Assembly: GCA_963752875.1 (NCBI GenBank)
Contig: CAVWAH010000011.1
Span: forward strand, 121,761-185,760
DNA from: an uncultured Gammaproteobacteria bacterium
GTDB lineage: Bacteria > Pseudomonadota > Gammaproteobacteria > Steroidobacterales > Woeseiaceae
Direction of reading: 5' to 3'
Length of the DNA: 64,000 nucleotides
Below, one piece after another: positions 1 through 64,000 of this stretch. The notes beneath the pieces are model-generated. The model had not been told where the DNA came from. It saw only the letters and a list, made by a program, of their open reading frames with translations, and did not search any database. The position numbers and the translations under genes are program-made. Position 1 is the stretch's first letter. Each line of letters starts with the position of its first letter.

Positions 1-1982
1 TAGAACCCGTCTTCCACGTGGCAGCCTTCGCAGTTGTTCAGGTGTCCAGGATAGACAAAGTCGAACGTGTGCGCTGTGCCACCAGAAGGGAAGCGGAAGC
101 CACAGGCCTCATACGGTTCCTTCGTGAAGTCGGCTGCGTGCAGGGCATGAATCATGACCTTCATATCGATAGTGTTGTCGTCAGCGGTACCGAGATCAGT
201 AATGCAAGGTTCGCCACGTCGATTGATGTCCGTGGCGTTCGGCGCGTGGCACGTTACGCAGACTTCAATGCTGTCCGTGCGGTTATTGCCATGCATCGAC
301 AGTTGCTGATGACAGTCTTGGCACTTTTCGATCGCTACAGCATTGCGACGAGGTGTCGCCGTGCCGGCGCCGATCTTCGCGTAGGCGACGATGTTGGTCA
401 CAGCGATTCTCTCAATCGAACCACCAATATCGACGGCTGGATGTCCGTCCATCGTGACAGCAAGCGAATCACCGGCATTGGACGGAACCTGGACAGGCGA
501 GGTCACGCGGAACACACCGCCACCAACCGGTTGCGGATTGCCGCCGCTGCACGGTATGGCGCTTATTGAGATGCCAAGTCCGGGGTTAGTGCCAGTACCG
601 TTGTTGTGATAATCCGCCGTATCCCATGCGATTCCTACTGCAAGTCTTGCAGGACCACAATTGGTCCATTCAGGTGCGGTCAGGAGATCCCAAGGAACGC
701 CCGTGACCGGGTTGTTAACGCGGTAGTCGATAACCGGGTTGTCACCTACGTCGGTGTCTGTGATCGAAACGATTTCGAACTCAAACGCTCTTGCCGCGAT
801 CACTTCAGGAATCTCGTGCACAACCTCGACGGCGTATTGTCCGTTGAACGCCGAGGCATTCTCGCCATGGCAAACGACGCAGTCCGTGTCATCGAAGAAA
901 GTGAAGCCGCCGGGGTGCAGTGTTGCCGGATCGTTCTCGGAACCATCCCAGTCGATCCAGTCATGGCAGGCGCCGCAGGAGTCGCGATTCTGAACCGTGC
1001 GCCAGTTGCTGGCTTGCGGCAAGGAGGCGTCGGATTCCTGGTGGCAGGTCAAGCAGTTTCGAACATCCTGCGGGAATATGACGTTCGAGTAGTCATGCGT
1101 GGTGTTGTTATGCCCGACAATGAAGTAACCCTCGTCGAGGTTTATGCCGTAGTGGATCTTGTGGATCATTCGTTTCATGTCTACGGTGCCGCCCCAGGCC
1201 TCGTTGACCGTGTCGCCGTCAATGGAGTACGGGTTGTGGCAGGTCACGCAGTATTCGATATCGAAACGTGCATCCCCATGGAACTCGAGATTGTCGTGGC
1301 AGGCATTACAGGTCGCGTTGTTCGCGATGAGACGTGTATCGATCGGTGCTCCGCCTGCCGGGACAAAGTCGTACGGCGCGTTATTGGCAGGAATCGCAAC
1401 ACCAAGCACGTATACCGTCCGAATCTCGATACCCAGGCGATGTGTCTTGGTGCTGTCAAAGGCCGGACCGGCAGGGTAGGCCGTCAGGTCCTGCGCGAAC
1501 GTGTAGGTGTAGCTGCCGTCGCCGTTGTCCGTGAACGTTCCGGCGGCGCCGGACTCGGTGCTGGCCTGAGCATCAACAATGCCGGCACTGTCGCGAGTGA
1601 TGTAGGACTGCCATTCGCTGGATCCGCCATCCTGACCATTCGTCAACTGCGCCAGCGTGAAGCTGATCGTATTGGCGGGGAGGTCCCTGAGGCCGAAACC
1701 AAGGCCATCAGTCAGGACCATCGTTACAACAGGGGCGCCGCCGCCGGCCGGAACAGCAACGTTCTGGATCTCGACATTGATCTTCTCAGCTGACGTAACC
1801 GGAATCGCAGGACCTGTTGAGGTCCCCGGAGGTCCCGATGGGCCTGGTGTGCCGGGAGTTCCGTTTGAACCCGCAGGACCGGCAGGTCCGGCAGGCCCGG
1901 TTGAGCTATCGCATGCAAAGAGCAGGGCGCTGGCGAGCAGCAGTCCGGCCAATCGTGTATTGCGGCTGAATGATCGTCTCAT
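1..1982 (-). CDS. OmcA/MtrC-family multiheme (decaheme-type) c-type cytochrome lipoprotein; 3' end lies beyond window start
   Basis: Absent from the supplied ORF track because it has no stop in the window. Hand translation of the minus strand from ATG at 1982 gives MRRSFSRNTRLAGLLLASALLFAC/DSS (signal plus lipobox), then 9 G-X-Y triplets and a beta-rich segment. Heme motifs follow as CNACH, CVTCH, CLTCH, CGACH, CVVCH, a second non-heme segment, then CQDCH, CVTCH, CEGCH. Codon phase was checked at 1298 and 20, both in frame with 1982, and no stops were met. The five-heme / spacer domain / five-heme layout is that of OmcA/MtrC. Confidence 0.8.
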   Translation of the reverse strand, partial: MRRSFSRNTRLAGLLLASALLFACDSSTGPAGPAGPAGSNGTPGTPGPSGPPGTSTGPAIPVTSAEKINVEIQNVAVPAGGGAPVVTMVLTDGLGFGLRDLPANTISFTLAQLTNGQDGGSSEWQSYITRDSAGIVDAQASTESGAAGTFTDNGDGSYTYTFAQDLTAYPAGPAFDSTKTHRLGIEIRTVYVLGVAIPANNAPYDFVPAGGAPIDTRLIANNATCNACHDNLEFHGDARFDIEYCVTCHNPYSIDGDTVNEAWGGTVDMKRMIHKIHYGINLDEGYFIVGHNNTTHDYSNVIFPQDVRNCLTCHQESDASLPQASNWRTVQNRDSCGACHDWIDWDGSENDPATLHPGGFTFFDDTDCVVCHGENASAFNGQYAVEVVHEIPEVIAARAFEFEIVSITDTDVGDNPVIDYRVNNPVTGVPWDLLTAPEWTNCGPARLAVGIAWDTADYHNNGTGTNPGLGISISAIPCSGGNPQPVGGGVFRVTSPVQVPSNAGDSLAVTMDGHPAVDIGGSIERIAVTNIVAYAKIGAGTATPRRNAVAIEKCQDCHQQLSMHGNNRTDSIEVCVTCHAPNATDINRRGEPCITDLGTADDNTIDMKVMIHALHAADFTKEPYEACGFRFPSGGTAHTFDFVYPGHLNNCEGCHVEDGF

Positions 1983-2237
1983 GGTCATTCCCCTTAATGT
2001 TATTAGTGCCTGAACTAATGGAGTTGAATGGTGTGGTTCGAAACAGTTTTGCCTGAAACTTTTGTTTCCCGTTCATTGCGCATTCAGGAACGGTGGTTCT
2101 TAATGAACTTGTATGATGATTAGACCCAATCTTGAATCGCGAAATGTACCTATGGATTATCGGAATGTCGCGTGCAGACTTATATTACGATGTATGTACA
2201 ATAATTGCGGGTCCGACCGGGCCAATAGGAGAATGCA

Positions 2238-2846
2238 GTGAAACGCCAATTTATCTTTGTTTTTTCAGTACTTATGCTGGGTCTGCCCGGTATTGCCAGC
2301 GCTGACGTCAAGGCGATGATGCAAGATTGCAACGGCTGCCACGGCGACAACGGGGTCAGCCAATCGAGCGACGTTCCGACGATCGCTGGTCTGGCCGAGT
2401 TTGTCCACATCGATGCGCTCTTTATTTACCAGGATGAGGCACGTCCCTGCGCTGAATCGAAATATCGGCAAGGCGACACCAGTCGCGCAGCAACAACGAT
2501 GTGTGCGGTTGCCGCCGAGCTTGGCGAGGATGATATCGAAGCGCTCGCAGCGGCTTACGCCGCGCTGCCCTATGTCAAAGCCACTCAGGACTTTGATGCC
2601 GCTCTGGCCGCTACTGGCAAGGGCCTGCACGACGACCAATGCGATCGCTGCCATTCCGAAGCCGGCACGCTTGCTGACGACGAAGCCGGGATGCTGGGTG
2701 GCCAGCAGATGGGTTATCTGCGGAACATGTTCGCCCAATACATGGACGGCTCCCGTGAACAGCCGAAGAAAATGAAAGAGAAAATGGACGCGTTGTCCGC
2801 AGACGACGTAGAAGCACTGGTTCACTACTACGGTAGTGTGCAATGA
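2238..2846 (+). CDS. periplasmic diheme class-I cytochrome c (c4-like)
   Basis: GTG start 5 nt after AGGAGA. Signal peptide MKRQFIFVFSVLMLGLPGIASA. Two CXXCH motifs (CNGCH, CDRCH), one in each of two similar halves. Confidence 0.8.
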   Translation: MKRQFIFVFSVLMLGLPGIASADVKAMMQDCNGCHGDNGVSQSSDVPTIAGLAEFVHIDALFIYQDEARPCAESKYRQGDTSRAATTMCAVAAELGEDDIEALAAAYAALPYVKATQDFDAALAATGKGLHDDQCDRCHSEAGTLADDEAGMLGGQQMGYLRNMFAQYMDGSREQPKKMKEKMDALSADDVEALVHYYGSVQ

Positions 2847-3217
2847 GTCAGCCTGATGCCGCCGGTAGTGATACCGGCGGCATGTTTGCCGCGATAGATG
2901 CGAAAGATGGCGCGGCATTCGTTTCCTACCTGACCGAAGATTCCGTATTCCGTTTCGGCTCTGCACTTCCCGTGCAGGGCCGTGATGCTATTCAGGCTGC
3001 CGTTGATGGCTTCTTCGGGACGATCCTGGGCTCTGCGCATGAAATCGCCAATACGTTTCAGTGCGACGATACGGTTATCTGTGAAGGTGAGGTGACCTAT
3101 CACCGGCACGACGACTCAAAGGTCACATTGCCATTCACGGATGTCCTCGAGTACAGCGGTGATCTGATCTCCCACTACAAGATCTACATCGACATCGGTC
3201 CGTTGTACGCCGAGTAG
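2843..3217 (+). CDS. SnoaL/NTF2-like fold protein (function unknown)
   Basis: 124 aa. ATGA overlap with the upstream cytochrome gene. Size and pattern are typical of SnoaL-like/NTF2 family domains. No signal peptide is visible. Confidence 0.55.
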   Translation: MSQPDAAGSDTGGMFAAIDAKDGAAFVSYLTEDSVFRFGSALPVQGRDAIQAAVDGFFGTILGSAHEIANTFQCDDTVICEGEVTYHRHDDSKVTLPFTDVLEYSGDLISHYKIYIDIGPLYAE

Positions 3218-3324
3218 TGCTTCCTGAATAGAACGAGAGACCCCTCTCGGAAATCCCTGATAGCGAACAAGCGCTTATTGGCTTACTAAGACGCAAAGCG
3301 TCAGGTATCAGGGACTCAAAAACA

Positions 3325-6126
3325 ATGACACAGCCCACACGGCTTACTCGTATTTTATTGGCAGCTGCGGCGATCCTGTGGTTCGCGGGAAGCCCGGCTC
3401 TGGCCCAGGAAGATGAAAGGTGCCTGAAGTGTCACGACGATCCTGAGCTGACCAGCTACCGTGGAGACACGGAAATATCGGCCTATGTTACGGCTGCGAT
3501 GATCGCGGGATCTGTGCACTCCGGCGAGGCGTGCGTGGACTGCCACGGTGATCTCGCTGGAAGCAAACGCCGCAGGCACGCCGAAGACCTGGAGCCCGTC
3601 GAATGTGGCGAGTGCCACAGACGCCAGGCCAGAGCGCATGGCAACAGCCTGCACGGTGCCGCAGCTGCCGAGGGCGATCCAATGGCCCCGACCTGTGGCG
3701 ACTGCCACGGCAAGCACGACGTCCTGTCGTCCTCCAGCGCCAACGCGACAACCGCGGTGATGAATATCCCGGTGCTTTGCGGAAACTGCCACCGCGAGGG
3801 CGCTCCGGTATCGCGAACTCATGAGATTTCGCAGGAGAACATCCTCGAGAATTACTCGATGAGTATTCACGGTGAAGGTCTGTTCTCGCAGGGCCTCACC
3901 GTCACGGCTGTTTGCACCTCTTGCCACACCGCACATGACATCCTGCCGCATACCGATCCGAAATCGAGTATCCACGCCGACAATGTCGGCGAGACATGTA
4001 CCGCATGTCACGGCCTGATCGAAAACGTGCACCGCAAGGTCATCGAGGGCCATTTGTGGGCGGAAGATCCGGGCAAGATCCCTGCCTGTGTCGACTGCCA
4101 CGCCCCGCACAAGATTCGTAACGTATTTTACCCGGACGGCCTGGCCGACAAGGATTGCCTGAGCTGCCACAGTCAGCCTGACCTGTCGATGGAACGTGGT
4201 GGCAACACCATCAGCCTGTACGTCGATGAAGAAGCCTACGAAAACTCGAAGCATACAGACACTTCTTGTGCCCAATGCCACACGGACGTGACCGTCGCCG
4301 AAGAACGTGCGTGTTCAACAATACAGACGCAGGTAGATTGCAGTATTTGCCATGCTGAGCAGGTGTTGGAGTACGGCGGCAGTACACACGGAACCCTACA
4401 TGCCGAAGAAGATCCGGATGCGCCTTCCTGTCAGGATTGTCACGCCAAGCACGCGACACTTGGCCAGGATTCGCCGGCGTCGCCGACCTATGCGCTCAAT
4501 GTTCCGACGCTCTGTGGAGACTGTCATCGCGTGGGCGAGCAGGCCGCCGGCCGGATAGAGGCGAAGGTCGGTGACATAGTCGGCAGCTATGAGGATAGCG
4601 TGCACGGCCGCGGATTGATTGAGAGCGGTCTTGTTGTAACAGCGACTTGCGCCGATTGCCACGGGGCACATAACGAACTTCCGCCGGACAGCCCGAACTC
4701 CAACATTAACCCGAATAATATCGCGGGTACCTGTGGTCAATGCCATCATGGCATTGAGGAGCAGTTCCGGGAGAGCGTTCACTGGACGGACGATCCGGTC
4801 GCTGATGAAAACAAACCCACCTGCGAAGACTGTCATTCCTCGCACACCATCATGCGTACCGAACAGATTGGATTCCGCGACCTGATGATGGAACAGTGTG
4901 GCCGTTGTCATGAGGACGAGACGGAGACATTTTTCGATACATTCCACGGCAAGGTTTCGCGCCTGGGTGGTGAGGGCGTCGCCAAGTGTTACGACTGCCA
5001 TGGAACTCACGGCATCGTTGCGCCAACGGATCCCAATTCGACGCTCAGTAGGGATAATGTCGTCGAGACCTGTGGGCAGTGCCACGAGGGCTCTCACCGG
5101 CAATTCGCGGGCTACCTGACACACGCGACGCATCACGATCGCGAAAAATACCCTTGGTTGTTCTGGTCGTTCTGGGGCATGACTGCGTTGCTGGTCGGTA
5201 CACTGTCATTTGCCTTGCTGCACTCGTTCGCCTGGGTGATCCGACTCGTGCTGAATCGTGAAGAGTGGCGAGCACACAAGGCGTTGAGCCAGAGCAGAGA
5301 CCAGAAATTCTATCGCCGTTTCAGCCGACTCCAACGCACCATGCATATCATAATGATGCTCAGCTTCTTCACGCTGGCGTTGACAGGCATGGCGTTGAAA
5401 TTCTCATACATGCCCTGGGCACAGGCGGTTTCCAATTTCCTGGGCGGATTTGACAGCATGGGCTTCCAGCACCGCGTTGGAGCGTTCGGCCTGCTGATTG
5501 TTTTCATTCTGCATACCTACGACATTGTCAGCTATAAGCGAAAGACGAAGCAGACCATGTGGCAGATCATTAACGGACCGGACTCGATTATTTTCAATGG
5601 CCGTGATCTCAAGGAGTTCATCCAGTCGATCAAGTGGTTCTTTGGCATGGGCGAGCGTCCCAACTACGGCCGCTACACCTACTGGGAGAAGTTCGATTAC
5701 TTCGCGGTCGGCTGGGGTATCATCATCATCGGTACGACCGGACTCGTACTCTGGTTCCCCGAAATCTTCACACGTATTGTGCCGGGCTGGGCAGTGAATG
5801 TGGCTACGATCATTCACAGTGACGAAGCGCTGCTTGCAGTGGGTTTCATCTTCTCGATTCACTTCTTTAACACCCACTTCCGGCCCGACAAGTTCCCGAT
5901 GGATCCCGTGATATTTACTGGGCGTTTGTCTGTCGATGAGCTGAAATACGACAAGCCTGGCGAATACGAAGAGCAGGTGGAATCCGGTGAGCTGGAGAAT
6001 AACCTCGTCAGAGCGTTCCCAAGGTTCAAAGACAAGGGCGTGAGGATATTTGGCATGCTGGCGCTGACCTTCGGTCTGGTGGTGCTGGGCCTGATTGTGT
6101 ACTCGATGCTGTTCGGCTACCGTTGA
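3325..6126 (+). CDS. 19-heme c-type cytochrome fused to a C-terminal b-type cytochrome membrane domain (CbcL-like architecture)
   Basis: Signal peptide ...AGSPALAQE. 19 CXXCH motifs counted in residues ~33-590. The C-terminal ~330 aa form multiple TM helices with conserved His (RTMHIIMM, FQHRVGA, FILHTYD, TIIHSDEA, SIHFFNTHF), as in FdnI/HydC-type diheme cytochrome b. Confidence 0.85.
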   Translation: MTQPTRLTRILLAAAAILWFAGSPALAQEDERCLKCHDDPELTSYRGDTEISAYVTAAMIAGSVHSGEACVDCHGDLAGSKRRRHAEDLEPVECGECHRRQARAHGNSLHGAAAAEGDPMAPTCGDCHGKHDVLSSSSANATTAVMNIPVLCGNCHREGAPVSRTHEISQENILENYSMSIHGEGLFSQGLTVTAVCTSCHTAHDILPHTDPKSSIHADNVGETCTACHGLIENVHRKVIEGHLWAEDPGKIPACVDCHAPHKIRNVFYPDGLADKDCLSCHSQPDLSMERGGNTISLYVDEEAYENSKHTDTSCAQCHTDVTVAEERACSTIQTQVDCSICHAEQVLEYGGSTHGTLHAEEDPDAPSCQDCHAKHATLGQDSPASPTYALNVPTLCGDCHRVGEQAAGRIEAKVGDIVGSYEDSVHGRGLIESGLVVTATCADCHGAHNELPPDSPNSNINPNNIAGTCGQCHHGIEEQFRESVHWTDDPVADENKPTCEDCHSSHTIMRTEQIGFRDLMMEQCGRCHEDETETFFDTFHGKVSRLGGEGVAKCYDCHGTHGIVAPTDPNSTLSRDNVVETCGQCHEGSHRQFAGYLTHATHHDREKYPWLFWSFWGMTALLVGTLSFALLHSFAWVIRLVLNREEWRAHKALSQSRDQKFYRRFSRLQRTMHIIMMLSFFTLALTGMALKFSYMPWAQAVSNFLGGFDSMGFQHRVGAFGLLIVFILHTYDIVSYKRKTKQTMWQIINGPDSIIFNGRDLKEFIQSIKWFFGMGERPNYGRYTYWEKFDYFAVGWGIIIIGTTGLVLWFPEIFTRIVPGWAVNVATIIHSDEALLAVGFIFSIHFFNTHFRPDKFPMDPVIFTGRLSVDELKYDKPGEYEEQVESGELENNLVRAFPRFKDKGVRIFGMLALTFGLVVLGLIVYSMLFGYR

Positions 6127-6183
6127 TCGCTGGTACCGGGTAGAGTTGGGTTTGTTGGATAGCGACCCCGGCTGCATGCCCAT

Positions 6184-7566
6184 GTGGCCAGGGTCTTTCA
6201 TCTTTGGCGTATTGGGGCAGGGCTTATGTTGGATTTAACCGGTCACTGGGTCGGCGCTACCGCCCTCCTGATATTTGTCCTGGCTTACCTGCTGGTCATC
6301 GTCGAGGAATTCACGCACCTCAGAAAGTCCAAGCCGGTAATCCTTGCTGCCGGCCTGATCTGGGCAATCATCGCCTATCAGTACGCTACTGCGTCCATTT
6401 CACATGCGACGGAGGAGGCCGTCCGACATTTCCTGACGGAGTTTGCCGAGCTGTTCCTCTTCCTGCTCACAGCGATGACCTACGTCAATGCGATGAGTGA
6501 GCGTCGCGTGTTCGCGGCGCTCCGGTCGTGGCTCGTAAACCATGAATTCAGCTACCGACAACTATTCTGGATTACCGGCATCCTCGCCTTTTTCCTCTCG
6601 CCCATAATTGACAACCTCACGACAGCACTGGTGATGTGTGCGGTATTGCTCGCAGTGGGAAAAGAGAGCCCGAAATTCGTCAGTATTGGTTGTGTCAATA
6701 TCGTCGTCGCGGCCAACGCAGGCGGAGCATTCAGTCCATTTGGGGACATCACGACATTGATGGTCTGGCAAAAGGGGACATTGGAATTCCAGACGTTCTT
6801 CGCACTGTTTGTTCCGTCAGTCGTCAACTACCTGGTGCCGGCAGTCGTCATGTCTTTGGCGGTGCCTAAAGCAAGCCCACAGGCGGAGACTGAGGTTGTC
6901 GAAATGCAGCGCGGTGCCAAGAGAATGATGTTTCTCTTCGGATGCACGATTGCAACGGCGGTCAGTTTTCACAACTTCCTTCACCTCCCACCATTTCTCG
7001 GCATGATGACGGGACTCGCCTATCTTCAGATCTTCGGCTACTACCTGCGAATCACACACACTGCTGAAATGGAAAATGGACCGATTCGTGGCCGACATGG
7101 AGAGATCACTGCGTTTGACAGCTTTCGAGAAATCGCGCGCGCCGAATGGGACACGCTGTTGTTCTTCTTCGGTGTGATCATGTGCGTTGGTGGCCTTGGG
7201 TTCATCGGCTACCTGGATCAATTGTCCGTTTACGCCTATTCGGAACTCGGCGCGACGGTTGCCAACATACTGGTTGGTATCGCATCCGCGATCGTGGACA
7301 ACATTCCGGTCATGGTAGCGGTACTGCAGATGTACCCCGAAATGGATGTTGCGCAATGGTTGCTGGTTACGCTAACAGCTGGCGTCGGCGGCAGCCTGCT
7401 TTCTATCGGTTCAGCCGCAGGTGTTGCCCTGATGGGTCAGGCGCGAGGTCAATACACCTTCTTTTCTCATCTGAAGTGGACGCCGGCGATTGCCGCCGGC
7501 TTCGCACTGAGTATCTGGGTGCATTTCCTGGTCAACAGCCATTACATCGGGGTGGCCCCGACGTAG
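6184..7566 (+). CDS. nhaD: Na+/H+ antiporter, NhaD/ArsB-type permease
   Basis: 460-aa polytopic membrane protein with the NhaD family pattern. The track start is GTG 6184; an in-frame ATG at 6226 (MLDLTGHW...) is an equally plausible start. Confidence 0.7.
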   Translation: MARVFHLWRIGAGLMLDLTGHWVGATALLIFVLAYLLVIVEEFTHLRKSKPVILAAGLIWAIIAYQYATASISHATEEAVRHFLTEFAELFLFLLTAMTYVNAMSERRVFAALRSWLVNHEFSYRQLFWITGILAFFLSPIIDNLTTALVMCAVLLAVGKESPKFVSIGCVNIVVAANAGGAFSPFGDITTLMVWQKGTLEFQTFFALFVPSVVNYLVPAVVMSLAVPKASPQAETEVVEMQRGAKRMMFLFGCTIATAVSFHNFLHLPPFLGMMTGLAYLQIFGYYLRITHTAEMENGPIRGRHGEITAFDSFREIARAEWDTLLFFFGVIMCVGGLGFIGYLDQLSVYAYSELGATVANILVGIASAIVDNIPVMVAVLQMYPEMDVAQWLLVTLTAGVGGSLLSIGSAAGVALMGQARGQYTFFSHLKWTPAIAAGFALSIWVHFLVNSHYIGVAPT

Positions 7567-7568
7567 GC

Positions 7569-7588
7569 CAGGCACCTTGCTGTGCCTG
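7569..7588. terminator. 7-bp stem hairpin between convergent genes
   Basis: caggcac (7569-7575), loop cttgct, gtgcctg (7582-7588). It fills the 24-nt gap between the nhaD stop and the stop of the minus-strand cytochrome gene. There is no room for a U-tract. Confidence 0.35.
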
Positions 7589-7590
7589 AC

Positions 7591-9462
7591 CTAGGTGTCT
7601 TCTTCGGGAGTCTCCTGATAGACAACCTCACCGCGTTCCTCTGCCCTTGAGAAAGGCGGCTTGCCGGTAAACCAGGTCGTATCCATCGGGTAGACCGCCG
7701 GGTCGAGCATAACGGAGTAGAAATGCCAGATGAGGATTGCAAGCGTCGCCAGGATTGCCTCGAGGAAATGCAGGACGGTAGCCGCCTCAGGAACCCATCC
7801 CGGGAGCCATGTCAGTGTAAGGTTCTCGAACCACAACACTAGTCCCGTCACCGCTGTGACGAACGTGCCCCACAACGCGGCCCAGTATTCGACCTTCTCA
7901 ACGTAGCCGACGCGCACCGGGGCCGGCGGATCGGAACGCAGCCCCAGGTTGTAGCTGGTCCGGTGGACAAACTCACTGAAATCGGCGGTCTTCGGCAGGA
8001 ACGATGCCATCTGACCCCGTGCGCGCGCGCTGATGGCGAGATGGCCGAAATGAATCAGGCAGGCTCCCATGAGACCCACTGCGGCGATACGGTGGACCAG
8101 ACCGCGAAACTCGTTGTCCCCGAACTGCAGTAATACAGCCCACCAGCTTTCCGGGTACTTCAATGCAAATCCCGTGTATACGAGCACGAAGAAACTGACG
8201 GCGGCCAAGGCGTGCACAAGCCGGAATGGTCGAGACATGCGTTCCTTGATCGAGCTTTGCTCGGGAGCCCGGCGCCGCCACAACGAATAGGTGCGCGTCT
8301 TTTTGACCAGGTCGAGCAGGTTGTGCAGCAGCATGCCGATGACGGTGACCCAAATCAGGGGAATGTAGATTTTCCTGATCCAGTAGGCGACGACGTTGGA
8401 GGTCTCGTCGGCAATCGTGTGTACAGGACCGATCGCAAACCGGGTTCCCGCTCCGGCATGGCATTGTCCGCAGGTCTCTGCCAGGTTATCTGTGTGGGTG
8501 TGTGAATCGGGGTCGGTCGACGGCAGAATGTTGTGCACGCCGTGGCAGCTTGCGCAATTGGCGACACGCTGTGAACCGCCGCGTGCGGCCAGTCCGTGGA
8601 AGCTCTCGCCATAGGACGGAACCTGGTCCACAGGCAGGCCGTATTTTTCGCTGAGCTTGAGGTCTGAGTGGCAGGGACCGCAAACCTGGATCGGGACGTT
8701 GCTGGCCGAAACGGGCGATCCTGGAGCCGCGATCGCTAAAATCCGATGCTCGCCATGACAATCTGTGCACACCGGTGATTCGTATACGCCGGCGGCCGCT
8801 GCCATCCCGTGAATGCTGCGACCGAACTGCCTGGTGATCTTACGGTGGCAATCCCCGCACGTGTCAGGCACGTTCATGCGATGAATAGAGGAGGTCGGGT
8901 CAGAGGCGGGCAACGGCGAGTGGGCCGAATGGCAGTCGCTGCAACCGGGTCCCGGATCATGATCGTGAACGGCTTGCGCGTGCACGCTGGCCGTGTAGGC
9001 CGCGATCGGGCGAATAGTCGCCACGTTTCGATCCGCCGGCGGTTCCTTACCATGACATGCGCCGCAAGTTTCACCTTGGGATAATGAAGAAACCGGGGAT
9101 GACTCATCGGTGTACGACGTCATGGTGTGGGTTTCGCCATGGCAATCCGCACAGGTCGGCAATATCGGGTCAGGGAATTTCTGCGGGCCGAGCTCGCCGT
9201 GCGCGCTAGTGGATTGCTCCTCGACTACATCATCGTGGCAGGATCCGCAGTCGACGGGATCGAGTCCGCGCCTGTGCCGGCGCTGGTCGGCACCGACATG
9301 GCAGTCGAGGCATTCCGTCGTGCCGTGGACCGTAAGCTCGAATTGCGCGAGGTCGGTTTCGTGGCAATCGAGGCAGGGATTTACCTGTTCGGTGTCGCTC
9401 GCTTGTAATGTGAGCGGCATACAGGCAAGGAGAAGGGTGAAGCTGGCGATGAACTTGTGCAC
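7591..9462 (-). CDS. 11-heme c-type cytochrome fused to a C-terminal b-type cytochrome membrane domain (CbcL-like architecture)
   Basis: Signal peptide MHKFIASFTLLLACMPLTLQA. 11 CXXCH motifs. The C-terminal TM domain carries conserved His (RLVHALAA, LVHRIAA, CLIHFGH, TVLHFLEA, LIWHFYS) and aligns by eye with the C-terminal domain of the 3325-6126 protein. Confidence 0.85.
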   Translation of the reverse strand: MHKFIASFTLLLACMPLTLQASDTEQVNPCLDCHETDLAQFELTVHGTTECLDCHVGADQRRHRRGLDPVDCGSCHDDVVEEQSTSAHGELGPQKFPDPILPTCADCHGETHTMTSYTDESSPVSSLSQGETCGACHGKEPPADRNVATIRPIAAYTASVHAQAVHDHDPGPGCSDCHSAHSPLPASDPTSSIHRMNVPDTCGDCHRKITRQFGRSIHGMAAAAGVYESPVCTDCHGEHRILAIAAPGSPVSASNVPIQVCGPCHSDLKLSEKYGLPVDQVPSYGESFHGLAARGGSQRVANCASCHGVHNILPSTDPDSHTHTDNLAETCGQCHAGAGTRFAIGPVHTIADETSNVVAYWIRKIYIPLIWVTVIGMLLHNLLDLVKKTRTYSLWRRRAPEQSSIKERMSRPFRLVHALAAVSFFVLVYTGFALKYPESWWAVLLQFGDNEFRGLVHRIAAVGLMGACLIHFGHLAISARARGQMASFLPKTADFSEFVHRTSYNLGLRSDPPAPVRVGYVEKVEYWAALWGTFVTAVTGLVLWFENLTLTWLPGWVPEAATVLHFLEAILATLAILIWHFYSVMLDPAVYPMDTTWFTGKPPFSRAEERGEVVYQETPEEDT

Positions 9463-9741
9463 TGAGATGCCCGGTGTTCCAGAATGTTCTGGCGTTAGGA
9501 ACGCTTGGCCATATTATGGGCCCCATTCGTCGATATCCCAACACCTTGAAACTGCGAGAAATACGGATTTCCGTGCTGCTCCTACGTAGTCTAATATCGC
9601 ACTCGCTACGACCAACTAAAATACTCTGAGTGTTGCTCAGTTGGGGACAATAAGAGCGTTCAAGCGAGAACTGACGGCAGACTTGCCAGGACAATAAATA
9701 TCAGGCATCCCCCGGTCATTGATCGGAACTTGAGGAACACC

Positions 9742-11148
9742 ATGATCAAGAACTTCTTTGCGTCAATTACTCATAACGCCATCAGCCTGGTTGGTACCGC
9801 AATCGCCGTGGCTACACTGGTACTTATGGCGAGCCTGTTCGGCATGGAAATTTGGGGCTTCGATGGCGGCCCATACCTGGGAATACTGACGTACCTGATT
9901 CTGCCGATGATTTTTGCCATTGGCTTGATTCTGATTCCGGTCGGCGCGGTTCTTTATCGCCGCAGGCTGCGACGCGTGCAGGGAGGAGAAGACACGCCTC
10001 TACTGCCAGTGTTCGACCTGAACATCCAATCGACACGCCGCTGGATGCTGATATTTGTCGCTGCGACGATGTTCAATATCGTCATTGTCGCGGGTGCGAC
10101 CTACAAGGGCGTACATGTCATGGAGTCCGTGGAATTTTGCGGTCTCGCCTGCCACTCGGTCATGGAGCCCGAGCACACAGCCCATGCAAGGTCGGCGCAT
10201 TCGCGGGTTGCGTGCGCCGATTGTCATATTGGCCCCGGTGCAGACTGGTTCGTTAAGTCCAAGCTGGATGGTGCGTGGCAGCTCATCTCTGTAGCCTTTG
10301 ATCTCTACCCGCGCCCGGTGCCCACGCCGCTGCATGATTTGCGCCCGGCACGGGAAACCTGCGAGCAATGCCATTGGCCGACGAAGTTTGTCGGTGACAG
10401 GCTCAAGGTGATTAATCACTTTGAAGATGACGAGGCGAGTACAGAATTAACGACGGCATTGCTGCTGAAGGTCGGGGGCTCCAGCGGAAGCAGTTCGCAC
10501 GGCATTCATTGGCATGTCGATCCGGATGTCAAGATTCGCTACCGGTCAGACGACACCCGTGAAGAAATCTACGAGGTGGAGTTTGCTCATGGCGACGATG
10601 AGGCGGTTATCTACTCAGACCGCAAGGCGCCGGAGGAAGGCGGCGTCTGGCGTTCGATGGACTGCGTCGATTGCCATAACCGGCCGTCGCATATCTATGA
10701 ATCGCCGGGACCTGCAATCGATGGGGCTATCAAGACCGGCCTGATCGATCGGTCACTGCCGTTCGTCAAACGCGAAAGCCTGCGCGTGATTAATGCCGAA
10801 TACGAATCTCACGAGGTGGCTCGAGAAGCGATCACTGCCGGGTTCACGGCTTTCTATGCCGACAACTACCCGGACATTGCAACCGAAAGTGGCGAGGAAA
10901 TTGACGCGGCGGCAAACGCGCTGGGCGACATCTTTTCGGTCAATGTCTTTCCGGGCATGAATGTCTGGTGGGATACCTATCCGAACCATATCGGACACGA
11001 ACAATCGGATGGGTGCTTCCGTTGCCACAGGCGCAGCATGCGAACAGCGGACAGGAAGCAGATCTCGGACGACTGCGACAATTGCCACGTCCTGCTTGCT
11101 GAAGAAGAGGAAAATCCAGACATCATGGCCGTGCTGAAACCAGAGTGA
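9742..11148 (+). CDS. membrane-anchored NapC/NirT-like multiheme cytochrome c (3 TM helices, 6 heme motifs; ImcH-like architecture)
   Basis: ATG 9742 follows GAGGAA (the track start is TTG 9730). Three N-terminal TM helices. Heme motifs are CGLACH (a CX3CH), CADCH, CEQCH, CVDCH, CFRCH and CDNCH. Confidence 0.75.
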   Translation: MIKNFFASITHNAISLVGTAIAVATLVLMASLFGMEIWGFDGGPYLGILTYLILPMIFAIGLILIPVGAVLYRRRLRRVQGGEDTPLLPVFDLNIQSTRRWMLIFVAATMFNIVIVAGATYKGVHVMESVEFCGLACHSVMEPEHTAHARSAHSRVACADCHIGPGADWFVKSKLDGAWQLISVAFDLYPRPVPTPLHDLRPARETCEQCHWPTKFVGDRLKVINHFEDDEASTELTTALLLKVGGSSGSSSHGIHWHVDPDVKIRYRSDDTREEIYEVEFAHGDDEAVIYSDRKAPEEGGVWRSMDCVDCHNRPSHIYESPGPAIDGAIKTGLIDRSLPFVKRESLRVINAEYESHEVAREAITAGFTAFYADNYPDIATESGEEIDAAANALGDIFSVNVFPGMNVWWDTYPNHIGHEQSDGCFRCHRRSMRTADRKQISDDCDNCHVLLAEEEENPDIMAVLKPE

Positions 11149-11897
11149 ATCAAATGCTTGCGAACCCCTCAAGGCGTCAGCTTATCAATGAGGTAGTTAG
11201 TGGTGGCACCGGACTGGTGTTGGCGCTATTTATGTGGGGGCACGTTGTGCTGGTCGGTTCGATCTTGACCGGCGAACGCGGCTTCGACTGGATGGCGACG
11301 ATGCTCGAGGACTATTTCATCGCCCAGCCAACGGTGATAGCGATTTTCTCTCTGTTCCTGGTGCATGCGGTATTTGCGGCGCGCAAGATTCCGTCGCAGC
11401 TTCAAGAACGCAAGCGTCTGGCCGAACTCGCTAAGGGACTCAGAAATTCGGGTCGGGAAAAAGTGGCAACGCGTACACCGTATTCGCCGTTCCGTCCGCA
11501 CCTCGAGTCGATGCTCTGGATCTGGCAGGTACGCACAGGCATGGTCATGCTGGTGCTGGGTAGCTTCCACCTTATTCTGCTCGCTCTCGATGTGTTCACC
11601 CCGCTGTTTGGTGACATGGCGGGCATCGAGTCGTCTACATCGATGGCACGTGTTGCCGCAGGTTTGTGGCTGCCGTACGCGATCCTGTTGCTGTGTGTCG
11701 AATTTCACGCCAGCGTCGGCTTGTATCGGCTCGCGATCAAATGGGGCGCCGATCTGTGGCTGTCGCGCAAGGTGATGCACCTGATCGAACAGATAATTTT
11801 CTGGACGATTCTGGTGATCGGTTCAATTACGTTGTTTGTACTCGCAGGCTGGATGGATCCACCGCTGGCCTTCCTGCTCGAAGGGGCCGGGTCATGA
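11145..11897 (+). CDS. frdC: fumarate reductase/succinate dehydrogenase diheme cytochrome b subunit, type B (5-TM, FrdC-like)
   Basis: 250 aa with 5 predicted TM helices and four TM histidines (MWGHVV, LVHAVF, SFHLIL, EFHASV), as in Wolinella/Geobacter-type FrdC. GTG 11145 overlaps the upstream TGA; the alternative start is ATG 11154. Confidence 0.75.
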   Translation: MNQMLANPSRRQLINEVVSGGTGLVLALFMWGHVVLVGSILTGERGFDWMATMLEDYFIAQPTVIAIFSLFLVHAVFAARKIPSQLQERKRLAELAKGLRNSGREKVATRTPYSPFRPHLESMLWIWQVRTGMVMLVLGSFHLILLALDVFTPLFGDMAGIESSTSMARVAAGLWLPYAILLLCVEFHASVGLYRLAIKWGADLWLSRKVMHLIEQIIFWTILVIGSITLFVLAGWMDPPLAFLLEGAGS

Positions 11898-13840
11898 TGC
11901 AAAAGCTCCTGACAACGGATGTACTGGTTATCGGCGGCGGGCTAGCCGGCGAACGTTGCGCGATAGAGGCGGCAGCAGCTGGCCAGGAAGCGTTGATCCT
12001 CTCACTGGTACCGCCGCGCCGCAGCCACAGTTGTGCAGCACAGGGCGGCATGCAGGCGGCGTTGGCGAATTGCGTCAAGGCAGAGGGCGATAGTCCGGAT
12101 GTCCATTTCCTCGACACGGTGCGTGGCTCCGACTGGGGTGCGGATCAGGAAGTCGCCAATATTTTCGCCGACAACGCGCCGGTCGCAGTGCGCGAACTCG
12201 CACATTTCGGTGTGCCATGGTCGCGCGTAAAGGGAGGCAAGAATCACTACTTCATCAAGGGCGAAGAGGTTGAGATAGACGAAGCGCTCGAGAACGATGG
12301 TCTGATTGGCCAGCGCGACTTCGGCGGCACTGCCAAGTGGCGAGCCTGTTACGCGGCGGCTGGTACCGGACACGCAGCGCTTTACGCAATCGACAGCGAA
12401 GTCGTGCGCCTTGGGATTACGGTACGAGACCGTACCGAAGCGGTTGCTCTGATTCACGATGGCAGTCGATGCGTGGGGGCGGTCGTCAGGGACCTTCGCA
12501 ATGGCTCACAGTTCGCTGTGATGGCCAAAGCGACCGTTATCGCTACAGGCGGATACGGTCGCATTTATGGCCAGTACACGAGTAATGCGACGATCAACGA
12601 AGGCACGGGAGCATCGATTGCTCTTGACACCGGCATCGTGCCGCTTGGCAACATGGAGGCCGTGCAATTTCACCCGACAACCCTGTCACCGAGCGGAATA
12701 CTGGTGACAGAAGGTTGCCGAGGTGACGGAGGTTATCTGCTCGACAAGAACATGAACCGATTCATGGTCGAAGCGGAACCCGAGAAACAGGAGCTGGCCA
12801 GCCGTGACGTTGTGTCGCGACACATGGTGCAATGTATGCGCGACGGCAACGGCGTCGAGTCACCGTATGGTCCGCATCTCTGGCTCGATATCCGGCATTT
12901 GGGTGAGGAACACCTGCGGACCAAGTTGCTGGAGGTTTGGGATATCTGTCGTGACTTTGTTGGACGCAACCCTGCCGAAGAACTGATACCGGTGCGACCG
13001 ACCCAACACTATTCAATGGGTGGAATACGCGTCAACAAGGATGGCCAGGCATACGGACTTGCGGGCCTGTTTGCCGTCGGCGAAGCGGCCTGCTGGGACA
13101 TGCACGGCTTCAATCGTCTTGGCGGCAACAGCCTGGCCGAAACGCTGGTTTCCGGACGCATCGTCGGTCGTCGTGTCGCGGAATATGCCACCGGGACGAC
13201 ACTGCGAGCCGACACAGGTGCCGCTTTTGATGCGCTCGAAGCTGCCGCAAATCGATCCCGGGATTGGCTGGTACGTACTGGCAATGGCCCCAGCGTCTAC
13301 GAGATTCGCGACAGAATGGGCGAGATCATGATGCACAAGGTCGGGATCTTCAGGAACGGTGACGAACTTGCCGAGGCTGTCACGGAACTCGGGCAGTTGC
13401 TGGACGACTGTGATAGTGCAGTGTTGCGCTGCAAAGACCCGGGTATGAACCCGGAGTTGTCCTTTGCGCTACGTCTCAAAGGCATGCTGCGCCTCGCGAT
13501 GACCGTCGCCAAAGGCGCGCAAGCCCGCACAGAAAGTCGCGGCGCACATTTCCGGATGGATTTCCCGCTTCGCAATGACCGTGAATGGCTCAATCGAACA
13601 CTGGTCCGTTGGGGAATCGATGATAGCGCACCCTCATTCAGTTACGAGCCCACTGGCATCATCGACCTGCCACCCGGTCATCGCGGATACGGTAGTGACG
13701 AGCGCATCGAGATGACGACATCGCTCGATGATTACAACGAAAATGTACTGGCTGAGCAGATTCGACATGGCCGCCTCGATAGTGTTGAGGAGATGGGCAG
13801 TCGATTGCGGCGCGGCGCAAGGAATGCAGAGGCAGGCTAG
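11894..13840 (+). CDS. frdA: fumarate reductase/succinate dehydrogenase flavoprotein subunit
   Basis: ATG 11894 overlaps the frdC TGA (ATGA). N-terminal DVLVIGGGLAGERCA dinucleotide fold, RSHSCAAQGG (covalent-FAD His) and QFHPT. The track ORF starting at 11666 is an upstream in-frame extension overlapping frdC. Confidence 0.9.
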   Translation: MMQKLLTTDVLVIGGGLAGERCAIEAAAAGQEALILSLVPPRRSHSCAAQGGMQAALANCVKAEGDSPDVHFLDTVRGSDWGADQEVANIFADNAPVAVRELAHFGVPWSRVKGGKNHYFIKGEEVEIDEALENDGLIGQRDFGGTAKWRACYAAAGTGHAALYAIDSEVVRLGITVRDRTEAVALIHDGSRCVGAVVRDLRNGSQFAVMAKATVIATGGYGRIYGQYTSNATINEGTGASIALDTGIVPLGNMEAVQFHPTTLSPSGILVTEGCRGDGGYLLDKNMNRFMVEAEPEKQELASRDVVSRHMVQCMRDGNGVESPYGPHLWLDIRHLGEEHLRTKLLEVWDICRDFVGRNPAEELIPVRPTQHYSMGGIRVNKDGQAYGLAGLFAVGEAACWDMHGFNRLGGNSLAETLVSGRIVGRRVAEYATGTTLRADTGAAFDALEAAANRSRDWLVRTGNGPSVYEIRDRMGEIMMHKVGIFRNGDELAEAVTELGQLLDDCDSAVLRCKDPGMNPELSFALRLKGMLRLAMTVAKGAQARTESRGAHFRMDFPLRNDREWLNRTLVRWGIDDSAPSFSYEPTGIIDLPPGHRGYGSDERIEMTTSLDDYNENVLAEQIRHGRLDSVEEMGSRLRRGARNAEAG

Positions 13841-13846
13841 GGAACT

Positions 13847-14590
13847 ATGAGCGAAACTACACGCCGACTACGGTTCGAAATCTTCCGGTATAACCCGGAG
13901 GACGAGAACAGTACGCCGCATACGGATGTCTTCGAGCTTGACGAGACGCCGTTCATGACGCTGTACATTGCACTCAACCAGATTCGTGAACGATTCGACC
14001 CGGGTTTGCAGTTTGATTTTGCATGTCGCTCGGCAATCTGCGGTTCCTGCGCGATGATGGTTAACGGGCGACCTGCGCTGGCGTGCCGGACGCTGACAAG
14101 CGACCTTACGGAAAAGATTCACCTCTATCCGCTGCCGGTCTTCAAGCTGATCGGTGATCTGTCCGTGGATACCGGGACCTGGTTCCGCGCGATGGTCGAA
14201 CGCACCGAAGCCTGGATACACGAGCGCTTGCCATTTGATCCCGATGCAACAGAAGACCGCATGAGCGACGACGTAGCCGCGGCAATTTACGAAAATGATC
14301 GTTGCATCGAGTGTGGCTGTTGTGTTGCGGCGTGTGGTGCAGCCAATATCGATTCTGAGTTCCTCGCCGGAGCCGGGTTAAATAGAATTGCCCGTTTCAT
14401 GCTCGATCCGCGCGATCAACGGACCGATGGTGACTGGTTCGAGGTTCTGGCTGGTGACGAGGGCGTCTTTGCCTGCATTGGCATGATGGCCTGTGAGGAT
14501 GTCTGTCCGAAGGAACTGCCGCTTCTCGACGTGTACGGATACCTGCGCCGAAAGTCATTCTCCGCGGGACTCTCAAGTAACAAGAAATAG
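13847..14590 (+). CDS. frdB: fumarate reductase/succinate dehydrogenase iron-sulfur subunit
   Basis: 2Fe-2S region CRSAICGSCAMMVNG...C and Cys clusters CIECGCCVAAC and CIGMMACEDVCP. Confidence 0.9.
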   Translation: MSETTRRLRFEIFRYNPEDENSTPHTDVFELDETPFMTLYIALNQIRERFDPGLQFDFACRSAICGSCAMMVNGRPALACRTLTSDLTEKIHLYPLPVFKLIGDLSVDTGTWFRAMVERTEAWIHERLPFDPDATEDRMSDDVAAAIYENDRCIECGCCVAACGAANIDSEFLAGAGLNRIARFMLDPRDQRTDGDWFEVLAGDEGVFACIGMMACEDVCPKELPLLDVYGYLRRKSFSAGLSSNKK

Positions 14591-14787
14591 ACTGAGCGCA
14601 AAGCTCACTTGGTTCTTGCCGTAGGTATCTTCGGCTAGTACGTATTTATGTCTATACGTCGCTACGGTTGTATTGAACGAGGTGAATCTTCGGCATAGTT
14701 CAGGCAACAACCAATATCAATAAAAAGTTCGCTGCTGAAGCCTAAATTAACCTTTCGAGTGTCAAGGGGGCACAGGGAGAGGTAACC

Positions 14788-15258
14788 ATGAAGCGGCACG
14801 TCCTGCACCCGTTATGGGTAGCAATCGGACTAGTGGGGCTGATATTCCTGGCCAGGAGTTTTCTGGTCCCGGACGACTTTGGCGTTCACGGCGACAGCTT
14901 CACCTACAATTATCATCGCCTCAGCAATATTCAGGAATGGCAAGATTTTCCCGTGAAGTACCGTGGGAAGGATTCCTGCACTGAATGCCACAAAGCCAAT
15001 GTCAGGAAGAACAGGCGATCTCCCCACAAACGCATCGAATGTGAGAGCTGCCATGGGCCGTCAGGTAACCATCCTGACGACGTGGAATACCTGCCGCTTA
15101 ACAAAGAACGAGCCCTCTGCCTGCGATGTCACGCATCTCTTGAGTATCCCGATGCGGCCAGATCCGACTTGCCTGCGATCCATGATCGGCGCCACAAACG
15201 CAAGCGCGAATGCGTTGAATGCCACAATCCACATGACCCAAGGGAGGATGTCGAATGA
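14788..15258 (+). CDS. membrane-anchored tetraheme cytochrome c
   Basis: GGAGAGG ribosome-binding site. N-terminal TM helix. Motifs CTECH, CESCH, CLRCH and CVECH in 156 aa. Confidence 0.8.
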   Translation: MKRHVLHPLWVAIGLVGLIFLARSFLVPDDFGVHGDSFTYNYHRLSNIQEWQDFPVKYRGKDSCTECHKANVRKNRRSPHKRIECESCHGPSGNHPDDVEYLPLNKERALCLRCHASLEYPDAARSDLPAIHDRRHKRKRECVECHNPHDPREDVE

Positions 15259-16025
15259 CTTGTTCTCGCAGGGATTTCCTGAAAGATGCCGTCGGTGGAA
15301 CGGTTGCATCCGTATTACCGCTGAGCGCATTTACATTCCTGACTACAGCCGAAGCCAAGGCGGCGATAGCTGACGCAAAAGTCAGGTGGGCGTTCCTTGT
15401 CGACACGAACAAGTGTGTCGGTTGCGGATTGTGCGTCGACGCATGTAAGAATGAAAATGAGATTCCGTATGACGCACCTGTCACCCGGACCTGGGTCGAA
15501 CGCTATGTAGTAACCAAAGACGGTCGAACGCTTGCAGATTCTCCCAAGGGTGGGAGAGACGGATTCACAACCGGCAATATTCGTGAGGAGGAGATTGATC
15601 CCGATAATGTCGCAAAGGCATTTTTCGTTCCAAAGCTCTGCAATCAATGCGACAACCCGGCCTGTGTGCAGGTGTGCCCTGTTGGCGCGACGTACCAGAC
15701 GCATGACGGGGTGGTCCTCGTGGACAGGGAATGGTGCATCGGCTGCGGCTACTGCATCATGGCTTGCCCCTATGGCGTCCGCTTCTTCCACCCGGAGCAC
15801 AGAGTCGCCGACAAATGCAATTTCTGCTACCACCGGATTACCAAGGGTCTTCAGCCTGCCTGTGTGCAGAGCTGCGCATTCGGCGCCCGCAGGTTGGCGA
15901 ACCTGAAGGACCCCGATGACCCGGTAACAAAGATCATAACGACCGAAAGAGTGGCGGTCCTCAAGGACGAGTACGGGACAAAGCCGCATGTCTTCTATCT
16001 TGGTCTCGATGCCAGCGTGAGGTGA
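15255..16025 (+). CDS. Tat-exported 4Fe-4S ferredoxin-type subunit (NrfC/PsrB/SirC-like)
   Basis: ATGA overlap with the upstream gene. Twin-arginine signal CSRRDFLK. Cys clusters CVGCGLCVDAC, CNQCDNPACVQVCP, CIGCGYCIMACP and CNFC...C. Confidence 0.85.
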   Translation: MTCSRRDFLKDAVGGTVASVLPLSAFTFLTTAEAKAAIADAKVRWAFLVDTNKCVGCGLCVDACKNENEIPYDAPVTRTWVERYVVTKDGRTLADSPKGGRDGFTTGNIREEEIDPDNVAKAFFVPKLCNQCDNPACVQVCPVGATYQTHDGVVLVDREWCIGCGYCIMACPYGVRFFHPEHRVADKCNFCYHRITKGLQPACVQSCAFGARRLANLKDPDDPVTKIITTERVAVLKDEYGTKPHVFYLGLDASVR

Positions 16026-16029
16026 TTTC

Positions 16030-17283
16030 ATGACCCCGGACATCATCGTGCACGGAGCTGAGTGGACAGTAAAAGAGCTGTTCGTCTACCCCAACGAATT
16101 CATCTACTGGAGCATCCAGATCGTCATGTATCCATACATGACAGGCCTGGTGGCCGGCGCGTTCGTACTGTCCTCTCTGTACCACGTATTCGGCCAGAAG
16201 GACCTCAAGGAAATAGCCCAGTTCTCACTGGTGTTTTCCCTGGCTCTGTTGCCAGTGGCTGCGCTGCCATTGTTGCTGCACCTGCAACAGCCGACGCGAG
16301 CCATGGAGCCGTTGTTGACGCCGCACTTCACGTCGGCAATCGCCGCATTCGGTATTGTTTTCACTGTGTACGGATTGATCGTCGTCAGCGAGATCTGGTT
16401 CGTCTATCGCGAGTACTTTGTGTATCAGCTTGAGACCCTGAAGGGCGTACCCGGGTTCTGGAACGCACAAAGGCGCATCGCCTACAGGGCACTGACTTTC
16501 GGCGCGCGTGATGTGAGCGCGGATGCGCTCAAGGTCGACCACAAGGCTGCGAAAATACTTGCGGGCATCGGCATTCCCGTGGCCTGTTTCCTGCATGGGT
16601 ACGCCGGGTTCATCTTCGGTTCTGTCAAGGCCAACGCGTTGTGGATGTCGCCACTGATGCCGGTCATTTTCATCATGTCAGCTATTGTTTCCGGCATCGC
16701 CCTTTGCATGCTGACCTATATCATAATAATGGAGTGGCAGGCATTTCGTCAGCGTCGGAAGAACGGGGCCGAGGCAGCCGGAGACATCAAAGGCGCCGAG
16801 AAGGAAGTAGTCGGCAGGGCCACTCGCTACCTGCTGGGATTCCTGATCGCTGCTATTAGCCTCGAACTTCTGGACCTGATCTTCCGCGGCTACACGGCAA
16901 TGAAGTCCTGGGATATTCTGCGCTCGGTAATGTACGGCAAGGATTTCATCAATATCTTCGTCCTTCAGTACGGACTCGGAAACCTTGTCCCGTTCGTATT
17001 GTTGATTCTGCCGCGCCTGACGATCAAACGCACTGTACTGGCGCTGCTGCTCGTACTGTTCGGCGTGTTTATGATGCGCTGGAACGTGGTTATCGGCGGC
17101 CAGGCATTTTCATTGTCGTTCTCGGGCTACATGCATTACCACATTCCCATCATCCCGCACAGCGTTGAAACCTTTAAGGAAGGGCTGTTCGGCGCATTGA
17201 CCGTGATGGCTACTCCGTTCGTGTTGTTCTGGTTTATCAACAAGTTCGTGCCGTCTCTGCGGAGGGATATCGGAGCCGCCTAG
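16030..17283 (+). CDS. NrfD/PsrC-family integral membrane quinone-interacting subunit
   Basis: 417-aa polytopic membrane protein directly after the FeS subunit, showing the NrfD family pattern. Confidence 0.85.
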   Translation: MTPDIIVHGAEWTVKELFVYPNEFIYWSIQIVMYPYMTGLVAGAFVLSSLYHVFGQKDLKEIAQFSLVFSLALLPVAALPLLLHLQQPTRAMEPLLTPHFTSAIAAFGIVFTVYGLIVVSEIWFVYREYFVYQLETLKGVPGFWNAQRRIAYRALTFGARDVSADALKVDHKAAKILAGIGIPVACFLHGYAGFIFGSVKANALWMSPLMPVIFIMSAIVSGIALCMLTYIIIMEWQAFRQRRKNGAEAAGDIKGAEKEVVGRATRYLLGFLIAAISLELLDLIFRGYTAMKSWDILRSVMYGKDFINIFVLQYGLGNLVPFVLLILPRLTIKRTVLALLLVLFGVFMMRWNVVIGGQAFSLSFSGYMHYHIPIIPHSVETFKEGLFGALTVMATPFVLFWFINKFVPSLRRDIGAA

Positions 17284-18971
17284 TGACTTCTACTCTCGCC
17301 GATCTTGAAAACCGGCTGGCGGCCGTTGAGCGACGCCTCGCCTCGCTTGAGGGCGGTGCTGATGAAGTGCGCCAGATCGAACGAGAGGCTGCGGCGCCCA
17401 GACTTGATGGTGGCTTCGCTACCAATGCGTCGACGCATGTCGGGCGGGTCCTCCTTATCTTTGGCGGAGCCTACTTGCTGCGCGCCATCACCGACTATGA
17501 GTTTGTTCCCAAGGCTGTTGGTCTGCTCATGGGTGCGATTTACGCTGTCTTCTGGTTGTTCATGTCATATCGCAAGGGCCGGTTGGAGTCGCAGCGCACC
17601 GATGCAGCGTTTTTTGGTGGAACATCCATCGTATTGACGCTTCCGCTACTCCACGAGGCGACGACGAAATTCGAATTGCTGTCCGGTGTGCAAGGCATCG
17701 TCCTGCTCCTGATCTACTGCACGCTGGTGATGATGGTAGCGATCGTACACAACCAGAAAGTCCTGGCCTGGATGGTCACGGCAGGTGGAATCGCTACAGC
17801 TACGGCATCTCTGGTTGCGTCGCACAATGCGGTATCTGTAGCGGCCTTCCTGCTCGTTCTTGGCGTCGGGTCACTTCTGGCTGAATACAGGCGGGAGTGG
17901 CTGGGGTTGCGCTGGCTCGGCGCAGCCGGTGCAAATCTTGGAGTACTAGCCATTGTTGCTCTGTCAAACAGCGATCGCTGGTCGATAGATCCCCGGCTGC
18001 CGTTCATTTTTGCCGTCGTATTGTTGGCGATATACCTGTCCAGCTTTACGTATCACTCGCACATTCGCGATCAGCTGTTAGGCTTTTTCGAGACCCTACA
18101 AGCTTTGATTGCTGTTGGAATCGTGATCGGTGCTGCGAGTATGGCGGTCCAGGGCGGTCAGCTGGGAATCGCAACCGCCGGCATGCTGAGCCTGGTGCTC
18201 GGCATCGGCGGCTATGCCCTGGCAACCACCAGGGGCACCCGTGAGCTGCGCTATCGCAACTTCTTCTATTACTCGACACTCGGCCTGATATTCGTCGTGG
18301 CAGGTACCGGATTGCTCCTGCCTCTGGTTTGGGCTGCCGTTGTCTGGGCTGCTATGGCTGTCATGATGGCCTGGTTTAGTGGTCGGAGTGGCTGGGTCAG
18401 CCTGAGTCTGCAATGTACGTTTCTCCTGTTGGCTGCGGGAATTGGCTGCGGATTGCTGGCCACTGGACTGAAGGCGCTGGCCGGCGACCCGGCCAATGGC
18501 TGGCCGGTGTTCATGTACTCGCACGTTGCCGTTGCCGTGGCGACTGTTGCATGCCTGTTCATTCCTGTGGCACAAAAATCGGAGCGCTGGGGTGTCCTCG
18601 CCGGACTGCCGCAGCTTGTTGTGCTGGCGTTGTCCGTCTGGGAGGTCGGTGGCCTGATCGTAGTCTACGGCTCGATCCTGCTTGCCGGCGCGGATGGGAC
18701 CGAGATAGACCGCGCCGTGCTTGCCGCGCTGCGCACGGCAGTATTGTCAACCGCGTCGGTGACGCTGGCCCTGTCGAGTCAGCACTGGCGCTGGCCGGAG
18801 GCGCGTTGGCTCGTTTACCCGGTACTGGTATTGGTGGGGATTAAGCTGTTCCTCGAGGACTTTCCCAACGGCCAGCCGGCCAGCCTGTTCGTGGCACTGG
18901 CATTCGTCGGGAGCGCATTGCTACTCGTTGCGCCAATATTGAAGCGTGACGATAATCCGCCCGGCACCTAG
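17283..18971 (+). CDS. large polytopic membrane protein with N-terminal coiled-coil (DUF2339-like)
   Basis: The GTG start shares one nucleotide with the nrfD-like TAG (TAGTG). N-terminus LADLENRLAAVERRLASLEG, followed by about 15 hydrophobic helices. The family assignment is from memory of the DUF2339 pattern. Confidence 0.55.
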   Translation: MTSTLADLENRLAAVERRLASLEGGADEVRQIEREAAAPRLDGGFATNASTHVGRVLLIFGGAYLLRAITDYEFVPKAVGLLMGAIYAVFWLFMSYRKGRLESQRTDAAFFGGTSIVLTLPLLHEATTKFELLSGVQGIVLLLIYCTLVMMVAIVHNQKVLAWMVTAGGIATATASLVASHNAVSVAAFLLVLGVGSLLAEYRREWLGLRWLGAAGANLGVLAIVALSNSDRWSIDPRLPFIFAVVLLAIYLSSFTYHSHIRDQLLGFFETLQALIAVGIVIGAASMAVQGGQLGIATAGMLSLVLGIGGYALATTRGTRELRYRNFFYYSTLGLIFVVAGTGLLLPLVWAAVVWAAMAVMMAWFSGRSGWVSLSLQCTFLLLAAGIGCGLLATGLKALAGDPANGWPVFMYSHVAVAVATVACLFIPVAQKSERWGVLAGLPQLVVLALSVWEVGGLIVVYGSILLAGADGTEIDRAVLAALRTAVLSTASVTLALSSQHWRWPEARWLVYPVLVLVGIKLFLEDFPNGQPASLFVALAFVGSALLLVAPILKRDDNPPGT

Positions 18972-19372
18972 CTCGTAGAGAGAACCTCAAGTGCGCGTAG
19001 CACGTCGCGACGACTGATCTGACCGACAAGCCGGTTGTTATCGGTGACAGGGAAACGCCGGTAGCCCTTGTCGATGAATATCTGTGCCAGATCGACGATG
19101 CTCATCTCGGCATTAACCGTTTTCACGCCTTCCGACATGTAGTCACGGACGGGGCCGCCGTAGGCGCTGTGATATCCCGCCTGTAGTGCGACCTTCAAGC
19201 AGTCGAGTTCCGACAGCATACCGACCAGGTTGCCTTCGTCATCGACGACGGGCGCACCTGCGATGCGATTCTTAACGAGCACGTGCACTGCATCGAGCAC
19301 CGGGGTATCGGGCTTAAAGGTAACGAGCGTCTTGGCCATGTAGTCTTTTACGAGACAGGACTTGATATTCAT
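18968..19372 (-). CDS. CBS-domain pair protein
   Basis: Likely start MNIKSCLVKDYM at 19372 (ATGA overlap with nqrM); the track start at 19429 is an extension. Two CBS repeats (IAGAPVVDDEGNLVGMLS; RRFPVTDNNRLVGQISRRDVL). Confidence 0.8.
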   Translation of the reverse strand: MNIKSCLVKDYMAKTLVTFKPDTPVLDAVHVLVKNRIAGAPVVDDEGNLVGMLSELDCLKVALQAGYHSAYGGPVRDYMSEGVKTVNAEMSIVDLAQIFIDKGYRRFPVTDNNRLVGQISRRDVLRALEVLSTS

Positions 19373-19569
19373 GTTGCTTCTCCGTCCGCGCCTTTGCGCT
19401 TCTTGCGGCAGTTGCCTTTGCCGCTGCATAGTTCACAGCCACCCCCATTGAGGCCGCCGCAGCTGCCACTGATCGCTTTGCGTCCGTTCATGACACCAAC
19501 ACTCATGCCCGTAATCACGAGCAGGATGATGATGAAGCTAAACAACAGGGTGGTCATGATCATATTCAT
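19369..19569 (-). CDS. nqrM: (Na+)-NQR maturation protein NqrM (DUF539)
   Basis: 66 aa: one TM helix, then GSCGG...C..C...C and a basic tail. Positioned directly downstream of apbE in the nqr operon. Confidence 0.75.
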   Translation of the reverse strand: MNMIMTTLLFSFIIILLVITGMSVGVMNGRKAISGSCGGLNGGGCELCSGKGNCRKKRKGADGEAT

Positions 19570-20585
19570 TGTGTCATCAGTCTATCGAATTCCGGTGTCG
19601 AAATTTCATGTATGTCCGTCTTGTTACGCACGAGGAAGTATCCGGCGATGTCGAGCTTTCTCGCCAGGGCAGGACCGGCCTCGGGGCCAAGCACGAGCAG
19701 GGCAGTCGCCATCGCGTCAGCGTAGGCGGCCGATGGATCAACAACGGTCACGGCCGCGAGGTCGTGCGTAACTGGCCGTCCGGTACGCGCATCAATCGTG
19801 TGCGAGTAATTGTTGTCGTCATGCGTGAAATAGTTGCGGTAGTCGCCGGAGGTTGCAACGCTCGTATCCGTTACTCGCAAAACGGCATGCGGCACGCGCT
19901 TTGACGTCGACGGAGCCTCAATCGCGATCGCCCATTTGCGGCTTTCGCTATTGATTCCCTTGACGCGAATTTCGCCACCAATTTCTACGAGGTAGTTAAC
20001 GATACCGCGAGCGTCCAGCAGTTCGGCGAGCTGGTCGACGGCGTAGCCCTTGGCCCAGCCCGACAGGTCGACATACAAGTCAGGGACGTCCTTGCGCACC
20101 AGGCGCTCGTTGCAATCGGCTTCCAACATGTCGAAGCCGACCCTGTGCTGTGCTGCCGCAATATCGGCGGCAGACGGCGGTTCAACGATCTGGCCATCGG
20201 GCCCGAAGCCCCACAGATTGACGAGCGGCCCTATCGTCAGGTCGAAGGCTCCGTCAGTTGTCTTGCTGATATCCAGCGAGCTTTCGAGCAGTTCACAAAA
20301 CGCTGCCGATACGGGTATCCAGTCTATGGAATAGTCCACGTTAAAAGCGGCGAGTTCAGAATCGTCCCGCCAGGTTGAAGCCAGCAGGTCGACTGTCTGC
20401 AGTGCCGCGACGAGCTCGCTCTCGAGCGCATCCGTAGCAACCGCGTCCGTCGGCTCGACCAGCACGACCTTGAATGTCGTACCCATTGCCGAGCCCGTCA
20501 ATTCCAGTTGCGGCAGTCGAGCGTCGCCACAGGCACCGAGCGCCAGTGCGGGCAACAACAGCAGGAGTTGACGGAGACGCATCAA
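19566..20585 (-). CDS. apbE: FAD:protein FMN transferase ApbE (lipoprotein)
   Basis: Lipobox LALGAC, ApbE family pattern, and the position immediately after nqrF. Confidence 0.9.
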   Translation of the reverse strand: MMRLRQLLLLLPALALGACGDARLPQLELTGSAMGTTFKVVLVEPTDAVATDALESELVAALQTVDLLASTWRDDSELAAFNVDYSIDWIPVSAAFCELLESSLDISKTTDGAFDLTIGPLVNLWGFGPDGQIVEPPSAADIAAAQHRVGFDMLEADCNERLVRKDVPDLYVDLSGWAKGYAVDQLAELLDARGIVNYLVEIGGEIRVKGINSESRKWAIAIEAPSTSKRVPHAVLRVTDTSVATSGDYRNYFTHDDNNYSHTIDARTGRPVTHDLAAVTVVDPSAAYADAMATALLVLGPEAGPALARKLDIAGYFLVRNKTDIHEISTPEFDRLMTQ

Positions 20586-21830
20586 CTAGCCGCCGAAGTC
20601 ATCCAGCAGGATGTTCTCTTTCTGCACACCGAGACTGTCGAGCATCTTGATAACGGCCGTGTTCATCATCGGCGGTCCACAGAGGTAGTACTCGCAATCT
20701 TCGGGGGCCTTGTGCTTGGACAGATACTCGTCATACAGGACCTGGTGGATAAAACCTGTCAGGCCGTCCCAATTGTCCTCGGGCTGCGGCTCCGAAAGTG
20801 CCAGGTGCCAGACGAAGTTGTCATTTTTCTCCGCCAGCTCGTCAAACTCTTCGGCGTAGAACATCTCTTTGAGGCTGCGGGCGCCGTACCAGAATGACAT
20901 CTTGCGTGTACCGTGGCGCCGCTTCAATTGATCGAAGATGTGTGCGCGCATCGGCGCCATGCCGGCGCCGCCGCCAATGAAGACCATCTCGTTGTCTGTT
21001 TCCTTGGCAAAGAACTCGCCATATGGCCCTGAAATGACAGTGTGGTCACCCGGCTTCAGGTTGAAGATATAAGACGACATGATGCCCGGCGGTATCGAAT
21101 CGTCGGCGCCGGGTGGTGGCGTTGCGATGCGTACGCACAACTTGATCAAGGTTTTCTCGAGCGGGTAACTCGCCATCGAGTAGGCGCGCATGTCCGCTTT
21201 CTTTACGTGTGACTCGTAGCGCCACAAATCGTATTTGTCCCACTCGTCACGGAATCTCTCATCGATATCGAAGTCCGCGTACTTGAGATCGTGCGGTGGG
21301 CACTCGATCTGGATATAGCCGCCGGCTCTAAACTCCAGTTCCTCACCCTCCGGCAATGCGACGACCAGTTCCTTGATGAAACTCGAGACGTTGCGGTTCG
21401 AGATGACTTCGCAGTCGTAGCGCTTGACGCCGAATACTTCGTCGGCGACCTGGACTTCCATGTCCTGCTTCACCGCAACCTGGCAGGCGAGCCGGAAGTG
21501 ATCGGTAGCGTCCCGTTTGTTGATGACCGACGTTTCAGTCGGCAGGATAGCGCCGCCACCCGACAGTACACGCACGCGGCACTGTCCGCAGGTGCCGCCA
21601 CCGCCACAGGCCGAGGGCACGAACAGGTCGTTATCGGCAAGACTCTGCATGAGCTTGCCGCCAACGGGAATCGCGAGTTCGAGCTCGTCGTTGACGACGA
21701 CCTTGACGTTGCCCGTTGCAACCAGCTTGGAGCGAGCAGCCAGAATGACGAATGCGAGAATCAGGACGATTGCCGTGAAGAGGCAGACGCCCAGTAGTAC
21801 TTCCTGCAATACAGCAGAGTCGATGTTCAC
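20586..21830 (-). CDS. nqrF: Na+-translocating NADH:quinone oxidoreductase subunit F
   Basis: N-terminal TM helix, 2Fe-2S motif [10 protein letters not shown], and a FAD/NADH-binding domain. Confidence 0.95.
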
Positions 21831-21831
21831 G

Positions 21832-22434
21832 TTAGATCCCCGAAAAGCCCATGAAGCTCAGCGACATGAGGCCGACGATGATGAATGCGATGCCGAGTCC
21901 CTGCAGACCGTCAGGGACATCCGAATATTTGAGTTTCTCGCGAATGCCCGCGAGCGCGATCAGCGCTATCGCCCAGCCCGCGCCACTGCCGATGCCGTAG
22001 ACGACGGACTCGGGCAGGTTGTACTGGCGTTCGACCATGAACAACGTGCCGCCGAGAATGGCGCAGTTCACGGTGATGAGCGGCAGGAAAATGCCGAGCG
22101 CGTTGTACAGCTTCGGGAAGAAGCGATCGAGCGTCATCTCGAGTATCTGGACGAGCGCCGCAATTACGCCGATGTAGCTGACGAGCCCCAGGAAACTCAG
22201 GTCGACGTCAGGCAGGCCGGCCCAGGCCAGTGCTCCGTCCGAGAGCAGATACTTGAATATCAGGTGATTGACCGGAACGGTAATGACCTGGATCACAATG
22301 ACTGCGACACCGAGACCGATAGCCGTTTCAACGCGCTTGGATACCGCGAGGAACGTGCACATGCCGAGGAAGAAGGCGAGTGCGAGGTTCTCGACAAAGG
22401 CCGCTTTGACGAAGAGGCTTACATAGGCTTCCAT
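21832..22434 (-). CDS. nqrE: Na+-NQR subunit E
   Basis: 200-aa Rnf/Nqr-type polytopic protein in operon order. Confidence 0.95.
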
Positions 22435-23093
22435 CAGTAGACCTCCGTCCGGTGGACTTCATGAATCTGGTAGTCAGGTTTTTCGACCTGCTGTTTGCGC
22501 CAGGTACGAATGCCCCAGATCAACAGGCCAATGATGAAGAACGCGCTCGGCGGCAGCAGCATCAGGCCATTGGCCTCATACCAACCGCCGTTCGAGGTCA
22601 GCTCAAGCACCGGGAAACCCAGCAATGTGCCCGCGCCGAACAACTCGCGCAGTGTTGCTACAGCGATCAGGATGATGCTGTAACCGAGCCCGTTGCCGAG
22701 GCCATCGACAAAACTCATGACCACGCCATTCTTCATGGCGAAGGCCTCTGCACGACCCAGAACGATGCAGTTGGTGATGATCAACCCGACGAAGACTGAC
22801 AATTGCTTGCTGGTCTCGAACGCATAGGCTTTCAGGAGTTGATCAACCAGGATAACGAGCGACGCGATGATCGTCATATGGACGATGATCCGAATGTTGT
22901 TCGGGATCCGGTGACGTAGCGCGCTGATAGCCGCGCCGGCGAGCGCCGCGACACTGGTCAGTGCGACACACATCAGAAGGGCAGGCAGCAGGGACGTCGT
23001 AACCGCCAGCGCCGAGCAAATGCCCAGCATCTGCAGCGTGACCGGGTTGTTGTCGACCAGGGGGTCGATCAGTACTTTGCGTGCTTCACTCAT
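22434..23093 (-). CDS. nqrD: Na+-NQR subunit D
   Basis: 219-aa Rnf/Nqr-type polytopic protein in operon order. Confidence 0.95.
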
Positions 23094-23843
23094 TTAGCCA
23101 GCCTCACGGAAATTCTTCAGGTACGGGCCGAAACCGTGCGGTCCGGTCCAGTATCGGACCAGTCCGCTTACGCCATTGCCCGTCAGCGTCGCGCCGGACA
23201 TGCCATCAATCAGGTGCTGTGAATTCGGTGCGCCAGCGGGCACGGGGCCGCGTATAACGCGAATCTGTGGCTCATCCCCGCTGCCGTACACCTGCTTTCC
23301 TACCCAGAGGGCGCGCCATGGCTCCTTGTCGATCTGGTCGCCGAGGCCCGGTGTTTCGGCATGCGCGTAGAAGCGCAAACCCTTAATCGTGTTGCCGTCC
23401 GGTGCCACGGCCAGGTAGCCGAGCATCGTGGACCAGAGACCCTTGCCATAGACTGGCAGAATGATCTGTTCGAGGTTGTCGCCGTCTTTAACGAGATAGA
23501 CGGGCACGTATTGCGAGCGCTGCCCGATTCCCGCGACATCCAGGTCATCGGGAATGGCGACGGTGAGCTCCAGGTCGACGTCGTCGACGTAGTCGCCGGT
23601 TTCCAGGTCGACTGTGCGTGGTTCGATCGCTTCGAACAGGGCATTGATGTCACCGCCGGGCTCCATGAGACCCGCAACATCGAGAATGATCTGCTGCCGG
23701 AACCGTTCCTCGTTCTGCACTTGTATTGGCTTCAACACGATCGCGGCACTCGAGACGATGATCGAGCAAACCAGGCTGAGCCCGACTGCAATGATCAGCG
23801 TGTTGGAAATGCTGTCGCGGTCAAATTGTTTCTTGTCAGACAT
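23094..23843 (-). CDS. nqrC: Na+-NQR subunit C
   Basis: N-terminal TM helix and the FMN attachment motif SGATLT. Confidence 0.95.
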   Translation of the reverse strand: MSDKKQFDRDSISNTLIIAVGLSLVCSIIVSSAAIVLKPIQVQNEERFRQQIILDVAGLMEPGGDINALFEAIEPRTVDLETGDYVDDVDLELTVAIPDDLDVAGIGQRSQYVPVYLVKDGDNLEQIILPVYGKGLWSTMLGYLAVAPDGNTIKGLRFYAHAETPGLGDQIDKEPWRALWVGKQVYGSGDEPQIRVIRGPVPAGAPNSQHLIDGMSGATLTGNGVSGLVRYWTGPHGFGPYLKNFREAG

Positions 23844-25044
23844 TGCGTTTCAGCCTCCGTTTGACGTTTGCGCGCACGACAAAGTGATCGATGACGGGCG
23901 CAAACACGTTGGCAAACAGGATGGCGAGCATGATGCCCTCCGGGAACGCCGGGTTAACGACGCGTATCAACCAGGTCATAAAACCGATCAGGAAGCCGAA
24001 TACCCACTTGCCGGTATTCGTCTGGGCAGCGCTGACGGGATCGGTCGCCATAAAGACGGCGCCGAAGGCGAATCCGCCGAGCGTGACGTGCCAGTACCAG
24101 GGGATGGATATCATCGTGTTGCTGCTCTCGGGGTTGCCGAACAACAGCGTCGGTATGATCAGGCCGGCCAGGACCGCGACGATGATGCGCCACGACGCAA
24201 TACGCGTGAAGACGAGGATCACGGCGCCGATCAGGCAGGCAAGGGCTGACGTTTCACCGAACGAGCCTTGCATCTGGCCAACGAAGGACTGCATCCAGGT
24301 AATGCCCATGGCCGTGATTCCCTGCATGCCTTCGATAGCGCCAACACCCAGCGCTGTTGCGCCACTGAATCCGTCGACCGGGGTCCAGACAGCGTCACCG
24401 GATATCTGCGCCGGATAGGCAAAGTACAGGAATGCGCGTGCGACGAGTGCCGGGTTCAGGAAGTTCTTGCCGGTACCACCGAACACTTCCTTACCGATGA
24501 TGACGCCGAACGTGATGCCGACGGCAACCTGCCACAAGGGTATCGTTGCCGGGACGATCAGCGCGAACAGGAAACCGGTTACAAAGAAGCCTTCGTTAAC
24601 TTCGTGGTTGCGAATGCCCGAGAACAGGACCTCCCAGCCCAGGCCGACCACCATGGTGGTGACGTAGATAGGCAGGAAATACAGTGCGCCCTGGAGGAAA
24701 CAGTCATAGATGCTCGCAGGATCGTACCCGGCACCCAGGAGCGGCAGTACAGCACCACGCCAGCCTTCAATACCGACAAGGCCGAGGCTCTGCAGCGCCA
24801 CGTTTGCGTGGTAGCCGGTATTCCACATGCCGAACAATGCGGCGGGCGTGGCGGCGATCACGACGATGATCATGACGCGCTTCAGGTCGATCGCGTCGCG
24901 GACGTGCGGCGCGCTGCGGGTCAGGTCCGCCGGCGAGTAAAGAAATGTGTCGACGGCTTCGAACAGTGCATGAAAGCGTTCGAAACGGCCGCCCTGGGTG
25001 AACAGGGGCTCGAGGTTGTCGAGGTAGGAACGTAATTTCTTCAT
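23836..25044 (-). CDS. nqrB: Na+-NQR subunit B
   Basis: Polytopic protein with the FMN attachment motif FSGATALG. Confidence 0.95.
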   Translation of the reverse strand: MKKLRSYLDNLEPLFTQGGRFERFHALFEAVDTFLYSPADLTRSAPHVRDAIDLKRVMIIVVIAATPAALFGMWNTGYHANVALQSLGLVGIEGWRGAVLPLLGAGYDPASIYDCFLQGALYFLPIYVTTMVVGLGWEVLFSGIRNHEVNEGFFVTGFLFALIVPATIPLWQVAVGITFGVIIGKEVFGGTGKNFLNPALVARAFLYFAYPAQISGDAVWTPVDGFSGATALGVGAIEGMQGITAMGITWMQSFVGQMQGSFGETSALACLIGAVILVFTRIASWRIIVAVLAGLIIPTLLFGNPESSNTMISIPWYWHVTLGGFAFGAVFMATDPVSAAQTNTGKWVFGFLIGFMTWLIRVVNPAFPEGIMLAILFANVFAPVIDHFVVRANVKRRLKRNV

Positions 25045-26390
25045 CAGCCGTTCACCTCGATCTCGTGGAGGTTTTTCCTGAGATGCAGGCCATACTGGTA
25101 TTTGCCATTACAAACAAAAGAACAAAGGGCCAGGTCTTCCTCGTCCAGTTCGAGGCAACCGAGGTCCCGTGCATGGTCCGTGTCGCGAACGATCAGCGCT
25201 TTTAGCAGCGGCGTCGGCAGGACATCGAGAGGCATGACCTGCTCGAAACTGCCGATCGAAACCATGGCGCGGGCACTGCCGTTTTGCGACGTGGTCATGA
25301 GGTAGTCGCTGAGTCCGAGCAACCTGCCTGCAAATGCCCTGGCGGCGGAATACTTGCCGAATCCGGGCCGCAAGAACGAGAGGAACTCGCGCGGGTTGCC
25401 ATCCTGTAACACGGCCAGTTGCACGTCATAGCGACCGAGGTAAGCGGCCCAGCCGGCGGCGCGGTGGCCTCTGAGAACCGAGCCAGCCACGACGCGAACG
25501 TTGCCGCTTTTCGTTTCGCCCCTGATCAACTCGCCGGTGTTTGCACCCAGGCGGGTCACGATGAGGCGTGGATCATTCACCATGGGGCCCGCAAGAGAGA
25601 TGACCCTGTCAACGGGCAGGCGTCCACTCGTGAAGAGCTTGCCGATCGCGATGACATCCTGGTAGCCGATGTGCCAGACAATTTTTTGTTCGCTGACCGG
25701 ATCCAGGAAGTGGATGTGTGTACCGACGAGTCCGGCAGGATGTGGTCCCGAGAACTCTGCGTACCTGATCTGTTCGCCGTCCGGGCCGCTGATGTCCGAG
25801 CCAGCTGCCGAACAGACGTAGACCGGACCCTCTGTGAGCTTCGCCAGAAGCTGAATACCCTGCGCGAAAGCAACCTTGTCCCGTTCGATAATTATGGCGG
25901 GATCGGGTGCGAGTGGGTTGGTATCGGTGGCTGTTACGAAAATTGCACGCGGGCTGGTCTTGCGACCCGGAATCTTGCTAAACGGACGCGTTCGCAACGT
26001 CGTCCACAGGCCCGATTTCAACAGGTTCTTGCGGACCTTCTCGTCGCCGAGGTCTGCCAGTTCATTCGCGGAATATTGTGGAAACTCGACGGCATCGTCA
26101 CCGTCCAGCTCAATAACCACAGACTGTAGAATTCGCCGTTCACCCCGGTTGATCGCCTTGACCACGCCGCTTCCGGGCGAGGTGAACTTGACGCCTTTGT
26201 TTTCCTTGTCCTTGAAAAGCGGCTGCCCGAGCTTCACGCGTTCGCCTTCCTCGACGAGCATGCCTGGCTTCAGGTCGTGGGTGTCGGGGCCGAGCAGAGC
26301 AACTGATGTGACGTCGGCGCCGCGGGATATCTTCTGATCCGGTTTTCCGGACAAGGGAATATCAAGGCCTTTCTTAATTTTGATATGCAT
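25044..26390 (-). CDS. nqrA: Na+-NQR subunit A
   Basis: 448 aa with the NqrA pattern; first gene of the nqrABCDEF order. Confidence 0.95.
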   Translation of the reverse strand: MHIKIKKGLDIPLSGKPDQKISRGADVTSVALLGPDTHDLKPGMLVEEGERVKLGQPLFKDKENKGVKFTSPGSGVVKAINRGERRILQSVVIELDGDDAVEFPQYSANELADLGDEKVRKNLLKSGLWTTLRTRPFSKIPGRKTSPRAIFVTATDTNPLAPDPAIIIERDKVAFAQGIQLLAKLTEGPVYVCSAAGSDISGPDGEQIRYAEFSGPHPAGLVGTHIHFLDPVSEQKIVWHIGYQDVIAIGKLFTSGRLPVDRVISLAGPMVNDPRLIVTRLGANTGELIRGETKSGNVRVVAGSVLRGHRAAGWAAYLGRYDVQLAVLQDGNPREFLSFLRPGFGKYSAARAFAGRLLGLSDYLMTTSQNGSARAMVSIGSFEQVMPLDVLPTPLLKALIVRDTDHARDLGCLELDEEDLALCSFVCNGKYQYGLHLRKNLHEIEVNG

Positions 26391-26405
26391 AGGTTTGGTC
26401 GCAGA

Positions 26406-27386
26406 TTAGAACCACAGGGCGAACAGGGCACAGCCGGCCAGCCAGATACAGCCGATCGTATGAATACCCAGCGTCGCTTCAATCGATTTCGTCATTGTGT
26501 CGCGGTCTTCCATACCGCCACGAATTCCCGCCGCGGCCTTCCAGCCAAGCGCCAGCAGGCCGATCGGCACCACGGGTGCCAGCAACGGCAGCGCGCCTTG
26601 CACGGCAAGCCATGTGACAGCCACAGCGGCCACGACGTGAATGGCGAAATACAGGTTTGCAGTCGCGGGCAGCCCGAGCCTGACTGGCAGCGTGTTCTTG
26701 CCACAGGCGCCGTCCGCTTCGATATCCGGAACTTCATTGATCAGCAGGATAGCCGCTACCCAGGCGCTGACCGGGATCGCGAACAGGAATAGCGGCAGGT
26801 CGATAGCTGCACCCTGCAACCAGGCTGCACCCGAGACAGGCAGGATGCCGAACGCAATCGCGACGGCCGTTTCGCCAAGACCCAGGGTGGCGAGCTTGAC
26901 GGGGCCCAGCGAGTAAAGGACGCCGAGTCCGATACCGATGATGCCGAACGTAATAACGGTCGGGCCTCGTTCGACATACAGGGCCAGGCCAGCCAGGGTC
27001 GCTATGACAATGAGCGTAATGCCGAGCTGCGCCATGCTCCGCTGTGACAGGATGCCGGTCTGGATAAAGCGCGACCCGCCAGTATATGGGTAGATTCGCT
27101 GTTCGTTCTGCGGGTCCGTACCAATAGCATCGTCGCCAACGTCATTGAGCACATTGCCCGCGGCATGGACGCAAACAGTCGCGATCAGCGCGAGAACAAA
27201 GACGTAGACGTTAAAGCCGCCGGACGCCCAGGCGCCCCAGGCCGAGCCGACGACTACCGGCAGAATGGATGCCGGGAAGAATTTTGGTCGGGTGGCGTGG
27301 AATGAGCGTTTGAGGCGTTGTTTGAATGAGTCGCCGGCAAACTCCTCCGGCACCGGGTTTAACGGTCGTGCTGATTCTGAAGACAT
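26406..27386 (-). CDS. menA: UbiA-superfamily prenyltransferase, MenA-like (1,4-dihydroxy-2-naphthoate polyprenyltransferase family)
   Basis: By-eye alignment to E. coli MenA: TRPKFFP ~ LRPKTLP, NVLNDVGDDAIGTD ~ NLANDYGDAVKGSD, LGLGETAV ~ IGLGDISV, and DIEADGACGKNTLPVRLG ~ DINSDRENGKNTLVVRLG. The gene ends 15 nt upstream of nqrA. Confidence 0.65.
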   Translation of the reverse strand: MSSESARPLNPVPEEFAGDSFKQRLKRSFHATRPKFFPASILPVVVGSAWGAWASGGFNVYVFVLALIATVCVHAAGNVLNDVGDDAIGTDPQNEQRIYPYTGGSRFIQTGILSQRSMAQLGITLIVIATLAGLALYVERGPTVITFGIIGIGLGVLYSLGPVKLATLGLGETAVAIAFGILPVSGAAWLQGAAIDLPLFLFAIPVSAWVAAILLINEVPDIEADGACGKNTLPVRLGLPATANLYFAIHVVAAVAVTWLAVQGALPLLAPVVPIGLLALGWKAAAGIRGGMEDRDTMTKSIEATLGIHTIGCIWLAGCALFALWF

Positions 27387-27602
27387 GCCTGATCCTAAGC
27401 GGTACTGGCCGAGGTGAGCGCGGCCGGGCTGTTATTGCTGTGAACCTTTTATACCCGAATCTGCCTCTATATACATACGCGGTTTCCGATAACGGCGAGG
27501 GGGAGATTTCGCTAATCGAGACGCTGTACAATAGCCCGCCTTCGCTGGACTTGATTTCCACGAATTCGGCAATAAGAATTTTCAAATTTTGGGAAAAACA
27601 TC

Positions 27603-29780
27603 ATGAAAATCAGTAGGTTGATAGGCTTTAGCCTGATCGCGTTGATGCTTGGTGCCTGCGGCGGCGCAGACAATGGGGACGCCACTGACGAGGCGGCCGG
27701 CGCGGCTGCTGACGAAATCACGGTCAGCGATGCGGAACTTGCGGGTAATCCGTTCATGCAGGAATGGGATACGCCCTATGGTGTGCCGCCATTTGCGGAT
27801 ATCGAAAATGGCCACTACATGCCAGCGATCAAGAAAGCCATCCTGGAGATGCGAGCCGAAATCGCTGCAATCGCGGAGAACCCGGACGAGCCGACGTTCG
27901 AAAACACGATCGAGGCGATGGAAGCCGGCGGCAAACTGATCAGCAAGGTCGCGCGTACGTTTGGCAATATCACCGGGACGGAAACGAATGACGAGCTGCG
28001 TACACTCGAAACGCAGATTTATCCGATGCTGACGCGTGAGTCTGATGCGATCACGATGAACGATACGCTGTGGCAGCGCGTCAAAACCGTCTACGAGCAA
28101 AAAGACAGCCTGGGTCTCGATGAACAGCAGGCCCGCCTGCTGGAACTAACGCATCGTCAATTCGTGCGTTCGGGCGCGGCCCTGTCTCCAGAGGTCAAGG
28201 CGGCCATCTCCGAGATCAATGCCGAGCTTTCCGGTCTCACGACCAGGTTCGCTCAGAACCTCCTGGCGGCAACCAAGGGTTTCACGCTGGAGTTGACCGA
28301 GGAGTCGGAAGTCGCCGGCCTCAGCGATGATTTCAAGGGCGCTATCTGGAATGAAGAGAAGGGCGCCTGGGTTGTTGGTCTGAACCGCTCGTCGTACGAG
28401 ACTTTCATGGTGCAGTCGCTAAACCGGGACCTGCGCAAGAAGTTGTTCGACGGTTACCGTCTGCGCGCGTCCGAAGGTGATATCGACAACGGACCGACTG
28501 CGATCAAGGTTGCGCAGTTGCGTGCGAGGGCTGCCGAGCTCAAGGGCTACAAGTCGCATGCTCACTACCAGCTCGAAACCCGCATGGCCAAGACGCCACA
28601 AGCTGCCGAGGATTTCCTGTTGCGCGTCTGGCGCCCCGGCCTCAAAAAGGCGAAACAGGAACGCGCTGACATGCAGGCCATGATCGGTGACGAGTTCACG
28701 TTTGAGGGGCAAGACTGGTGGCACTACGCCGAGAAGATCCGCAAAGAGCGTTACGATCTTGATGAGAACGCGACCAAGCCGTATTTCAAACTGGAGAACG
28801 TTCGTGCCGGCGCGTTTGAAATGGCAAACCGCTTGTTTGGTGTGACGTTCGAGGAAGTGGACGTTGAGGGATGGAATCCGGTCGTCGTTTCATTTGATGT
28901 CAAAGACGCGGATGGCAACCACCTTGGCCTGTTCATGACCGATATGTACGCACGTGATTCGAAACGCGGCGGTGCATGGATGAGCTCCTACCGCAGCACG
29001 TCAAATATCGGCGGCGAATCAATTCGCCCGTTGATCACGAATAATCTCAACTTGCCGACGCCTCCGAAAGGTGATCCGACGTTGATGCGATTTTCCGATG
29101 TGGAGACGCTGTTCCACGAGTTTGGTCACGGCTTGCACGGGTTGATGACGAGGGTCAACTACCCCACGTTCGCAGGAACCAGCGGCGGTCCGCGCGACTA
29201 CACCGAGTTTCCGGCACAGATTCTCGAGCACTGGACCGGCGAGCCCGAAATGCTCGCGATCTATGCACGCCACTATGAATCCGGTGAAGTGATTCCGGCC
29301 GAGCTCGTAGAATCCATGCGCGTTGCTGGAAATCACAACAACGGTTTCGGCACCACGGAGTACATCGCCGCGTCCTTGCTGGACCTGCGTTGGCACATGC
29401 TGACGTCGGAAGAAGCCGCACAGGTTACTGATGCGCGTGCGTTTGAGCAGGAGGTTCTGAAAGGTTACGGCCTGATTCCCGAGATCGAGCCGCGTTACCG
29501 TTCACAGTACTTCAGCCATATCTTCGCGGGTGGTTATTCGGCCGGTTACTACGCGTATCTCTGGTCCGAGATTCTTGATGCCGATGGTTTTGCCGCATTC
29601 AAGCAGGCCGAGGACATCTTCGATCCGGAGACCGCGGCACGCCTCAAGAAGTGGGTTTACGAGTCAGGCGGATTGCGAGAGGCCGATGAGCTGTACCGCA
29701 ACTTCCGCGGGCAGGACCCGAGCATCGAGCCCCTGCTCGAAGGTCGCGGTTTTGCCATCGAGGAGTCCGGCGGTAACTAA
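27603..29780 (+). CDS. dcp: M3-family peptidyl-dipeptidase (Dcp-like) lipoprotein
   Basis: Lipobox LMLGAC, zinc motif HEFGHGLH, and the size and pattern of the M3A family. Confidence 0.85.
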   Translation: MKISRLIGFSLIALMLGACGGADNGDATDEAAGAAADEITVSDAELAGNPFMQEWDTPYGVPPFADIENGHYMPAIKKAILEMRAEIAAIAENPDEPTFENTIEAMEAGGKLISKVARTFGNITGTETNDELRTLETQIYPMLTRESDAITMNDTLWQRVKTVYEQKDSLGLDEQQARLLELTHRQFVRSGAALSPEVKAAISEINAELSGLTTRFAQNLLAATKGFTLELTEESEVAGLSDDFKGAIWNEEKGAWVVGLNRSSYETFMVQSLNRDLRKKLFDGYRLRASEGDIDNGPTAIKVAQLRARAAELKGYKSHAHYQLETRMAKTPQAAEDFLLRVWRPGLKKAKQERADMQAMIGDEFTFEGQDWWHYAEKIRKERYDLDENATKPYFKLENVRAGAFEMANRLFGVTFEEVDVEGWNPVVVSFDVKDADGNHLGLFMTDMYARDSKRGGAWMSSYRSTSNIGGESIRPLITNNLNLPTPPKGDPTLMRFSDVETLFHEFGHGLHGLMTRVNYPTFAGTSGGPRDYTEFPAQILEHWTGEPEMLAIYARHYESGEVIPAELVESMRVAGNHNNGFGTTEYIAASLLDLRWHMLTSEEAAQVTDARAFEQEVLKGYGLIPEIEPRYRSQYFSHIFAGGYSAGYYAYLWSEILDADGFAAFKQAEDIFDPETAARLKKWVYESGGLREADELYRNFRGQDPSIEPLLEGRGFAIEESGGN

Positions 29781-29792
29781 ACGGTGACAGAC

Positions 29793-29831
29793 GGTGACAG
29801 TTCCCCTAATAGGGTGACTGTCACCTTTTTT
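29793..29831 (+). terminator. rho-independent terminator after dcp
   Basis: ggtgacag (29793-29800) pairs with ctgtcacc (29818-25). An inner ccc/ggg pairing extends the stem. A run of six T follows. It is preceded by the tandem 10-mer acggtgacag x2. Confidence 0.6.
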
Positions 29832-30612
29832 AGACGATCAGTCGCGTTATGCCCCACCAGAGTCCGGCCAGGCTTATGAGCAGCGATCCGGGCCGCACGA
29901 TAAACGAGCGGTAGCGCAACACACCTTCCGGATCATTGAGCCAGCGCCGCAGCGCGAGGCCGAGCAGGGCGGCAACGAGAATGACCGAGAGCTGCCCGAT
30001 CTCGACGCCGACATTGAAGCCGATCAACGCACTCCAGAATTGTCCGGGCGGCAATCCCAGTTCTCCGAAGAACCCGGCAAATCCGAGTCCGTGGATCAAG
30101 CCGAAACCGAAGACAACAGCGGGCCGCCATTTCGTCATGTCTTTGAAAATGAGGTTTTCGATCGCGACGAACGCAATCGTGAACGCGATCAGTGGTTCGA
30201 CCACTGATGATGAGGGCGTGATGACGCCGCTCGCTGCCAGGGCAAGCGTGGCGGTGTGCGCCACCGTGAATGCGGAAATCTGCCAGACCAGTGCTTTGAG
30301 TCGCACCGACGCCAGGAAGATCGCGAGCACGAACAGGATATGGTCGGCGCCGTCGGGGAGAATGTGGCCCATGCCGATCGTTACGTATAGACCTACGGTT
30401 GAGAGGAAACTGCGTTCCTCGCCCGACTCGTCAAGTATCGGCAGGTAGTCGTCCTGACTGAGAGAACCGGTCGAGCTGTTCATCTCCGCGAGTGCCGCAC
30501 AGAGGGCAGGGTCCATGGAGTCCTGACCCGGGACACATAATTCGTCTTCGGGGTGACCGAATGCAACGCTGGCTACTAGTAGCAGCGCCGCGAATGTGAG
30601 CGTCCGTGACAT
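29830..30612 (-). CDS. HupE/UreJ-family membrane protein (putative Ni/Co uptake)
   Basis: Signal peptide, then ...GHILPDGADHILFVLAIF... and Gly-rich TM helices typical of HupE/UreJ-type proteins. Confidence 0.6.
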   Translation of the reverse strand: MSRTLTFAALLLVASVAFGHPEDELCVPGQDSMDPALCAALAEMNSSTGSLSQDDYLPILDESGEERSFLSTVGLYVTIGMGHILPDGADHILFVLAIFLASVRLKALVWQISAFTVAHTATLALAASGVITPSSSVVEPLIAFTIAFVAIENLIFKDMTKWRPAVVFGFGLIHGLGFAGFFGELGLPPGQFWSALIGFNVGVEIGQLSVILVAALLGLALRRWLNDPEGVLRYRSFIVRPGSLLISLAGLWWGITRLIV

Positions 30613-30678
30613 GGCGGGATTCTGACAGGAAAGTGGGGGGAAGTTCGAGCTACGACGACGGCTGAGGCTCGCCCTCGT

Positions 30679-31665
30679 TCAGTCGCCCGAGCCGACAGTT
30701 AGTACCACTTTACCCAACACTCGCCGTTCTGTGATGACGCGAAAGGCATCCGCGAAGTCATCCAGTGCAAAGGCCTGCGTAACGCGTGGTCGCAGCTTGC
30801 CGTCGGCAACCATGGCCTCCAGCTCCTGCATGTTGCGTAGCATTTCGTTCGTGTGCTTCGCTGCCCAGGGGCCCCACCAAACACCGACAATGCTGGCTTC
30901 CTTTAGCAGAGTGAGATTGATCGGCAGCCTCGGTATGTCACCGCTCGCAAAACCGACGACGAGGAAACGCCCGTGCCAGCCCGTCGCGCGTAGCGCCTGC
31001 TCGGAGAGATCACCGCCAACCGGGTCATACACCACGTCGACACCCTTGCCGCCGGTTAGCTCCTTGACAGTTTCCTTGAGAGGGCAGTCGTAGTAGTTGA
31101 TCGTCTCATCGGCACCGGCCTCTTTCGCGAACGCCAGTTTCTCATCTGTACTCGCAGCCGCGATGACTCTGGCTCCCATGGCCCTGGCAATCTCAACGGC
31201 CGTGTTGCCGACACCGCCGGCGGCGCCCAGGACCAGGACCGTTTCGCCGGGCTGCAGATTCGCGCCCTGCTTCAGTGCGTGATAACTCGTCCCGTACGCG
31301 ATCGAATATGCGGCGCCTTGTTCAAAGCTCAGGTTTGCAGGCAACGGGATTGCCATATTTTCCTCAACGACAGACTTCTCGGCGAATGCGCCGCCACGCA
31401 ATGCCCCGATAATCCGGTCGCCGACCGCGAATCGCGTGACGTCTTTGCCCACTGCCGTGACAATCCCTGCGGCCTCATTGCCAGGGATAAACGGTGTGGG
31501 CGTGCGAACCTGGTACTTGCCTGCGACGATCAGGGTGTCTGCGAAATTCAGGCCGGCCGCCTTGACGTCGAACACGATTTTCGAGTCTGCAGGGACCGGG
31601 TCATCCCACTCCTCGATAACAAGAGTCTCGGGCGGGCCGTATTCATTGCAGGTCAATGCGCGCAT
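30679..31665 (-). CDS. NADPH:quinone oxidoreductase / zinc-type alcohol dehydrogenase-like (MDR) family
   Basis: GroES-like N-terminal domain plus the Rossmann motif VLGAAGGVGNTAVEIA. Confidence 0.8.
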   Translation of the reverse strand: MRALTCNEYGPPETLVIEEWDDPVPADSKIVFDVKAAGLNFADTLIVAGKYQVRTPTPFIPGNEAAGIVTAVGKDVTRFAVGDRIIGALRGGAFAEKSVVEENMAIPLPANLSFEQGAAYSIAYGTSYHALKQGANLQPGETVLVLGAAGGVGNTAVEIARAMGARVIAAASTDEKLAFAKEAGADETINYYDCPLKETVKELTGGKGVDVVYDPVGGDLSEQALRATGWHGRFLVVGFASGDIPRLPINLTLLKEASIVGVWWGPWAAKHTNEMLRNMQELEAMVADGKLRPRVTQAFALDDFADAFRVITERRVLGKVVLTVGSGD

Positions 31666-31745
31666 GCCGGCAGTCTACACGGACAGCCACTTTAGGGCTC
31701 GCATGGTTTAGAATCCCCGGTCCGCAGCGTTCGACCGAGGTCTCC

Positions 31746-33629
31746 ATGCACCGCAAAATCCTGATTGCCATATTCACATTCCTGTTCATCACCGCATGTT
31801 CCAAAGAGACGGCGGAGGTTGATGACTACGACCCGGCACGTGACTACTTCACGTTCGCCAATACCGGCGCATTCGTCACCGATCACCTGGCGCTGGATCT
31901 GGACGTGGACTTCGAGGCGGAGGAGCTGCGGGGCTTTGCCATCTTGTCGATGCGCCGCCTGGATCCCGACGCAACCGAAATCGTGCTGGATACTCGTGAC
32001 CTGACGATTGCGAGCGCGGCCGTATTGACGACAGCAGGATCCGAGCCGGCTGAGTATCATTTTGGCGAACCTCACAAGACACTCGGTACGCCGCTGTTTA
32101 TCGCAGTGCCGACTGGCACGGGCGAGCAGTTCGACCTGGTTCTTGAATACAAGACAAGCCCTGAATCAACCGCGCTGCAATGGTTGCCACCCGAGCTGAC
32201 GGCGGGCGGTAAACACCCGATGGTGTTCTCACAGTCGCAGGCCGTGCACGCACGCAGTTGGGTACCGCTGCAGGATACGCCGGCACTTCGTATCACGTAC
32301 GAAGCCACTGTGCGCACGCCCGAATCGTTACTCGCCGTTATGAGCGCCAACAATGACCCGCTGACGCCACGCACCGGCGAATACCACTTTGACATGCCGC
32401 AACCGATTCCGTCGTACCTGCTCGCGATCGCGGTTGGCAATTTCTACTTTGCTCCGCTGGGCAAAGAAACGGGTATCTACACGGAGCCCGAACTACTCGA
32501 TGCATCGGTTTACGAGTTTGCCGACACACAGGCCATGCTCGAGTTGGCCGAGGAGAAATTCGGTCCTTACGACTGGGGCCGTTACGATCTGCTTGTCCTG
32601 CCGCCGAGCTTTCCATTTGGTGGCATGGAAAATCCGCGATTGTCCTTTATCACGCCGAGCTTGCTGGCTGGTGATCGCAGCCTTGTTTCCGTCATCGCAC
32701 ACGAGCTGGCGCATTCATGGTCGGGTAATCTCGTCACGAATGCGACCTGGCGAGATGGTTGGCTTAACGAGGGAATGACGAGCTACCTTGAGTCGCGGCT
32801 CATGGAAGTCATATACAACGTTAAGCGCGTTGATGAAGAGCGTGTCCTCATGTATCGCGAACTCCTTCTCGATCTCGAGAAGGTTCCCGAGAGGATGCAG
32901 GCACTGGCGCCGCGCCTCGACGACACGACGTCCGAGGACTTTCAGGGCGGCATCCACTACAGCAAGGGTCAGCTGTTCCTGGAATACCTTGAGAACGCGT
33001 TTGGTCGCGAAACGTTCGACGCGTTCCTTGAGTCCTATTTCCAGGAATTCGCGTTTGGCACTATAACGACAGAGGTGTTTCTCGATTACCTCGAACTCGA
33101 GCTACTGAGCCAGGAGGGGGCGCCCGTCTCAAGAGAACAGGTCGAGCAATGGACCTACGGCCCGGGTCTGCCAGACGGTGCGATAATTCCCGAGTCAGAG
33201 AATTTGAACATCGCCGCAGACCTCGCGAAGGCGTGGTCCGACGGAGAGACAGCGCTTGCGGAAATACCAGTCGCCGAGTGGAGTCCGCAGGCGACGATTC
33301 ACTTTATTAACAGCCTGCCGGCAGAGCTGTCACACGAGAAACTCGCCGAGCTTGATGCTGGCTGGAATCTCAGCGACACGCGGAATGCCGAGATCGGACG
33401 AACGTGGTTCGTCCAGGTCGCGACGCGTCGGTACACGGGTGCTTACGAACAACTCGAGGCGCATTTGAATCGCTACGGCAGGGGACGACTCATCGCGCCG
33501 GTTTACCGCGCATTAGCTGAGAACGGGGAAGATCTCGAATTGGCACGCGAGATGTTCGAGCGTGCTCGCGATGCCTACCATCCGATAACAGTCGGCTGGA
33601 TCGCGGGCGGGCTTGAAGAAGAGGACTAG
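31746..33629 (+). CDS. M1-family aminopeptidase (leukotriene A4 hydrolase-like) lipoprotein
   Basis: Likely start MHRKILIAIFTFLFITAC (lipobox) at 31746; the track start at 31656 overlaps the upstream divergent gene. Motifs GGMENP, HELAHSWSGN and a downstream E. Confidence 0.85.
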   Translation: MHRKILIAIFTFLFITACSKETAEVDDYDPARDYFTFANTGAFVTDHLALDLDVDFEAEELRGFAILSMRRLDPDATEIVLDTRDLTIASAAVLTTAGSEPAEYHFGEPHKTLGTPLFIAVPTGTGEQFDLVLEYKTSPESTALQWLPPELTAGGKHPMVFSQSQAVHARSWVPLQDTPALRITYEATVRTPESLLAVMSANNDPLTPRTGEYHFDMPQPIPSYLLAIAVGNFYFAPLGKETGIYTEPELLDASVYEFADTQAMLELAEEKFGPYDWGRYDLLVLPPSFPFGGMENPRLSFITPSLLAGDRSLVSVIAHELAHSWSGNLVTNATWRDGWLNEGMTSYLESRLMEVIYNVKRVDEERVLMYRELLLDLEKVPERMQALAPRLDDTTSEDFQGGIHYSKGQLFLEYLENAFGRETFDAFLESYFQEFAFGTITTEVFLDYLELELLSQEGAPVSREQVEQWTYGPGLPDGAIIPESENLNIAADLAKAWSDGETALAEIPVAEWSPQATIHFINSLPAELSHEKLAELDAGWNLSDTRNAEIGRTWFVQVATRRYTGAYEQLEAHLNRYGRGRLIAPVYRALAENGEDLELAREMFERARDAYHPITVGWIAGGLEEED

Positions 33630-33763
33630 TCGTTAGCCCAAATCGTGGCTCCACCGGGAGTGGTAGTATCGGGAGATGAAGACACTCCTCAATATAGTCG
33701 CGGCACTCTGTCTCGCGATGTATTTGGCAATTGATGAAGCCGTATCTCGATAAGGAGATGGCA

Positions 33764-35023
33764 ATGAAAAATCTGACTTTCCTGTTCCTGTTTCTTCCAG
33801 CCTTTTTGATCGCCGACGTTGTTGTGCCGGTCGACAAGGTTGAGAATAGCGTGAATATCCGTCTTGAAGCGGACACAACTTCGGACGTCGTGGGGGAACT
33901 GCGACGCGGCGATGCGTTATCGCTCGTGAATAGCGTTGATGGCTGGTACGAAGTGCAACTTGAAGGTGGTGCGACCGGGTATGTGAGCGCTGACTGGGCG
34001 CGCGTGGAAGCCGACCCTGTGGCTGAAGAGTCCGAACCCGTCGTTGAGGAAACGGTTGTCGAGGAATCTGTACAAGAAGAAATCGCGGTAGTCGTCGAAG
34101 AAGCGATCGAAGAAGCGATCGAAGAAGCGATCGAAGAAGTCGTCGAAGGGGATGTTGAGGAAATCACCAAGGCCGTTATCGACGAAGAAGTGGTCGTTGA
34201 GGAAGAAGTGGTCGTCGAGGAGGCGCCGGATCCCGAGCCTGTTGTCGAGGTCGAGGCTGTGGTCGAGGAACAAGTAGTCGTTGAGTCAGCACCGGAGCCC
34301 GACCCTGTACCTGCACCGCCACCCGCGGAGGCACAATTCGAACTCAAGGCCGCGCGTGATTTCGTGGTCAAGGTACGTAAAGAGGGAGAGCTTGAGCAGT
34401 CACAGATTTTCGATAACGGCAACATGGTCGGCATCGCGACGACCGACCCCAAGCAGCGACTCGAAGTTAACGGCAGCATCCAGATTCACGACCAGAACAG
34501 CAGCGTGGCGGGCCTGATGATCACGCAAGCGGATGGTGACACGGGGTACATCATGCACAATCGTGCGAGCACCCTGACGATCGGCGCCGGTTCGATCGAT
34601 CGCATCACCATCGATCGCGACGGCAATGTCGGTTTCGGAGTGTCACGGCCCGATCACCCATTGGAGATGGCCAGCGGCGCGTATGTGACGACTGGTGGGG
34701 TGTGGACGAACCGTTCATCCCGTGACAGCAAGCAGAATATAACCGTGCTGAACACAGATGAGGCGCTCGCAGCTGTGATGGACCTGGAGCCGGTGTTGTT
34801 CCGCTACAAGGCAGAGCAGGGTGAGGGCTATGTCGGCTTTATTGCCGAAGACGTGCCGGCATTGCTGGCAAGCAGCGACCGGAAGTCACTCAGCACGATG
34901 GACGTTGTCGCTGCGTTGACGAAGGTCGTGCAGGAGCAGCAGCGTCGCATCGATGAACTCGAGGCGAGATTTGAAGAGGAGCTAGCGGTCGACCTCGAGG
35001 AAGTGGCCGTCTCGCAGAAATGA
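33764..35023 (+). CDS. secreted SH3b - acidic E/V-rich repeat - tail-fibre-like protein with C-terminal Peptidase_S74 intramolecular chaperone domain
   Basis: ATG 33764 lies 6 nt after AAGGAG, followed by a signal peptide. SH3_3-like segment (SVNIRLEADTTSDVVGELRRGDALSLVNSVDGWYEVQL). About 110 aa are rich in E, V and P. The C-terminus SSRDSKQNITVL...YVGFIAEDVPALL...VVAALTKVVQEQQRRIDELEA matches the endosialidase-chaperone pattern. Confidence 0.7.
   Translation: MKNLTFLFLFLPAFLIADVVVPVDKVENSVNIRLEADTTSDVVGELRRGDALSLVNSVDGWYEVQLEGGATGYVSADWARVEADPVAEESEPVVEETVVEESVQEEIAVVVEEAIEEAIEEAIEEVVEGDVEEITKAVIDEEVVVEEEVVVEEAPDPEPVVEVEAVVEEQVVVESAPEPDPVPAPPPAEAQFELKAARDFVVKVRKEGELEQSQIFDNGNMVGIATTDPKQRLEVNGSIQIHDQNSSVAGLMITQADGDTGYIMHNRASTLTIGAGSIDRITIDRDGNVGFGVSRPDHPLEMASGAYVTTGGVWTNRSSRDSKQNITVLNTDEALAAVMDLEPVLFRYKAEQGEGYVGFIAEDVPALLASSDRKSLSTMDVVAALTKVVQEQQRRIDELEARFEEELAVDLEEVAVSQK
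34097..34144. repeat. in-frame 12-bp tandem repeat (gaagaagcgatc x3 plus one degenerate unit) encoding EEAI x3
   Basis: Read directly at 34097-34108, 34109-34120 and 34121-34132; the degenerate unit is gaagaagtcgtc at 34133-34144. Confidence 0.85.
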
Positions 35024-35740
35024 TTCTGTATTGCGGACAGCGATCTTGCTGCGCGTAAGGTAACGATGTGAGTTGTCGACGACGAGAAAATCGTTCATCC
35101 CGTCGACTTGGGTACTGGCCAGCGAGACTTTGCCATCATCGGAGTCGGGCAACATGGCGGATGCGAGTACGTTGATCGTGCCAGTGCCGGCGATCACGCC
35201 GAGCTCGAAATCAACAGGACCGAGACTTGACGGGATGCTGTCTGCGCTCGTGCCCAACTGATTGCCCGCCGGACCGCTTAACGCCTCGATACCCGGCCAG
35301 TTCTTCGTACGGTCGACGAGTTCACTGCCCTGGTTCGGTGGGCCCAGCATGACCACGCGGCCCAGGTCACCTATCGGGGCACGCTCGTTCTCGTACCGCA
35401 ACAGAATCCCACCGAGTGAGTGAGTGACGAAGTGCACCTTGTCGGCGCCGGTTTCACGACACGCACTGACGCCGAGGCTTATGGCGTTGGGCGCGAGTTC
35501 CTCGATCCTGCCGAGCTGCGAGGGATAGTCCACATTTGCCGTTGCATAACCCGCATCCTGTAGAGCTTCCGCCATCGGTCGCATGGCGCGCCAACTGCGG
35601 TTGAGGCCGTGCAGCAGTACGACGCATTCATTATTATCCGAGGCGGCAACGACACGGGTTTCCGGTTCCGTGACGCAGCCCACCAGCAGCGTGACGCCCA
35701 GTACGATTATGGATGTTATGGTTCGGCCGAGTCTTTTCAT
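34982..35740 (-). CDS. alpha/beta-hydrolase lipoprotein (lipase/esterase-like)
   Basis: Lipobox LLVGC, nucleophile elbow HSLGG, and size of about 250 aa. Its 3' end overlaps the convergent gene by 42 nt. Confidence 0.7.
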   Translation of the reverse strand: MKRLGRTITSIIVLGVTLLVGCVTEPETRVVAASDNNECVVLLHGLNRSWRAMRPMAEALQDAGYATANVDYPSQLGRIEELAPNAISLGVSACRETGADKVHFVTHSLGGILLRYENERAPIGDLGRVVMLGPPNQGSELVDRTKNWPGIEALSGPAGNQLGTSADSIPSSLGPVDFELGVIAGTGTINVLASAMLPDSDDGKVSLASTQVDGMNDFLVVDNSHRYLTRSKIAVRNTESFLRDGHFLEVDR

Positions 35741-35841
35741 GGGCCAATCATGCCTGAAAATCGAAGAACAATATAATGGGGCGTAAAGCTCGTGGTCTGT
35801 ACCTATCGCGCCCGAGCCGGCGACCAGCGTAAGCTAAATGG

Positions 35842-36549
35842 GTGACTGAAGCCCAGGTACTCTTGTATACCGCGGCATCGATCGCCATCTTGCACACGGT
35901 GCTCGGGCCGGACCATTACCTCATCTTCACGGCGATGGGTAAGGCACGCGGCTGGTCGCTCCCCAAAACGCTTCGGATCACGACCCTGTGCGGCCTTGGA
36001 CACGTGGCGAGCTCGATTGTCATTGGCGCTGCCGGCATCCTGCTCGGCGCGCAGCTCGCGACACTCGTCGAGATCGAGGGCGCGCGAGGCAACCTCGCCG
36101 GCTACGCGCTGCTCGCGTTCGGTCTCGTGTATTTCGCCTGGGGCCTGAAGAAGGCCGGTCGTGGGCGGGTGCACTCCCACGTGCACGTCCATGAAGGCGT
36201 CGTACACGACCATGAGCACGACCACCACACGGGTCACGCGCACGTGCATGAAAAAGGGGCCCGCAAAGCAGTCACGCCGTGGCTGATGTTCATCATCTTC
36301 GTGCTCGGCCCGTGCGAGGCACTGATCCCGCTGTTCATGTACCCGGCCGCGCAGCAGAACAGTGGGCTCGTGGTCGCTGTCGCCGTCGTATTTGGCCTCG
36401 TGACTCTCCTCACGATGCTGGCTTGTGTCGCCGTAACGACGATCGGCCTCGACAAACTCAAACTACCCTCGACCGGACGCTTCGCGCATGCTGTTACGGG
36501 CGCGTCCGTTGCGGTTTGCGGTGGCTTGATCAGCTTCCTCGGTTTGTAG
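35842..36549 (+). CDS. His-rich-loop metal (Ni/Co-type) transporter, NicO/RcnA/UreH-like
   Basis: Six hydrophobic helices, LGPDH in TM1, and the central loop HSHVHVHEGVVHDHEHDHHTGHAHVHE. Confidence 0.55.
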   Translation: MTEAQVLLYTAASIAILHTVLGPDHYLIFTAMGKARGWSLPKTLRITTLCGLGHVASSIVIGAAGILLGAQLATLVEIEGARGNLAGYALLAFGLVYFAWGLKKAGRGRVHSHVHVHEGVVHDHEHDHHTGHAHVHEKGARKAVTPWLMFIIFVLGPCEALIPLFMYPAAQQNSGLVVAVAVVFGLVTLLTMLACVAVTTIGLDKLKLPSTGRFAHAVTGASVAVCGGLISFLGL

Positions 36550-36628
36550 TGAACCGTTTCAAGATCCTTTTAGCAGTCCGGCGGCGGGAATGAAGCCGCA
36601 CAGCGGCTCGTCAGGCAGGGTTGCAGAG

Positions 36629-36656
36629 TTCAATGAACAGCATCTTTGCGTATAAT
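36629..36656 (+). promoter_or_regulatory. candidate sigma-70 promoter for oadGAB
   Basis: Perfect -10 TATAAT at 36651-36656. Weak -35 ttcaat at 36629-36634 with a 16-nt spacer. Lies 30 nt upstream of the oadG start. Confidence 0.3.
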
Positions 36657-36685
36657 CATCTGCTTGGCTTCCCGGCAGGACCGTA

Positions 36686-36895
36686 GTGCAAGCAACTCTT
36701 CTTGATCAAGGCGTATCGCTCATGCTGGTCGGCATGGGGACTGTATTCGTGTTCCTGACGTTGCTGGTCATAGCGATGTCCGTAATGGCCTGGGTCATCA
36801 GGCGCCTGACGACTGCCGCCGAGGACGGTGTCAGTGACGAAGAGGTCGCCGCGATAACGGCCGCGATCGCACAACACCGCAACAAGAATTCATAA
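36686..36895 (+). CDS. oadG: oxaloacetate decarboxylase gamma subunit
   Basis: 69 aa, single TM (LMLVGMGTVFVFLTLLVIAM), directly upstream of oadA. Confidence 0.8.
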   Translation: MQATLLDQGVSLMLVGMGTVFVFLTLLVIAMSVMAWVIRRLTTAAEDGVSDEEVAAITAAIAQHRNKNS

Positions 36896-36913
36896 ATCCA
36901 AGAAGTACTTATC

Positions 36914-38698
36914 ATGAGTAACAAGAAGCCTTTGGGTATCACAGAACTCGCCCTGCGAGATACTCACCAGAGCCTGCTCGCGACGCGCATGCGTATCGAC
37001 GACATGCTCCCGATCGCGGACAAACTCGACCGCGTCGGATTCTGGTCAATCGAATCGTGGGGCGGCGCGACGTTTGATGCCTGCATTCGTTATCTCGGCG
37101 AGGACCCGTGGGAGCGCATCCGTCGCCTCAAGGCGGCGATGCCCAACACGCCGCAGCAGATGTTGTTCCGCGGCCAGAATATTCTCGGCTATCGCCATTA
37201 CGCTGACGATCTGGTTCACAAGTTCGTCGAACGCTGCGCGGTCAACGGAGTGGACGTGTTCCGCATCTTTGATGCGCTGAACGACTTGAGAAATCTCGAG
37301 ACGGCGATCAAGGCGACGCTTGAGGTCGGCAAACATGCGCAGGGCACGATTTCCTACACGGTTAGCGATGTCCACACGATTGATCTCTGGGTAGATATGG
37401 GCAAACGCCTCGAGGACATGGGCGCGCACTCGATCTGCATCAAGGACATGGCCGGGTTGCTCCGTCCTTACACGGCATTCGAATTAGTCAGCCGGCTCAA
37501 AGAGGCTGTCGAGATTCCGATTCAGATGCATTGTCACGCGACGACGGGCCTGTCGACAGCGACGCTTGTTAAAGCCGTTGAGGCTGGTATCGACAATATC
37601 GATACCGCAGTTTCGTCAATGAGCATGACCTATGGCCACTCGCCGACCGAGGCGCTGGTGGCAATCATGGAAGGCACGGACCGGGATACCGGGCTCGATA
37701 TCATTCTGATCGAAGAGATCGCGGCGTATTTCAGGGAAGTCCGTAAGAAGTACGCGAAGTTTGAAGGCGCGCTCAGGGGTGTCGACTCGCGCATTCTGGT
37801 CGCCCAGGTTCCGGGCGGCATGCTGACTAATCTCGAGAACCAGCTGCGCGAGCAGAATGCCAGTGAGAAGCTGGATGAAGTGCTCGAAGAGATTCCACGT
37901 GTGCGCGAAGACCTTGGCACATTGCCGCTCGTGACACCGACCTCACAGATCGTGGGTACGCAGGCCGTGATTAATGTTTTGTCCGGCTCGCGCTATACGA
38001 ACATCACCAAGGAAACAGCAGGTGTGCTCAGGGGCGAATACGGTGCAACGCCTGCGCCGGTCAATGCCGAACTGCAGGCGCAAGTGTTGGAGGGCGCCGA
38101 TCCTGTTACTTGTCGTCCCGCTGATTTGCTCGAACCAGAGCTTGAGGCGCAAACCGCAGAACTGACTCGAATCGCGGGAGAGAAGGGCATTCGCCTCGCG
38201 GACGCAGTTGTAGACGACGTGTTGACCTACGCGCTGTTTCCGCAGATTGGTCTGATGTTCCTCGAGAATCGTGACAATCCCGATGCGTTCGAACCCGCAC
38301 CCTGGGATGAACCTGAAGCGCCGGCAGTAGCTCCCGCTGCTGCTTCCGCGGGTGGGGCAGGCGTTTACTCGGTCAAGGTCAACGGCAAGGAGTTCACGGT
38401 CGAAGTGGCCGAGAGTGGGCAGCTGGCGAGCGTTGCGCCTGCGCCCTCGGCGGCGCCGGCTGCGGACGCACCGGCTGCTGATGGTGGCGAACGGATCCCC
38501 GCGGTTCTCGCGGGCAATATTTTCAAAGTACAGGTTGCGCCAGGTGACCAGGTCAACAAGGGTGATCCACTCATCGTCGTTGAGGCGATGAAAATGGAAA
38601 CGGCAGTTGTATCGCCGAGATCCGGCACTGTGATCGATGTGTTCGTGCACGAGGGTGACGCAGTCGCCGTCGGCGACGCGCTCGTCGCGATAGGCTGA
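36914..38698 (+). CDS. oadA: oxaloacetate decarboxylase alpha subunit (carboxyltransferase plus biotinyl carrier domain)
   Basis: HMGL-like/pyruvate carboxyltransferase N-terminal domain, a Pro/Ala linker, and C-terminal biotinylation motif EAMKME. Confidence 0.9.
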
Positions 38699-38711
38699 GA
38701 CCGGCAGACTA

Positions 38712-39842
38712 ATGGACCTTATCGAGCAAATCTGGACCGGTTCCGGCATCTACCAGATAACCGGCGGGCAACTCGCCATGCTCGCTGTCTGCCTGTTGTT
38801 GCTCTATCTCGGTATCGTCAAGAAGTTCGAGCCGCTGTTGCTTGTGACGATCGGTTTTGGCGGCCTGCTCAGCAACATCCCGGGCGCGGGCGTAGCTGAG
38901 CCAGGCGGGCTCCTCTACCTTGCCTACGAAGTTGGCATCAAGTCCGGCGCTTTCCCACTGATCATCTTCATGGGTGTGGGAGCCCTGACGGACTTTGGGC
39001 CGCTGTTGGCCAATCCGCGGACTCTGTTCCTCGGTGCCGCAGCGCAGTTCGGAATTTTTGCCACCCTGCTCGGCGCCCTGGGTATGACACAGCTCGGCTG
39101 GATGGACTTCTCATTGCGAGAAGCCGCCGCGATCGGGATTATCGGCGGCGCGGACGGGCCGACGGCAATTTATGTGGCCGGGCAGCTGGCACCCAACCTG
39201 CTGGGCCCGATTGCGGTTGCCGCGTATTCGTACATGGCCCTCGTGCCACTGATTCAGCCGCCGATCATGAGAGCGCTGACGAGCAAGGCAGAACGCAGCA
39301 TTGAAATGGTGCAGTTGCGAAAAGTCTCCAGGACGGAGCGCATCATGTTCCCGCTGATGCTGTTGTTGCTCGTCGGGCTGTTGCTGCCGACGGCTGCTCC
39401 GCTGCTCGGTATGCTTGCGTTTGGCAACCTGATGCGCGAGTGCGGTGTTGTCGATCGCCTGTCGAACACCACTCAGAACGCACTCATCAATATTGTGACG
39501 ATATTTCTCGGGCTCGCGGTCGGTTCAAAGCTGAGCGCAGACGAGTTTCTGGTGGCGAGCACGCTCGGCATCCTGTTGCTTGGAATGGTCGCTTTTGCGA
39601 TCGGTACTGCAAGCGGTGTCATCATGGGCAAGATGCTCAACAAGGTATCAACGCAACCGATCAACCCGTTGATTGGCGCGGCGGGTGTATCGGCGGTCCC
39701 AATGGCAGCGCGCGTTGCCAACAAAGTCGGGCTCGAGGCCAATCCGCATAACATCCTGCTCATGCATGCCATGGGGCCGAATGTCGCCGGTGTCATAGGA
39801 TCTGCCGTTGCGGCAGGTATCATGATCATGTTCACGTCATAG
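38712..39842 (+). CDS. oadB: oxaloacetate decarboxylase beta subunit (Na+ pump)
   Basis: 376-aa polytopic protein with the OadB pattern, in gene order G-A-B. Confidence 0.9.
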
Positions 39843-39856
39843 CCACGGAAGTCTTT

Positions 39857-40708
39857 ATGCCTTCAATTTCCATCGTAATCCCTGCGAAGAACGAAGTCGG
39901 TGCTATTGGCAAGGTCGTCGCGGGAGCCGTCGAGAAATACCCTGACGCCGAAATAATTGTTGTTGATGACGGGTCGACAGATGACACGGCCAGCGTTGCT
40001 GAAGGTGCCGGGGCAAGGGTCTTGCGACACCCGGAGAGTCTCGGCAATGGCGCGGCAGTCAAGGCGGGAGTTCGGGCGGCGCAGGGTGACATTATCGCGA
40101 TGATGGATGGCGACGGTCAGCACGATGCTGGCGAGTTCGGTCCGTTGCTTGAGAAACTCGACGAAGGCTACGACATGATCATTGGTGCTCGCGATTCCGG
40201 GTCGCACGCCAACGTCGGTCGCCTGTATGCCAACGGGATCTACAACGTTGTGGCGTCGTGGTTGACCGGGCGACGGATTCCGGACCTGACGTCGGGCTTT
40301 CGCGTCGTTCGGGCGCAGCTTTTTAAGAAATTCCTGTACCTGTTGCCGAATGGATTCTCCTATCCTACGACGATCACGATGGCGTTCCTGCGCTCGGGAT
40401 ACCCGATCTGCTTTGAGCCTATTCCGGTCGCCAAACGTATTGGCAAAAGTCATATTCGTCCGATTCGGGACGGTCTGCGCTTCACGGTTATTATTTTCAA
40501 GATCGCGACGCTGTACTCACCGCTCAAGATATTCCTGCCGATCAGCGCGACGTTTTTCGCGGCCGGTGTCGGCTATTACTTCTATACTTACTTGACTGCT
40601 GGTCGTTTCACAAACATGAGCATGCTCGTGATCAGTGCATCGGTCATCATCTTCCTTATCGGATTGATCTCCGAGCAAATTACGGCATTGACCTACAGCA
40701 AGTCCTGA
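39857..40708 (+). CDS. GT2 polyprenyl-phosphate glycosyltransferase (DPM1/GtrB/ArnC-like) with C-terminal TM helices
   Basis: ISIVIPAKNE, VVDDGSTDDT and DGDGQHD motifs; two C-terminal TM helices. Confidence 0.85.
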   Translation: MPSISIVIPAKNEVGAIGKVVAGAVEKYPDAEIIVVDDGSTDDTASVAEGAGARVLRHPESLGNGAAVKAGVRAAQGDIIAMMDGDGQHDAGEFGPLLEKLDEGYDMIIGARDSGSHANVGRLYANGIYNVVASWLTGRRIPDLTSGFRVVRAQLFKKFLYLLPNGFSYPTTITMAFLRSGYPICFEPIPVAKRIGKSHIRPIRDGLRFTVIIFKIATLYSPLKIFLPISATFFAAGVGYYFYTYLTAGRFTNMSMLVISASVIIFLIGLISEQITALTYSKS

Positions 40709-40709
40709 T

Positions 40710-41303
40710 ATGCGGCAGTGCATCTTCGTCACCGGGACGCGTGCGCAACTGGGGAAGATCGCGCCCGTCTTGAAGCTGGCGGGAGAGCAAGGTCTTCGTC
40801 ATTCGGTCTGGTATACGGGCGAACAATACGAGCCCATCGAAGATCTCGTGGAGGAGAATGACCTGCGCTCGAGTGTTGTTCTCCCCGATGTCCTCGAGGG
40901 ACGATCCGTTGTCGGCAGGTCGTTGGTTTGGCTCCCGTCGACCGTATACCGCTGTTTTCACTATGTCAGCGGCGTGAAGGCCTGGACCGGGCGACGCCCC
41001 CTGGTTGTCGTGCACGGGGACACATTGTCGACCTGGCTGGGGGCCGTAGCCGGATCGTGGGGCGGGGGAGACATCGTACATCTGGTAGGTGAACTCAGTT
41101 TCAGGAAATGGTCCGATTCGTTCCCTGGGGGATTATTGAGGCGCCTGACGTTTCGCAAAACCCGTTACGCGCTTTGCCCGGATGACGACGCGGCGGGCCG
41201 CATGCAGAAATATCCAGGATGTATCGTTGTCAACACCTCCGATGCCTCCGGAACCCCGCCGTCTCGGACCACCGTCGAAGCACTCACGCGTTGGGCAAGT
41301 TGA
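40710..41303 (+). CDS. UDP-GlcNAc 2-epimerase-like N-terminal domain only (truncated/degenerate; possible gene remnant)
   Basis: IFVTGTRAQLGKIAPV ~ WecB VFGTRPEAIKMAPL. VVVHGDTLST ~ VLVHGDTTTT. HLVGELSF replaces HVEAGLRT. Only 197 aa, and no C-terminal domain ORF follows in the next 100 nt. Confidence 0.5.
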   Translation: MRQCIFVTGTRAQLGKIAPVLKLAGEQGLRHSVWYTGEQYEPIEDLVEENDLRSSVVLPDVLEGRSVVGRSLVWLPSTVYRCFHYVSGVKAWTGRRPLVVVHGDTLSTWLGAVAGSWGGGDIVHLVGELSFRKWSDSFPGGLLRRLTFRKTRYALCPDDDAAGRMQKYPGCIVVNTSDASGTPPSRTTVEALTRWAS

Positions 41304-41404
41304 GTTCGAACGATGTGAGTGGAGTTGTCGACTGCACACTGCATTTCCCAACAGGGTTTGGTTACTATGACCAAACTCCTGCAACCACAAGACACTGATG
41401 GTCA

Positions 41405-42472
41405 ATGAAGATACTGATTGATATCAATCACCCTGCACATGTGCATTTCTTCAGAAATCCGATCAAGCTCATGATTGATCGGGGCCATGAAGTCATGGTT
41501 ACGAGTCGTGACAAGGAAATGGCGATCGATTTACTCGAGGAACTCGGCATTCCAAACAGGAAGCTATCCTCTCTCGGGGGCGGAGGTCTGATTTCTCTCG
41601 GCAAGGAGCTTGTGCTTCGCAATTGGGCATTGCTCAAAGTTGTACGTGAATTTCGGCCCGACGCCATGTCTGCTATTGGCGGCACAAGCATCGCCCAGGT
41701 GGGGTTCCTTACTCGAACGCCATCCCTCGTCTTTTACGACACGGAAAACGCCAAACTCCAGAATTTAATCACGTACCCTTTCAGCAGCTGCGTTCTTGTG
41801 CCGCGCTGTTACGAGTCATGGTTACCCAGGAAACGGCACGTGCGCTACGCGGGCTACCACGAGCTCTCCTACCTGCACGCAGACTATTTTCAAGGCAATC
41901 TGGAGACTGCAAAATCGAATGGTCTGGAACACGGCAGAGATAACTACTTCATCAGAGTTGTTTCCTGGCAGGCCAATCACGATGTGGGGGAACGTGGCTG
42001 GACGCCCGATATTCTGTCCAGACTGATCAGCAAGCTCAGCCGGACAGGAAATGTAATCATCTCTTCGGAGCGAGAATTACCCGATGAGTTTGCGCCTTAC
42101 CTTTACAAAGGCAAAGTGTCCGATGTCCATCACGTACTTGCATTCTGCAGGCTGTTCATCGGGGAGAGTGCCACGATGGCGTCCGAGTGCGCGGTGATGG
42201 GCGTTCCCGCTATTTACGCAGCCGAAACTGCTCGCGGCTACACTAACGAACAGGAAGAACGATACGGCCTTGTTAAGAACATTTCAGCGATCGAAGACCG
42301 CCTGATACTGCAAGCAGTTGACGATATGCTCTCCCTTGACGAAAGTACTCTGAAAGCAAAGCACTTAATACTCCTTGAGGAGACGATAGACGTAGCTAAA
42401 TTCGTCGCTGATTCAATCATCAATTATCCACAGGTACTGCATCAGTACCGACGATCTGAAGAAGCAGCGTAA
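41405..42472 (+). CDS. DUF354-family protein (GT-B/epimerase-like fold, function unknown)
   Basis: N-terminus MKILIDINHPAHVHFFRNPIKLMIDRGHEVMVTSRDKE matches the DUF354 signature as I remember it. Confidence 0.65.
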   Translation: MKILIDINHPAHVHFFRNPIKLMIDRGHEVMVTSRDKEMAIDLLEELGIPNRKLSSLGGGGLISLGKELVLRNWALLKVVREFRPDAMSAIGGTSIAQVGFLTRTPSLVFYDTENAKLQNLITYPFSSCVLVPRCYESWLPRKRHVRYAGYHELSYLHADYFQGNLETAKSNGLEHGRDNYFIRVVSWQANHDVGERGWTPDILSRLISKLSRTGNVIISSERELPDEFAPYLYKGKVSDVHHVLAFCRLFIGESATMASECAVMGVPAIYAAETARGYTNEQEERYGLVKNISAIEDRLILQAVDDMLSLDESTLKAKHLILLEETIDVAKFVADSIINYPQVLHQYRRSEEAA

Positions 42473-42475
42473 TCC

Positions 42476-44332
42476 ATGTGCGGAATTACTGGCTGGTTTT
42501 CAGAACATGCGCTCGAGTCGGGTGCTGAAGATCGATTGCGAAAAATGATGCTGGCGATCAGTCACCGTGGACCCGATGCTGATGGACAGTATTGCAGTCG
42601 CCATGCAGCGCTCGGTCATACGCGATTGTCCATTATTGACCTCGACTCGGGTCAACAGCCCATGACCAGCACAACCGGAAACACGACAATTGTTTTCAAT
42701 GGGGAAATATACAATTACGAATCGCTCCGGGCCGATTGCGAAAGTGACGGTTATCGTTTTGCGAGCCACTCGGACACCGAAGTAATACTCGCCCTGTTCG
42801 AGACGCGTGGCATTCACGCAATGAGCAGGCTCAGGGGAATGTATGCGTTTTCGTTGTGGGATCAGCAAAAAAACGAGGGCTGGCTGGTACGCGATCCGCT
42901 TGGCATAAAGCCGTTGTTCCACTGTCAGGATGACCGCGGGCGCCTGATATTTTCTTCGGAAGCAAAATCGATATTCGCATCGGGCTTCTGCAATCCGACC
43001 CTTGATTCCGGATCGCTCCATCTCTTGATGAACTTTCGATACCTGCCAGGAGGACATTCCCTGTTCGAAGGCATCGAACAACTGCCGGCGGGTCACGCGC
43101 TGTGCTGGAAGCAGGACGGCAGCGTGCATTTGACGCCCATTCCTCGGGAAAGTGCCGGGGATGTGCATGACACGCTGCTCGTAATTAAAGAATCCGTTCA
43201 GCATCATATGGTCTCCGATGTAGAAGTGGGGGCCTACCTGTCTGGCGGCGTTGACTCGGCGACAGTCGTGGCTCTGGCGCGAGAGCACCCTGGCGCCCCC
43301 ATGCGAACCTTTACGCTGGATGTTGGTGACGACCCAAGCGAGAGTCGTCACGCCGCCAGAACGGCAGAAATTCTGGGCGTCAGGAATCAACTGGGAACAA
43401 GCCACACCGACATCGCTTCATCTCTCAAGAAAGTTCTCTGGCACCTGGAAGTGCCAAAGATCAATGCCTACCAGATTTTTGAGCTGGCAGGTTTTGCCTC
43501 GCAGCACGTGAAGGTTTGTCTATCCGGACTGGGCGGAGATGAGCTGTTTCTGGGTTACAACGCGCACGGTATTATGAACAAGGCGCGTAGGGCGGCACAG
43601 GTCTTGCCAACAGCTGTGTCTGAAAGTGCCGGCAATCTGCTGTCAAGGCTACTGCGGAGCACCAGCTCTGCGCCCTGGAGCGAGAGAGAGCGTGCGTCGC
43701 TGATGCTGCAGTCGCTGGGCAACTGGCCGCGCGTTTATGGCCTGCTCAGGAATGTCTGGGATAGCCCTTCCCTGAGACAGCAAATCTATGGCCCGCGCCT
43801 GCTCGACCAGAAACTGCCAAATGCGTTCGACTACATCGACAGTCATTGGCCTCACCACCCGGATCCCGTCATGGCAATGGCGGAATTCGAAAGAAGTGAA
43901 AAAATGGTCAACGACATGCTCTGGCAAGAAGACCGTCTCAGTATGGCGCACGGTCTGGAGGTTCGGGTTCCATTCGTGGACAAGGAACTATTTGGACATG
44001 CGAGCACGCTGGACCGTGAAACGCTGATGCCTCACGGCCAATTGAAGGGCCACCTGAGGCGTGCTGTCGGTCCACTACTGTCGCCGGAAATTCTGCAACG
44101 TCCGAAGAGCGGATTCCAGGTGGATGCTGCGACATTCTACAAACAACATTTGCAGCCATTGGCAAAAGAGGTCTTGTCACCGGAAAGACTGCGTGATGCT
44201 GGTCTGTTCAATCCCGACTTCGTACGGAAGATTGAGGGCCTGCCGGCGCGAAAATGTTTCCGTTGGCACTTTTTCGTGCTCTACATGATGTTGATGACGC
44301 ACCTATGGATGGAAGTATTCGACACCCGATGA
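42476..44332 (+). CDS. asparagine synthase (glutamine-hydrolysing) family amidotransferase
   Basis: N-terminal MCGI nucleophile, class-II GATase domain, and the SGGVDS PP-loop. Confidence 0.9.
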   Translation: MCGITGWFSEHALESGAEDRLRKMMLAISHRGPDADGQYCSRHAALGHTRLSIIDLDSGQQPMTSTTGNTTIVFNGEIYNYESLRADCESDGYRFASHSDTEVILALFETRGIHAMSRLRGMYAFSLWDQQKNEGWLVRDPLGIKPLFHCQDDRGRLIFSSEAKSIFASGFCNPTLDSGSLHLLMNFRYLPGGHSLFEGIEQLPAGHALCWKQDGSVHLTPIPRESAGDVHDTLLVIKESVQHHMVSDVEVGAYLSGGVDSATVVALAREHPGAPMRTFTLDVGDDPSESRHAARTAEILGVRNQLGTSHTDIASSLKKVLWHLEVPKINAYQIFELAGFASQHVKVCLSGLGGDELFLGYNAHGIMNKARRAAQVLPTAVSESAGNLLSRLLRSTSSAPWSERERASLMLQSLGNWPRVYGLLRNVWDSPSLRQQIYGPRLLDQKLPNAFDYIDSHWPHHPDPVMAMAEFERSEKMVNDMLWQEDRLSMAHGLEVRVPFVDKELFGHASTLDRETLMPHGQLKGHLRRAVGPLLSPEILQRPKSGFQVDAATFYKQHLQPLAKEVLSPERLRDAGLFNPDFVRKIEGLPARKCFRWHFFVLYMMLMTHLWMEVFDTR

Positions 44333-45534
44333 AACCCGACAACGAATATTCTGACGACAATGTTCGCGATGTTCTGCGGCAAACGCTCCTCTGGAGCAAG
44401 AAGCAGGGCATGAAGGGCTACAACAAGCACGATGCTCTCAATAGCCCCATTCTTCGAACGCTGTTGGGCTGGCACAAGTGGCCCAGGATTGTAGCTATAC
44501 AGGGTGTTATGCGTTTTCCCATCAATCTGCGTCCGTTGCTGCTGGTGCCCAAGGTATATAACCCCAAAGGCCTGTCGCTTTTTGTCAGCAGCTACCTGGA
44601 CCTGTATACCCAGGAGGGCGATGCGCATCATCTCGAAGAAGCGCAGAATCTGTTGCAGCTCCTCATGGATAACCGCTCAGAAGGAAACTGGAGCGGCGAC
44701 TGTTGGGGTTACGCCTATCCCTGGCAGGACATGGGCTTTTTCGCCCCCGCCAATACCCCCAACGCTGTCGTTAGCTGTTTTGTTGCCGAAAGTTTCCTGC
44801 ACGCGTACCGGATTACTGCCGACGAGAAATATCTGGATGTTGTTGGTAGCACGATCCTGTTTCTGCTGAAAGACCTGCCGGTACTGAAGGATACGGATAC
44901 CGAACTCTGTGTCGGCTACATGCCGGTGGCGATGAGTATGCGCGTTATGGACGTGAGTATTTTGATCGCAGCGGTGGTGTTGCAGTACGCAAGTCTCAAA
45001 AATGACAATGAAATGAAGGTGATAGGAGAGAAGCTGCTAACTTACGTCCTGAATCAGCAGACTGCATATGGTGCCTGGTTCTATACCGATCCGCCCGAGG
45101 ATTCCCTGATACGGCACGACAACTACCACACGGGTTTCATCCTGGATGCGATCTGGCGGTGCATGGCCGCGACGGGAAACCGGAGCAGCGAGGAGAGCTA
45201 CTTCAGAGGACTGGAATTCTATGCGACAAAGCACTTTCGCTCGGATGGTGCACCCCGCTGGATGAGCGACAGGGAGTTTCCACACGATATTCATGGCGCT
45301 GCTCAGGGGATTATCACTTTCAGCCGGCATTCTGACCTCTATCCGGGCCTGGCTGAGAAAATTGCGAACTGGGCCACAGACATTATGTATACCAAGCAGG
45401 GAAGATTCTATTATCAGCAGACTCGCTGGTACCGGAAGCGTTTTACCTTGCTCAGATGGTGCAATGGCTGGATGGTACGGGCACTGGCTTGCCTACAACT
45501 CGAACGCAAGAAATCAAAAGGTTCACATGTCTAA
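44329..45534 (+). CDS. conserved hypothetical protein (all-alpha, possibly alpha/alpha-toroid enzyme) of polysaccharide-type clusters
   Basis: ATG 44329 overlaps the upstream TGA (ATGA); the track start at 44254 is an extension. No motif was recognised with certainty. Confidence 0.5.
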   Translation: MKPDNEYSDDNVRDVLRQTLLWSKKQGMKGYNKHDALNSPILRTLLGWHKWPRIVAIQGVMRFPINLRPLLLVPKVYNPKGLSLFVSSYLDLYTQEGDAHHLEEAQNLLQLLMDNRSEGNWSGDCWGYAYPWQDMGFFAPANTPNAVVSCFVAESFLHAYRITADEKYLDVVGSTILFLLKDLPVLKDTDTELCVGYMPVAMSMRVMDVSILIAAVVLQYASLKNDNEMKVIGEKLLTYVLNQQTAYGAWFYTDPPEDSLIRHDNYHTGFILDAIWRCMAATGNRSSEESYFRGLEFYATKHFRSDGAPRWMSDREFPHDIHGAAQGIITFSRHSDLYPGLAEKIANWATDIMYTKQGRFYYQQTRWYRKRFTLLRWCNGWMVRALACLQLERKKSKGSHV

Positions 45535-46624
45535 ATATCACTTCCTCAAGAACGAGGCCTATCGGGCACTTGCCTCGCCGCTCAGCGGTGGACGGGCAGC
45601 CATTGACATCAAGCCTACAATTGCGACGGTCTACATAACCAAGTTCTGCAACTCGCGTTGCACGATGTGCGACTTCTGGCAGGCCGACAGGGATCCGAGC
45701 GAGCTGACCGCCGAACAATGGGGTGTCATTTTTTCCAGGCTGAAAGCGTTTGGCGTGGAGTATGTTGGCGTCAATGCGTCGGGTGAGCTATTTACTCGAA
45801 GGGACGCGTATCAGATCCTCCAGCACATCAGTGATCTTGGTATGAGCTTTGGCGTCAACTCGAATGCCACGTTATTCACATCATCCAAAGCCAAGAAGCT
45901 GGCCGCCCTCGGCCCGAAAGCGGTCACGATTGGGCTCGAAGGTGTCGGCAATGAGATGTACCTGGCGACCCGCGGACTAAAGAATGGCTTCAACAAGATT
46001 ACGAGAAGTATCGACAACCTCAGGAAAGCAGGCATAACGAATATCGGTGTCGGCACGGTGTTGATGCGCGAGAATGTCGATCACTGGGTGAAACTGGCCG
46101 AGTGGGCGCGAGACACGGGTATCCACGGCGTGCGCTTCACCGCTCAGCACGACAGCTATTTCAACCCTATTTCCGATCCGAAAATGTCCTCCTACGCAGA
46201 TCCCGAATTCGTGGCCAAGGTGGAAAGCGAAATTGAGAAGCTGATTGAGTTCAAGAAACGCTACGGCGTTGTGAGAAACTCGGATCAGTACTTGCGACAA
46301 GTCGGCGACTTCTACAAAGATCAGATGAGCTACTTCCCACAACCTTGCGTCCAGGGCGGCAATCGCATCGAGCTCGACGTTTTTGGAAACGTGACATTGT
46401 GTTCTTTTGTGACTGAGTCGCTGGGGAATCTGCTGCTGGAAGATATGGACGCAATCTGGAATTCCGAGAAGCACCGCAAGGCCAGGGAGGACGCGTTCAC
46501 AGGCGAATGCCCGAGATGCTATCTGTCCTGCTATGCGGAGGAGAACCTGCGACTGTCACCTGGAGGTTTTCTGCCCACTATGGGGAATTCGCTATCTCGC
46601 TGGAAACGGCTGGTAGTTGATTAG
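45527..46624 (+). CDS. radical SAM protein with C-terminal SPASM/twitch-like Cys cluster
   Basis: Start MSKYHFLKNE at 45527 (8-nt overlap with the upstream gene). CNSRCTMC (CX3CX2C). C-terminal Cys pattern PCVQGG...LC...GECPRCYLSC. Confidence 0.85.
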   Translation: MSKYHFLKNEAYRALASPLSGGRAAIDIKPTIATVYITKFCNSRCTMCDFWQADRDPSELTAEQWGVIFSRLKAFGVEYVGVNASGELFTRRDAYQILQHISDLGMSFGVNSNATLFTSSKAKKLAALGPKAVTIGLEGVGNEMYLATRGLKNGFNKITRSIDNLRKAGITNIGVGTVLMRENVDHWVKLAEWARDTGIHGVRFTAQHDSYFNPISDPKMSSYADPEFVAKVESEIEKLIEFKKRYGVVRNSDQYLRQVGDFYKDQMSYFPQPCVQGGNRIELDVFGNVTLCSFVTESLGNLLLEDMDAIWNSEKHRKAREDAFTGECPRCYLSCYAEENLRLSPGGFLPTMGNSLSRWKRLVVD

Positions 46625-46626
46625 CC

Positions 46627-47520
46627 ATGAATAAGGCACCGGTCTCCAAAGACGAATACGACGAGTCATGGATCGAGTCGGCGTGGGGTAGCAAGCGAAA
46701 CGACGATCTGCTGTCCGGCGGCGAGCTCGCTGTTCGCCCCAGGATGGAAAGAGCCCTGTCTTTATCCAATCTCGAACCCGGCTTGTCAGTGCTTGATATC
46801 GCATGTGGGCGCGGAGAGTTTCCATTGCTGGCCTGCACCATGGGCGCACACGCTGTCGGTGTCGACTTCTCGGATGCTTCTATCAAATTTGCCAGGGAGC
46901 TGAAAGGAAGCCGCAGCAATCAGGACAAAGGCTCCCTGGAGTTTGTTCAGGCCGATGCCTGCGATCTACCTTTTGATGATGGCACGTTCGACAGAATCAC
47001 AATGCTCGACATTATTGAGCATCTCGTACCGGAGCAACTGGAGCAGATGTTCCTCGAGGTCAAGCGCCTGCTTAAGCCAGATGGCTTCGCGGTGATTCAT
47101 ACGCTGCCGAATCGCTGGGTATACGATTATACGTTTCCGTTGCTGCACCGTATCTCAAAGAAGTTCCCCGCAGATCCTCGCGGTCCAATTGACAGTGTCA
47201 TCCACGTTAATGAGCAGGACTTACCGACATTGAAGCGGATGTTTCGCCGTTGTGGGCTCAACAGTTCGATCTGGCTGGAACAGCATATGGCCGCGCAGGC
47301 TCGATGGAATTCGAGTAATGACGAGTACGGAGATAATCGGGATACGGTTTATCCCATGCTCGCGGGAGCAAGCGGCCGATTGCTGGAACTGGCTAGCCTG
47401 ACTCCGGCCAAGCTGTTGCTTAGCAACGATATTTTCGGAACTGTCTGGAATGGCCGGAAACCAGAAAGAGCCACGCGAAGACTGGCCCTCACGGAGCGAC
47501 TAGCGACTGTTTTTTCTTGA
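46627..47520 (+). CDS. class I SAM-dependent methyltransferase
   Basis: Motif I VLDIACGRGEF, with DACDLPFDDGTFD downstream. Confidence 0.85.
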   Translation: MNKAPVSKDEYDESWIESAWGSKRNDDLLSGGELAVRPRMERALSLSNLEPGLSVLDIACGRGEFPLLACTMGAHAVGVDFSDASIKFARELKGSRSNQDKGSLEFVQADACDLPFDDGTFDRITMLDIIEHLVPEQLEQMFLEVKRLLKPDGFAVIHTLPNRWVYDYTFPLLHRISKKFPADPRGPIDSVIHVNEQDLPTLKRMFRRCGLNSSIWLEQHMAAQARWNSSNDEYGDNRDTVYPMLAGASGRLLELASLTPAKLLLSNDIFGTVWNGRKPERATRRLALTERLATVFS

Positions 47521-48450
47521 GAACAGGAGAATCAGCAGTGACGGTGCCCAGGCAATAATCAATACAGTCAACCTGAGAACCAGATACGACGATAACACCA
47601 GCTCTTCGCCGAGTCCCAAGATCGAAAACAGCAGAATACCGGCGACTTCGACTGTGCCCAAGCCATTGAAACTCACCGGTATGTAGGCCACCAACGAACT
47701 GACCGCGACCAGTAATACTACTTCCAGCCATGGAGGATCCTGAGCTCCACCCGCCTGGAAAACGTACCAGTAAGCGGTACCTATCAGGAGGATCTTTAAC
47801 GTTGTGCCGACGAGGTTGATTCCTACCAACCATGGTTTTCCGCTGACAAAGGTCGCGAGGTCCCGAAAGCTCGTACGGACCTTTCCCAGCCATGCAGATT
47901 CTCTCGCAGCATGTAGCAGGACATTCCTGACGAGATACAGGACGATGGCGGCAATCGTCAATACCGCGGCCGCGGTCCAGACAATCGTGCCGGTCTCTAT
48001 CTCGATTTCTTCCGAGAATCGCAGCAGCGCAATTCCCGCCAACAACGCCATGACCAGGAAGCTGATGGATTTGTCGAGTACGGCGCGGGCCATGATTTTC
48101 GACCACTCTACACCGGCTCGCTTCATCAGGTAGGTCAGGCTCGCAACGTCACCTACCTGCCCGGGAACGACAAGCCCCAATGCCCATGAGAACCAATAGA
48201 AAGAGATGAACCTGCCAAAAGACACGGTGGAGTCGATTGCTACCACCAGGTATGCGTTAAAGCCACCTAACAGCGTTGCGATGACGATACATAGGGCACC
48301 GTACAACAAATACTCGGAATTCAGGTGGGTCAGGTGGGAAAGGAGGACTTCACCGTCGACCGAGAAAATCAGAACTGCGATTATCGTGAGACCCGCGACA
48401 ACGCGGAGAATCTTGCTGTGGGTTACGTTTCCGGCGTGATTACGAATCAA
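47500..48450 (-). CDS. flippase-like / LPG_synthase_TM (UPF0104) family membrane protein
   Basis: 316-aa polytopic protein with a TTG start, showing the pattern of the lysylphosphatidylglycerol-synthase TM-region family. Confidence 0.65.
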   Translation of the reverse strand: MIRNHAGNVTHSKILRVVAGLTIIAVLIFSVDGEVLLSHLTHLNSEYLLYGALCIVIATLLGGFNAYLVVAIDSTVSFGRFISFYWFSWALGLVVPGQVGDVASLTYLMKRAGVEWSKIMARAVLDKSISFLVMALLAGIALLRFSEEIEIETGTIVWTAAAVLTIAAIVLYLVRNVLLHAARESAWLGKVRTSFRDLATFVSGKPWLVGINLVGTTLKILLIGTAYWYVFQAGGAQDPPWLEVVLLVAVSSLVAYIPVSFNGLGTVEVAGILLFSILGLGEELVLSSYLVLRLTVLIIAWAPSLLILLFSRKNSR

Positions 48451-48535
48451 TCGACTTGATCACTCTCATCGGATTCCCGGCGACAAAGACACCCTCCGGA
48501 ACATCTTCATATTGCGACGAGTCGGACACAGCTAG
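48440..48535 (-). pseudogene. C-terminal remnant of a hexapeptide-repeat (LbH) O-acetyltransferase
   Basis: The minus-strand frame reads ...VSDSSQYEDVPEGVFVAGNPMRVIKSIDS*, a typical acetyltransferase C-terminus. There is no start codon and no upstream body, because the frame closes at a TAA near 48570 inside the neighbouring gene. Confidence 0.4.
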
Positions 48536-49332
48536 CCCCGTTTCTTCTTGATGGCAGACTCGTCCGGCTTAGTCGCGACCAGCCAGACGCCGGCACCGAA
48601 CTTGGGCCTCGAATGACTCCCTAGCCAGGAAAAGAAATTTAGAACCGGAAATAGCAGGGCGTAAATAATACGGTTCTTTTCTTCAGCTCCCGAAATCCAA
48701 TAGGAGATGTTGTTCGTGAGATTCTCCAGGAAGCCGTAACTGAATCCTCTATTGTCTACCACGAAGCCCGCTTGCTCCACTCTCTCGACGAGTTGCGCCA
48801 TATGGTAGCCGGGTCGTACGTGTCCGGGGACGTCGAAATTCGTCTGCCATGCCAGGACTGGCCATCGGCGATAGAAGTGCGGTACATGCACAACCAAGGC
48901 TCCTGACGTTTCGAGGGATTCAAAAAAGTTCTGCAATACCAATCGATCATCCAGGACATGCTCAAGATTGTCTACGGAGACAATCAGATCATAGAGGTCG
49001 GTGCTGCTGTACTTGGTCAGGTCGGCGTCGATAAAGTTACAGTTGTTGAAGCCCGCCTTTTTGGAAATCTCGCGATTAGCTTTCTGCGCGATTGGATCGG
49101 CATCAACCGCATCGACCTCTGCAGTTGGAAATCGACTCGATAGAAATCGAGTAATGACGCCGCGGCCGCAACCTGCGTCCAGAATACGAGAAGCACTGTC
49201 AGGCAGGATTTGTCTTAGACGACGAACCCGAATTCGCAACCCGACGATTGGCACACCCAGCAGACGGCAATACAACCTGCCAAGAAAGTCGAGTCGGGAA
49301 TCAAAATACAGTTCACTTCCTGGCATGCTCAT
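48532..49332 (-). CDS. class I SAM-dependent methyltransferase
   Basis: Motif I ILDAGCGRGV, 266 aa. Confidence 0.85.
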   Translation of the reverse strand: MSMPGSELYFDSRLDFLGRLYCRLLGVPIVGLRIRVRRLRQILPDSASRILDAGCGRGVITRFLSSRFPTAEVDAVDADPIAQKANREISKKAGFNNCNFIDADLTKYSSTDLYDLIVSVDNLEHVLDDRLVLQNFFESLETSGALVVHVPHFYRRWPVLAWQTNFDVPGHVRPGYHMAQLVERVEQAGFVVDNRGFSYGFLENLTNNISYWISGAEEKNRIIYALLFPVLNFFSWLGSHSRPKFGAGVWLVATKPDESAIKKKRG

Positions 49333-49413
49333 AGAGTGATTTCAGTTTGTCGGAATTCGAATACGTCGGTGCTCCAGCATAGCGAAAACACGGTATAACA
49401 CAAGGTATGGAGT

Positions 49414-50820
49414 CTAGCTCTTGAAATGATCCTCGAGCACCTGCGCAACGCAGCAGGTCAGGCGTTTGCCTGTTTCGATGTGCAGGAATTCATTCGGTCC
49501 GTGTGCATTCGACTTCGGACCCAACAGACCCGTGATCAGGAATTGTGCTTTGGGGAAACGTTCGCCCAGCATGCCCATGAACGGAATCGTGCCACCTGTA
49601 CCCATGTACATCGACGGCTTGCCAAAAAACGCACTAGATGCCTTCTGCATGGATGCTTCGAGCCACTGTGCGATCGCCGGGGCATTCCAGCCAGCCATGC
49701 TGGAATCGGCATCGAACTCGACCTTGGCCAGCGGCGGCCTATCGGCTTCGAGTACTTCCTTGACCGCTACTGCAGCGTCTTCTGCGTTGACGGTTGGTGG
49801 CAGGCGGAAAGATAGTTTCAACACGGTGTAAGGCAAGAGCACATTGCCGGCGTTGATGAGTTCAGGTATTCCTTCCTGACCGGTAACGGCCAGCGTCGGA
49901 CGCCAGGTGTTGTTGAGCAAAAGTTCGGTGTGCGACTCACTGGGCTTCGGATCACTGACAGCCCAGGGGAATTTTTCGTAAACGAGATCCTGCAGCGTTT
50001 CGGCCGCCAGTTTCGCCTGCTCGAGGCGCTGCTCGGGAATGTCTGCGTGCAAAGCCTTCGTTTTGATCTGGCCGCTGTCTTCGTCCTCGACGCGACTGAT
50101 CAGCTGTCGCGCTGTTCGGAAGCTCGAGGGCACCACGCCACTCGCCGATCCCGAATGTACGCCTTCAGTAAGGACATCCACACGTAGCGTGCCAGTCAGG
50201 TTTCCGCGCAACGATGTCGTGCACCAGAGCTGGTCGTAGTTGCCACACTCGGCATCGAGACAAACGACGAGATCCGGTGAGCCAATTCGGTCTTCGAGCA
50301 GGTCAATGTAGTAGGGCAGGTCAAAGCTGCCGCTTTCCTCGCAGCCTTCGACGAGCACGACGCAATGCGCGTGCGGAATGCCTTGCTCCTGCAGCGCCCG
50401 GATTGCTGTCAGCGAACCGAACGTTGCGTAACCGTCGTCGGCACCACCGCGACCATAGAGTTTGCCGTCCTTGATAACAGGCGTCCACGGGTCGAGGTCC
50501 TCATCCCAACCGCTGAACTCGGGCTGCTTGTCGTAGTGACCGTAGAGCAGTACGACCTCATCGGATTGCCCCGGGATGTCAATGAACAGCAAAGGCGTGC
50601 GACCTTCAATTCGGACGATCTCGACCGTCATGTCCTTGATGGGCTGTGTCTTGCACCAGGCTTCGAGCATCTCCACAGCAGTTTCCATGTGGCCGTGTGC
50701 TTCCCAGTCGGGGTCAAAATGTGGCGACTTGTTCGGGACTTTGATGTACTCGGCGATCTCGGGAATGATCGAGTCATCCCACATTTTGCTGACAAAATCA
50801 GCGGCTTGTTTGTTATCCAT
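49414..50820 (-). CDS. M20-family metallopeptidase (dipeptidase-like)
   Basis: LYGHYDKQP, GRGGADDG and EGCEESGS motifs of the M20 family. Confidence 0.85.
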   Translation of the reverse strand: MDNKQAADFVSKMWDDSIIPEIAEYIKVPNKSPHFDPDWEAHGHMETAVEMLEAWCKTQPIKDMTVEIVRIEGRTPLLFIDIPGQSDEVVLLYGHYDKQPEFSGWDEDLDPWTPVIKDGKLYGRGGADDGYATFGSLTAIRALQEQGIPHAHCVVLVEGCEESGSFDLPYYIDLLEDRIGSPDLVVCLDAECGNYDQLWCTTSLRGNLTGTLRVDVLTEGVHSGSASGVVPSSFRTARQLISRVEDEDSGQIKTKALHADIPEQRLEQAKLAAETLQDLVYEKFPWAVSDPKPSESHTELLLNNTWRPTLAVTGQEGIPELINAGNVLLPYTVLKLSFRLPPTVNAEDAAVAVKEVLEADRPPLAKVEFDADSSMAGWNAPAIAQWLEASMQKASSAFFGKPSMYMGTGGTIPFMGMLGERFPKAQFLITGLLGPKSNAHGPNEFLHIETGKRLTCCVAQVLEDHFKS

Positions 50821-50829
50821 ATGCGTGTC

Positions 50830-51681
50830 TTATTTTCCGGTCAGGGAACGAATGAGTGTGCGTGTCATGCGTTCGGTTGTGATGAAAACCCAATTGTACT
50901 GATCGTGATACGGGGCGAGTGGGTTGGCTGCCACAATCTGTTCTGCATCCATGCCCTTGTCTATAAGAGCTTTCACCAGAGCCTCGGCATCGCCTAGCAT
51001 TGCGAGGTCCTGCTCTAGTCCCGCGCGCGTCCCAACCGGGCCGTGTCCCGAGATGAATTTCGTCTCTTCATCCGACATATCGATGAGCTTTTGCATCGCT
51101 GCTTTGTATCCCGCGACCGAGCCGCCACTGTCGAGATCGATGTACGGGAATCTCCCCCGAAAGACGATGTCACCTGGTGCGATGACGTTGGCTTCACGGA
51201 ATAGAATTGCCGCATCCCCATCCGTGTGAGCGGCGGGCACATGAAAGACATAGGCTTCCTGACCGTTGACGTGAAACGTCACCTCATCGGAAAACGTAAT
51301 AACCGGCAGGGCGCCCGGGCCGGTATTAAGCTCGGGGTCGTCATGCATGCGTTTCCTGATGTTGTCGTGCGCAACGATAATCGCGCCGGAGTCGGCTAGC
51401 GTCTCATTGGCACCGACGTGGTCGCCGTGCACATGCGTATTGATCACGAAGTCGACGGGTCGACCGGCGAGTTCCTCTGCCTTGGCAACGACCCGGTCGC
51501 CACTCTGTCGCAGCGAGTCGTCGATCATCACGACGTATTCGTCTCCGACGAGCAGGCCAACGCTCCCGACGGTGTGCAGCATGTAGATGCCATCGGCAAC
51601 TTCAGTGTGTTCGATCGGCGCAGGGGCTTCCTGGGCAAACGCCATGGGTGCGAGCAACAACAGTACGGCCAATTTTCTCAT
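50830..51681 (-). CDS. periplasmic MBL-fold metallohydrolase
   Basis: Signal peptide and THVHGDH metal motif. Confidence 0.8.
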   Translation of the reverse strand: MRKLAVLLLLAPMAFAQEAPAPIEHTEVADGIYMLHTVGSVGLLVGDEYVVMIDDSLRQSGDRVVAKAEELAGRPVDFVINTHVHGDHVGANETLADSGAIIVAHDNIRKRMHDDPELNTGPGALPVITFSDEVTFHVNGQEAYVFHVPAAHTDGDAAILFREANVIAPGDIVFRGRFPYIDLDSGGSVAGYKAAMQKLIDMSDEETKFISGHGPVGTRAGLEQDLAMLGDAEALVKALIDKGMDAEQIVAANPLAPYHDQYNWVFITTERMTRTLIRSLTGK

Positions 51682-51731
51682 CTATGTCTCCGGGCGGGTC
51701 GTTCGGGGCAGCGATTGTACCCCGGATTTCG

Positions 51732-53231
51732 CTATTGGCGCCCCGGGAACGAGAACTGCGCTTTCTCGCGAACACCACCTGATGGCCAGCGCTGCGTGAT
51801 GGTCTTGCGGCGCGTGTAAAAACGCACGCTGTCCGGGCCGTAGGCGTACAAGTCGCCGAACAGGGACCGCTTCCAGCCACCAAAGCTGTGATAGGCCACA
51901 GGAACCGGCAATGGCACGTTGATACCAACCATGCCGACCCTGATGTTGTCGGCGAAGTAGCGGGCAGCTTCGCCGTCACGTGTGAAGATGCAGGTACCGT
52001 TGCCGTACTCGTGATCGTCGATCAACTGCATGGCTCGCTCTTCAGATTCGGCGCGCACGACGCACAATACAGGTCCGAAGATCTCTTCCTGGTAAATACG
52101 CATGTCGGCGGTGACATTGTCGAACAGGCAGGGACCCAGGAAAAACCCGTCTTCGTGATCATTCACGACAAGATCGCGACCGTCTGCGACGAGATCAGCG
52201 CCTTCGTCGACACCAAGGTCGACATAGCCCTTAACTTTCTCGAAGTGCTCCTTCGTTACGAGAGGCCCCATGTGATTCGACGCATCAGTGCCGGGTCCGA
52301 CTTTTAGATCGTTGATCTCTGACTTGAGTTTCGCGACGACGGTGTCGGCTGTTTCATCGCCCACACAAACGGCGACCGCGATCGCCATGCAACGCTCGCC
52401 GCAGGAGCCGAACGCTGCACCCATGAGGGCGCTGACGGCATTATCGAGATCGGCATCGGGCATGACGATTGCGTGGTTTTTGGCACCACCCAGCGCCTGT
52501 ACTCGTTTGCCATTAGCCGTGCCCGTCGAGTAGATGTACTCGGCGATCGGTGTTGAGCCAACAAAGCTGATGGCCTGCACACGCTCATCGTTAAGCAGCG
52601 TATCAACGGCTTCCTTGTCGCCATTGACAAGATTGAACACGCCATCGGGCAGGCCGGCTTCCTTAAACAGGCGAGCTACGATCATCGGTGCAGTCGGATC
52701 CTTCTCCGACGGCTTCAACACGAATGTGTTGCCGCAGGCAATGGCCATCGGGTACATCCACATCGGCACCATCGCAGGGAAGTTGAACGGTGTGATACCG
52801 GCGACAACGCCAAGCGGCTGGAAGTCCGACCAGCTGTCGATGCCTGGACCGACATTGCGGGAGTACTCACCCTTGAGTAGCTCCGGAATCCCACAGGCGT
52901 AGTCGACAACTTCGACGCCGCGGCCAAACTCGCCCATGGCATCGTCGAATACCTTGCCGTGTTCGTCGGTGATTGCAGCAGCGATTTCGTCGGCGTGCTC
53001 CTCTAGCAGTTGCTTGAAGCGGAACATGACCCGTGCACGCTTTGCGGGTGGCGTGTCGCGCCACGCCGGGAATGCGGCTTCAGCTGCAGCGATAGCTTTC
53101 TCGACGGTTGCTTTCGATGCCATGGCGACGTGCCTTGTCAGCTCGCCTGTGGCCGGGTTGTAGACCGGGGCGGGGCGGTTGTCGTCGGCGACATCGACCC
53201 CGTTGATGAAGTGTCCGAGAGGTGTGCTCAT
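51732..53231 (-). CDS. mmsA: CoA-acylating methylmalonate-semialdehyde dehydrogenase
   Basis: 499-aa aldehyde dehydrogenase with MmsA-type motifs (ITPFNFPAMVPMWM, FVLKPSEKDP, GERCMA). Confidence 0.9.
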   Translation of the reverse strand: MSTPLGHFINGVDVADDNRPAPVYNPATGELTRHVAMASKATVEKAIAAAEAAFPAWRDTPPAKRARVMFRFKQLLEEHADEIAAAITDEHGKVFDDAMGEFGRGVEVVDYACGIPELLKGEYSRNVGPGIDSWSDFQPLGVVAGITPFNFPAMVPMWMYPMAIACGNTFVLKPSEKDPTAPMIVARLFKEAGLPDGVFNLVNGDKEAVDTLLNDERVQAISFVGSTPIAEYIYSTGTANGKRVQALGGAKNHAIVMPDADLDNAVSALMGAAFGSCGERCMAIAVAVCVGDETADTVVAKLKSEINDLKVGPGTDASNHMGPLVTKEHFEKVKGYVDLGVDEGADLVADGRDLVVNDHEDGFFLGPCLFDNVTADMRIYQEEIFGPVLCVVRAESEERAMQLIDDHEYGNGTCIFTRDGEAARYFADNIRVGMVGINVPLPVPVAYHSFGGWKRSLFGDLYAYGPDSVRFYTRRKTITQRWPSGGVREKAQFSFPGRQ

Positions 53232-54544
53232 TCGAGTGTATCCATTACGCGGCGGACGGCCTCGAATGACTGTGTCATTTCGTCGGGGTCCGAATTAAGG
53301 AAAGGTGAAAACTGCAGGGTGTCCATGCCGGCACGAATGACGACATTCTCATCCCAGAAACACTTCTTGTGGGCTTCTGCACCACGGGCACCCGGCGAAC
53401 CGTCACGCGGCGCCATTTCGATGGAGCCCATAAGGCCGAAGTTGCGCACGTCAATGACATGCTTATGGTCGGCGAAGGAGTGCAGAATATCTTCAAAGTG
53501 CGGCGCAAGTTCAGTGGCCTGCTGAAACGTCCCTTCTTCCTCGTACACGTCGAGCGCTGCGACACCGGCTGCAGCTGCAACTGGATGGCCCGAGTACGTG
53601 TAGCCGTGGAATATCTCGATCATGTGTTCCGGACCGTTCATGAACGCGTCGTAAATCTCATCGCGCACGAAGACGGCGCCCATAGGCACCACACCGTTGG
53701 TCAGGCCCTTGGCCGTCGTGATGATGTCCGGGGTGACGTCGAAGCGATGAGCGCCGAACGGTGTTCCAAGTCGACCGAATGCCGTAATGACCTCATCAAA
53801 GATCAGCAGGATGCCGTGCTTGTCACAAATTTCGCGAAGGCGCTGCAAGTAACCGGCCGGCGGTGGGATAACACCCGCAGAGCCGGCAACGGGCTCAACG
53901 ATTACGGCCGCGATGTTGCTGCCGTCATGCAGCGCGCAGAGGCGTTCGAGGTCCTCAGCGAGTTCGATCCCGTGCTTCGGCAGGCCACGCGAAAAGGCGT
54001 TGCGTTCAACGTCGAGCGTATGACGCAGGTGATCGACGCCTGGAATCAATGCGGCGCTGAATACCTTGCGGTTCGGCACGATGCCGCCAACCGACATGCC
54101 GCCGAAATTCACGCCGTGATAGCCCTTCTCGCGCCCGATCAGCCGCGTGCGATTGCCTTCGCCTTTTGCCCGGTGATAGCCGAGCGCTATCTTGAGCGCA
54201 GTATCGACCGACTCGGAACCCGAGTTCGTGAAGAAGCAGTGTGAGATGCCCTCGGGCGCGAGTGCTGTGGCGCGTTCGGCCAGTTCCAGTGCCTTGTTGT
54301 TGGTCACCTGGAACGTCATGCAGTAGTCGAGCGTTGCAACCTGCTTTTGCACAGCCTCGACAAGTTTTGGATGACAGTGGCCGATTCCCGACGTCCACAA
54401 GCCGGAAAACGTGTCGTACAGGCGCGTGCCGTTGTCGGTCGTGTACCAGTGGCCTGCGGCTCCGGTGATGACACGGGGTTTCTTGTTGAAGTCACGGTTG
54501 GCCGTGAACGGCAACCAATAGGCGTTTTCAACTGCGGCATTCAT
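53228..54544 (-). CDS. class-III aminotransferase (omega-amino acid/beta-alanine:pyruvate type)
   Basis: Class-III PLP fold (SGSESVDTA, DEVITAFGR, TTAKG). ATGA overlap with mmsA. Confidence 0.85.
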   Translation of the reverse strand: MNAAVENAYWLPFTANRDFNKKPRVITGAAGHWYTTDNGTRLYDTFSGLWTSGIGHCHPKLVEAVQKQVATLDYCMTFQVTNNKALELAERATALAPEGISHCFFTNSGSESVDTALKIALGYHRAKGEGNRTRLIGREKGYHGVNFGGMSVGGIVPNRKVFSAALIPGVDHLRHTLDVERNAFSRGLPKHGIELAEDLERLCALHDGSNIAAVIVEPVAGSAGVIPPPAGYLQRLREICDKHGILLIFDEVITAFGRLGTPFGAHRFDVTPDIITTAKGLTNGVVPMGAVFVRDEIYDAFMNGPEHMIEIFHGYTYSGHPVAAAAGVAALDVYEEEGTFQQATELAPHFEDILHSFADHKHVIDVRNFGLMGSIEMAPRDGSPGARGAEAHKKCFWDENVVIRAGMDTLQFSPFLNSDPDEMTQSFEAVRRVMDTLE

Positions 54545-54661
54545 GAATGCGCCTCCGGTAACAGGGCGGGGAACCGTGAGTGTACGCCTGGACCCTAATG
54601 TTAAACAATACGTTACGTATGGCTCTGTAACTTATTGATTGATATGGAACGGTGGGCGATA

Positions 54662-55246
54662 ATGTTTAGTAAGCTAAACAATCTTGAGGATTTTCCCGTG
54701 GACAAGGAAATTGGTGGTCGCCTGAAAGCCATACGCCGGCGACTGGACCTGTCGCAGCGGCAACTGGCGCGCCAATCGGGCGTCGCGAACGCGACGATCT
54801 CACAGGTCGAAGCGGGCAAACTCAACCCGACGGTCAGCATGCTCAAAAAGATCCTCGATGGTGTGCCTATGGGCCTCGCCGAGTTTTTTGCGGGCGACCT
54901 GCAGCCGCAGGATCGCCTGTTTTTTCGCGCTGATGAACTCGCCGAGATCGCCGACGGTGGCGTTTCCTACCGCCAGGTAGGCACCAATCTCGCGACGAAA
55001 TCGATTCAGTTACTCAAGGAGTGCTATCAGCCGGGCGCCGGCACCGGCAAGCACTCGATGACGCACGAGGGGGAGGAGTGCGGCATTATCCTCAAGGGAC
55101 GCCTGCGAGTGACAGTGGGCGATGACATCGCGACGCTAACGGCAGGCGATGCTTACTATTTCAAGAGCTCGCAACCGCACACGTTCGAAAATCCAGGGAG
55201 TGAACCCTGCGAATTGATTTCCGCCTGTACGCCACCGAGCTTCTAG
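54662..55246 (+). CDS. XRE-family HTH plus cupin domain transcriptional regulator
   Basis: HTH LSQRQLARQSGVANATISQVEAG and a C-terminal cupin (GEECGIILKGRL...AGDAYYF). Alternative starts are at 54635 and 54644. Divergent from the aminotransferase-mmsA operon. Confidence 0.8.
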   Translation: MFSKLNNLEDFPVDKEIGGRLKAIRRRLDLSQRQLARQSGVANATISQVEAGKLNPTVSMLKKILDGVPMGLAEFFAGDLQPQDRLFFRADELAEIADGGVSYRQVGTNLATKSIQLLKECYQPGAGTGKHSMTHEGEECGIILKGRLRVTVGDDIATLTAGDAYYFKSSQPHTFENPGSEPCELISACTPPSF

Positions 55247-55430
55247 GTCAGCAACATGAGTGTCTGCTTTTGAGTTTCGAGTCAGAAGACTCGGCTACTA
55301 GCAGCCAACCTCGCCCTAGACAACACTTCAACCTGATCATCGGCCGAGCTCTCGATGACAGTGCTATTGCTGACCAAATCGATTGAGTTGGTGGAGTCCC
55401 GGTCGGTTAGAATCCTGTTAGGTCAAATAG

Positions 55431-55455
55431 AAAAGGCCGCTTCAAGAGCGGCCTT
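55431..55455 (-). terminator. rho-independent terminator of the 56830->55476 operon
   Basis: 10-bp perfect stem aaaggccgct / agcggccttt with a 5-nt loop. On the minus-strand transcript it is followed by UUUUCUAUUU. Confidence 0.65.
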
Positions 55456-55475
55456 TAGTTAGCAAGTACGGTAAC

Positions 55476-56075
55476 TCATGGTCGCTGGCAGGTTATCACT
55501 ACCTCACCGTCCTTAAATTCTGTATGGCATCCACCTCCGCCAGAGCCGGAACCGCCATACCAGGCGCCGCCATCCCAACCGCCACCTCCACCTCCGCCAG
55601 AACCTCCGCCAGAAGCTCCGCCAGAAGCTCCGCCATCTGATTGGTATCCTGGTTCATTCGCATTTCCTACGGGCAATGTACCGGACATATCGTCATTGGT
55701 GAATTGGTAGTCAACGATTTCTCCGTTCTCGTAGATTACCCTGATTTGAATTATGAGACTCTCAACGAGTAGAGGATCTAAATCTCCGAAATCTAAATCC
55801 GGCACAATATATGAGTACTCGGCGTTCATGTCGATCGTGACGGTCAGTCCAGACGGGTCGGTAATCTGAAACCGATCCGCATCATCCACCGTCATCCAGG
55901 AATCTGGGCCCCAAACCTGGTTGTAGGCAAAATTCCTCGCGTCTTGAGGGAAGTCGGCAAGGGATCGACACGCTGCGCAGTAGATATTCGGCGTGTGTGG
56001 GTGGTCCTGTGCCTTCACATCAGTCGATAGAAGCAGGACGAAGAGTGCGGCAAGAATGTAGGAAGATAATCTCAT
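55476..56075 (-). CDS. secreted hypothetical protein with C-terminal poly-Gly/Ser tract
   Basis: Signal peptide ...STDVKAQD. Tail GGASGGASGGGSGGGGGGGWDGGAWYGGSGSGGGGC...C. No family recognised. Confidence 0.5.
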   Translation of the reverse strand: MRLSSYILAALFVLLLSTDVKAQDHPHTPNIYCAACRSLADFPQDARNFAYNQVWGPDSWMTVDDADRFQITDPSGLTVTIDMNAEYSYIVPDLDFGDLDPLLVESLIIQIRVIYENGEIVDYQFTNDDMSGTLPVGNANEPGYQSDGGASGGASGGGSGGGGGGGWDGGAWYGGSGSGGGGCHTEFKDGEVVITCQRP

Positions 56076-56830
56076 GATGACGACGCCTCCTCAATGGAGC
56101 TCTCTCCGAAAACCTCTAGTTGCACTTTCTCTATGTATTCCAGGTTGAGTTGAACTCCGCGCTCAAGCTCCGCGAGGTCCGCTTCATCGAAGCCTGCTTC
56201 TCGAAGCTCTTCCACAATCCACTGCGTGCTGGTCTTCGAGCCAAGCGACTGCGCGGTCCTGGCCAAAACATAGTTGTTTGCAATCGCGTTCTTGGCTTCG
56301 AGAGTGTCGCCGCGCAGACTATATACGTGTGCAGAGAGCCACATCATGGGCTCAACGTTGTCCGGCTTGAGTGCAACCGCTCTTAGAAGATAGTGCCGAG
56401 ACTTCTCAAGATCCGCCTCCACCAGTCGCTTGCCGAGAACGCTGGCGGCCTGCCAGTCGTCAAATGCCATCACCTCGAGGGTTTCATTGCTAAGCTCCTC
56501 ATAAGCGCTAGTGCTTTCGTGTATAGGAACACAGGTAAATGCCTCGATAACGGTTCCGTTGCCGACATCGACGTACCGCCGCTCAACGTCGCAATTTCGG
56601 TCCTTGCGAACTTCAATGCCCATAACCGTTTCTGTGGTCGGGCTTCCTTCTACTGCAGTCAGGACGGTTTCTATTTCGGTGGCAGAGCGGGTGTTTAGCT
56701 GGACGTCAATTGCCGGGTCACCAGCGGATTTTCCACTGTCGACAAGGTTGTCCGGACCTTGGTAGAACCATAGTCCTAGCAAAGCAACGCCAATCCCACC
56801 AGACCCTAAAAATACAGACTTTTTATTCAT
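56072..56830 (-). CDS. membrane-anchored hypothetical protein
   Basis: N-terminal TM helix, helical C-terminal half, and ATGA overlap with the downstream gene. No family recognised. Confidence 0.5.
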   Translation of the reverse strand: MNKKSVFLGSGGIGVALLGLWFYQGPDNLVDSGKSAGDPAIDVQLNTRSATEIETVLTAVEGSPTTETVMGIEVRKDRNCDVERRYVDVGNGTVIEAFTCVPIHESTSAYEELSNETLEVMAFDDWQAASVLGKRLVEADLEKSRHYLLRAVALKPDNVEPMMWLSAHVYSLRGDTLEAKNAIANNYVLARTAQSLGSKTSTQWIVEELREAGFDEADLAELERGVQLNLEYIEKVQLEVFGESSIEEASSS

Positions 56831-56985
56831 TCAAGTTCCCTTCCTCTTTGTTTTAGTTTCGCCCACAACCTAAGCAGAGACTACCTAAAGTGCCAAAGAT
56901 GGTCCGTCTAATAATGGGTCAATAGTTCCAAATTCTTGAGGATCTACATTAGTCGGTCGTCCAAATATTCGATGTCGGGAACACG

Positions 56986-57237
56986 ATGATGATCAGTCTT
57001 GCGTACATCGCAATGTGGCTTTCAGTGACCATTTGGGCCGCGTGGTTCGTGTCGCGCCGAGTCTCTGATCGTCGTACAAGATTCGCTTACTATTTGCTGA
57101 TATGGCTGGTTCCGGTCGTTGGAGCGGCAGCCGCGATACTGATAATTGGATTTGGCGGCGATAGGAAGTCAACGAGCTCTGCCAATCGTCTGTTTGACTC
57201 GGTCGTAGAGTCTAGCAAGAAGAAACAAGACCGATAG
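56986..57237 (+). CDS. small two-TM membrane protein (PLDc_N-like)
   Basis: 83 aa with two hydrophobic helices; LLIWLVPVVGAAAAILIIG resembles the PLD-nuclease N-terminal domain pattern. Confidence 0.4.
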   Translation: MMISLAYIAMWLSVTIWAAWFVSRRVSDRRTRFAYYLLIWLVPVVGAAAAILIIGFGGDRKSTSSANRLFDSVVESSKKKQDR

Positions 57238-57273
57238 TCTGCGAAATTTACTTGCCGAAAGTGACGCTTACGG

Positions 57274-57465
57274 CTAATCCCACAGATCGCTGAATCGTCC
57301 AGGCGCAAGCTCGGTGTAGCGAGCGGTGTGTTGGATGGTTCGTGTATCGATATTCTTGTTGGCTAGATAGTACCCGCAAGCATGTCTCAACATGTGCGGA
57401 TGAATTCGCAATTTCGCAACAATGTTTTCTCCCGCGCGTTTCACTATCGTCGCGACAGCGGCTAG
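57274..57465 (-). pseudogene. C-terminal fragment of a FimB/FimE-like tyrosine recombinase
   Basis: The minus frame reads LAAVATIVKRAGENIVAKLRIHPHMLRHACGYYLANKNIDTRTIQHTARYTELAPGRFSDLWD*. The HxxR and RY-type catalytic region is present. The block equivalent to DYLGHRNIR is missing, and there is no N-terminal body. Confidence 0.55.
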
Positions 57466-58396
57466 CTAATGCAAATAGATCGGTGGTCGCGGCTCTTTGA
57501 GCACTCTTTCCGCAACGCTCAACAATCCTCCCGCGGGAGGATTGTCGTACGGGTTGGAAATTTCAACGGTTTCAGTGTCCATCATGTCCTGCGGAACGTA
57601 TCCGCACTCGGGAACTGCGATCCCATCTGGCCTCCTGAAGTACCAGCGATCCAGGAAGTCTTTCTCGATCCGGAATCCACCTTCATGCACCAGCGTGTGA
57701 TGCTTGGTACAGAGTAGCATCAGGTTATCCAGAGAAGTCTCGCCCCCGCTGGACCAGTGCTCAACATGGTGACTGTGCAGAAAGCGATGATTGTTGCAGC
57801 CAGGGAACTGGCAGCAGCTACTGTCTCGCGCGCGCAATGCTCTCTCGATTGCCTTCGGAATGACACGTGACTTGCGACCGATGCTGAGTGGCTCTCCGTT
57901 CTCGTCTTCAGTCAGGACCACGGCCTTTCCATCGCAGCACAGACGCTTCACAGCTTCGATCGGTAAGGCTGCGCGGCCTTCCTTGCCCGCAAGGGCTGAC
58001 TGGTCGACGTGGATTCCGTGACGTCATCATCGCGCGCCTTGTCGAGCGCCTTCTCGACCAGCCTCCCGCGTCCAATGGCAATTCGATCGTCACCGTGATC
58101 ATGCCGCGCTGGTGATTGCGGCCGATCCGCAATGAGCGGTTCGCCCACGCGCGGGCCGCGATATCAACGGAATCGGAGAACCAAAGCGCAACTCACGACA
58201 GCGTTCGGCCACGGTCGTCGAAGTGTGCCGCAAAGCAATCTCGACCAGGTCTTCCTCATCGCCGGTTCGCGACTCGCGTCATCTCCTTTACCTTGGAATA
58301 CGATAGCTCGCCAGTCGCAAAGACGGCCCAGACAGCAGGTAGTTTCTTCAATGCATGTGCCACGCGAACCTCGATCGGGATCAGGTCGGCGTTCAT
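57466..58396 (-). pseudogene. frameshifted DUF222/HNH endonuclease (13E12-repeat-like) gene
   Basis: The intact 3' part (57466-57951) carries HNH motifs CCQFPGC...HSHHVEHW...NLMLLCTKHHTLVHEGG. The upstream DUF222-like part (MNADLIPIEVRVAHALKKLPAVWAVFATGELSYSKVKEMTRVA... from ATG 58396) can only be followed by switching frame at least three times. Confidence 0.6.
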
Positions 58397-58421
58397 GGCG
58401 TCTTTCCAGTGGGAAAAAGAA

Positions 58422-58441
58422 TACTGTTATTATATACAGTA
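58422..58441. promoter_or_regulatory. LexA (SOS) box
   Basis: TACTGTTATTATATACAGTA fits the gammaproteobacterial TACTG(TA)5CAGTA consensus (CTGT-N8-ACAG). It lies 26 nt upstream of the DUF222/HNH start on the minus strand and 57 nt upstream of the 58498 start on the plus strand. In minus orientation the box contains a TATAAT. Confidence 0.6.
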
Positions 58442-58497
58442 TTTAACTTAAAATCACTTAAATAACAGTCATTTAATACGTGTGGTAAACTCAGCGC

Positions 58498-61140
58498 ATG
58501 AACCGAATCGCTGTTCCGTTCATTTGCCTGGCGCTTGGGCTCGCCGGTACCAGTAACGCGGACACGTACGTCGTGTCGTTCGCGGATATCCGCGATGCAA
58601 TCGACAACAGTGACGTACCACCGGACCAGGCCATCAGCGCCTATCTTGCGCGTACCCTTCGTGACGAACTTGATGACCTTGGTTTTGATTTCGAGCAGGG
58701 CGGTTTGCTTGGCGAGGTCCCCGTCGATGAAGTCACCGAGATCATTGATACGAATTGTCCGATTCCGTCGCCTTACGAAGTGCATACCGATGCAACGACG
58801 GCGGCGGTAACAATTGACGAGGGCTCGAGTTTCACGATCGGTCTGGATTCCCTGCAGTCGATAACGCTCAACGCGAATCTCACCGGCGTGGTTACGAGTA
58901 CTACCACGGCCTGGGTGCGCTGGGGTCAGAATATTCCATTCGGATCTGACTGCGCCAGGTACGATACGGATCACGGTTGGATCTCCGTTACGGTGCCGTT
59001 CTCCCTCGACTTGACGGTTGACTTGCAGCTGACGCCGACCTATGAAGCGCAGCAGGTCGCGATTGTTGTCGACAAGTCAGCAACTGTGAATGGCGACTTC
59101 GCTATCAATGGCGCATCAATTGACTATGACTTTGGTTCGGTATCGCTGACAGAAGTCGTCCTCCGTTTTGTGGAAGATAGCCTGGTCGACGAGATCGAGC
59201 TGAAGGGTGAACAGACAGTTGCCGACCTGCTCACGGAATTGTCCTATCGGCTCGACGGCTTTGACGAAAACGGAAATCCGGACCCGACAATCGAGCCGTT
59301 CAACGCCCCTACGACCTTCGCGCTGGACATGAGCGAGGAAGACACGGCGTTTGTACGAGGCGTACTGGACACACTGGGCTTACCGGATATTGTAATTTCA
59401 ATGCTGGGCACCCGGGGCATAGACATTCTGCTGGACCTGGTGGTGCTGCCGCCGGACGAGCGCGACCGCTACCTGGCTGCGTTGGGTGCCGAGGTGGGCT
59501 GCGAGGCACTGTTCACTACCTACAGGACCGTATTGGAGCGCAACCCGGTCTACCATATGGATAACGGCAGCTGCGTCGCGTCGCCTGTCACCGGACCACC
59601 GCGTGGTCCGTACTACACAGATGCATCGTGCGTGGACGAGGTCGCATTCTCGCCGTCCGACGAAACGATGTTCTGCCAGGCCCTGTTCGGTGATGCAGCG
59701 GAGACGCTGCTTGGTAATCCAGCTGCCTGGCAGGCCGTGGGCAACCAGCCGAACGATGTGCTGCCGTCGTTTGAGAGCCTGCCGTGGACCACCGTGCCTT
59801 CGACGGAGCTTGATCTTGGAACGGTGACGCTGGTGGACAACATGCTGCCGTACATGAAACAGCTTCGCTACAAGGTTGTTGATGGCGTAGCACGCGGCAC
59901 CGGTGTGTGTGAACTCGAAATGCGCGTCTACAAAAATGACATCACCGCGACCGGTCTCAAGCCATTGATTGCGCTGCACGGCGGCACCTGGAAGCACAGG
60001 GGATCATCGTTTCTTGGGCTCGAGGCGGGCGTGTCACAGTTCACTGAGCGCGGCTTCATCGTATTCGCACCGTTCTACCGGCTGGTGACTACGGGTGACG
60101 GCAACGATGAGTGCAACGGCGCGAGCTGGCGGGAAATCACAGCCGATGTTGAGTCTGCGCTGGATTGGGTGCGGGCAAACGGTGCCGCGTTCGGTGCGAC
60201 GACCGACAAGGTCAATGTCTTCGGCCAGTCCGCCGGTGGCCACCTCGCGGCGTGGCTCGCAGCTCACAGACCCGATGATGTACAAAAGGCGCTCGTCTTC
60301 TATGCACCACTGGATATTCTGGACTTCCTGTCTGATGCCCAGCTGGCCGGGAGCGGCCTCGAGGACTTCCGTGACTTCGCCATGCGGGCGATTGCTACGC
60401 TGTTCGGCGCAAGGCAGGGCGATGCCGAACTCAAATTGGACACCATCGATTTCGGCGGAGTCACAACGGGTTCTCTGGCTGACAACTGGGCCACGCTGAT
60501 ACCGGGCAGTGCATTCGATCTCAGCAGCATCGCGTTGAACGACGTACCGGTTTACCTGGACCGCTGTGCAGGAATAACGGGTATCGACCTCGCGACGGTG
60601 AATCTGGCAATGCCACCCATGGAACTGCTGAATTGCCTCAAAGAAGATTTGCGGGATTTCCTGATCGACAACTCGTTCAACGACAAACTGGCGGGCGAGG
60701 ACGTTCCCGTATTCGCCGTGCACGGCTCCGCCGATACGTTGGTGCCGCACTCCCAGGCCGTTGACCTTTGCGCCGCAATCGATGACACGGTCTATTCGAG
60801 CGACGTTGTGGACAATGAAACCGTGTACTCGTGTGGCGTCTCGAGCGAGGTGCGCATCGTAAAGGACGCCGAGCATATGCTCGATCTTGGATTCTGTGTC
60901 GAGCCAATCTGTCCTTCTGGCGTGGATCCCGGACCTGTACGTACCGCAGCAAGGAGTGCCATTCTCGCTGCCTATGATTGGCTGGCGAATGATCCGGTCT
61001 TGCCGCCAGCCCCGCCACCACCGGTAGCCGGACCACCTCCGTCATCCGGCGGTGGTGGTGCAATCAATCTGTTTGTCCTGATGTCGCTGATCTGGCTGCG
61101 CGCCAGTCTTGCCGCCCGGTGGCGACCCGGACGCAGGTAG
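58498..61140 (+). CDS. large secreted protein: unknown ~470-aa N-terminal region, alpha/beta-hydrolase (esterase/lipase) domain, GlyGly-CTERM-like sorting tail
   Basis: Signal peptide ...LAGTSNA. LHGGTW oxyanion-type motif, GQSAGG nucleophile elbow, HGSADTLVP, DAEHML. Tail PPAPPPPVAGPPPSSGGGGAINLFVLMSLIWLRASLAARWRPGRR. Confidence 0.7.
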   Translation: MNRIAVPFICLALGLAGTSNADTYVVSFADIRDAIDNSDVPPDQAISAYLARTLRDELDDLGFDFEQGGLLGEVPVDEVTEIIDTNCPIPSPYEVHTDATTAAVTIDEGSSFTIGLDSLQSITLNANLTGVVTSTTTAWVRWGQNIPFGSDCARYDTDHGWISVTVPFSLDLTVDLQLTPTYEAQQVAIVVDKSATVNGDFAINGASIDYDFGSVSLTEVVLRFVEDSLVDEIELKGEQTVADLLTELSYRLDGFDENGNPDPTIEPFNAPTTFALDMSEEDTAFVRGVLDTLGLPDIVISMLGTRGIDILLDLVVLPPDERDRYLAALGAEVGCEALFTTYRTVLERNPVYHMDNGSCVASPVTGPPRGPYYTDASCVDEVAFSPSDETMFCQALFGDAAETLLGNPAAWQAVGNQPNDVLPSFESLPWTTVPSTELDLGTVTLVDNMLPYMKQLRYKVVDGVARGTGVCELEMRVYKNDITATGLKPLIALHGGTWKHRGSSFLGLEAGVSQFTERGFIVFAPFYRLVTTGDGNDECNGASWREITADVESALDWVRANGAAFGATTDKVNVFGQSAGGHLAAWLAAHRPDDVQKALVFYAPLDILDFLSDAQLAGSGLEDFRDFAMRAIATLFGARQGDAELKLDTIDFGGVTTGSLADNWATLIPGSAFDLSSIALNDVPVYLDRCAGITGIDLATVNLAMPPMELLNCLKEDLRDFLIDNSFNDKLAGEDVPVFAVHGSADTLVPHSQAVDLCAAIDDTVYSSDVVDNETVYSCGVSSEVRIVKDAEHMLDLGFCVEPICPSGVDPGPVRTAARSAILAAYDWLANDPVLPPAPPPPVAGPPPSSGGGGAINLFVLMSLIWLRASLAARWRPGRR

Positions 61141-61258
61141 TTCCAAACTGAGTTTGGGTCCACCATGAAGATGGTAGATACGTGATCTGTGGCTGGTAAT
61201 ATGCTGCCGATTGGTGGCAAAGTAGCGCTCCTGCAAACCCTCTTGAGTTGAGCAACCG

Positions 61259-62251
61259 ATGAAGCCTTTCGGCACTGAGTTTTGCGATCACATCGCGATC
61301 GCACGATACGCCGACGGCGCCTGGAGCGTACCGTCGATAGAACCCCTGGCACCATTGCCAATGCACCCGGCCGCCCATGTTTTCCACTATTCGAGCACCT
61401 GCTTTGAGGGCTTCAAGGCCTATCGTTGGGAAGACGGTAAGGGTCGCATTTTCCGCTTGCATGACCACGTCGCGCGCATGCAGCGCAGCGCTGAGTCCCT
61501 GCACCTGCCGATACCTGACGCGGATCTTCTGGCTGGCATGGTGGTCGATGTTGTACACAAAAACGTTGCCGCCATACCTGAGCCCCCGGCGTCGCTTTAC
61601 CTGCGCCCGACGCTCATCGGTACTCTCGAAAACATCGGTGCGGCGGCAGCCCCATCGCATGAGGCCACTCTGTTCGTGCTTTGCTCCCCGGTCGGCGATT
61701 ATTTCGCTGGCGGTTCAGCGGCGCTGACACTGCTTGTCGAGGACAAGAAAGCACGCACTACGGAGCAACTCGGTAGCACCAAGACTGGCGGCAACTACGC
61801 CGCCGCGTTGGGCCCCACGCTCGACGCGAAAGAAAAGTATGGAGCTGACCAGGTACTGTTCTGCCCGCACGGCGACGTTCAGGAAACTGGCGCCGCTAAC
61901 TTCCTGCTGATCAGCGATGACGAGATCATTACCAAGCCGCTGGATACAACGTTCCTGCACGGTATGACGCGCGATTCTATTCTGAAACTGGGCGCCGAAC
62001 TGGGCTACACGATCAGTGAACGCCAGTTCACGGTTACCGAGTTGCTCGAGAAGGTATCGACGTACGAGGCGTGCCTGTCAGGAACGGCAGCAACGTTGTC
62101 ACCTGTCGGTATGCTGGTCTACAACGGTGAAGAGACCCAGGTACGCGATGGCCGGCCGGGACCGAATCGCAAGAAGCTGCAAACCGCATTGCAGAATATC
62201 CAGTACGGACTTGCCACCGATACGCACGGCTGGTTAACAGAAGTCGGGTAA
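61259..62251 (+). CDS. ilvE: branched-chain amino acid aminotransferase (class IV)
   Basis: 330 aa; FEGFKAYR, YLRP, TKTGGNY and GMTRDS motifs. Confidence 0.9.
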   Translation: MKPFGTEFCDHIAIARYADGAWSVPSIEPLAPLPMHPAAHVFHYSSTCFEGFKAYRWEDGKGRIFRLHDHVARMQRSAESLHLPIPDADLLAGMVVDVVHKNVAAIPEPPASLYLRPTLIGTLENIGAAAAPSHEATLFVLCSPVGDYFAGGSAALTLLVEDKKARTTEQLGSTKTGGNYAAALGPTLDAKEKYGADQVLFCPHGDVQETGAANFLLISDDEIITKPLDTTFLHGMTRDSILKLGAELGYTISERQFTVTELLEKVSTYEACLSGTAATLSPVGMLVYNGEETQVRDGRPGPNRKKLQTALQNIQYGLATDTHGWLTEVG

Positions 62252-62294
62252 TCGGTCTCTGGTTAACTACCGGCCGACGCCCCGGTATAGGTAG

Positions 62295-62537
62295 CCGAAC
62301 ACGCCTCGCGAGTTCTTTCGGTTGCGCGTAATTCTATCTTTGTGCCAGCTCGGCTATGGATTCGGCTACCTATCCCGAGCCGCCAGCCTGTGTTGGCCTC
62401 GCGATCCTGGCCGCACGTTATGGTATCGGGGCAGTGCGGAGAGCATCCCCGAATCCATAGCCGAGCTGGCACAGTGAATAAACTACGTGGCAGCAACAGA
62501 ACTCGCGAGGCGTGTTCGGGGATGCTCTCCGTGCTGC
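62295..62537. repeat. nested inverted-repeat (REP/MITE-like) element in the convergent ilvE/hemN intergenic region
   Basis: A perfect 22-bp inverted repeat: 62295-62316 vs 62498-62519. A perfect 25-bp inverted repeat: 62341-62365 vs 62449-62473. The 24-nt spacers between them are equal in length but unrelated in sequence. A third 23-bp inverted pair (2 mismatches): 62431-62453 vs 62515-62537. Confidence 0.85.
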
Positions 62538-62560
62538 ACCTCTACGCGAGACCCGGTTGG

Positions 62561-63940
62561 TCAGATCGCTTTTGAGAATCGGTTGTCGTTCTCTTCGAGA
62601 TCGATATACCGATCAAACGTCATTGCGATGTTCCGCAGCAATAGCCGGCCCCTCGGCGTGATTTCGATTCCGGCGTCGCTCAACACGATCAGGTCGTCTT
62701 TTTCAAGTACGTCGAGTTTCTTGATCTCAGCCGCGAAGTACTCACGAAAATCGATTCCGTGTTCGGTACCAAAATCATCGAATGACAGGCTGTCGTAGCA
62801 CATCAGGTCCTGGATGACCGCGGCTCTGATCAGGTCGTCGTCGTCAACCAGCAGGCCTTTCTTGATGGGCAGTTCACCACTTTCGATGATCTCCTCGTAT
62901 TCCATGGTGGTAATGGAATTCTGGGCGAACATGTTGCCGATGCCGCCGATGCCGCTGACGCCGAGCGAGACCAGGTCGCATTGGCGATGCGTCGAGTAAC
63001 CCTGGAAGTTTCTTTGTAGCGTGCCGTTTTGCCGCGCCAGTACGAGTTCGTCGTCAGGCAATGCGAAGTGGTCCATGCCGATGTAGATGAATCCCGCATC
63101 GCAAAGCTTGTCGATTGTATGGTGCAGCAGGTCCAGCCTGGTCTCAGGTGCAGGGATATCCTCGGCATTAATCATGCGCTGCCCTTTGAAACGTTGTGGC
63201 AGGTGCGCATAGTTATAGACGGCCAGCCTGTCGGGCTTCATCGCGATGACGATATCGAGCGTCTTGTCGAAACTCTCCACGCTTTGATGTGGCAGGCCGT
63301 AGATCAGGTCGAAGGAAATTGAACCGAAGCCGGATTCTCGCGCACTGTCCATGAGTGTCTGGACCTCTTCCGGCGACTGCGTGCGGTTTACGGCTTTCTG
63401 TACGCTCTCATCAAAATCCTGAATCCCCAGGCTGAGGCGGTTGAAGCCGAGGTCCCAAAGTTCGCGGATCCGCCCCGCGTCGACCGTGCGCGGATCAACT
63501 TCAATCGAAAACTCGCGCTCGTCGCTCTCGTCAAACGTGAACGAGGCGCGCAAGTGGTCCATGAGCGCGCCCAATTGTTCCTTGTCGAGATAGGTCGGGG
63601 TGCCACCGCCGAAGTGCAATTGCTCGATCTTGCGACTGCGGTCGAAGAGCTCTGACTGCATTTCGATTTCACGGTACAGCATCTCCATGTAGCGGGAGAC
63701 ACGCTCTTCGTTGCGCGTGACAATCTTGTTGCAGCCGCAGTAGTAACAGAGCGAATGACAAAACGGGATATGAATATAGAGCGACAGCGGTACGTCGCTG
63801 TCATTGCTTTCTTTCGCCTTGGCCCGGTAGTCGTCGGCTGTCAGTTCGTCATTGAACTGCAGCGCGGTCGGGTAGGAGGTGTAACGCGGCCCGCGACCGC
63901 CATAGCGGACGATAAGGTCCTGATCAAAACAAACCTGCAT
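62561..63940 (-). CDS. hemN: oxygen-independent coproporphyrinogen III oxidase (radical SAM)
   Basis: GPRYTSYPTA and CHSLCYYCGC motifs. ATG 63940 lies 5 nt after AGGAGA; the track start is TTG 63943. Confidence 0.9.
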   Translation of the reverse strand: MQVCFDQDLIVRYGGRGPRYTSYPTALQFNDELTADDYRAKAKESNDSDVPLSLYIHIPFCHSLCYYCGCNKIVTRNEERVSRYMEMLYREIEMQSELFDRSRKIEQLHFGGGTPTYLDKEQLGALMDHLRASFTFDESDEREFSIEVDPRTVDAGRIRELWDLGFNRLSLGIQDFDESVQKAVNRTQSPEEVQTLMDSARESGFGSISFDLIYGLPHQSVESFDKTLDIVIAMKPDRLAVYNYAHLPQRFKGQRMINAEDIPAPETRLDLLHHTIDKLCDAGFIYIGMDHFALPDDELVLARQNGTLQRNFQGYSTHRQCDLVSLGVSGIGGIGNMFAQNSITTMEYEEIIESGELPIKKGLLVDDDDLIRAAVIQDLMCYDSLSFDDFGTEHGIDFREYFAAEIKKLDVLEKDDLIVLSDAGIEITPRGRLLLRNIAMTFDRYIDLEENDNRFSKAI

Positions 63941-64000
63941 CAAACTCTCCTAAGCGCATGTACGAGGTACAGGGAGATGGTAAACAGCAACATGGCCACG
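63940..64000 (-). CDS. 3' end of an upstream membrane-protein gene (partial, unidentified)
   Basis: The minus frame reads ...VAMLLFTISLYLVHALRRV*, with a TGA overlapping the hemN ATG by 1 nt. Too short to identify. Confidence 0.25.
   Translation of the reverse strand, partial: VAMLLFTISLYLVHALRRV

Follow-up and report, generated by a model that had tools for sequence, protein, structure and literature searches.

Proteins in which a periplasmic multiheme cytochrome c domain is fused to a membrane cytochrome b domain were catalogued in 2018 as the CbcL/MtrH/MtoC family of quinol oxidases and quinone reductases (Zhong & Shi, PMC6295460). Members are recognized by an N-terminal periplasmic domain with 3-23 CX2CH motifs and a C-terminal HydC/FdnI-like b domain. 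Most have six transmembrane helices and a few have five or four, identities within the family range from 28.6 to 100%, and the genes are often linked to mtrAB/mtoAB or to other c-type cytochrome genes (PMC6295460). The Geobacter/Desulfuromonas CbcL proteins form a cluster of about 57-100% identity with heme gaps of 18,20,18,19,24,23,38,23. MtrH (Rfer_4073) and MtoC (Daro_1404, Galf_2006), with 9 hemes and 6 helices, are encoded beside mtrAB/mtoAB-type conduits (PMC6295460). The catalogue also holds 19-heme members (Marinifilaceae BAX79136.1 and Caldithrix abyssi Cabys_319), with Cys positions 35,72,95,125,153,198,226,256,279,316,339,369,397,442,470,500,525,555,583 (PMC6295460). Fe(III) reducers and Fe(II) oxidisers alike have members of the family (PMC6295460), and the direction of electron flow is for that reason unreadable from sequence.

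Two genes for such fusions, A and B, lie in the 64,000-nucleotide stretch of Woeseiaceae DNA that was analysed (the window; Table 1). Judged from sequence, both belong to this already known family. B is tied to it indirectly, through A, through heme and transmembrane maps taken from the literature, and through Pfam and fold matches. It has the multiheme N-terminal domain, the b domain with its ligand histidines and the linkage to cytochrome genes; its five helices depart from the usual six, which is not disqualifying since five-helix members are admitted in PMC6295460.

Table 1. Genes A and B, their internal features and their neighbours in the window
Feature	Position	Strand	Description
Gene A	3325..6126	+	933 aa, 19 CxxCH, 6 transmembrane helices; 'A-type' clade, paralogue of B
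A octaheme block 1	3421..4116	+	residues 33-264
A octaheme block 2	4156..4851	+	residues 278-509
nhaD Na+/H+ antiporter gene	6184..7566	+	NCBIfam NhaD_1, 595 bits
Gene B	7591..9462	-	623 aa; 11-heme cytochrome c domain and diheme cytochrome b domain; CbcL/MtrH/MtoC family, 'B-type' clade
B FdnI/HydC-type four-helix diheme cytochrome b domain	7693..8241	-	residues 408-590
B linker transmembrane helix	8293..8394	-	residues 357-390, periplasm to cytoplasm; hydropathy and AF2 helix 357-390, pLDDT about 90
B periplasmic domain	8407..9399	-	11 CxxCH and 11 invariant additional histidines
B tetraheme unit 2	8443..8793	-	residues 224-340, hemes 8-11: 24-spacer module, 37-residue linker, 23-spacer module
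B diheme module, hemes 10-11	8458..8556	-	residues 303-335, spacer 23
B diheme module, hemes 8-9	8668..8769	-	residues 232-265, spacer 24
B tetraheme unit 1	8833..9177	-	residues 96-210, hemes 4-7: 24-spacer module, 36-residue linker, 23-spacer module
B diheme module, hemes 6-7	8845..8943	-	residues 174-206, spacer 23; Pfam Paired_CXXCH_1 at residues 173-208
B diheme module, hemes 4-5	9052..9153	-	residues 104-137, spacer 24, degenerate
B putative signal peptide	9400..9462	-	residues 1-21, probable cleavage after LQA; assigned by reading the sequence
Divergent intergenic region, B / imcH-like	9463..9729	.	one sigma-70-like site at 9513-9541 (-), consensus match only
ImcH-like cytochrome	9730..11148	+	3 transmembrane helices, one CX3CH and five CxxCH

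Architecture of protein B and its closest relatives

Protein B contains exactly 11 CxxCH motifs (residues 30-335), downstream of the putative signal peptide, with heme gaps of 16,16,27,24,36,23,25,24,37,23. In an alignment of 37 sequences, 11 additional histidine columns are invariant (H46, H63, H88, H112, H161, H181, H218, H239, H289, H310 and H348), which implies that all the hemes of the domain are probably bis-His ligated. Cys14, within 'LLAC', was considered as a lipoprotein cysteine and dropped, being unconserved among orthologues. More than 7900 homologues were scored for B, and 4853 family representatives were found at E<=1e-3. Pfam matches over cut-off are PF14522, PF14537, PF09699 and PF01292, the last at 41.6 bits (cut-off 30.1).

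Hydropathy and the AF2 model both give five transmembrane helices, and neither a sixth helix nor any hydrophobic C-terminal segment follows the b domain. This sixth helix is missing in 75 of 90 B-type representatives and present in the other 15, as well as in all 11 A-type representatives. The AF2 model (mean pLDDT 76.8) has a pTM of only 0.48, so that the relative placement of its c and b domains is unreliable. When the model was used for a fold search, the top match was FdnI, the cytochrome b556 of E. coli formate dehydrogenase-N (1KQF chain C; probability 1.00, TM 0.74), followed by HyaC. The family profile of B reaches the same chain in the PDB (E 5e-15, covering 3-210 of 217 residues) and aligns FdnI H18/H57/H155/H169 with the invariant b-heme ligands H417/H457/H565/H580 of B. 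The profile is required for this, since the B sequence alone finds a weak match to a GSU1996 fragment only. The four-helix diheme b fold and its four heme histidines are thus kept in B. FdnI, however, stands as a subunit of its own and receives electrons from FdnGH for the reduction of menaquinone, whereas in B a c-heme wire is part of the same chain and a linker helix is added.

The same fusion of a periplasmic multiheme c domain to a HydC/FdnI-type diheme b domain is found in CbcL of G. sulfurreducens (GSU0274). In the published map (Table S2, PMC6295460), the last gaps of CbcL are 24,23,38,23, against 25,24,37,23 in B, so that CbcL shares the two terminal 23-spacer modules and the linker of roughly 37 residues. 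The N-terminal gaps differ (18,20,18,19 in CbcL; 16,16,27,24,36 in B), and CbcL has 9 hemes and 6 predicted helices in 619 aa, against 11 hemes and 5 helices in the 623 aa of B. On these heme and helix counts B was rejected as a strict orthologue of Geobacter CbcL, and the 150 best family representatives include no protein with the CbcL gap pattern.

MtrH and MtoC share the family and the fusion plan, with spacing like the A-type and unlike the B-type: their end gaps of 26,20,25,23 (Table S2, PMC6295460) resemble those of A (25,20,25,23). The Cys map of the catalogued 19-heme members is likewise almost exactly that of A (33,70,94,...,583), and not that of B. The 11-heme, five-helix form with gaps 24-37-23 was not found in the 2018 catalogue table (PMC6295460), and no experimental study of it was found in the literature searched. 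Among the 150 closest family representatives, no other layout is as common. The sequence-only reading had called B the 'divergent' copy; the picture is the reverse, the 11-heme layout being modal (63 of the 150) and A the expanded derivative.

Diheme modules and internal duplication

Both proteins had been described as assembled from a recurring module, CxxCH-x-H...CxxCH. The repeat stands, while the histidine was misplaced: it lies two residues past CxxCH, giving CxxCH-xx-H. With the motif as first written, the eight copies counted earlier (seven with a spacer of 23 and one of 24) were reproduced, and the two example strings occur as quoted, at residues 197-229 of A and 174-206 of B. The census itself was incomplete. 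The five copies in A (residues 124, 197, 369, 442 and 555, each with a spacer of 23) are joined by two shortened ones at residues 255 (spacer 18) and 500 (spacer 20), and the three in B (residues 174, 232 and 303, spacers 23, 24 and 23) by a fourth, degenerate copy, so that the four spacers of B read 24, 23, 24, 23.

Conservation of this spacing is far beyond chance, and both module and spacing are family-wide rather than peculiar to this genome. Eleven hemes are present in 100 of 102 full-length B orthologues, whose last eight gaps (27,24,36,23,25,24,37,23) hardly vary. Of about 545 modules in the 150 best family representatives, 409 have a gap of 23 after CxxCHxxH and 74 a gap of 24. Strict spacings of 23, 25, 24, 37 and 23 could serve as a simple signature for metagenome annotation.

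The doubled CXXCH domain of MtrA/DmsE decahemes (PF09699/TIGR01905) consists of the same CxxCH-xx-H...CxxCH brick, and matches above its cut-off of 20.6 bits are found at residues 173-208 of B (26.9 bits) and 553-589 of A (56.4 bits). The spacer differs, at 18-19 in MtrA of this genome against 23-24 in the modules of A and B. The module may be regarded as the structural brick of the family, a long-loop version of the doubled-CXXCH domain in which packing would fix the loop at 23 or 24 residues. By comparison with other multiheme cytochromes of the bis-His type, its extra histidine presumably serves as the distal ligand of a heme nearby; the model itself is heme-free.

Growth through internal duplication, as proposed from the first inspection, is borne out by self-alignments. 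The two tetraheme units of B are homologous (34% identity, E 7e-17, z 8.4 against motif-preserving shuffles), and the gaps 24,37,23 are kept across the B-type clade. The two octaheme blocks of A align almost without gaps (40% identity, E 1e-51, 6 gap positions). Pairwise identities of single modules, heme residues excluded, range from 15 to 52% and mainly track position within the tetraheme unit; a tree of single modules was rejected, 33 residues being too short. These comparisons are consistent with nested growth, in which a diheme module would have given rise to a tetraheme unit (24-37-23), B would consist of three hemes plus two such units, and A would be an 11-heme core with a tandem copy of its first eight hemes. 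As far as sequences tell, the duplications are old and family-wide rather than events within this genome, and the 19-heme map of A is also present in other phyla.

The cytochrome island and B-type loci in other phyla

The gene order first reported is correct, with A and nhaD on the plus strand, B on the minus strand and nhaD as the sole gene between them. The significance attached to this convergent arrangement did not survive comparison with relatives, in which A and B are convergent with no gene between them, arranged in tandem with a gap of 34 nt, or split by AraC and amidohydrolase genes. nhaD is absent from this position in the relatives' loci L005, L006, G021 and G077. Its presence is thus incidental, and it was rejected on synteny as a functional partner of A and B. 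A scan for promoters and terminators gave counts at or below shuffle expectation, with one sigma-70-like site upstream of B and no terminator between nhaD and B. No FNR/CRP-type box (TTGATN4ATCAA) was found in the B-imcH intergenic region, and boxes of this type are at chance level across the window (28 observed, 22 expected).

The island, which is syntenic in relatives, also holds mtrC, mtrA, mtrB, a PdsA-like gene, the imcH-like gene, tetraheme genes and an NrfCD-type module; MtrCAB is encoded about 6 kb from B. The genes hypE and hypF lie immediately upstream of it. The motif map of the imcH-like product fits the ImcH homologues of Table S3 in PMC6295460. A real ImcH homologue adjoins B, which brings the candidate quinol oxidases of the organism to at least three. 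CbcL likewise works beside ImcH in the same organism; the two locus numbers are distant in G. sulfurreducens (GSU0274 and GSU3259), whereas B adjoins imcH.

An ImcH homologue flanks the B-type gene, mostly as its direct neighbour, in 57 of 80 species-level loci, and an A-type gene is present as well in at least 15. No description of this linkage between B-type, imcH and A-type genes was found in the family literature searched. As a tentative joint reading, less probable than not, the B-type fusion, ImcH and often the A-type fusion would make up a set of inner-membrane quinol oxidases that is conserved and moves horizontally as a cassette. They would be regulated together and work as a unit, or even associate in a physical complex (as opposed to the unlinked alternatives of Geobacter), each with a different potential window or wire length, and Woeseiaceae would have gained the cassette from marine Acidobacteriota and joined it to an MtrCAB of the Shewanella type in place of CymA. 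The occurrence of B-type genes usually beside imcH, and often with an A-type gene too, in at least seven phyla provides a testable link between the Geobacter model of a different oxidase for each potential and uncultured lineages.

Proposed function and alternative readings

From its sequence features, B is probably an inner-membrane quinol:cytochrome oxidoreductase of the CbcL/MtrH/MtoC family. A Sec signal would export the N-terminal domain with its 11 bis-His c-type hemes, and the single linker helix would bring the chain back to the cytoplasm. The FdnI-type bundle would then hold two b hemes, ligated by H417 and H580 on the cytoplasmic side and by H457 and H565 on the periplasmic side. By analogy with FdnI and CbcL, quinol would be oxidised at the membrane domain, and electrons would cross both b hemes, enter the chain of c hemes and move on to periplasmic carriers (a PdsA-like diheme protein or MtrA) and out via MtrCAB. 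What the analysis shows directly is the architecture and fold of B, its conserved ligands and repeats, its clade and its synteny; the direction of electron flow, the quinone site, the redox partners and any labour divided with A and ImcH are inferred. Woeseiaceae are reported to be abundant in marine sediments, and knowing the oxidases that feed MtrCAB helps to interpret benthic iron and manganese reduction.

Running in reverse, as proposed for MtoC, the enzyme would reduce quinone with electrons drawn from periplasmic or outer-membrane cytochromes during uptake from Fe(II), minerals or partner cells. Homologues of CbcL, MtrH and MtoC are found in Fe(II) oxidisers, the two directions are not separable by sequence features (PMC6295460), and hypE and hypF may hint at lithotrophic capacity. 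This direction is nevertheless unlikely here: the island encodes an outer cytochrome of the MtrC/OmcA type (401 bits), typical of reducers, and a homologue of ImcH, whose family has so far been implicated only in quinol oxidation. The heme spacing of B is nearer the CbcL end than the MtoC end, and in a published survey the mtrCAB genes of benthic Woeseiaceae are linked to dissimilatory iron reduction (PMC12175321).

Slightly less probable still is a role for B as a CymA-like general hub that serves periplasmic soluble reductases and carriers and is not specific to extracellular electron transfer. The 83%-complete genome yielded no tetraheme gene of the CymA/NapC type, so that some protein must fill this role, and an MtrAB-like gene is missing within 8 kb of many B-type genes in other phyla. 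Linkage argues the other way, since the B-type gene always lies inside an MtrCAB island in the Woeseiaceae loci and an MtrA-like decaheme gene is near it in 19 of the 80 loci. Quinol oxidation feeding MtrCAB is preferred for B, and a tuning of A and B to different redox potentials is plausible by analogy with Geobacter.

That A and B are redundant recent duplicates, the second copy being a spare without a separate role, is very improbable: their domain plan is common to both and less than 1.5 kb separates them, but they are only 32% identical over 606 aa (32-34% over about 600 aa, E 2e-83) and fall into separate deep clades, the A-type stem having 100% support in the tree. Each has closer relatives in other phyla, A being 54% identical to a Hydrogenedentota protein and B about 50% identical to Acidobacteriota proteins. 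The two also differ in heme count, third-module spacing and number of transmembrane helices, and the pair is retained in Woeseiaceae, Acidobacteriota and Calditrichota.

An exported heme chain on an FdnI-type bundle

B, the 11-heme c::b fusion, joins an exported bis-His chain to a diheme b bundle of the FdnI type. The heme numbers first read from the sequence, 11 for B and 19 for the larger fusion A, are correct for both frames; in B, exactly 11 CxxCH motifs span residues 30-335, with no variant motifs. The N-terminal half matches c7/c3-type multiheme domains and a doubled-CXXCH domain in Pfam, while residues 408-587 score 41.6 bits with Ni_hydr_CYTB (PF01292), above its cut-off of 30.1. Matches to NCBIfam are generic only, a c7-type triheme domain exceeding its cut-off and the formate dehydrogenase gamma model falling far below its own. 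Hydropathy and an AlphaFold2 model (mean pLDDT 76.8, pTM 0.48) reveal a signal peptide, a linker helix (357-390) and then four helices, with no hydrophobic stretch C-terminal to the last. A has one C-terminal helix more than B, and this sixth helix is found in 11/11 A-type versus 15/90 B-type proteins (the separate deep clades containing A and B).

A family profile built from 30 diverse members matches E. coli FdnI (1KQF chain C) over residues 3-210 of 217 (E 5e-15). The FdnI heme ligands H18, H57, H155 and H169 align with H417, H457, H565 and H580 of B, which are invariant in both alignments. When the PDB was searched with the AlphaFold2 model, 1KQF_C was the sole significant fold match (probability 1.00, target-normalised TM 0.74), followed by hydrogenase-1 cytochrome b. 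Outside CxxCH, exactly 11 histidines are invariant in a 37-sequence alignment, four of them being those inside the modules, a number that fits 11 bis-His hemes. Over its first five hemes, the family profile also hits PDB 28pb chain A (278 aa, labelled only 'Cytochrome c'; E 1.3e-14), a candidate for the nearest solved structure of the wire's N-terminal part.

The catalogue of CbcL/MtrH/MtoC homologues drawn up by Zhong & Shi (2018, PMC6295460) covers 15 phyla; its proteins are 416-1034 aa long and carry 3-23 hemes, most having six transmembrane helices. Placing B in this family relies on its domain architecture and fold, together with the link via A and the maps already published. Heme gaps derived from Table S2 of that paper are 18,20,18,19,24,23,38,23 for GSU0274 CbcL, the last four being like B's 25,24,37,23; MtoC/MtrH end in 26,20,25,23 and A in 25,20,25,23. 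On the basis of these last four gaps, the membrane-proximal heme spacing of B resembles that of CbcL, and that of A resembles MtrH/MtoC. Many entries of the published table have the 19-heme form, and B's 11-heme, 5-helix form with gaps 24-37-23 was not found in Table S2. B is not a strict CbcL orthologue; it adds a new member to an established family, and its clade is large but uncharacterised. Overall, the observations of the sequence-only reading stand with small corrections, and its interpretation is supported in part.

Module spacing and internal duplication

A and B had been described as assemblies of a recurring diheme module, and both example strings quoted for it are present in the proteins. 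The motif is real, except that its histidine offset must be corrected to CxxCH-xx-H-x(n)-[DS]P-x-S-x(n)-N-[VIL]-x3-CxxCH. Counted as before, there are indeed eight copies, seven with a 23-residue spacer and one with 24; a degenerate fourth copy is also present in B (hemes 4-5, spacer 24), as are two shortened modules in A (hemes 8-9, spacer 18, and hemes 16-17, spacer 20). The complete heme gaps are 16,16,27,24,36,23,25,24,37,23 in B and, for the two parts of A, 32,19,25,23,40,23,25,18 and 32,19,25,23,40,23,25,20,25,23.

This spacing is conserved. Among 102 full-length B orthologues (57-89% identity), 100 keep 11 hemes, and the last eight gaps are practically invariant. When 1.84 billion cluster representatives were searched exhaustively with phmmer, 4853 relatives were retrieved at E<=1e-3, including 792 at E<=1e-30; in the best 150, 63 have 11 hemes, and of ~545 gaps following CxxCHxxH, 409 are exactly 23 residues long and 74 are 24. 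The MtrA of G000, the genome carrying the window, uses the same diheme brick with a spacer of 18-19 residues. Given these data, module spacing is a strongly constrained trait of the whole family, and the module, a long-loop variant of the doubled-CXXCH domain already known, is not peculiar to A and B.

Growth by internal duplication, as initially proposed, is borne out by a tetraheme repeat in B and an octaheme repeat in A. Hemes 4-7 and 8-11 of B are homologous units (34% identity, E 7e-17; z 8.4 against shuffles with heme motifs held fixed), each comprising a 24-spacer module, a 36-37-residue linker and a 23-spacer module, which explains why B's spacers alternate between 24 and 23. In A, residues 33-264 and 278-509 are 40% identical (E 1e-51, six gap positions), more than either half is to B (33-34%). 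The 11-heme A-type relatives have gaps of 32,16,25,23,39,23,25,20,25,23, a unit doubled in one 22-heme protein; comparison with these shows that A consists of an 11-heme core and, ahead of it, a tandem duplicate of that core's first eight hemes. Since the 19-heme map recurs in other phyla, for example in a Hydrogenedentota protein with 54% identity to A over ~915 aligned residues and in Marinifilaceae BAX79136.1, with Cys positions nearly identical to A's, the duplication is ancient. In the tree of 141 rows, enlargement to 13-19 hemes has occurred repeatedly within the B-type clade.

A and B share 32% identity over 606 residues, B covering hemes 9-19 and the membrane domain of A. In this tree (FastTree, last five hemes plus b domain), A's clade has a long stem, 100% support and end gaps of 20-25-23, and B's much larger clade has end gaps of 24-37-23. 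Such identity and separate clades argue against recent duplication, and the two proteins are old paralogues.

Gene context and the A/B/ImcH cassette

Positions of the genes discussed, and arrangement of A and B in relatives of the window
Feature or locus	Position	Strand	Identity to B	Description
A	3325-6126	+		ORF, 933 aa, 19 CxxCH motifs
nhaD	6184-7566	+
B	7591-9462	-		GTG start, open frame of 623 aa
imcH-like gene	9730-11148	+		neighbour of B
hypF and hypE	L004 11038-14457			contig upstream of the window
A-type frame, Acidobacteriaceae	L043 4785-6827			680 aa, 19 hemes
L007			76%	window's arrangement kept
L005			73%	AraC and amidohydrolase separate A and B
L006			68%	A/B tandem, 34 nt apart
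G077			70%	A/B tandem
G021			70%	A/B directly convergent

The window lies in a respiratory island that comprises, in order, hypF and hypE, mtrB, mtrA and mtrC (minus strand), a PdsA-like diheme gene, a SnoaL-like gene, A, nhaD, B, the imcH-like gene, type-B sdh/frd CAB, tetraheme, FeS and NrfD genes, DUF2339, and ApbE with Na+-NQR genes. A short way upstream of mtrB, beyond an FKBP-type isomerase gene, are hypF and hypE, both hydrogenase maturation genes. Little importance can be attached to the convergent A-nhaD-B order emphasised initially, as relatives keep the island but, L007 apart, not this arrangement. A and B are the only such c::b fusions in G000 (2.83 Mb, 83% complete). A search of this 83%-complete genome for CymA/NapC-type tetraheme quinol dehydrogenase genes found none, and the imcH-like gene alone scores above the PF03264 cut-off; the electrons for MtrCAB seem to come from CbcL-type and ImcH-type oxidases rather than from CymA.

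The motif and transmembrane map of the imcH-like protein are those of ImcH homologues in Table S3 of PMC6295460, e.g. from Geothrix fermentans. According to this 2018 survey, imcH often lies near c-cytochrome genes, and no mtrAB was seen next to it; in two Desulfuromonadales-type bins, the survey's locus tags put cbcL beside imcH or almost beside it. Among the 80 species-level loci that best match B, 57 have an ImcH homologue in the 8-kb flanks, ~54 of them with it no more than 600 bp from the B-type gene and 50 on the same strand; these counts are inflated by relatedness, the loci not being independent events. ImcH-linked loci occur in at least seven phyla (Acidobacteriota, Pseudomonadota, Omnitrophota, Calditrichota, Latescibacterota, Ignavibacteriota and Bacteroidota). 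An A-type gene adjoins the B-type gene in at least 15 of the 80, for example as imcH-A(19 hemes)-B(13 hemes) in Terriglobia, A(19)-B(17)-imcH in Calditrichia and B(11)-A(11) in Geothrix fuzhouensis. As a trio, A, B and ImcH form a recurrent cassette. The A-type frame of L043 is too short to accommodate a full membrane domain, which may reflect a frameshift or an assembly error.

In the proposed mechanism, quinol would be oxidised at the membrane domain of B, and electrons would cross via the two b hemes to the c-heme chain, then through PdsA-like or MtrA carriers to MtrCAB and the outside. If B had its quinone site on the cytoplasmic face, like FdnI, moving electrons outward would be electrogenic and work against the membrane potential, which by analogy would fit the lower growth yield of CbcL-dependent respiration in Geobacter (bioRxiv 10.1101/2022.08.31.506072).

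Distribution and possible transfer

Within Woeseiaceae, only 3 of 81 sampled genomes encode a B orthologue; all three belong to the window's genus, and an A-type gene adjoins the orthologue in each. In a midpoint-rooted tree of 81 B-type proteins sampled by similarity to B, the Woeseiaceae clade lies among Acidobacteriota sequences with 100% local support, its neighbours being Thermoanaerobaculia, Holophagales and Polarisedimenticolia (48-51% identity). This nesting and the patchy distribution suggest that B and its island may have been acquired horizontally. A third kind of c::b fusion (~650-720 aa, 33-37% identical to B) is found in many other genomes of the family that have no B orthologue, namely G034, G002, G017, G030, G042 and others, including 8/8 of genus g3.

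Follow-up and report, generated by a model that had tools for sequence, protein, structure and literature searches.

A conserved imcH-frdCAB gene cluster in a Woeseiaceae-centred clade: an ImcH-type multihaem cytochrome encoded with a predicted type-B fumarate reductase

ImcH of Geobacter sulfurreducens (GSU3259) is a menaquinol:cytochrome oxidoreductase of the inner membrane that serves extracellular acceptors of high potential. Its gene is monocistronic, and deletion of imcH leaves growth on fumarate unaffected (PMC4251993). The traits of the ImcH family were described by Levar 2014 (PMC4251993) and Zhong & Shi 2018 (PMC6295460); Anaeromyxobacter, Holophagaceae and Acidobacteriota are named in the literature as carriers, and the 2018 catalogue contains no Gammaproteobacteria (PMC6295460). 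G. sulfurreducens recycles menaquinone via ImcH, exports electrons by ImcH and CbcL, and in addition possesses a bifunctional, menaquinone-linked, three-subunit FrdCAB (bioRxiv 10.1101/2023.05.03.539133; Butler et al. 2006 via PMC12307469).

The DNA analysed here (the window; 64,000 nucleotides, GCA_963752875.1 CAVWAH010000011.1:121761-185760) comes from a marine-sediment, Woeseiaceae-like gammaproteobacterium. In contrast to the monocistronic gene of Geobacter, its imcH homologue is the first gene of a four-gene operon with frdCAB:

9742..11148, + strand: imcH homologue, 468 aa; ATG at 9742, TGA at 11146-11148
10138..10155, + strand: haem motif 1, CGLACH (CX3CH; tgc ggt ctc gcc tgc cac), C133...C137-H138, then Met141
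11145..11897, + strand: frdC, 250 aa, five-TM dihaem cytochrome b anchor; start GTG 11145-11147
11894..13840, + strand: frdA, 648-aa flavoprotein; ATG inside the overlap with the frdC stop
13847..14590, + strand: frdB, 247-aa iron-sulfur subunit

The imcH stop and the frdC GTG share four nucleotides as GTGA, the frdC TGA (11895-11897) and the frdA ATG (11894-11896) overlap as ATGA, and six nucleotides separate the end of frdA from the frdB ATG. All three junctions had been described in the original prediction and were found in the DNA as stated, and its view of the four genes as one tightly coupled unit holds, the junctions being tight and the order kept in relatives. The imcH ATG is preceded by a Shine-Dalgarno GAGG; an in-frame TTG at 9730 is a second possible start, but the homologues, with 468 aa and 100% coverage, favour the ATG. 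For frdC an in-frame ATG at 11154 is an alternative. The closest genome relative (L001) has an ATG at the -4 position and an ACG at the site of the window ATG, so that the overlapping start is taken as the conserved one. A consensus scan revealed no promoter-like site on the + strand inside the unit, and the gene geometry suggests that the four genes are co-transcribed.

Kyte-Doolittle hydropathy placed three hydrophobic segments at approximately residues 11-40, 42-74 and 99-121 of the imcH product, compared with TM helices at 13-35, 45-67 and 100-122 in GSU3259 (Table S3, PMC6295460). The periplasmic domain, C-terminal to these helices, contains six haem motifs, one CX3CH and five CX2CH (CADCH at 158, CEQCH at 207, CVDCH at 308, CFRCH at 425 and CDNCH at 445), and each of the latter is kept in at least 216 of the 231 ImcH homologues. 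GSU3259 likewise has three N-terminal TM helices, a CX3CH right after TM3 and a NapC/NirT-like region; going by published positions, its motifs at 132/156/205/311/428/448 correspond to 133/158/207/308/425/445 here, whereas the C-terminal extension that carries its seventh motif (486) is absent (468 against 507 aa; Table S3, PMC6295460). The homologues of Anaeromyxobacter dehalogenans (A2cp1_2287 and relatives) are closer in format, with 468 aa, three TM helices and motifs at 134/158/207/309/425/445 (Table S3, PMC6295460). End-to-end alignments of the window protein with homologues of Anaeromyxobacter (48% at locus L050), Holophagaceae and Acidobacteriota gave identities of 41-57%. Pfam PF03264 (NapC/NirT) matches residues 101-177 with 41.1 bits, above its gathering threshold of 24.1. 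Using a constant offset of +1, the haem-1 and quinol-site residues E128, H138, K174, Q180 and Y189 are equivalent to E127, H137, K173, Q179 and Y188 of the G. sulfurreducens protein; across the 231 homologues the first is E or D in 217, and H, K, Q and Y occur in 230, 231, 221 and 198, respectively. The NapC/NirT match, the architecture and these residues agree with the earlier assignment of the gene to a three-TM, ImcH-type cytochrome. With motifs and helices placed nearly to the residue as in published homologues, the protein is, as judged from its sequence, a true member of the ImcH family, and it probably functions as a menaquinol dehydrogenase.

The TM3-haem 1-haem 2 stretch of ImcH also aligns with NrfH (2J7A chain C), FCGLACHSVMEPEH...CADCH against FCT-SCH-IMNPVG...CNDCH, in a match that is weak (E 0.012). 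In this alignment the CX3CH falls on the NrfH haem-1 motif CXXCHXM and M141 on the Met that serves NrfH as haem 1 ligand; ImcH has two insertions of one residue each, within the haem motif and ahead of the Met, and possesses three TM helices and six haems where NrfH has one and four. That the first site has three residues between its cysteines, the other five motifs being canonical, was verified in the DNA. The same prediction had treated this site as an oddity of the gene, which is not the case: CX3CH is present in 224 of the 231 homologues and M141 in 230, and the 2014 and 2018 papers state CX3CH as an ImcH trait (PMC4251993, PMC6295460). The proteins of the Anaeromyxobacter-type loci L046 and L050 have CX2CH (CGSCH) at this position. 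Recombinant G. sulfurreducens ImcH produced in Shewanella contained 6.6 Fe per protein for seven motifs (bioRxiv 10.1101/2023.05.03.539133), a count that fits the loading of all seven haem sites. On this count a special haem lyase for CX3CH is not needed, and the search for one that had been proposed is superfluous.

The three products of frdCAB were compared with solved enzymes and with family models. FrdC is a single 250-aa anchor with five hydrophobic segments by hydropathy, and there is no frdD-like ORF between frdC and frdA. It matches Pfam PF01127; its score to NCBIfam NF010072 (114.5 bits) lies below the equivalog cut-off of 187, and among solved structures it is nearest to Wolinella 2BS2_C (E 2.7e-16). 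In the alignment H33, H74, H142 and H188 take the positions of Wolinella H44, H93, H143 and H182, the haem-b ligands of the 2BS2 and 1QLA structures, and E55 and E186 take those of E66 and E180, the distal quinol-site Glu and the E-pathway Glu. These four His and two Glu are invariant across 10 relatives, and FrdC is thus predicted to be a divergent anchor in which the fold-defining residues are all kept. FrdA (NCBIfam NF006383; 938 bits, cut-off 663) has D. gigas 5XMJ_A (784 bits) and Wolinella 2BS2_A (678 bits) as best solved relatives. It contains an FAD-binding GGG motif from residue 13 and no signal peptide in its sequence, from which it is expected to face the cytoplasm. FrdB scores 366 bits to NF010071 (cut-off 264) and possesses Fer2_3 and Fer4_8 (Pfam) domains.

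The enzymes of Wolinella succinogenes (2BS2) and Desulfovibrio gigas (5XMJ) share with the window enzyme the three subunits, the single five-TM dihaem anchor, the four His and the equivalents of E66 and E180. FrdA and FrdB score at equivalog level but FrdC is only a distant match (E ~1e-16, below the NCBIfam cut-off); most members of the clade have a longer loop joining helices II and III in FrdC, and the operon here opens with a multihaem cytochrome gene. As all haem-b His and both key Glu of the Wolinella enzyme are kept, FrdCAB is predicted to be a type-B dihaem enzyme, in keeping with the earlier assignment. Identity as a periplasm-facing 8-methylmenaquinol:fumarate reductase was rejected, because the MFR SdhA and SdhB models score far below their cut-offs (NF042982, 365 bits against 1100; NF042952, 79.5 against 600) and FrdA lacks a signal peptide.

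The genes surrounding the unit, and the short elements at its two ends, are as follows:

3..1988, - strand: MtrC/OmcA-family outer-membrane decahaem cytochrome, truncated by the window edge (TIGR03507, 401 bits against 209; Pfam PF22113)
3325..6126, + strand: MtoC/MtrH/CbcL-like protein, 933 aa; 19 CXXCH motifs, cytochrome b561 domain
7591..9462, - strand: CbcL-like protein, 623 aa, divergent from imcH, with 11 CXXCH motifs and a C-terminal cytochrome b domain (Pfam Cytochrome_C7, Ni_hydr_CYTB)
9463..9741, no strand: intergenic region between the divergent cbcL-like gene and imcH, presumed promoter region of imcH-frdCAB
14593..14607, + strand: weak terminator-like hairpin (5 bp) directly 3' of frdB, from a consensus scan with hits at background frequency
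14788..18971, + strand: four-haem cytochrome (156 aa), 4Fe-4S protein (256 aa), NrfD-type membrane subunit (417 aa) and DUF2339 membrane protein (562 aa), by Pfam and NCBIfam
26406..27386, - strand: menA, 1,4-dihydroxy-2-naphthoate polyprenyltransferase (TIGR00751, 128 bits against 102.15)

The unit is thus located in an electron-export island with MtrC, two CbcL-like proteins and an NrfD-type module, and with menA nearby. The CbcL-like protein encoded at 7591..9462 is a second inner-membrane quinol oxidoreductase, and most of the 80 genome loci, from different phyla, have genes of its kind next to imcH. The four-gene set at 14788..18971 likewise adjoins imcH in Steroidobacteraceae-like and Acidobacteriota loci. 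The presence of menA is evidence that the host may synthesise (demethyl)menaquinone; nqrABCDEF-apbE (Nqr and ApbE by Pfam) lies downstream of it, and hemN is also within the window. The region at 9463..9741 probably serves as the promoter of imcH-frdCAB. It contains a conserved palindrome, ACGGATTTCCGT, at 9563-9574 and a conserved CTACGTAG-TCTAATATC at 9582-9598, the block being kept in three relatives with the same divergent layout (L001, L004, L012). No FNR-type site (TTGAT-N4-ATCAA, up to two mismatches) was found in this region, and its sole sigma-70-like match is on the minus strand. The hairpin 3' of frdB is only suggestive of a terminator; an AT-richer gap of 197 nt separates it from the next operon, and the genes downstream of frdB vary among relatives while imcH-frdCAB is constant.

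The original prediction had asked whether the adjacency is conserved in related genomes, and it is: within one Woeseiaceae-centred clade, imcH precedes frdC in 10 species genomes and in all 78 informative metagenome contigs. The arrangement is not confined to one genome and contains no internal + strand promoter-like site, the opposite of what was to have refuted the original prediction. Among 88 loci the distance from the imcH stop to the frdC start is -4 nt in 34, -1 in 19, 0 to +3 in 32 and +10 to +21 in 3, so that 85 of the 88 have a junction of 3 nt or less; frdC and frdA overlap by 4 nt in 82 of 83 loci. Over the span of the linked loci, identity falls to about 61-68% for ImcH and 61-65% for FrdC, and the genes on both flanks differ while the four-gene order is invariant. 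That the tight junction has been kept despite this divergence and reshuffling indicates purifying selection on the arrangement.

Outside the clade the picture is different. No frd gene was found within 8 kb of the ImcH genes at approximately 70 loci from Acidobacteriota, Myxococcota, Zixibacteria, Steroidobacteraceae, Lentisalinibacter and other lineages, and the Anaeromyxobacter-type loci L046 and L050 have no frd genes beside imcH. One Woeseiaceae genome (L016) has frdCAB at the same place beside a cbcL orthologue but without imcH, and the linkage is missing from two loci within or next to the clade (L008 and L011). Among the 80 retrieved loci no linked genome showed a second ImcH locus, for which reason the linked copy is regarded as the general ImcH of the cell. 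No ImcH-Frd fusion was present among 389 family proteins, and base composition gave no sign of recent insertion.

We propose, with a probability of about 0.65, that one translationally coupled polycistronic operon supplies two separate, known menaquinone-pool enzymes in fixed proportion, which communicate through the pool. ImcH would oxidise menaquinol near haem 1 at the periplasmic face; periplasmic cytochromes would receive the electrons and relay them to the Mtr-type outer-membrane system, whose genes lie alongside. FrdCAB has cytoplasmic catalytic subunits and would be reversible like the Geobacter enzyme: while extracellular acceptors are respired it would reduce menaquinone as the succinate dehydrogenase of the TCA cycle, and once fumarate is present it would turn to menaquinol:fumarate reduction. 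The two would be linked by the menaquinone pool and not by contact. The proposal builds on what is read from these sequences, namely how the genes are arranged, the families to which they belong, the catalytic residues that they keep and the genomic context, and on the conservation and tightness of the operon in the clade; the quinone specificity, the direction of flux and the absence of physical contact are presumed. The D. gigas and Wolinella enzymes, the closest solved ones, are fumarate reductases in vivo, and the oxidative direction given here to FrdCAB is for that reason a preference and not a result. Geobacter, with a type-B FrdCAB, may serve as a physiological model on account of its FrdCAB and ImcH together.

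Several observations count for separate enzymes: Geobacter imcH is monocistronic and dispensable on fumarate, frd is absent from the other ImcH loci, L016 has no imcH, the linked copy serves as the general ImcH of the cell, and fusions were not found among the 389 family proteins. Shewanella offers a further comparison, as its CymA, a NapC/NirT menaquinol dehydrogenase, is also functionally tied to fumarate reduction (PMC6295460), but there the reductase, FccA, is a soluble periplasmic flavocytochrome fed directly by CymA. With FrdA lacking a signal peptide and facing the cytoplasm, ImcH could not feed its active site directly. The point against separate enzymes is that an imcH/frdC junction as tight as frdC/frdA would also be expected of a four-subunit complex.

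Such a complex, in which ImcH is a fourth subunit placed on FrdC and the distal haem b exchanges electrons directly with the ImcH haems, both on the periplasmic side, is in our estimation unlikely. It would be a succinate:periplasmic-cytochrome (or cytochrome:fumarate) oxidoreductase bypassing the menaquinone pool. If it existed, it would move TCA-cycle electrons to or from the extracellular electron-transfer chain without menaquinone and escape the uphill succinate-to-menaquinone step, which costs proton-motive force in Bacillus and Geobacter. The imcH/frdC junction is indeed tight and conserved like that of the true subunits frdC and frdA, and the gene order is fixed although the flanks change; gene overlap is, however, frequent for non-interacting proteins too. 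The quinol sites of ImcH, as modelled, and of FrdC both lie on the periplasmic side, presumably, from what is known of Wolinella QFR and NrfH. Both nevertheless look like quinone enzymes, since FrdC retains the E66-type residue and ImcH its quinol-site residues. Conservation of the ImcH TM region is 0.69 in the linked clade, compared with 0.44 and 0.53 in unlinked groups of equal haem-domain divergence, but the unlinked L008 of the same lineage shows the signal as well, so that it tracks phylogeny and not linkage. Of the two readings of co-translation offered in the original prediction, that of co-regulated menaquinone-pool partners is supported; that of a supercomplex fares poorly, there being no adjacency outside one clade, no imcH in L016 and no fusion among the 389 proteins.

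It is also improbable that the arrangement is a historical accident, in which imcH landed 5' of an existing frdCAB and was fixed in one lineage with no selective meaning past a shared promoter. The restriction of the linkage to one clade, the loci L008 and L011 without it, the presumed ancestral frdCAB position in L016 and the unremarkable base composition are all compatible with such an origin, but it does not sit well with a junction held to within 3 nt at nearly every locus while ImcH and FrdC diverged and the neighbours were reshuffled.

A reverse flow, with ImcH as a quinone reductase carrying electrons from extracellular donors (Fe(II), reduced humics, conductive partners) through Mtr/CbcL to menaquinol and fumarate reduction by FrdCAB, would make imcH-frdCAB an electron-uptake respiration module, and G. 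sulfurreducens does reduce fumarate with cathode electrons. We give this very little credence: Mtr- and MtoC-like neighbours are of a kind known in both iron reducers and iron oxidisers, but in the 2018 survey ImcH homologues occur in Fe(III) reducers only and are read as quinol oxidases only (PMC6295460), purified ImcH titrates from -350 to -150 mV (bioRxiv 10.1101/2023.05.03.539133), the direction not being readable from sequences, and free fumarate is probably scarce in sediment.

Neither the ImcH and FrdCAB proteins nor the CX3CH site is unusual within its family; what is new is the conserved four-gene imcH-frdCAB operon, of which no earlier description was found in the literature. With two separate menaquinone-pool enzymes encoded in one operon, a menaquinone-dependent complex II and a menaquinol exit would appear jointly when the cell switches to a low-potential anaerobic chain.

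The original prediction placed an ImcH-like multihaem cytochrome gene and the three genes of a type-B fumarate reductase in one translationally coupled unit, and every coordinate of this sequence observation was borne out by the ORF map and by reading of the DNA. The unit, the first haem motif of its cytochrome and the hairpin that follows it are as follows:

9742 to TGA 11146–11148, plus strand: imcH, a 468-aa ORF with an ATG start at 9742 and GAGG upstream of it
10138–10155, plus strand: first haem motif of ImcH, CGLACH (tgc ggt ctc gcc tgc cac, read in the DNA)
11145 to TGA 11895–11897, plus strand: frdC, a 250-aa ORF whose GTG start overlaps the imcH stop as GTGA
11894 to 13840, plus strand: frdA, a 648-aa ORF whose ATG start overlaps the frdC stop as ATGA
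13847 to 14590, plus strand: frdB, a 247-aa ORF lying 6 nt past the end of frdA
14593–14607: weak hairpin 3' of frdB from a consensus scan, only suggestive, with counts at background level

An in-frame ATG at 11154 is a possible alternative start for frdC. The closest genome relative (locus L001) has ACG there and ATG at the overlapping position; since it keeps a start codon at the latter and not at the alternative, the overlapping start is the conserved one.

The ImcH protein matches the Pfam NapC/NirT N-terminal family (41.1 bits against a gathering score of 24.1), has three hydrophobic segments, and carries five canonical CXXCH motifs after CGLACH, at residues 158, 207, 308, 425 and 445. 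In Table S3 of the 2018 catalogue of Zhong and Shi (PMC6295460), the A. dehalogenans homologue is likewise 468 aa long, with motifs at 134, 158, 207, 309, 425 and 445 compared with 133, 158, 207, 308, 425 and 445 in the window protein. GSU3259, the ImcH of Geobacter sulfurreducens, is listed there with motifs at 132, 156, 205, 311, 428, 448 and 486 and transmembrane helices at 13–35, 45–67 and 100–122. The family match, membrane segments and motif positions agree with published ImcH homologues, and the assignment to ImcH was right. The family comprises at least 7968 clusters (90% identity) at E ≤ 1e-5, and 721 clusters (50% identity) at E ≤ 1e-30.

The CX3CH spacing of the first site had been singled out as an atypical feature of this gene. 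It is instead the family rule: of 231 aligned ImcH-family members from many phyla, 224 have CX3CH as their first motif and 6 have CX2CH. This was already stated as a family trait by Levar et al. (PMC4251993) and in PMC6295460, and the site itself adds no novelty. Recombinant ImcH made in Shewanella contains 6.6 haem irons per protein (bioRxiv 10.1101/2023.05.03.539133), so an ordinary maturation system loads the CX3CH site and a search for a dedicated lyase is needless.

The same preprint singles out five residues of the G. sulfurreducens protein near haem 1 and the quinol site (E127, H137, K173, Q179 and Y188); all five recur in the window protein at a constant offset of +1, the equivalence being one of numbering. 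K174 is invariant in the family alignment, Q180 is kept in 221 of the 231 members and Y189 in 198, and 217 have an acidic residue (E or D) at position 128. A protein search with a seven-haem, 507-aa cluster representative (P0144) matched only Acidobacteriota and Sulfotelmatobacter, with no named Geobacter ImcH, and none of 150 ImcH cluster representatives carried the Geobacter residue numbering.

Met141 (residues 140–141 are encoded at 10159–10164) lies three residues past the CX3CH histidine and is present in 230/231 ImcH-family proteins. HMMER aligns it with the Met of the CXXCHXM motif of NrfH, the ligand of haem 1 in that protein; ImcH may likewise use a Met to ligate its haem 1. The published ImcH model proposes His/Gln ligation of haem 1 and leaves the invariant Met undiscussed (bioRxiv 10.1101/2023.05.03.539133). 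The family is also more diverse than the range of 6–10 haem motifs in the literature: about 25 of the 150 cluster representatives (P0126–P0248) are long variants of 580–1166 aa whose C-terminal extensions carry up to 27 CXXCH motifs.

The assignment of the other three genes to a type-B, dihaem, single-anchor enzyme was equally sound. FrdA (938 bits, cut-off 663) and FrdB (366 bits, cut-off 264) exceed the NCBIfam equivalog cut-offs for the Wolinella-type fumarate reductase, and FrdC falls below that of its own model (114 bits, cut-off 187). The nearest solved structures to FrdA are the D. gigas QFR (5XMJ_A, 784 bits) and then the Wolinella QFR (678 bits), and that to FrdC is Wolinella FrdC (2BS2_C, E 2.7e-16). 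FrdC residues H33, H74, H142 and H188 align with the Wolinella haem-b ligands H44, H93, H143 and H182, and E55 and E186 with Wolinella E66 and E180; all six are invariant in ten relatives. The N-terminus of FrdA opens straight into the FAD-binding fold without a signal peptide, and the catalytic subunits are therefore on the cytoplasmic side. A periplasm-facing fumarate reductase of the MFR type is ruled out by the model scores and the missing signal peptide.

Conservation of the adjacency was examined from both sides. On the ImcH side, 80 genome loci with an ImcH relative and 8-kb flanks were queried with all neighbouring window proteins. frdCAB lies directly 3' of imcH in ten of them (L001–L007, L009, L010 and L013), which represent ten species-level genomes with the label Woeseiaceae or Gammaproteobacteria; their ImcH is 68–86% identical to that of the window. 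L001 retains the full synteny: nhaD, cbcL, imcH, frdCAB, four-haem cytochrome, FeS protein, NrfD and DUF2339. In all other informative loci (about 70 of 80) frd genes are absent within 8 kb of imcH. Among these are the isolate Lentisalinibacter orientalis (L014), Steroidobacteraceae, Acidobacteriota, Myxococcota, Zixibacteria and KSB1, as well as L008 (70%) and L011 (65%), which are close ImcH relatives and yet unlinked. At unlinked loci imcH usually adjoins CbcL-like cytochromes and often also the NrfD/FeS/cytochrome/DUF2339 set. On the FrdC side, metagenome contigs were scanned with an FrdC alignment, giving 80 loci of 74–97% identity; imcH is immediately 5' of frdC in 78/78 of those with enough upstream sequence.

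The junctions are tight. Of the 88 linked loci, 34 have a 4-nt overlap between the imcH stop and the frdC start and 19 a 1-nt overlap; another 32 have a spacing of 0–3 nt, and 3 a gap of 10–21 nt. frdC and frdA overlap by 4 nt in 82/83 loci. What flanks the four-gene unit differs between genomes: cbcL may be divergent from imcH or co-directional with it, L003, L005 and L010 have another cytochrome-b fusion upstream of imcH, and the downstream NrfD-type module may be present or absent. In a neighbour-joining tree of ImcH the linked sequences cluster together, with linked L010 on a sister branch with unlinked L008 and L011, and Lentisalinibacter outside; the arrangement therefore arose once in the lineage and was occasionally lost. 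GC content and skew are uniform across the region, with no anomaly at the operon and so no sign of its recent transfer.

An adjacency confined to this genome and served by separate promoters was not what was found. The adjacency is conserved, and no sigma-70-like site was seen on the plus strand within 9742–14590 in a consensus scan of 9300–15000, whose background-level counts are only suggestive. Past the hairpin a 197-nt gap leads to a gene with a strong ribosome-binding site. The reading of the four genes as one unit holds: the operon is real, strongly conserved in one abundant sediment clade, and absent elsewhere. In the divergent cbcL/imcH intergenic region, a block at 9563–9598 consists of a perfect palindrome, ACGGATTTCCGT, followed by CTACGTAG-TCTAATATC; it is kept in three relatives with the same layout (L001, L004 and L012) and may bind a regulator or form a promoter core. 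The sequence 5' of imcH in the window has no FNR-type site (TTGAT-N4-ATCAA, allowing two mismatches), and the corresponding regions of nine relatives yielded a single two-mismatch match, in L007. An Rfam scan of the whole window returned no RNA family.

The unit is most likely one of co-expression for two independent enzymes of the menaquinone pool. ImcH would oxidise menaquinol at the periplasmic face and pass the electrons to periplasmic and Mtr cytochromes, and FrdCAB would link the cytoplasmic succinate/fumarate couple to the same pool. For a facultative gammaproteobacterium that switches quinone pools, one promoter for both would be a simple way to raise the low-potential chain. ImcH was defined in G. 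sulfurreducens, which has the same pairing of ImcH with FrdCAB. There FrdCAB acts as the succinate dehydrogenase of the TCA cycle during metal respiration. ImcH of that organism recycles menaquinone (bioRxiv 10.1101/2023.05.03.539133), and a bifunctional FrdCAB is reported in PMC12307469. We lean slightly towards succinate oxidation as the main direction of FrdCAB during extracellular respiration, although the nearest solved enzymes are fumarate reductases in vivo.

That ImcH is physically an extra subunit docked on FrdCAB appears improbable, even though the imcH/frdC junction is as tight as one between subunits. The linkage is restricted in distribution, and one Woeseiaceae locus (L016, 1–9404) has no imcH between frdC and the neighbouring, divergent cbcL orthologue (73% identity); its imcH is more distant (57% identity) and lies at the far side of the cluster beyond the 19-haem gene. 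L016 thereby gives a naturally unlinked case with which to compare the linked clade. There are no ImcH-Frd fusions among 389 family proteins, the long variants having extra c-haem domains and not Frd. Among the 80 loci the linked imcH appears to be the sole ImcH gene of the linked genomes, and quinol-site residues are kept in both ImcH and FrdC. Geobacter imcH is monocistronic, and mutants that lack it are unimpaired in growth on fumarate (PMC4251993). Conservation of the ImcH membrane region relative to the haem domain was used as a proxy for a partner in the membrane: at matched haem-domain identity, transmembrane identity is 0.69 in the linked clade versus 0.44 and 0.53 in unlinked groups, and unlinked L008 has the same pattern, so that the high value is read as probably lineage-specific. 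Were a direct complex to exist, it would be a new way to couple complex II to a cytochrome chain.

The window around this four-gene unit is a respiratory island, with these further features:

3–1988, minus strand: MtrC/OmcA-family decahaem cytochrome, a lipoprotein, cut by the window edge
3325–6126, plus strand: 19-haem (19 CXXCH) protein fused to cytochrome b
6184–7566: nhaD, NhaD antiporter
7591–9462, minus strand: CbcL-like cytochrome c/cytochrome b fusion with 11 CXXCH
14788–18971: four-gene set of four-haem cytochrome, 4Fe-4S protein, NrfD-type subunit and DUF2339 membrane protein
19566–26390, minus strand: apbE-nqrFEDCBA (Na+-NQR)
26406–27386, minus strand: menA, DHNA polyprenyltransferase (TIGR00751, 128 bits, cut-off 102)
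36914–39842: OadAB, Na+-pumping oxaloacetate decarboxylase

The MtrC/OmcA-family lipoprotein has a collagen-like GPAGPAGPAG run directly after the lipobox Cys, and its partners mtrA and mtrB are expected beyond the window start. Between it and the 19-haem gene, 1989–3324 (1.3 kb) holds only one long ORF (2265–2966, minus strand, 233 aa), Arg-rich, of low-complexity appearance and without a Pfam match; this stretch is probably non-coding or contains small unannotated genes. nhaD is flanked by the two different cytochrome c/cytochrome b fusions, which together with ImcH and the NrfD-type module make four candidate quinol:cytochrome oxidoreductases within 15 kb. The four-gene set recurs beside imcH in Steroidobacteraceae-like gammaproteobacteria and Acidobacteriota (L028, L030, L032, L034, L038 and L048). 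In the window the stop of the NrfD gene and the start of the DUF2339 gene share 1 nt; a Cbc-type quinol oxidoreductase may have an overlooked partner in DUF2339. menA shares a strand with nqrABCDEF-apbE and lies directly upstream of it, which puts a gene of menaquinone synthesis beside those for the Na+-pumping NADH:quinone reductase; the menA gene is direct evidence that the organism makes a naphthoquinone. Three sodium-cycle systems in one window (NhaD, Na+-NQR and OadAB) suggest a sodium-motive component in the energetics of the organism. hemN is also present.

No description of an imcH-frdCAB operon was found in the literature searched on Woeseiaceae, ImcH and Frd, which is not proof of absence; the operon combines two known enzymes in a new way and is not a new kind of system. 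The recent literature describes Woeseiaceae as prominent in marine sediment communities. A 2025 comparative study infers iron reduction in the benthic members from mtrCAB only and mentions neither ImcH nor fumarate reductase (PMC12175321). The present locus supplies the inner-membrane half of such a pathway, namely ImcH, two CbcL-like proteins and an NrfD-type module, with menA nearby, and extends ImcH to the Gammaproteobacteria, a class missing from the 2018 catalogue (PMC6295460). One clade has the menaquinol exit (ImcH) and a menaquinone-type complex II hard-wired together, the pair that underlies the acetate-oxidising metal respiration of Geobacter. If the reading as two enzymes of one menaquinone pool is right, the operon would be a compact genomic marker for Geobacter-like anaerobic respiration in an abundant facultative gammaproteobacterial group.

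Follow-up and report, generated by a model that had tools for sequence, protein, structure and literature searches.

What does the tightly packed gene cluster at positions 39857-49332 of the 64,000-nucleotide stretch of DNA analyzed here (the window) make, and to which acceptor is its product attached? A first-pass annotation had read it as a horizontally acquired pathway that builds an amidated and methylated sugar on a polyprenyl phosphate and flips it for decoration of the envelope. Pfam and NCBIfam annotation of each open reading frame recovers all nine genes of that reading. The plus strand carries a glycosyltransferase, GT2 (39857-40708; Pfam Glycos_transf_2, E 1.9e-31), a half gene of 197 aa with weak matches to Epimerase_2 and the N-terminal half of WecB (40710-41303), a DUF354 protein (41405-42472; Pfam DUF354, E 2.2e-17), an AsnB protein with an MCGI N terminus (42476-44332; Pfam GATase_7/6 and Asn_synthase), an all-alpha protein of 401 aa (44329-45534), a radical SAM/SPASM enzyme of 365 aa (45527-46624; Pfam Radical_SAM and SPASM), and a SAM-dependent methyltransferase, MT_A (46627-47520; Pfam Methyltransf_11/25). 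On the minus strand are a UPF0104/LPG_synthase_TM membrane protein (47500-48450; Pfam LPG_synthase_TM, E 1.3e-26), a 21-codon hexapeptide acyltransferase stub (48446-48508; 62% identity to the C-terminal 21 residues of the hexapeptide protein at locus L001), and a second SAM-dependent methyltransferase, MT_B (48532-49332; Pfam Methyltransf_23/31/25). Conserved flanks enclose the cluster: oadB on the left (38712-39842, plus strand; Pfam OAD_beta, E 2e-153) and an M20 peptidase gene on the right (49414-50820, minus strand; Pfam Peptidase_M20).

With the starts of the barrel gene (as we call that of the all-alpha protein) and of the radical SAM gene reset from the sequence to 44329 (an ATGA overlap with AsnB) and 45527 (an 8-nt overlap), the plus-strand junctions from GT2 to MT_A measure +1, +101, +3, -4, -8, and +2 nt, bearing out the tight packing described earlier, and the convergent genes MT_A and UPF0104 share 21 nt. 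The only long plus-strand gap, a 101-nt noncoding junction after the half gene (41304-41404), is where GC and similarity patterns both shift, marking the border between resident genes and an imported block. Windowed GC is 53.8% over the 9476-bp cluster against a genome mean of 57.5% (SD 1.5%, same-size windows), a value matched or undercut by 2.3% of such windows (2.3rd percentile); dips of comparable depth are seen at other places in the window, 55-58 kb among them. The drop first claimed is thus real, but it amounts to about 4 points rather than 38% versus 62%: those hand counts of 60 nt each were exact (38.3% and 61.7%) but unrepresentative of the cluster. Composition is host-like in GT2 (55.0%) and the half gene (60.4%) and ranges from 50.7% to 54.8% from DUF354 to MT_B. 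As the annotation had stated, Pfam and NCBIfam detect no Wzx, Wzy, Wzz, ABC exporter, or phosphoglycosyltransferase within 39.8-49.4 kb; the cluster also has no uronic-acid-forming dehydrogenase or aminotransferase, and a UDP-glucose/GDP-mannose dehydrogenase-family gene is present elsewhere in the genome, which favors the pathway proposed below.

The history of the site divides the cluster in two. In congeners, oadB is 80-94% identical and is followed directly by either GT2 (71-85% identity) or the M20 gene (75-89% identity), which abuts oadB or GT2. Since these congener arrangements, oadB-M20 and oadB-GT2-M20, represent the empty site, GT2 and the half gene are resident, and the imported cargo is confined to DUF354 through MT_B (41405-49332), about 7.9 of the 9.5 kb. 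Horizontal acquisition therefore holds for that block, given the empty site and the lack of any barrel orthologue in 40 same-genus and 16 same-order genomes, and not for the two head genes. GT2 is built like GtrB, ArnC, and DPM1, with a pair of hydrophobic helices at its C terminus, and its best NCBIfam models (AglJ, dolichyl-P hexose transferase, PpgS) all score below cut-off; it is predicted to be a polyprenyl-phosphate glycosyltransferase similar to AglJ, DPM1, PpgS, and ArnC, and it is the head of the resident locus. The half gene has no homologue in any of 82 cassette loci, and copies of 123-136 aa (32-37% identity) lie 3' of GT2 in G002, G053, and L129; it is probably a decaying resident remnant of a WecB-like GT-B protein. 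L129, a second lineage of the group, has the island at this site too, with an intact hexapeptide acyltransferase (195 aa) at the position of the stub, which is a deletion scar. The region is best read as one allele of a hypervariable glycan locus with a resident GT2 head.

A search for the same gene set elsewhere identified the order GT2-DUF354-AsnB-barrel in the majority of 82 non-redundant loci spread over many phyla, so the cassette here is one copy of a widespread, unstudied gene set. DUF354 is found in 69 of these loci and AsnB in 68. The AlphaFold2 model of DUF354 (pLDDT 94) is closest in the PDB to WecB, NeuC, MnaA, and MurG (TM 0.6-0.72), and the family has invariant His, Asp, and Glu residues and a GESATMASE motif that by eye resembles the nucleotide-binding motif of WecB; these features suggest a GT-B fold enzyme that is either UDP-sugar 2-epimerase-like or a second glycosyltransferase. 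DUF354 is otherwise mainly archaeal (Methanocaldococcus, Haloferax, and Methanosarcina among control genomes) and is also found in Lactococcus lactis. AsnB scores 405 bits against NCBIfam asn_synth_AEB, has a complete glutaminase domain, and retains the Cys2 nucleophile (MCGI), as expected for the glutamine-dependent amidotransferase of the core. The most conserved core gene is that of the barrel protein, which belongs to no Pfam or NCBIfam family; its 1656 homologues average 71% identity per column across phyla. Its all-alpha nature, noted earlier, is confirmed by an AlphaFold2 model (pLDDT 90) showing an (alpha/alpha)6 barrel that most resembles the folds of cellobiose, glucose, and GlcNAc 2-epimerases, GH76, and GH88 (TM about 0.6); the modeled protein is probably sugar-active, as an epimerase/isomerase or hydrolase. 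This cluster retains the invariant residues of both families, barrel and DUF354.

The remaining genes vary more. Radical SAM/SPASM orthologues occur in 8 of the 82 loci, never alongside the ADH_zinc_N-GFO_IDH_MocA fusion present in 30, and the gene is accessory to the cassette; its nearest solved sequences, by weak matches, are SkfB and cytosylglucuronate decarboxylase. MT_B orthologues are found in 17 of the 82 loci, and MT_A orthologues (324-393 bits) adjoin UPF0104 in many. UPF0104, single-copy in this genome, recurs at the cassette end in other loci and matches the NCBIfam flippase-like domain below cut-off, making it a candidate flippase for a lipid-linked sugar. Apart from UPF0104 and the GT2 anchor, the cassette enzymes (Gln/ATP, SAM, and radical SAM types) have no membrane segments and are thus of cytoplasmic types, which we count in favor of the pathway proposed below.

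Gene context in relatives points to the acceptor, going beyond the earlier reading. Of the 57 close loci, those with a barrel protein at least about 50% identical, 40 carry type IV pilus genes or a TfpW-like gene no more than 10 kb away, the TfpW-like gene itself being present in 30; the usual order is pilS-pilR-pilA-TfpW-like-GT2-DUF354-AsnB-barrel-...-UPF0104-pilB-pilC. L130 carries the radical SAM version of the cassette in this same setting between pilA/TfpW-like and pilB-pilC, and L008, like some others, is a pilin-locus copy with no TfpW-like gene within 10 kb. No pil genes are found in the 25 distant loci, where those scanned contain PMT_2-type GT-C genes instead. In a class-level sample, a TfpW-like gene is present in 9 of the 10 genomes with a barrel gene and in 106 of the 390 other genomes, and the barrel gene is broken in the single exception. 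Across 40 same-genus genomes, GT2 and a TfpW-like gene are both present in 24, one without the other in 2 and 2, and neither in 12; the two are adjacent in seven same-genus genomes, one of them G023, in which the TfpW-like gene lies between oadB and GT2. Many congeners carry the pil-locus TfpW-like gene without this cassette, implying that the enzyme does not depend on the sugar of this cassette. Congeners also possess a second TfpW-like class beside GT2 and outside pil loci, so that non-pilin proteins could be targets.

TfpW of Pseudomonas aeruginosa group IV strains (Pa5196/PA7) is a GT-C-like protein (about 646 aa) that has many membrane helices, carries a DDX motif in its first periplasmic loop, and ends in a TPR domain; its gene lies directly 3' of pilA, and its donor is a polyprenyl-monophosphate sugar from clustered genes (bioRxiv 10.1101/2020.04.19.049825). 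The TfpW-like family (about 640 aa, with a TPR domain C-terminal to 8-13 hydrophobic segments) matches this published description. Its invariant DD, RP, KE, and EHRNY motifs resemble, by eye, M1, M2, M4, and M7 of dolichyl-P-mannose-using TMTC/GT-C enzymes (PMC7801869); profile comparison with PMT_2 is weak (probability 32%), and no DUF1736 match is found with Pfam. This genome has one TfpW-like gene, in the pil locus of contig C8 between zapD and coaE-pilD-pilC-pilB-pilA, on a different contig from the cassette, so that their coupling here is one of co-occurrence.

On balance, we think it probable, if far from certain, that the locus builds a decorated sugar on a lipid carrier, flips it across the inner membrane, and has it transferred to type IV pilin; pilin is the most likely target because the cassettes of relatives sit in the pilus locus beside a membrane sugar-transferase. 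The analysis itself establishes which genes are present and how their products fold, that the core is conserved, that relatives have the cassette physically linked to pilin and GT-C genes, and how the block was inserted; from these we infer the order of steps and the chemistry of each as follows. At the inner membrane, on its cytoplasmic side, GT2 would move the sugar of a nucleotide sugar to polyprenyl (undecaprenyl) monophosphate, and the imported block would remodel that sugar, or its nucleotide precursor, while still in the cytoplasm: DUF354 by epimerising it or adding a second residue, AsnB by carboxyl amidation using glutamine and ATP (implying a sugar of uronic-acid type), the barrel protein by epimerisation or isomerisation, the radical SAM/SPASM enzyme by radical redox chemistry or C-modification, and MT_A and MT_B by methylation. 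An amidated and methylated sugar, as first proposed, is what these enzyme families suggest. UPF0104 would then flip the completed lipid-linked sugar, and the TfpW/TMTC-like GT-C, with its periplasmic TPR domain, would transfer it to Ser/Thr of the major pilin.

The same lipid-linked, flipped sugar might instead be placed on another periplasmic or surface protein, or, as true Arn/Gtr systems do, on an envelope glycan such as LPS core, O-antigen, or lipid A, an alternative that we regard as possible but rather unlikely. Its strength is that the cassette here sits at oadB/M20, far from pil genes, that the second TfpW-like class of congeners adjoins GT2 at non-pil sites, that distant phyla combine the cassette with PMT_2-type GT-Cs and no pil genes, and that TPR domains bind proteins generally rather than pilin in particular. 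Against this stand the pil-locus embedding of 40 of the 57 closest loci and the fact that the one GT-C candidate detected in this genome lies within its pil locus, with no PMT_2/ArnT-type or GtrA-type partner found in the assembly (83% complete).

It is improbable that the island is a decaying, non-functional remnant, as the half-size GT-B gene, the acyltransferase stub, and the barrel pseudogene of a class-level relative could suggest: none of the eight main genes is truncated and their starts are coupled, they are free of stops and 89-97% identical in the sister contig L127 and 63-86% in L129, and AsnB Cys2 and the invariant barrel and DUF354 residues are retained. Production of a RiPP (lasso- or sactipeptide) or another soluble metabolite by AsnB and the radical SAM/SPASM enzyme is more doubtful still. 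Peptide maturation is the best-known role of SPASM enzymes and AsnB-like cyclases, and there are weak NCBIfam matches to models of that kind, but the scores fall far below cut-offs (lasso cyclase, 130 bits versus 525), the AsnB glutaminase domain is complete, and the radical SAM gene is accessory (8 of 82 loci) in a cassette that otherwise conserves GT2, a GT-B fold protein, and a sugar-type barrel. The genes of the cluster are also closely spaced, with no gap above 101 nt.

Transfer of a lipid-carried sugar to pilin, the reading we prefer, has parallels in several known systems. WbpS (P. aeruginosa O6) and WbtH (Francisella) are AsnB-type proteins thought to amidate a uronic acid carboxyl in O-antigen loci that are Wzx/Wzy-dependent and built on undecaprenyl diphosphate. 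A full-length glutamine-dependent AsnB paralogue in a glycan locus is shared, whereas here it accompanies a monophosphate-type GT2, DUF354, and the barrel enzyme. Archaeal dolichyl-phosphate N-glycan assembly offers AglJ, the best NCBIfam match of GT2 (129 bits, far under the 325-bit family cut-off), the mainly archaeal DUF354, and a monophosphate-linked glycan that can be elaborated before flipping; here, AglB/STT3 is absent, and a TfpW/TMTC-like, presumably O-linking, transferase takes its place. The Arn/Gtr-like class assigned earlier is largely supported by the build of GT2 and by the repeated position of the cassette beside GT-C genes: as in Gtr/Arn systems (GtrB or ArnC, a small flippase, and a GT-C), a membrane-anchored GT2 would load a sugar on undecaprenyl phosphate, with flipping and GT-C transfer outside the cytoplasm. 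Unlike those systems, no GtrA or ArnE/F is found here (UPF0104/LPG_synthase_TM being the candidate flippase), the sugar would be heavily remodeled by five or six further predicted enzymes, and a TPR-bearing GT-C suggests that the acceptor is a protein and not O-antigen or lipid A.

Eukaryotic O-mannosylation by DPM1 and TMTC1-4 likewise uses a DPM1-like GT2 yielding a polyprenyl-P-hexose, followed by transferases with about 11 membrane helices and luminal TPRs, comparable to the periplasmic TPRs of the TfpW-like family, and with DD, RP, KE, and E-x-R-x-Y-type motifs in common, as matched by eye (PMC7801869); it differs from the bacterial system, with its proposed pilin target and decorated sugar, for whose transferase Pfam gives no DUF1736 match. 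The layout of the TfpW system, with its arrangement of pilA, GT-C, and donor genes, recurs in related cassette loci. Its donor pathway is unrelated: the cluster here has no DprE1, DprE2, or phosphoribosyltransferase genes for D-arabinofuranose, its donor genes are GT2 with DUF354, AsnB, the (alpha/alpha)6 barrel, methyltransferases, and UPF0104, and in this genome they are unlinked from the pil locus. If pilin is the target, the benefit would likely be strain-specific masking of the pilus from phages and other binders, by analogy with Pseudomonas in the TfpW literature.

The cluster at 39857-49332 lies between oadA/oadB (oadB at 38712..39842, plus strand) and a minus-strand flank encoding an M20 peptidase (49414..50820), a metallo-beta-lactamase-fold protein and an aldehyde dehydrogenase. 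Our ORF list and Pfam/NCBIfam scans confirmed every gene named in the first-pass annotation: on the plus strand a GT2 glycosyltransferase, a WecB-like half gene, a DUF354 protein, an AsnB-like amidotransferase, a protein of then unassigned type (44329-45534; here the barrel protein), a radical SAM/SPASM enzyme and a methyltransferase (MT_A), and on the minus strand a UPF0104 protein and a second methyltransferase (MT_B). Reading the DNA directly, we corrected the start of the barrel protein to 44329, where it is ATGA-coupled to AsnB and encodes 401 aa, and that of the radical SAM enzyme to 45527, with an overlap of 8 nt and a length of 365 aa. The plus-strand junctions measure 1, 101, 3, -4, -8, and 2 nt, and the convergent MT_A and UPF0104 genes overlap by 21 nt. 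Sites predicted by a promoter and terminator scan were no commoner than in shuffled sequence, and we draw no operon claims from that scan. The GT2 gene starts 14 nt past the oadB stop (39842-39857) throughout the genus and so may be co-transcribed with the oxaloacetate decarboxylase operon, for which the promoter scan gave nothing above chance.

The absence of Wzx, Wzy, Wzz, an ABC exporter, and an initiating phosphoglycosyltransferase, also asserted in that annotation, was borne out by Pfam and NCBIfam for 39.8-49.4 kb, and we rejected a Wzx/Wzy- or ABC-dependent O-antigen or capsule locus because its defining genes are missing there. A nonulosonic (legionaminic, pseudaminic, or sialic) acid pathway, named beforehand as a match that would speak against a new pathway, is rejected on the same ground: Pfam and NCBIfam find no NeuB/PseI/LegI-type synthase, CMP-transferase, or PseB/PseC-type enzyme in the cluster, and DUF354 shares only its fold with NeuC.

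The GT2 belongs to Pfam PF00535, matches the NCBIfam models for AglJ, DolP-hexose transferase, PpgS, and ArnC, all under cut-off, and ends in two hydrophobic helices, a GtrB/ArnC/DPM1/AglJ-like build. In AsnB the glutaminase domain is complete and keeps its Cys2 nucleophile, and the protein scores well over the NCBIfam asparagine-synthase cut-off. The barrel protein has no family in Pfam or NCBIfam, although it has 1656 homologues, with a mean column identity of 71% across phyla. AlphaFold2 models it (pLDDT 90) as an (alpha/alpha)6 barrel, whose nearest folds are cellobiose, glucose, and GlcNAc 2-epimerases, GH76, and GH88 (TM ~0.6, 9-14% identity to AGE-type folds). The alignment reveals four invariant histidines (H34, H263, H267, and H322), which may correspond to the AGE catalytic residues, and homologues carry faint precomputed Pfam matches to the glucuronyl C5-epimerase C-terminal domain, GH127, and GH88. 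DUF354 is modeled (AlphaFold2, pLDDT 94) as a GT-B fold closest to WecB, NeuC, MnaA, and WbpI-type 2-epimerases and to MurG; it has invariant His, Asp, and Glu residues and a GESATMASE motif that by eye recalls the WecB nucleotide-binding motif. PDB sequence searches with the barrel and DUF354 profiles returned nothing meaningful, and only the fold comparison was informative. The half gene is not a DUF354 paralogue, as the similarity is not significant. The closest solved relatives of the radical SAM/SPASM protein are SkfB and cytosylglucuronate decarboxylase, which acts on a uronic acid, both being weak matches, and the UPF0104 protein is the sole LPG_synthase_TM protein of the genome.

We ran the proposed search for the same gene set elsewhere on the GTDB representative genomes, which returned 80 loci when scanned with the barrel alignment and none with a single barrel sequence as query. 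Most come from uncultured Gammaproteobacteria, including Thiohalomonadales, Chromatiales, Thiotrichaceae, and Pseudohongiella, and cultured carriers are Zooshikella ganghwensis DSM 15267, Colwellia sp. TT2012, and Dyella sp. S184. Further carriers belong to Desulfobulbaceae, Nitrospinaceae, Nitrospiraceae, Planctomycetota, Acidobacteriota, Fibrobacterota, Actinomycetota, Anaerolineales, and one Altiarchaeota MAG. In the 82 non-redundant loci compared, GT2-DUF354-AsnB-barrel is the recurring order and forms the core of a cassette with MT_A, MT_B, UPF0104, and a hexapeptide acyltransferase as common accessories, and none holds a counterpart of the half gene. The radical SAM/SPASM gene occurs in 8/82 loci and a 700-aa ADH_zinc_N-GFO_IDH_MocA fusion in 30/82, with zero overlap (L001-L084); the two may perform the same redox step by alternative routes or be alternative decorations. 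We found no publication describing the cassette in the literature on DUF354, on pilin together with asparagine synthase, and on uronamide amidotransferases.

The cassette is physically tied to type IV pilus genes. Among 57 loci with a barrel protein at least about 50% identical to that of the window, 40 have a pilin, pilB, pilC, or TfpW-like gene (a candidate GT-C transferase with a TPR domain) within 10 kb, and the TfpW-like gene itself is present in 30 of those 40. The usual layout is pilS-pilR-pilA-TfpW-like-GT2-DUF354-AsnB-barrel-...-UPF0104-pilB-pilC. Zooshikella shares it, its locus L057 reading pilC-pilB / pilA-TfpW-like-GT2-DUF354-AsnB-barrel, and one locus (L130) carries the radical SAM version of the cassette in the same pil setting. 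None of the 25 more distant loci contains pil genes, and those scanned have PMT_2-type GT-C genes, so the cassette appears to be a donor module that pairs with whichever GT-C is available. An hhalign comparison of the TfpW-like family with the PMT_2 proteins of distant loci gave a weak probability of 32%, the aligned region (TM3-TM5/KE) being the expected one. In a Chromatiales MAG (L008, 11098-15206), the core lies between pilA and pilB with a GT9, an FkbM methyltransferase, a pyruvyl transferase, and UPF0104 as accessories, and no TfpW-like gene lies within 10 kb.

TfpW-like proteins are 617-705 aa long; their first ~410 residues contain 8-13 hydrophobic segments, their C-terminal third matches TPR, and their membrane domain belongs to no Pfam or NCBIfam family. 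Invariant motifs are DD, RP, KE, and EHRNY; D43 and D44, inside PGLxGxFxFDD, do not vary among 23 sequences, and of the proline-rich motif YX6PFX7P, Y289-X6-P296 is conserved, but the F and final P are not. In most related loci the gene lies directly 3' of pilA. TfpW of P. aeruginosa has 646 aa, 11 helices, an essential DDX in the first periplasmic loop, and a periplasmic TPR, and is encoded downstream of pilA (bioRxiv 10.1101/2020.04.19.049825); by eye, DD, RP, KE, and EHRNY resemble motifs M1, M2, M4, and M7 of TMTC O-mannosyltransferases (PMC7801869). In architecture and in these motifs, the TfpW-like proteins match the published descriptions.

No GT-C transferase is encoded inside the cluster, and we found no PMT_2/ArnT-type gene in the genome, the assembly of which is 83% complete. 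A TfpW-like gene (651-679 aa) is instead present on another contig (C8), together with zapD, coaE, pilD, pilC, pilB, and two pilin genes; here as in the congeners it lies between zapD and coaE, inside the pil locus and ~5 kb from pilA. Congeners hold it at the same place, often as tandem pairs (L085, G000:C8 3008-5047; L101-L111). It is 50-57% identical across congeners, whereas its neighbors are 66-82% identical, as would be expected for a specificity gene that diversifies fast. The GT2 adjoins a TfpW-like gene in 30 related loci and seven congeners. Within the genus, 24/40 genomes have both genes, 2 and 2 have one alone, and 12 have neither (Fisher p = 1.3e-6), and in a class sample of 400 genomes a TfpW-like gene is present in 9/10 with the barrel protein vs 106/390 of the others (Fisher p = 8e-5), both p-values being overstated because related genomes are not independent. 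Approximately 2.5% of the sampled gammaproteobacterial species have a barrel homologue and ~29% a member of the TfpW-like family. The sole barrel-positive genome of the sample with no TfpW-like gene carries the barrel as a pseudogene with one TAG and one TAA (G324:C25:197518-198675).

What the data establish are the enzyme classes and folds, the conserved gene order, the proximity of the cassette to pilin and GT-C genes in related loci, and the history of the insertion. Beyond these, we infer a pathway in which the GT2 would load a sugar onto undecaprenyl phosphate. The sugar would then be remodeled in the cytoplasm by DUF354 (epimerase-like chemistry or addition of a second residue), AsnB (amidation of a carboxyl), the barrel enzyme (epimerization or isomerization), the radical SAM enzyme (redox or C-modification, possibly as an analogue of the oxidoreductase fusion that it replaces), and the two methyltransferases (methylation). 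UPF0104 would flip the product, and the TfpW-like enzyme of the pil locus would transfer it to Ser/Thr of pilin. Amidation of a carboxyl by AsnB would point to a sugar of the uronic-acid type; elsewhere the genome has one UDP-glucose/GDP-mannose dehydrogenase-family gene. That the cluster supplies a lipid-linked donor to a GT-C enzyme we consider probable, and the complete scheme, with pilin as the target in this genome, is the reading toward which we lean slightly. We put forward tentatively the wider proposal that the cassette with the methyltransferases and UPF0104 forms a self-contained, horizontally mobile pathway to an undescribed amidated, methylated sugar, which TfpW/TMTC-like enzymes would use for the O-glycosylation of type IV pilins in several phyla besides a few per cent of environmental Gammaproteobacteria, with DUF354 and the barrel protein as new sugar-modifying families and UPF0104 as a new class of flippase for polyprenyl-phosphate sugars.

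The cassette is unlinked to the pil locus in this genome, and TfpW-like genes that adjoin the GT2 also occur outside pil loci, both of which leave room for an acceptor other than pilin; we regard such an acceptor as rather unlikely. Eight intact, coupled, and conserved genes make it improbable that the island is dead. We give least credence to the maturation of a RiPP or the synthesis of another soluble metabolite, as family-level matches are missing and the partner genes are of sugar type: AsnB scores 130 bits with the lasso cyclase model (cut-off 525), and the NCBIfam StsB model gives 80 bits (cut-off 625). We reject RiPP maturation because its defining genes are missing from the Pfam and NCBIfam matches of the cluster.

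Pilin glycosylation through a lipid-linked donor would resemble TfpW-type glycosylation in its mode of working, and the TfpW-like proteins share the architecture and DD motif and, of the proline motif, the Y and the first P. The donor pathway differs, as no D-arabinofuranose donor genes (DprE1/DprE2-like, phosphoribosyltransferase) are among the cluster or cassette genes, and in this genome the transferase gene lies apart from the donor genes. Three-component Gtr/Arn systems likewise work in a similar mode and share the type of GT2 with a C-terminal anchor, but the candidate flippase differs: no GtrA or ArnE/F-type flippase is among the cluster proteins, and UPF0104/LPG_synthase_TM takes the corresponding place. 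The nearest eukaryotic analogue is DPM1 with TMTC.

Glycosylated pilins have been described in a small number of pathogens, with few sugars; in Pseudomonas the modification shields pili from phages. The cassette described here is large, unstudied, and common among environmental bacteria, with more than 1600 barrel homologues. It is physically linked both to pilin genes and to a TfpW/TMTC-like family of transferases that is itself widespread. It provides a context, open to testing, for four orphan families: DUF354, an orphan since its definition, for which our literature search found no functional study, the very highly conserved (alpha/alpha)6 enzyme, UPF0104 outside MprF, and a non-peptide radical SAM/SPASM enzyme. 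The existence of cultured carriers makes direct experiments feasible.

The cluster had been described as horizontally acquired and as AT-richer, the latter with hand counts in two 60-nt stretches, which are exact yet unrepresentative. Its GC content is 53.8%, against a mean of 57.5% (sd 1.5%) for 9.5-kb windows of the assembly (2.83 Mb, 38 contigs), 2.3% of which are as low or lower. The GT2 (55.0%) and the half gene (60.4%) are host-like, and the genes from DUF354 to MT_B lie between 50.7% and 54.8%. We found no barrel orthologue among 40 genomes of the same genus and 16 of the same order. On two metagenomic contigs this island occupies the same site, L127 being 89-97% and L129 63-86% identical to it, and the block of L129 is ~5 GC points under its own flanks. 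The cargo of the window is about equally close to that of the pilin locus L130 (DUF354 76%, AsnB 68%, barrel 69%, and radical SAM 80%) and that of L129 (78%, 70%, 70%, and 86%, respectively), whereas the GT2 is close to L129 only (83%, vs 56% to L130), a pattern that speaks for a pilin-island-type source of the block, imported behind a resident GT2. Horizontal origin stands for the block from DUF354 to MT_B, and a single foreign insert of 9.5 kb is rejected because the GT2 and half gene are resident. Between UPF0104 and MT_B there remains a 21-codon stub of the hexapeptide acyltransferase (EDVPEGVFVAGNPMRVIKSID, 48446-48508, minus strand), a gene that is intact at this position in the same-site island L129 and also in islands of pilin loci, for example L001.

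Among congeners, oadB adjoins the M20 gene in G005, G008, G012, and G014, the GT2 alone separates them in G018, G022, G049, and G051, and the GT2 is followed by a short half-gene remnant in G002, ahead of M20, and in G053, where the contig ends before M20. The half gene (40710-41303, plus strand, 197 aa) has shorter forms in two other loci (L121:10110-10520, 136 aa; L129:6636-7007, 123 aa), all after the GT2, and is a genus-resident remnant of variable length. From these site variants and its 71-85% identity in congeners, the GT2 is a resident head gene, behind which the cargo is exchangeable. The site is a hypervariable, O-antigen-like locus within one genus, with a conserved initiating GT2 and exchangeable cargo, and a tidy natural system for the origin of surface-glycan diversity. 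In G023, the order is oadB-TfpW-like-GT2-small membrane protein-M20 (L095, G023:C8, 6283-9319): a 634-aa TfpW-like GT-C overlaps the oadB stop, and after it come the GT2 orthologue and a membrane protein of 80 aa, so that the site has a minimal pair of candidate GT-C and GT2. In G046 (L120, G046:C18, 5711-11412), an alternative cargo of three GT4, a sulfotransferase, and a Wzx-like flippase lies between the GT2 and M20, which suggests a sulfated lipid-linked oligosaccharide.
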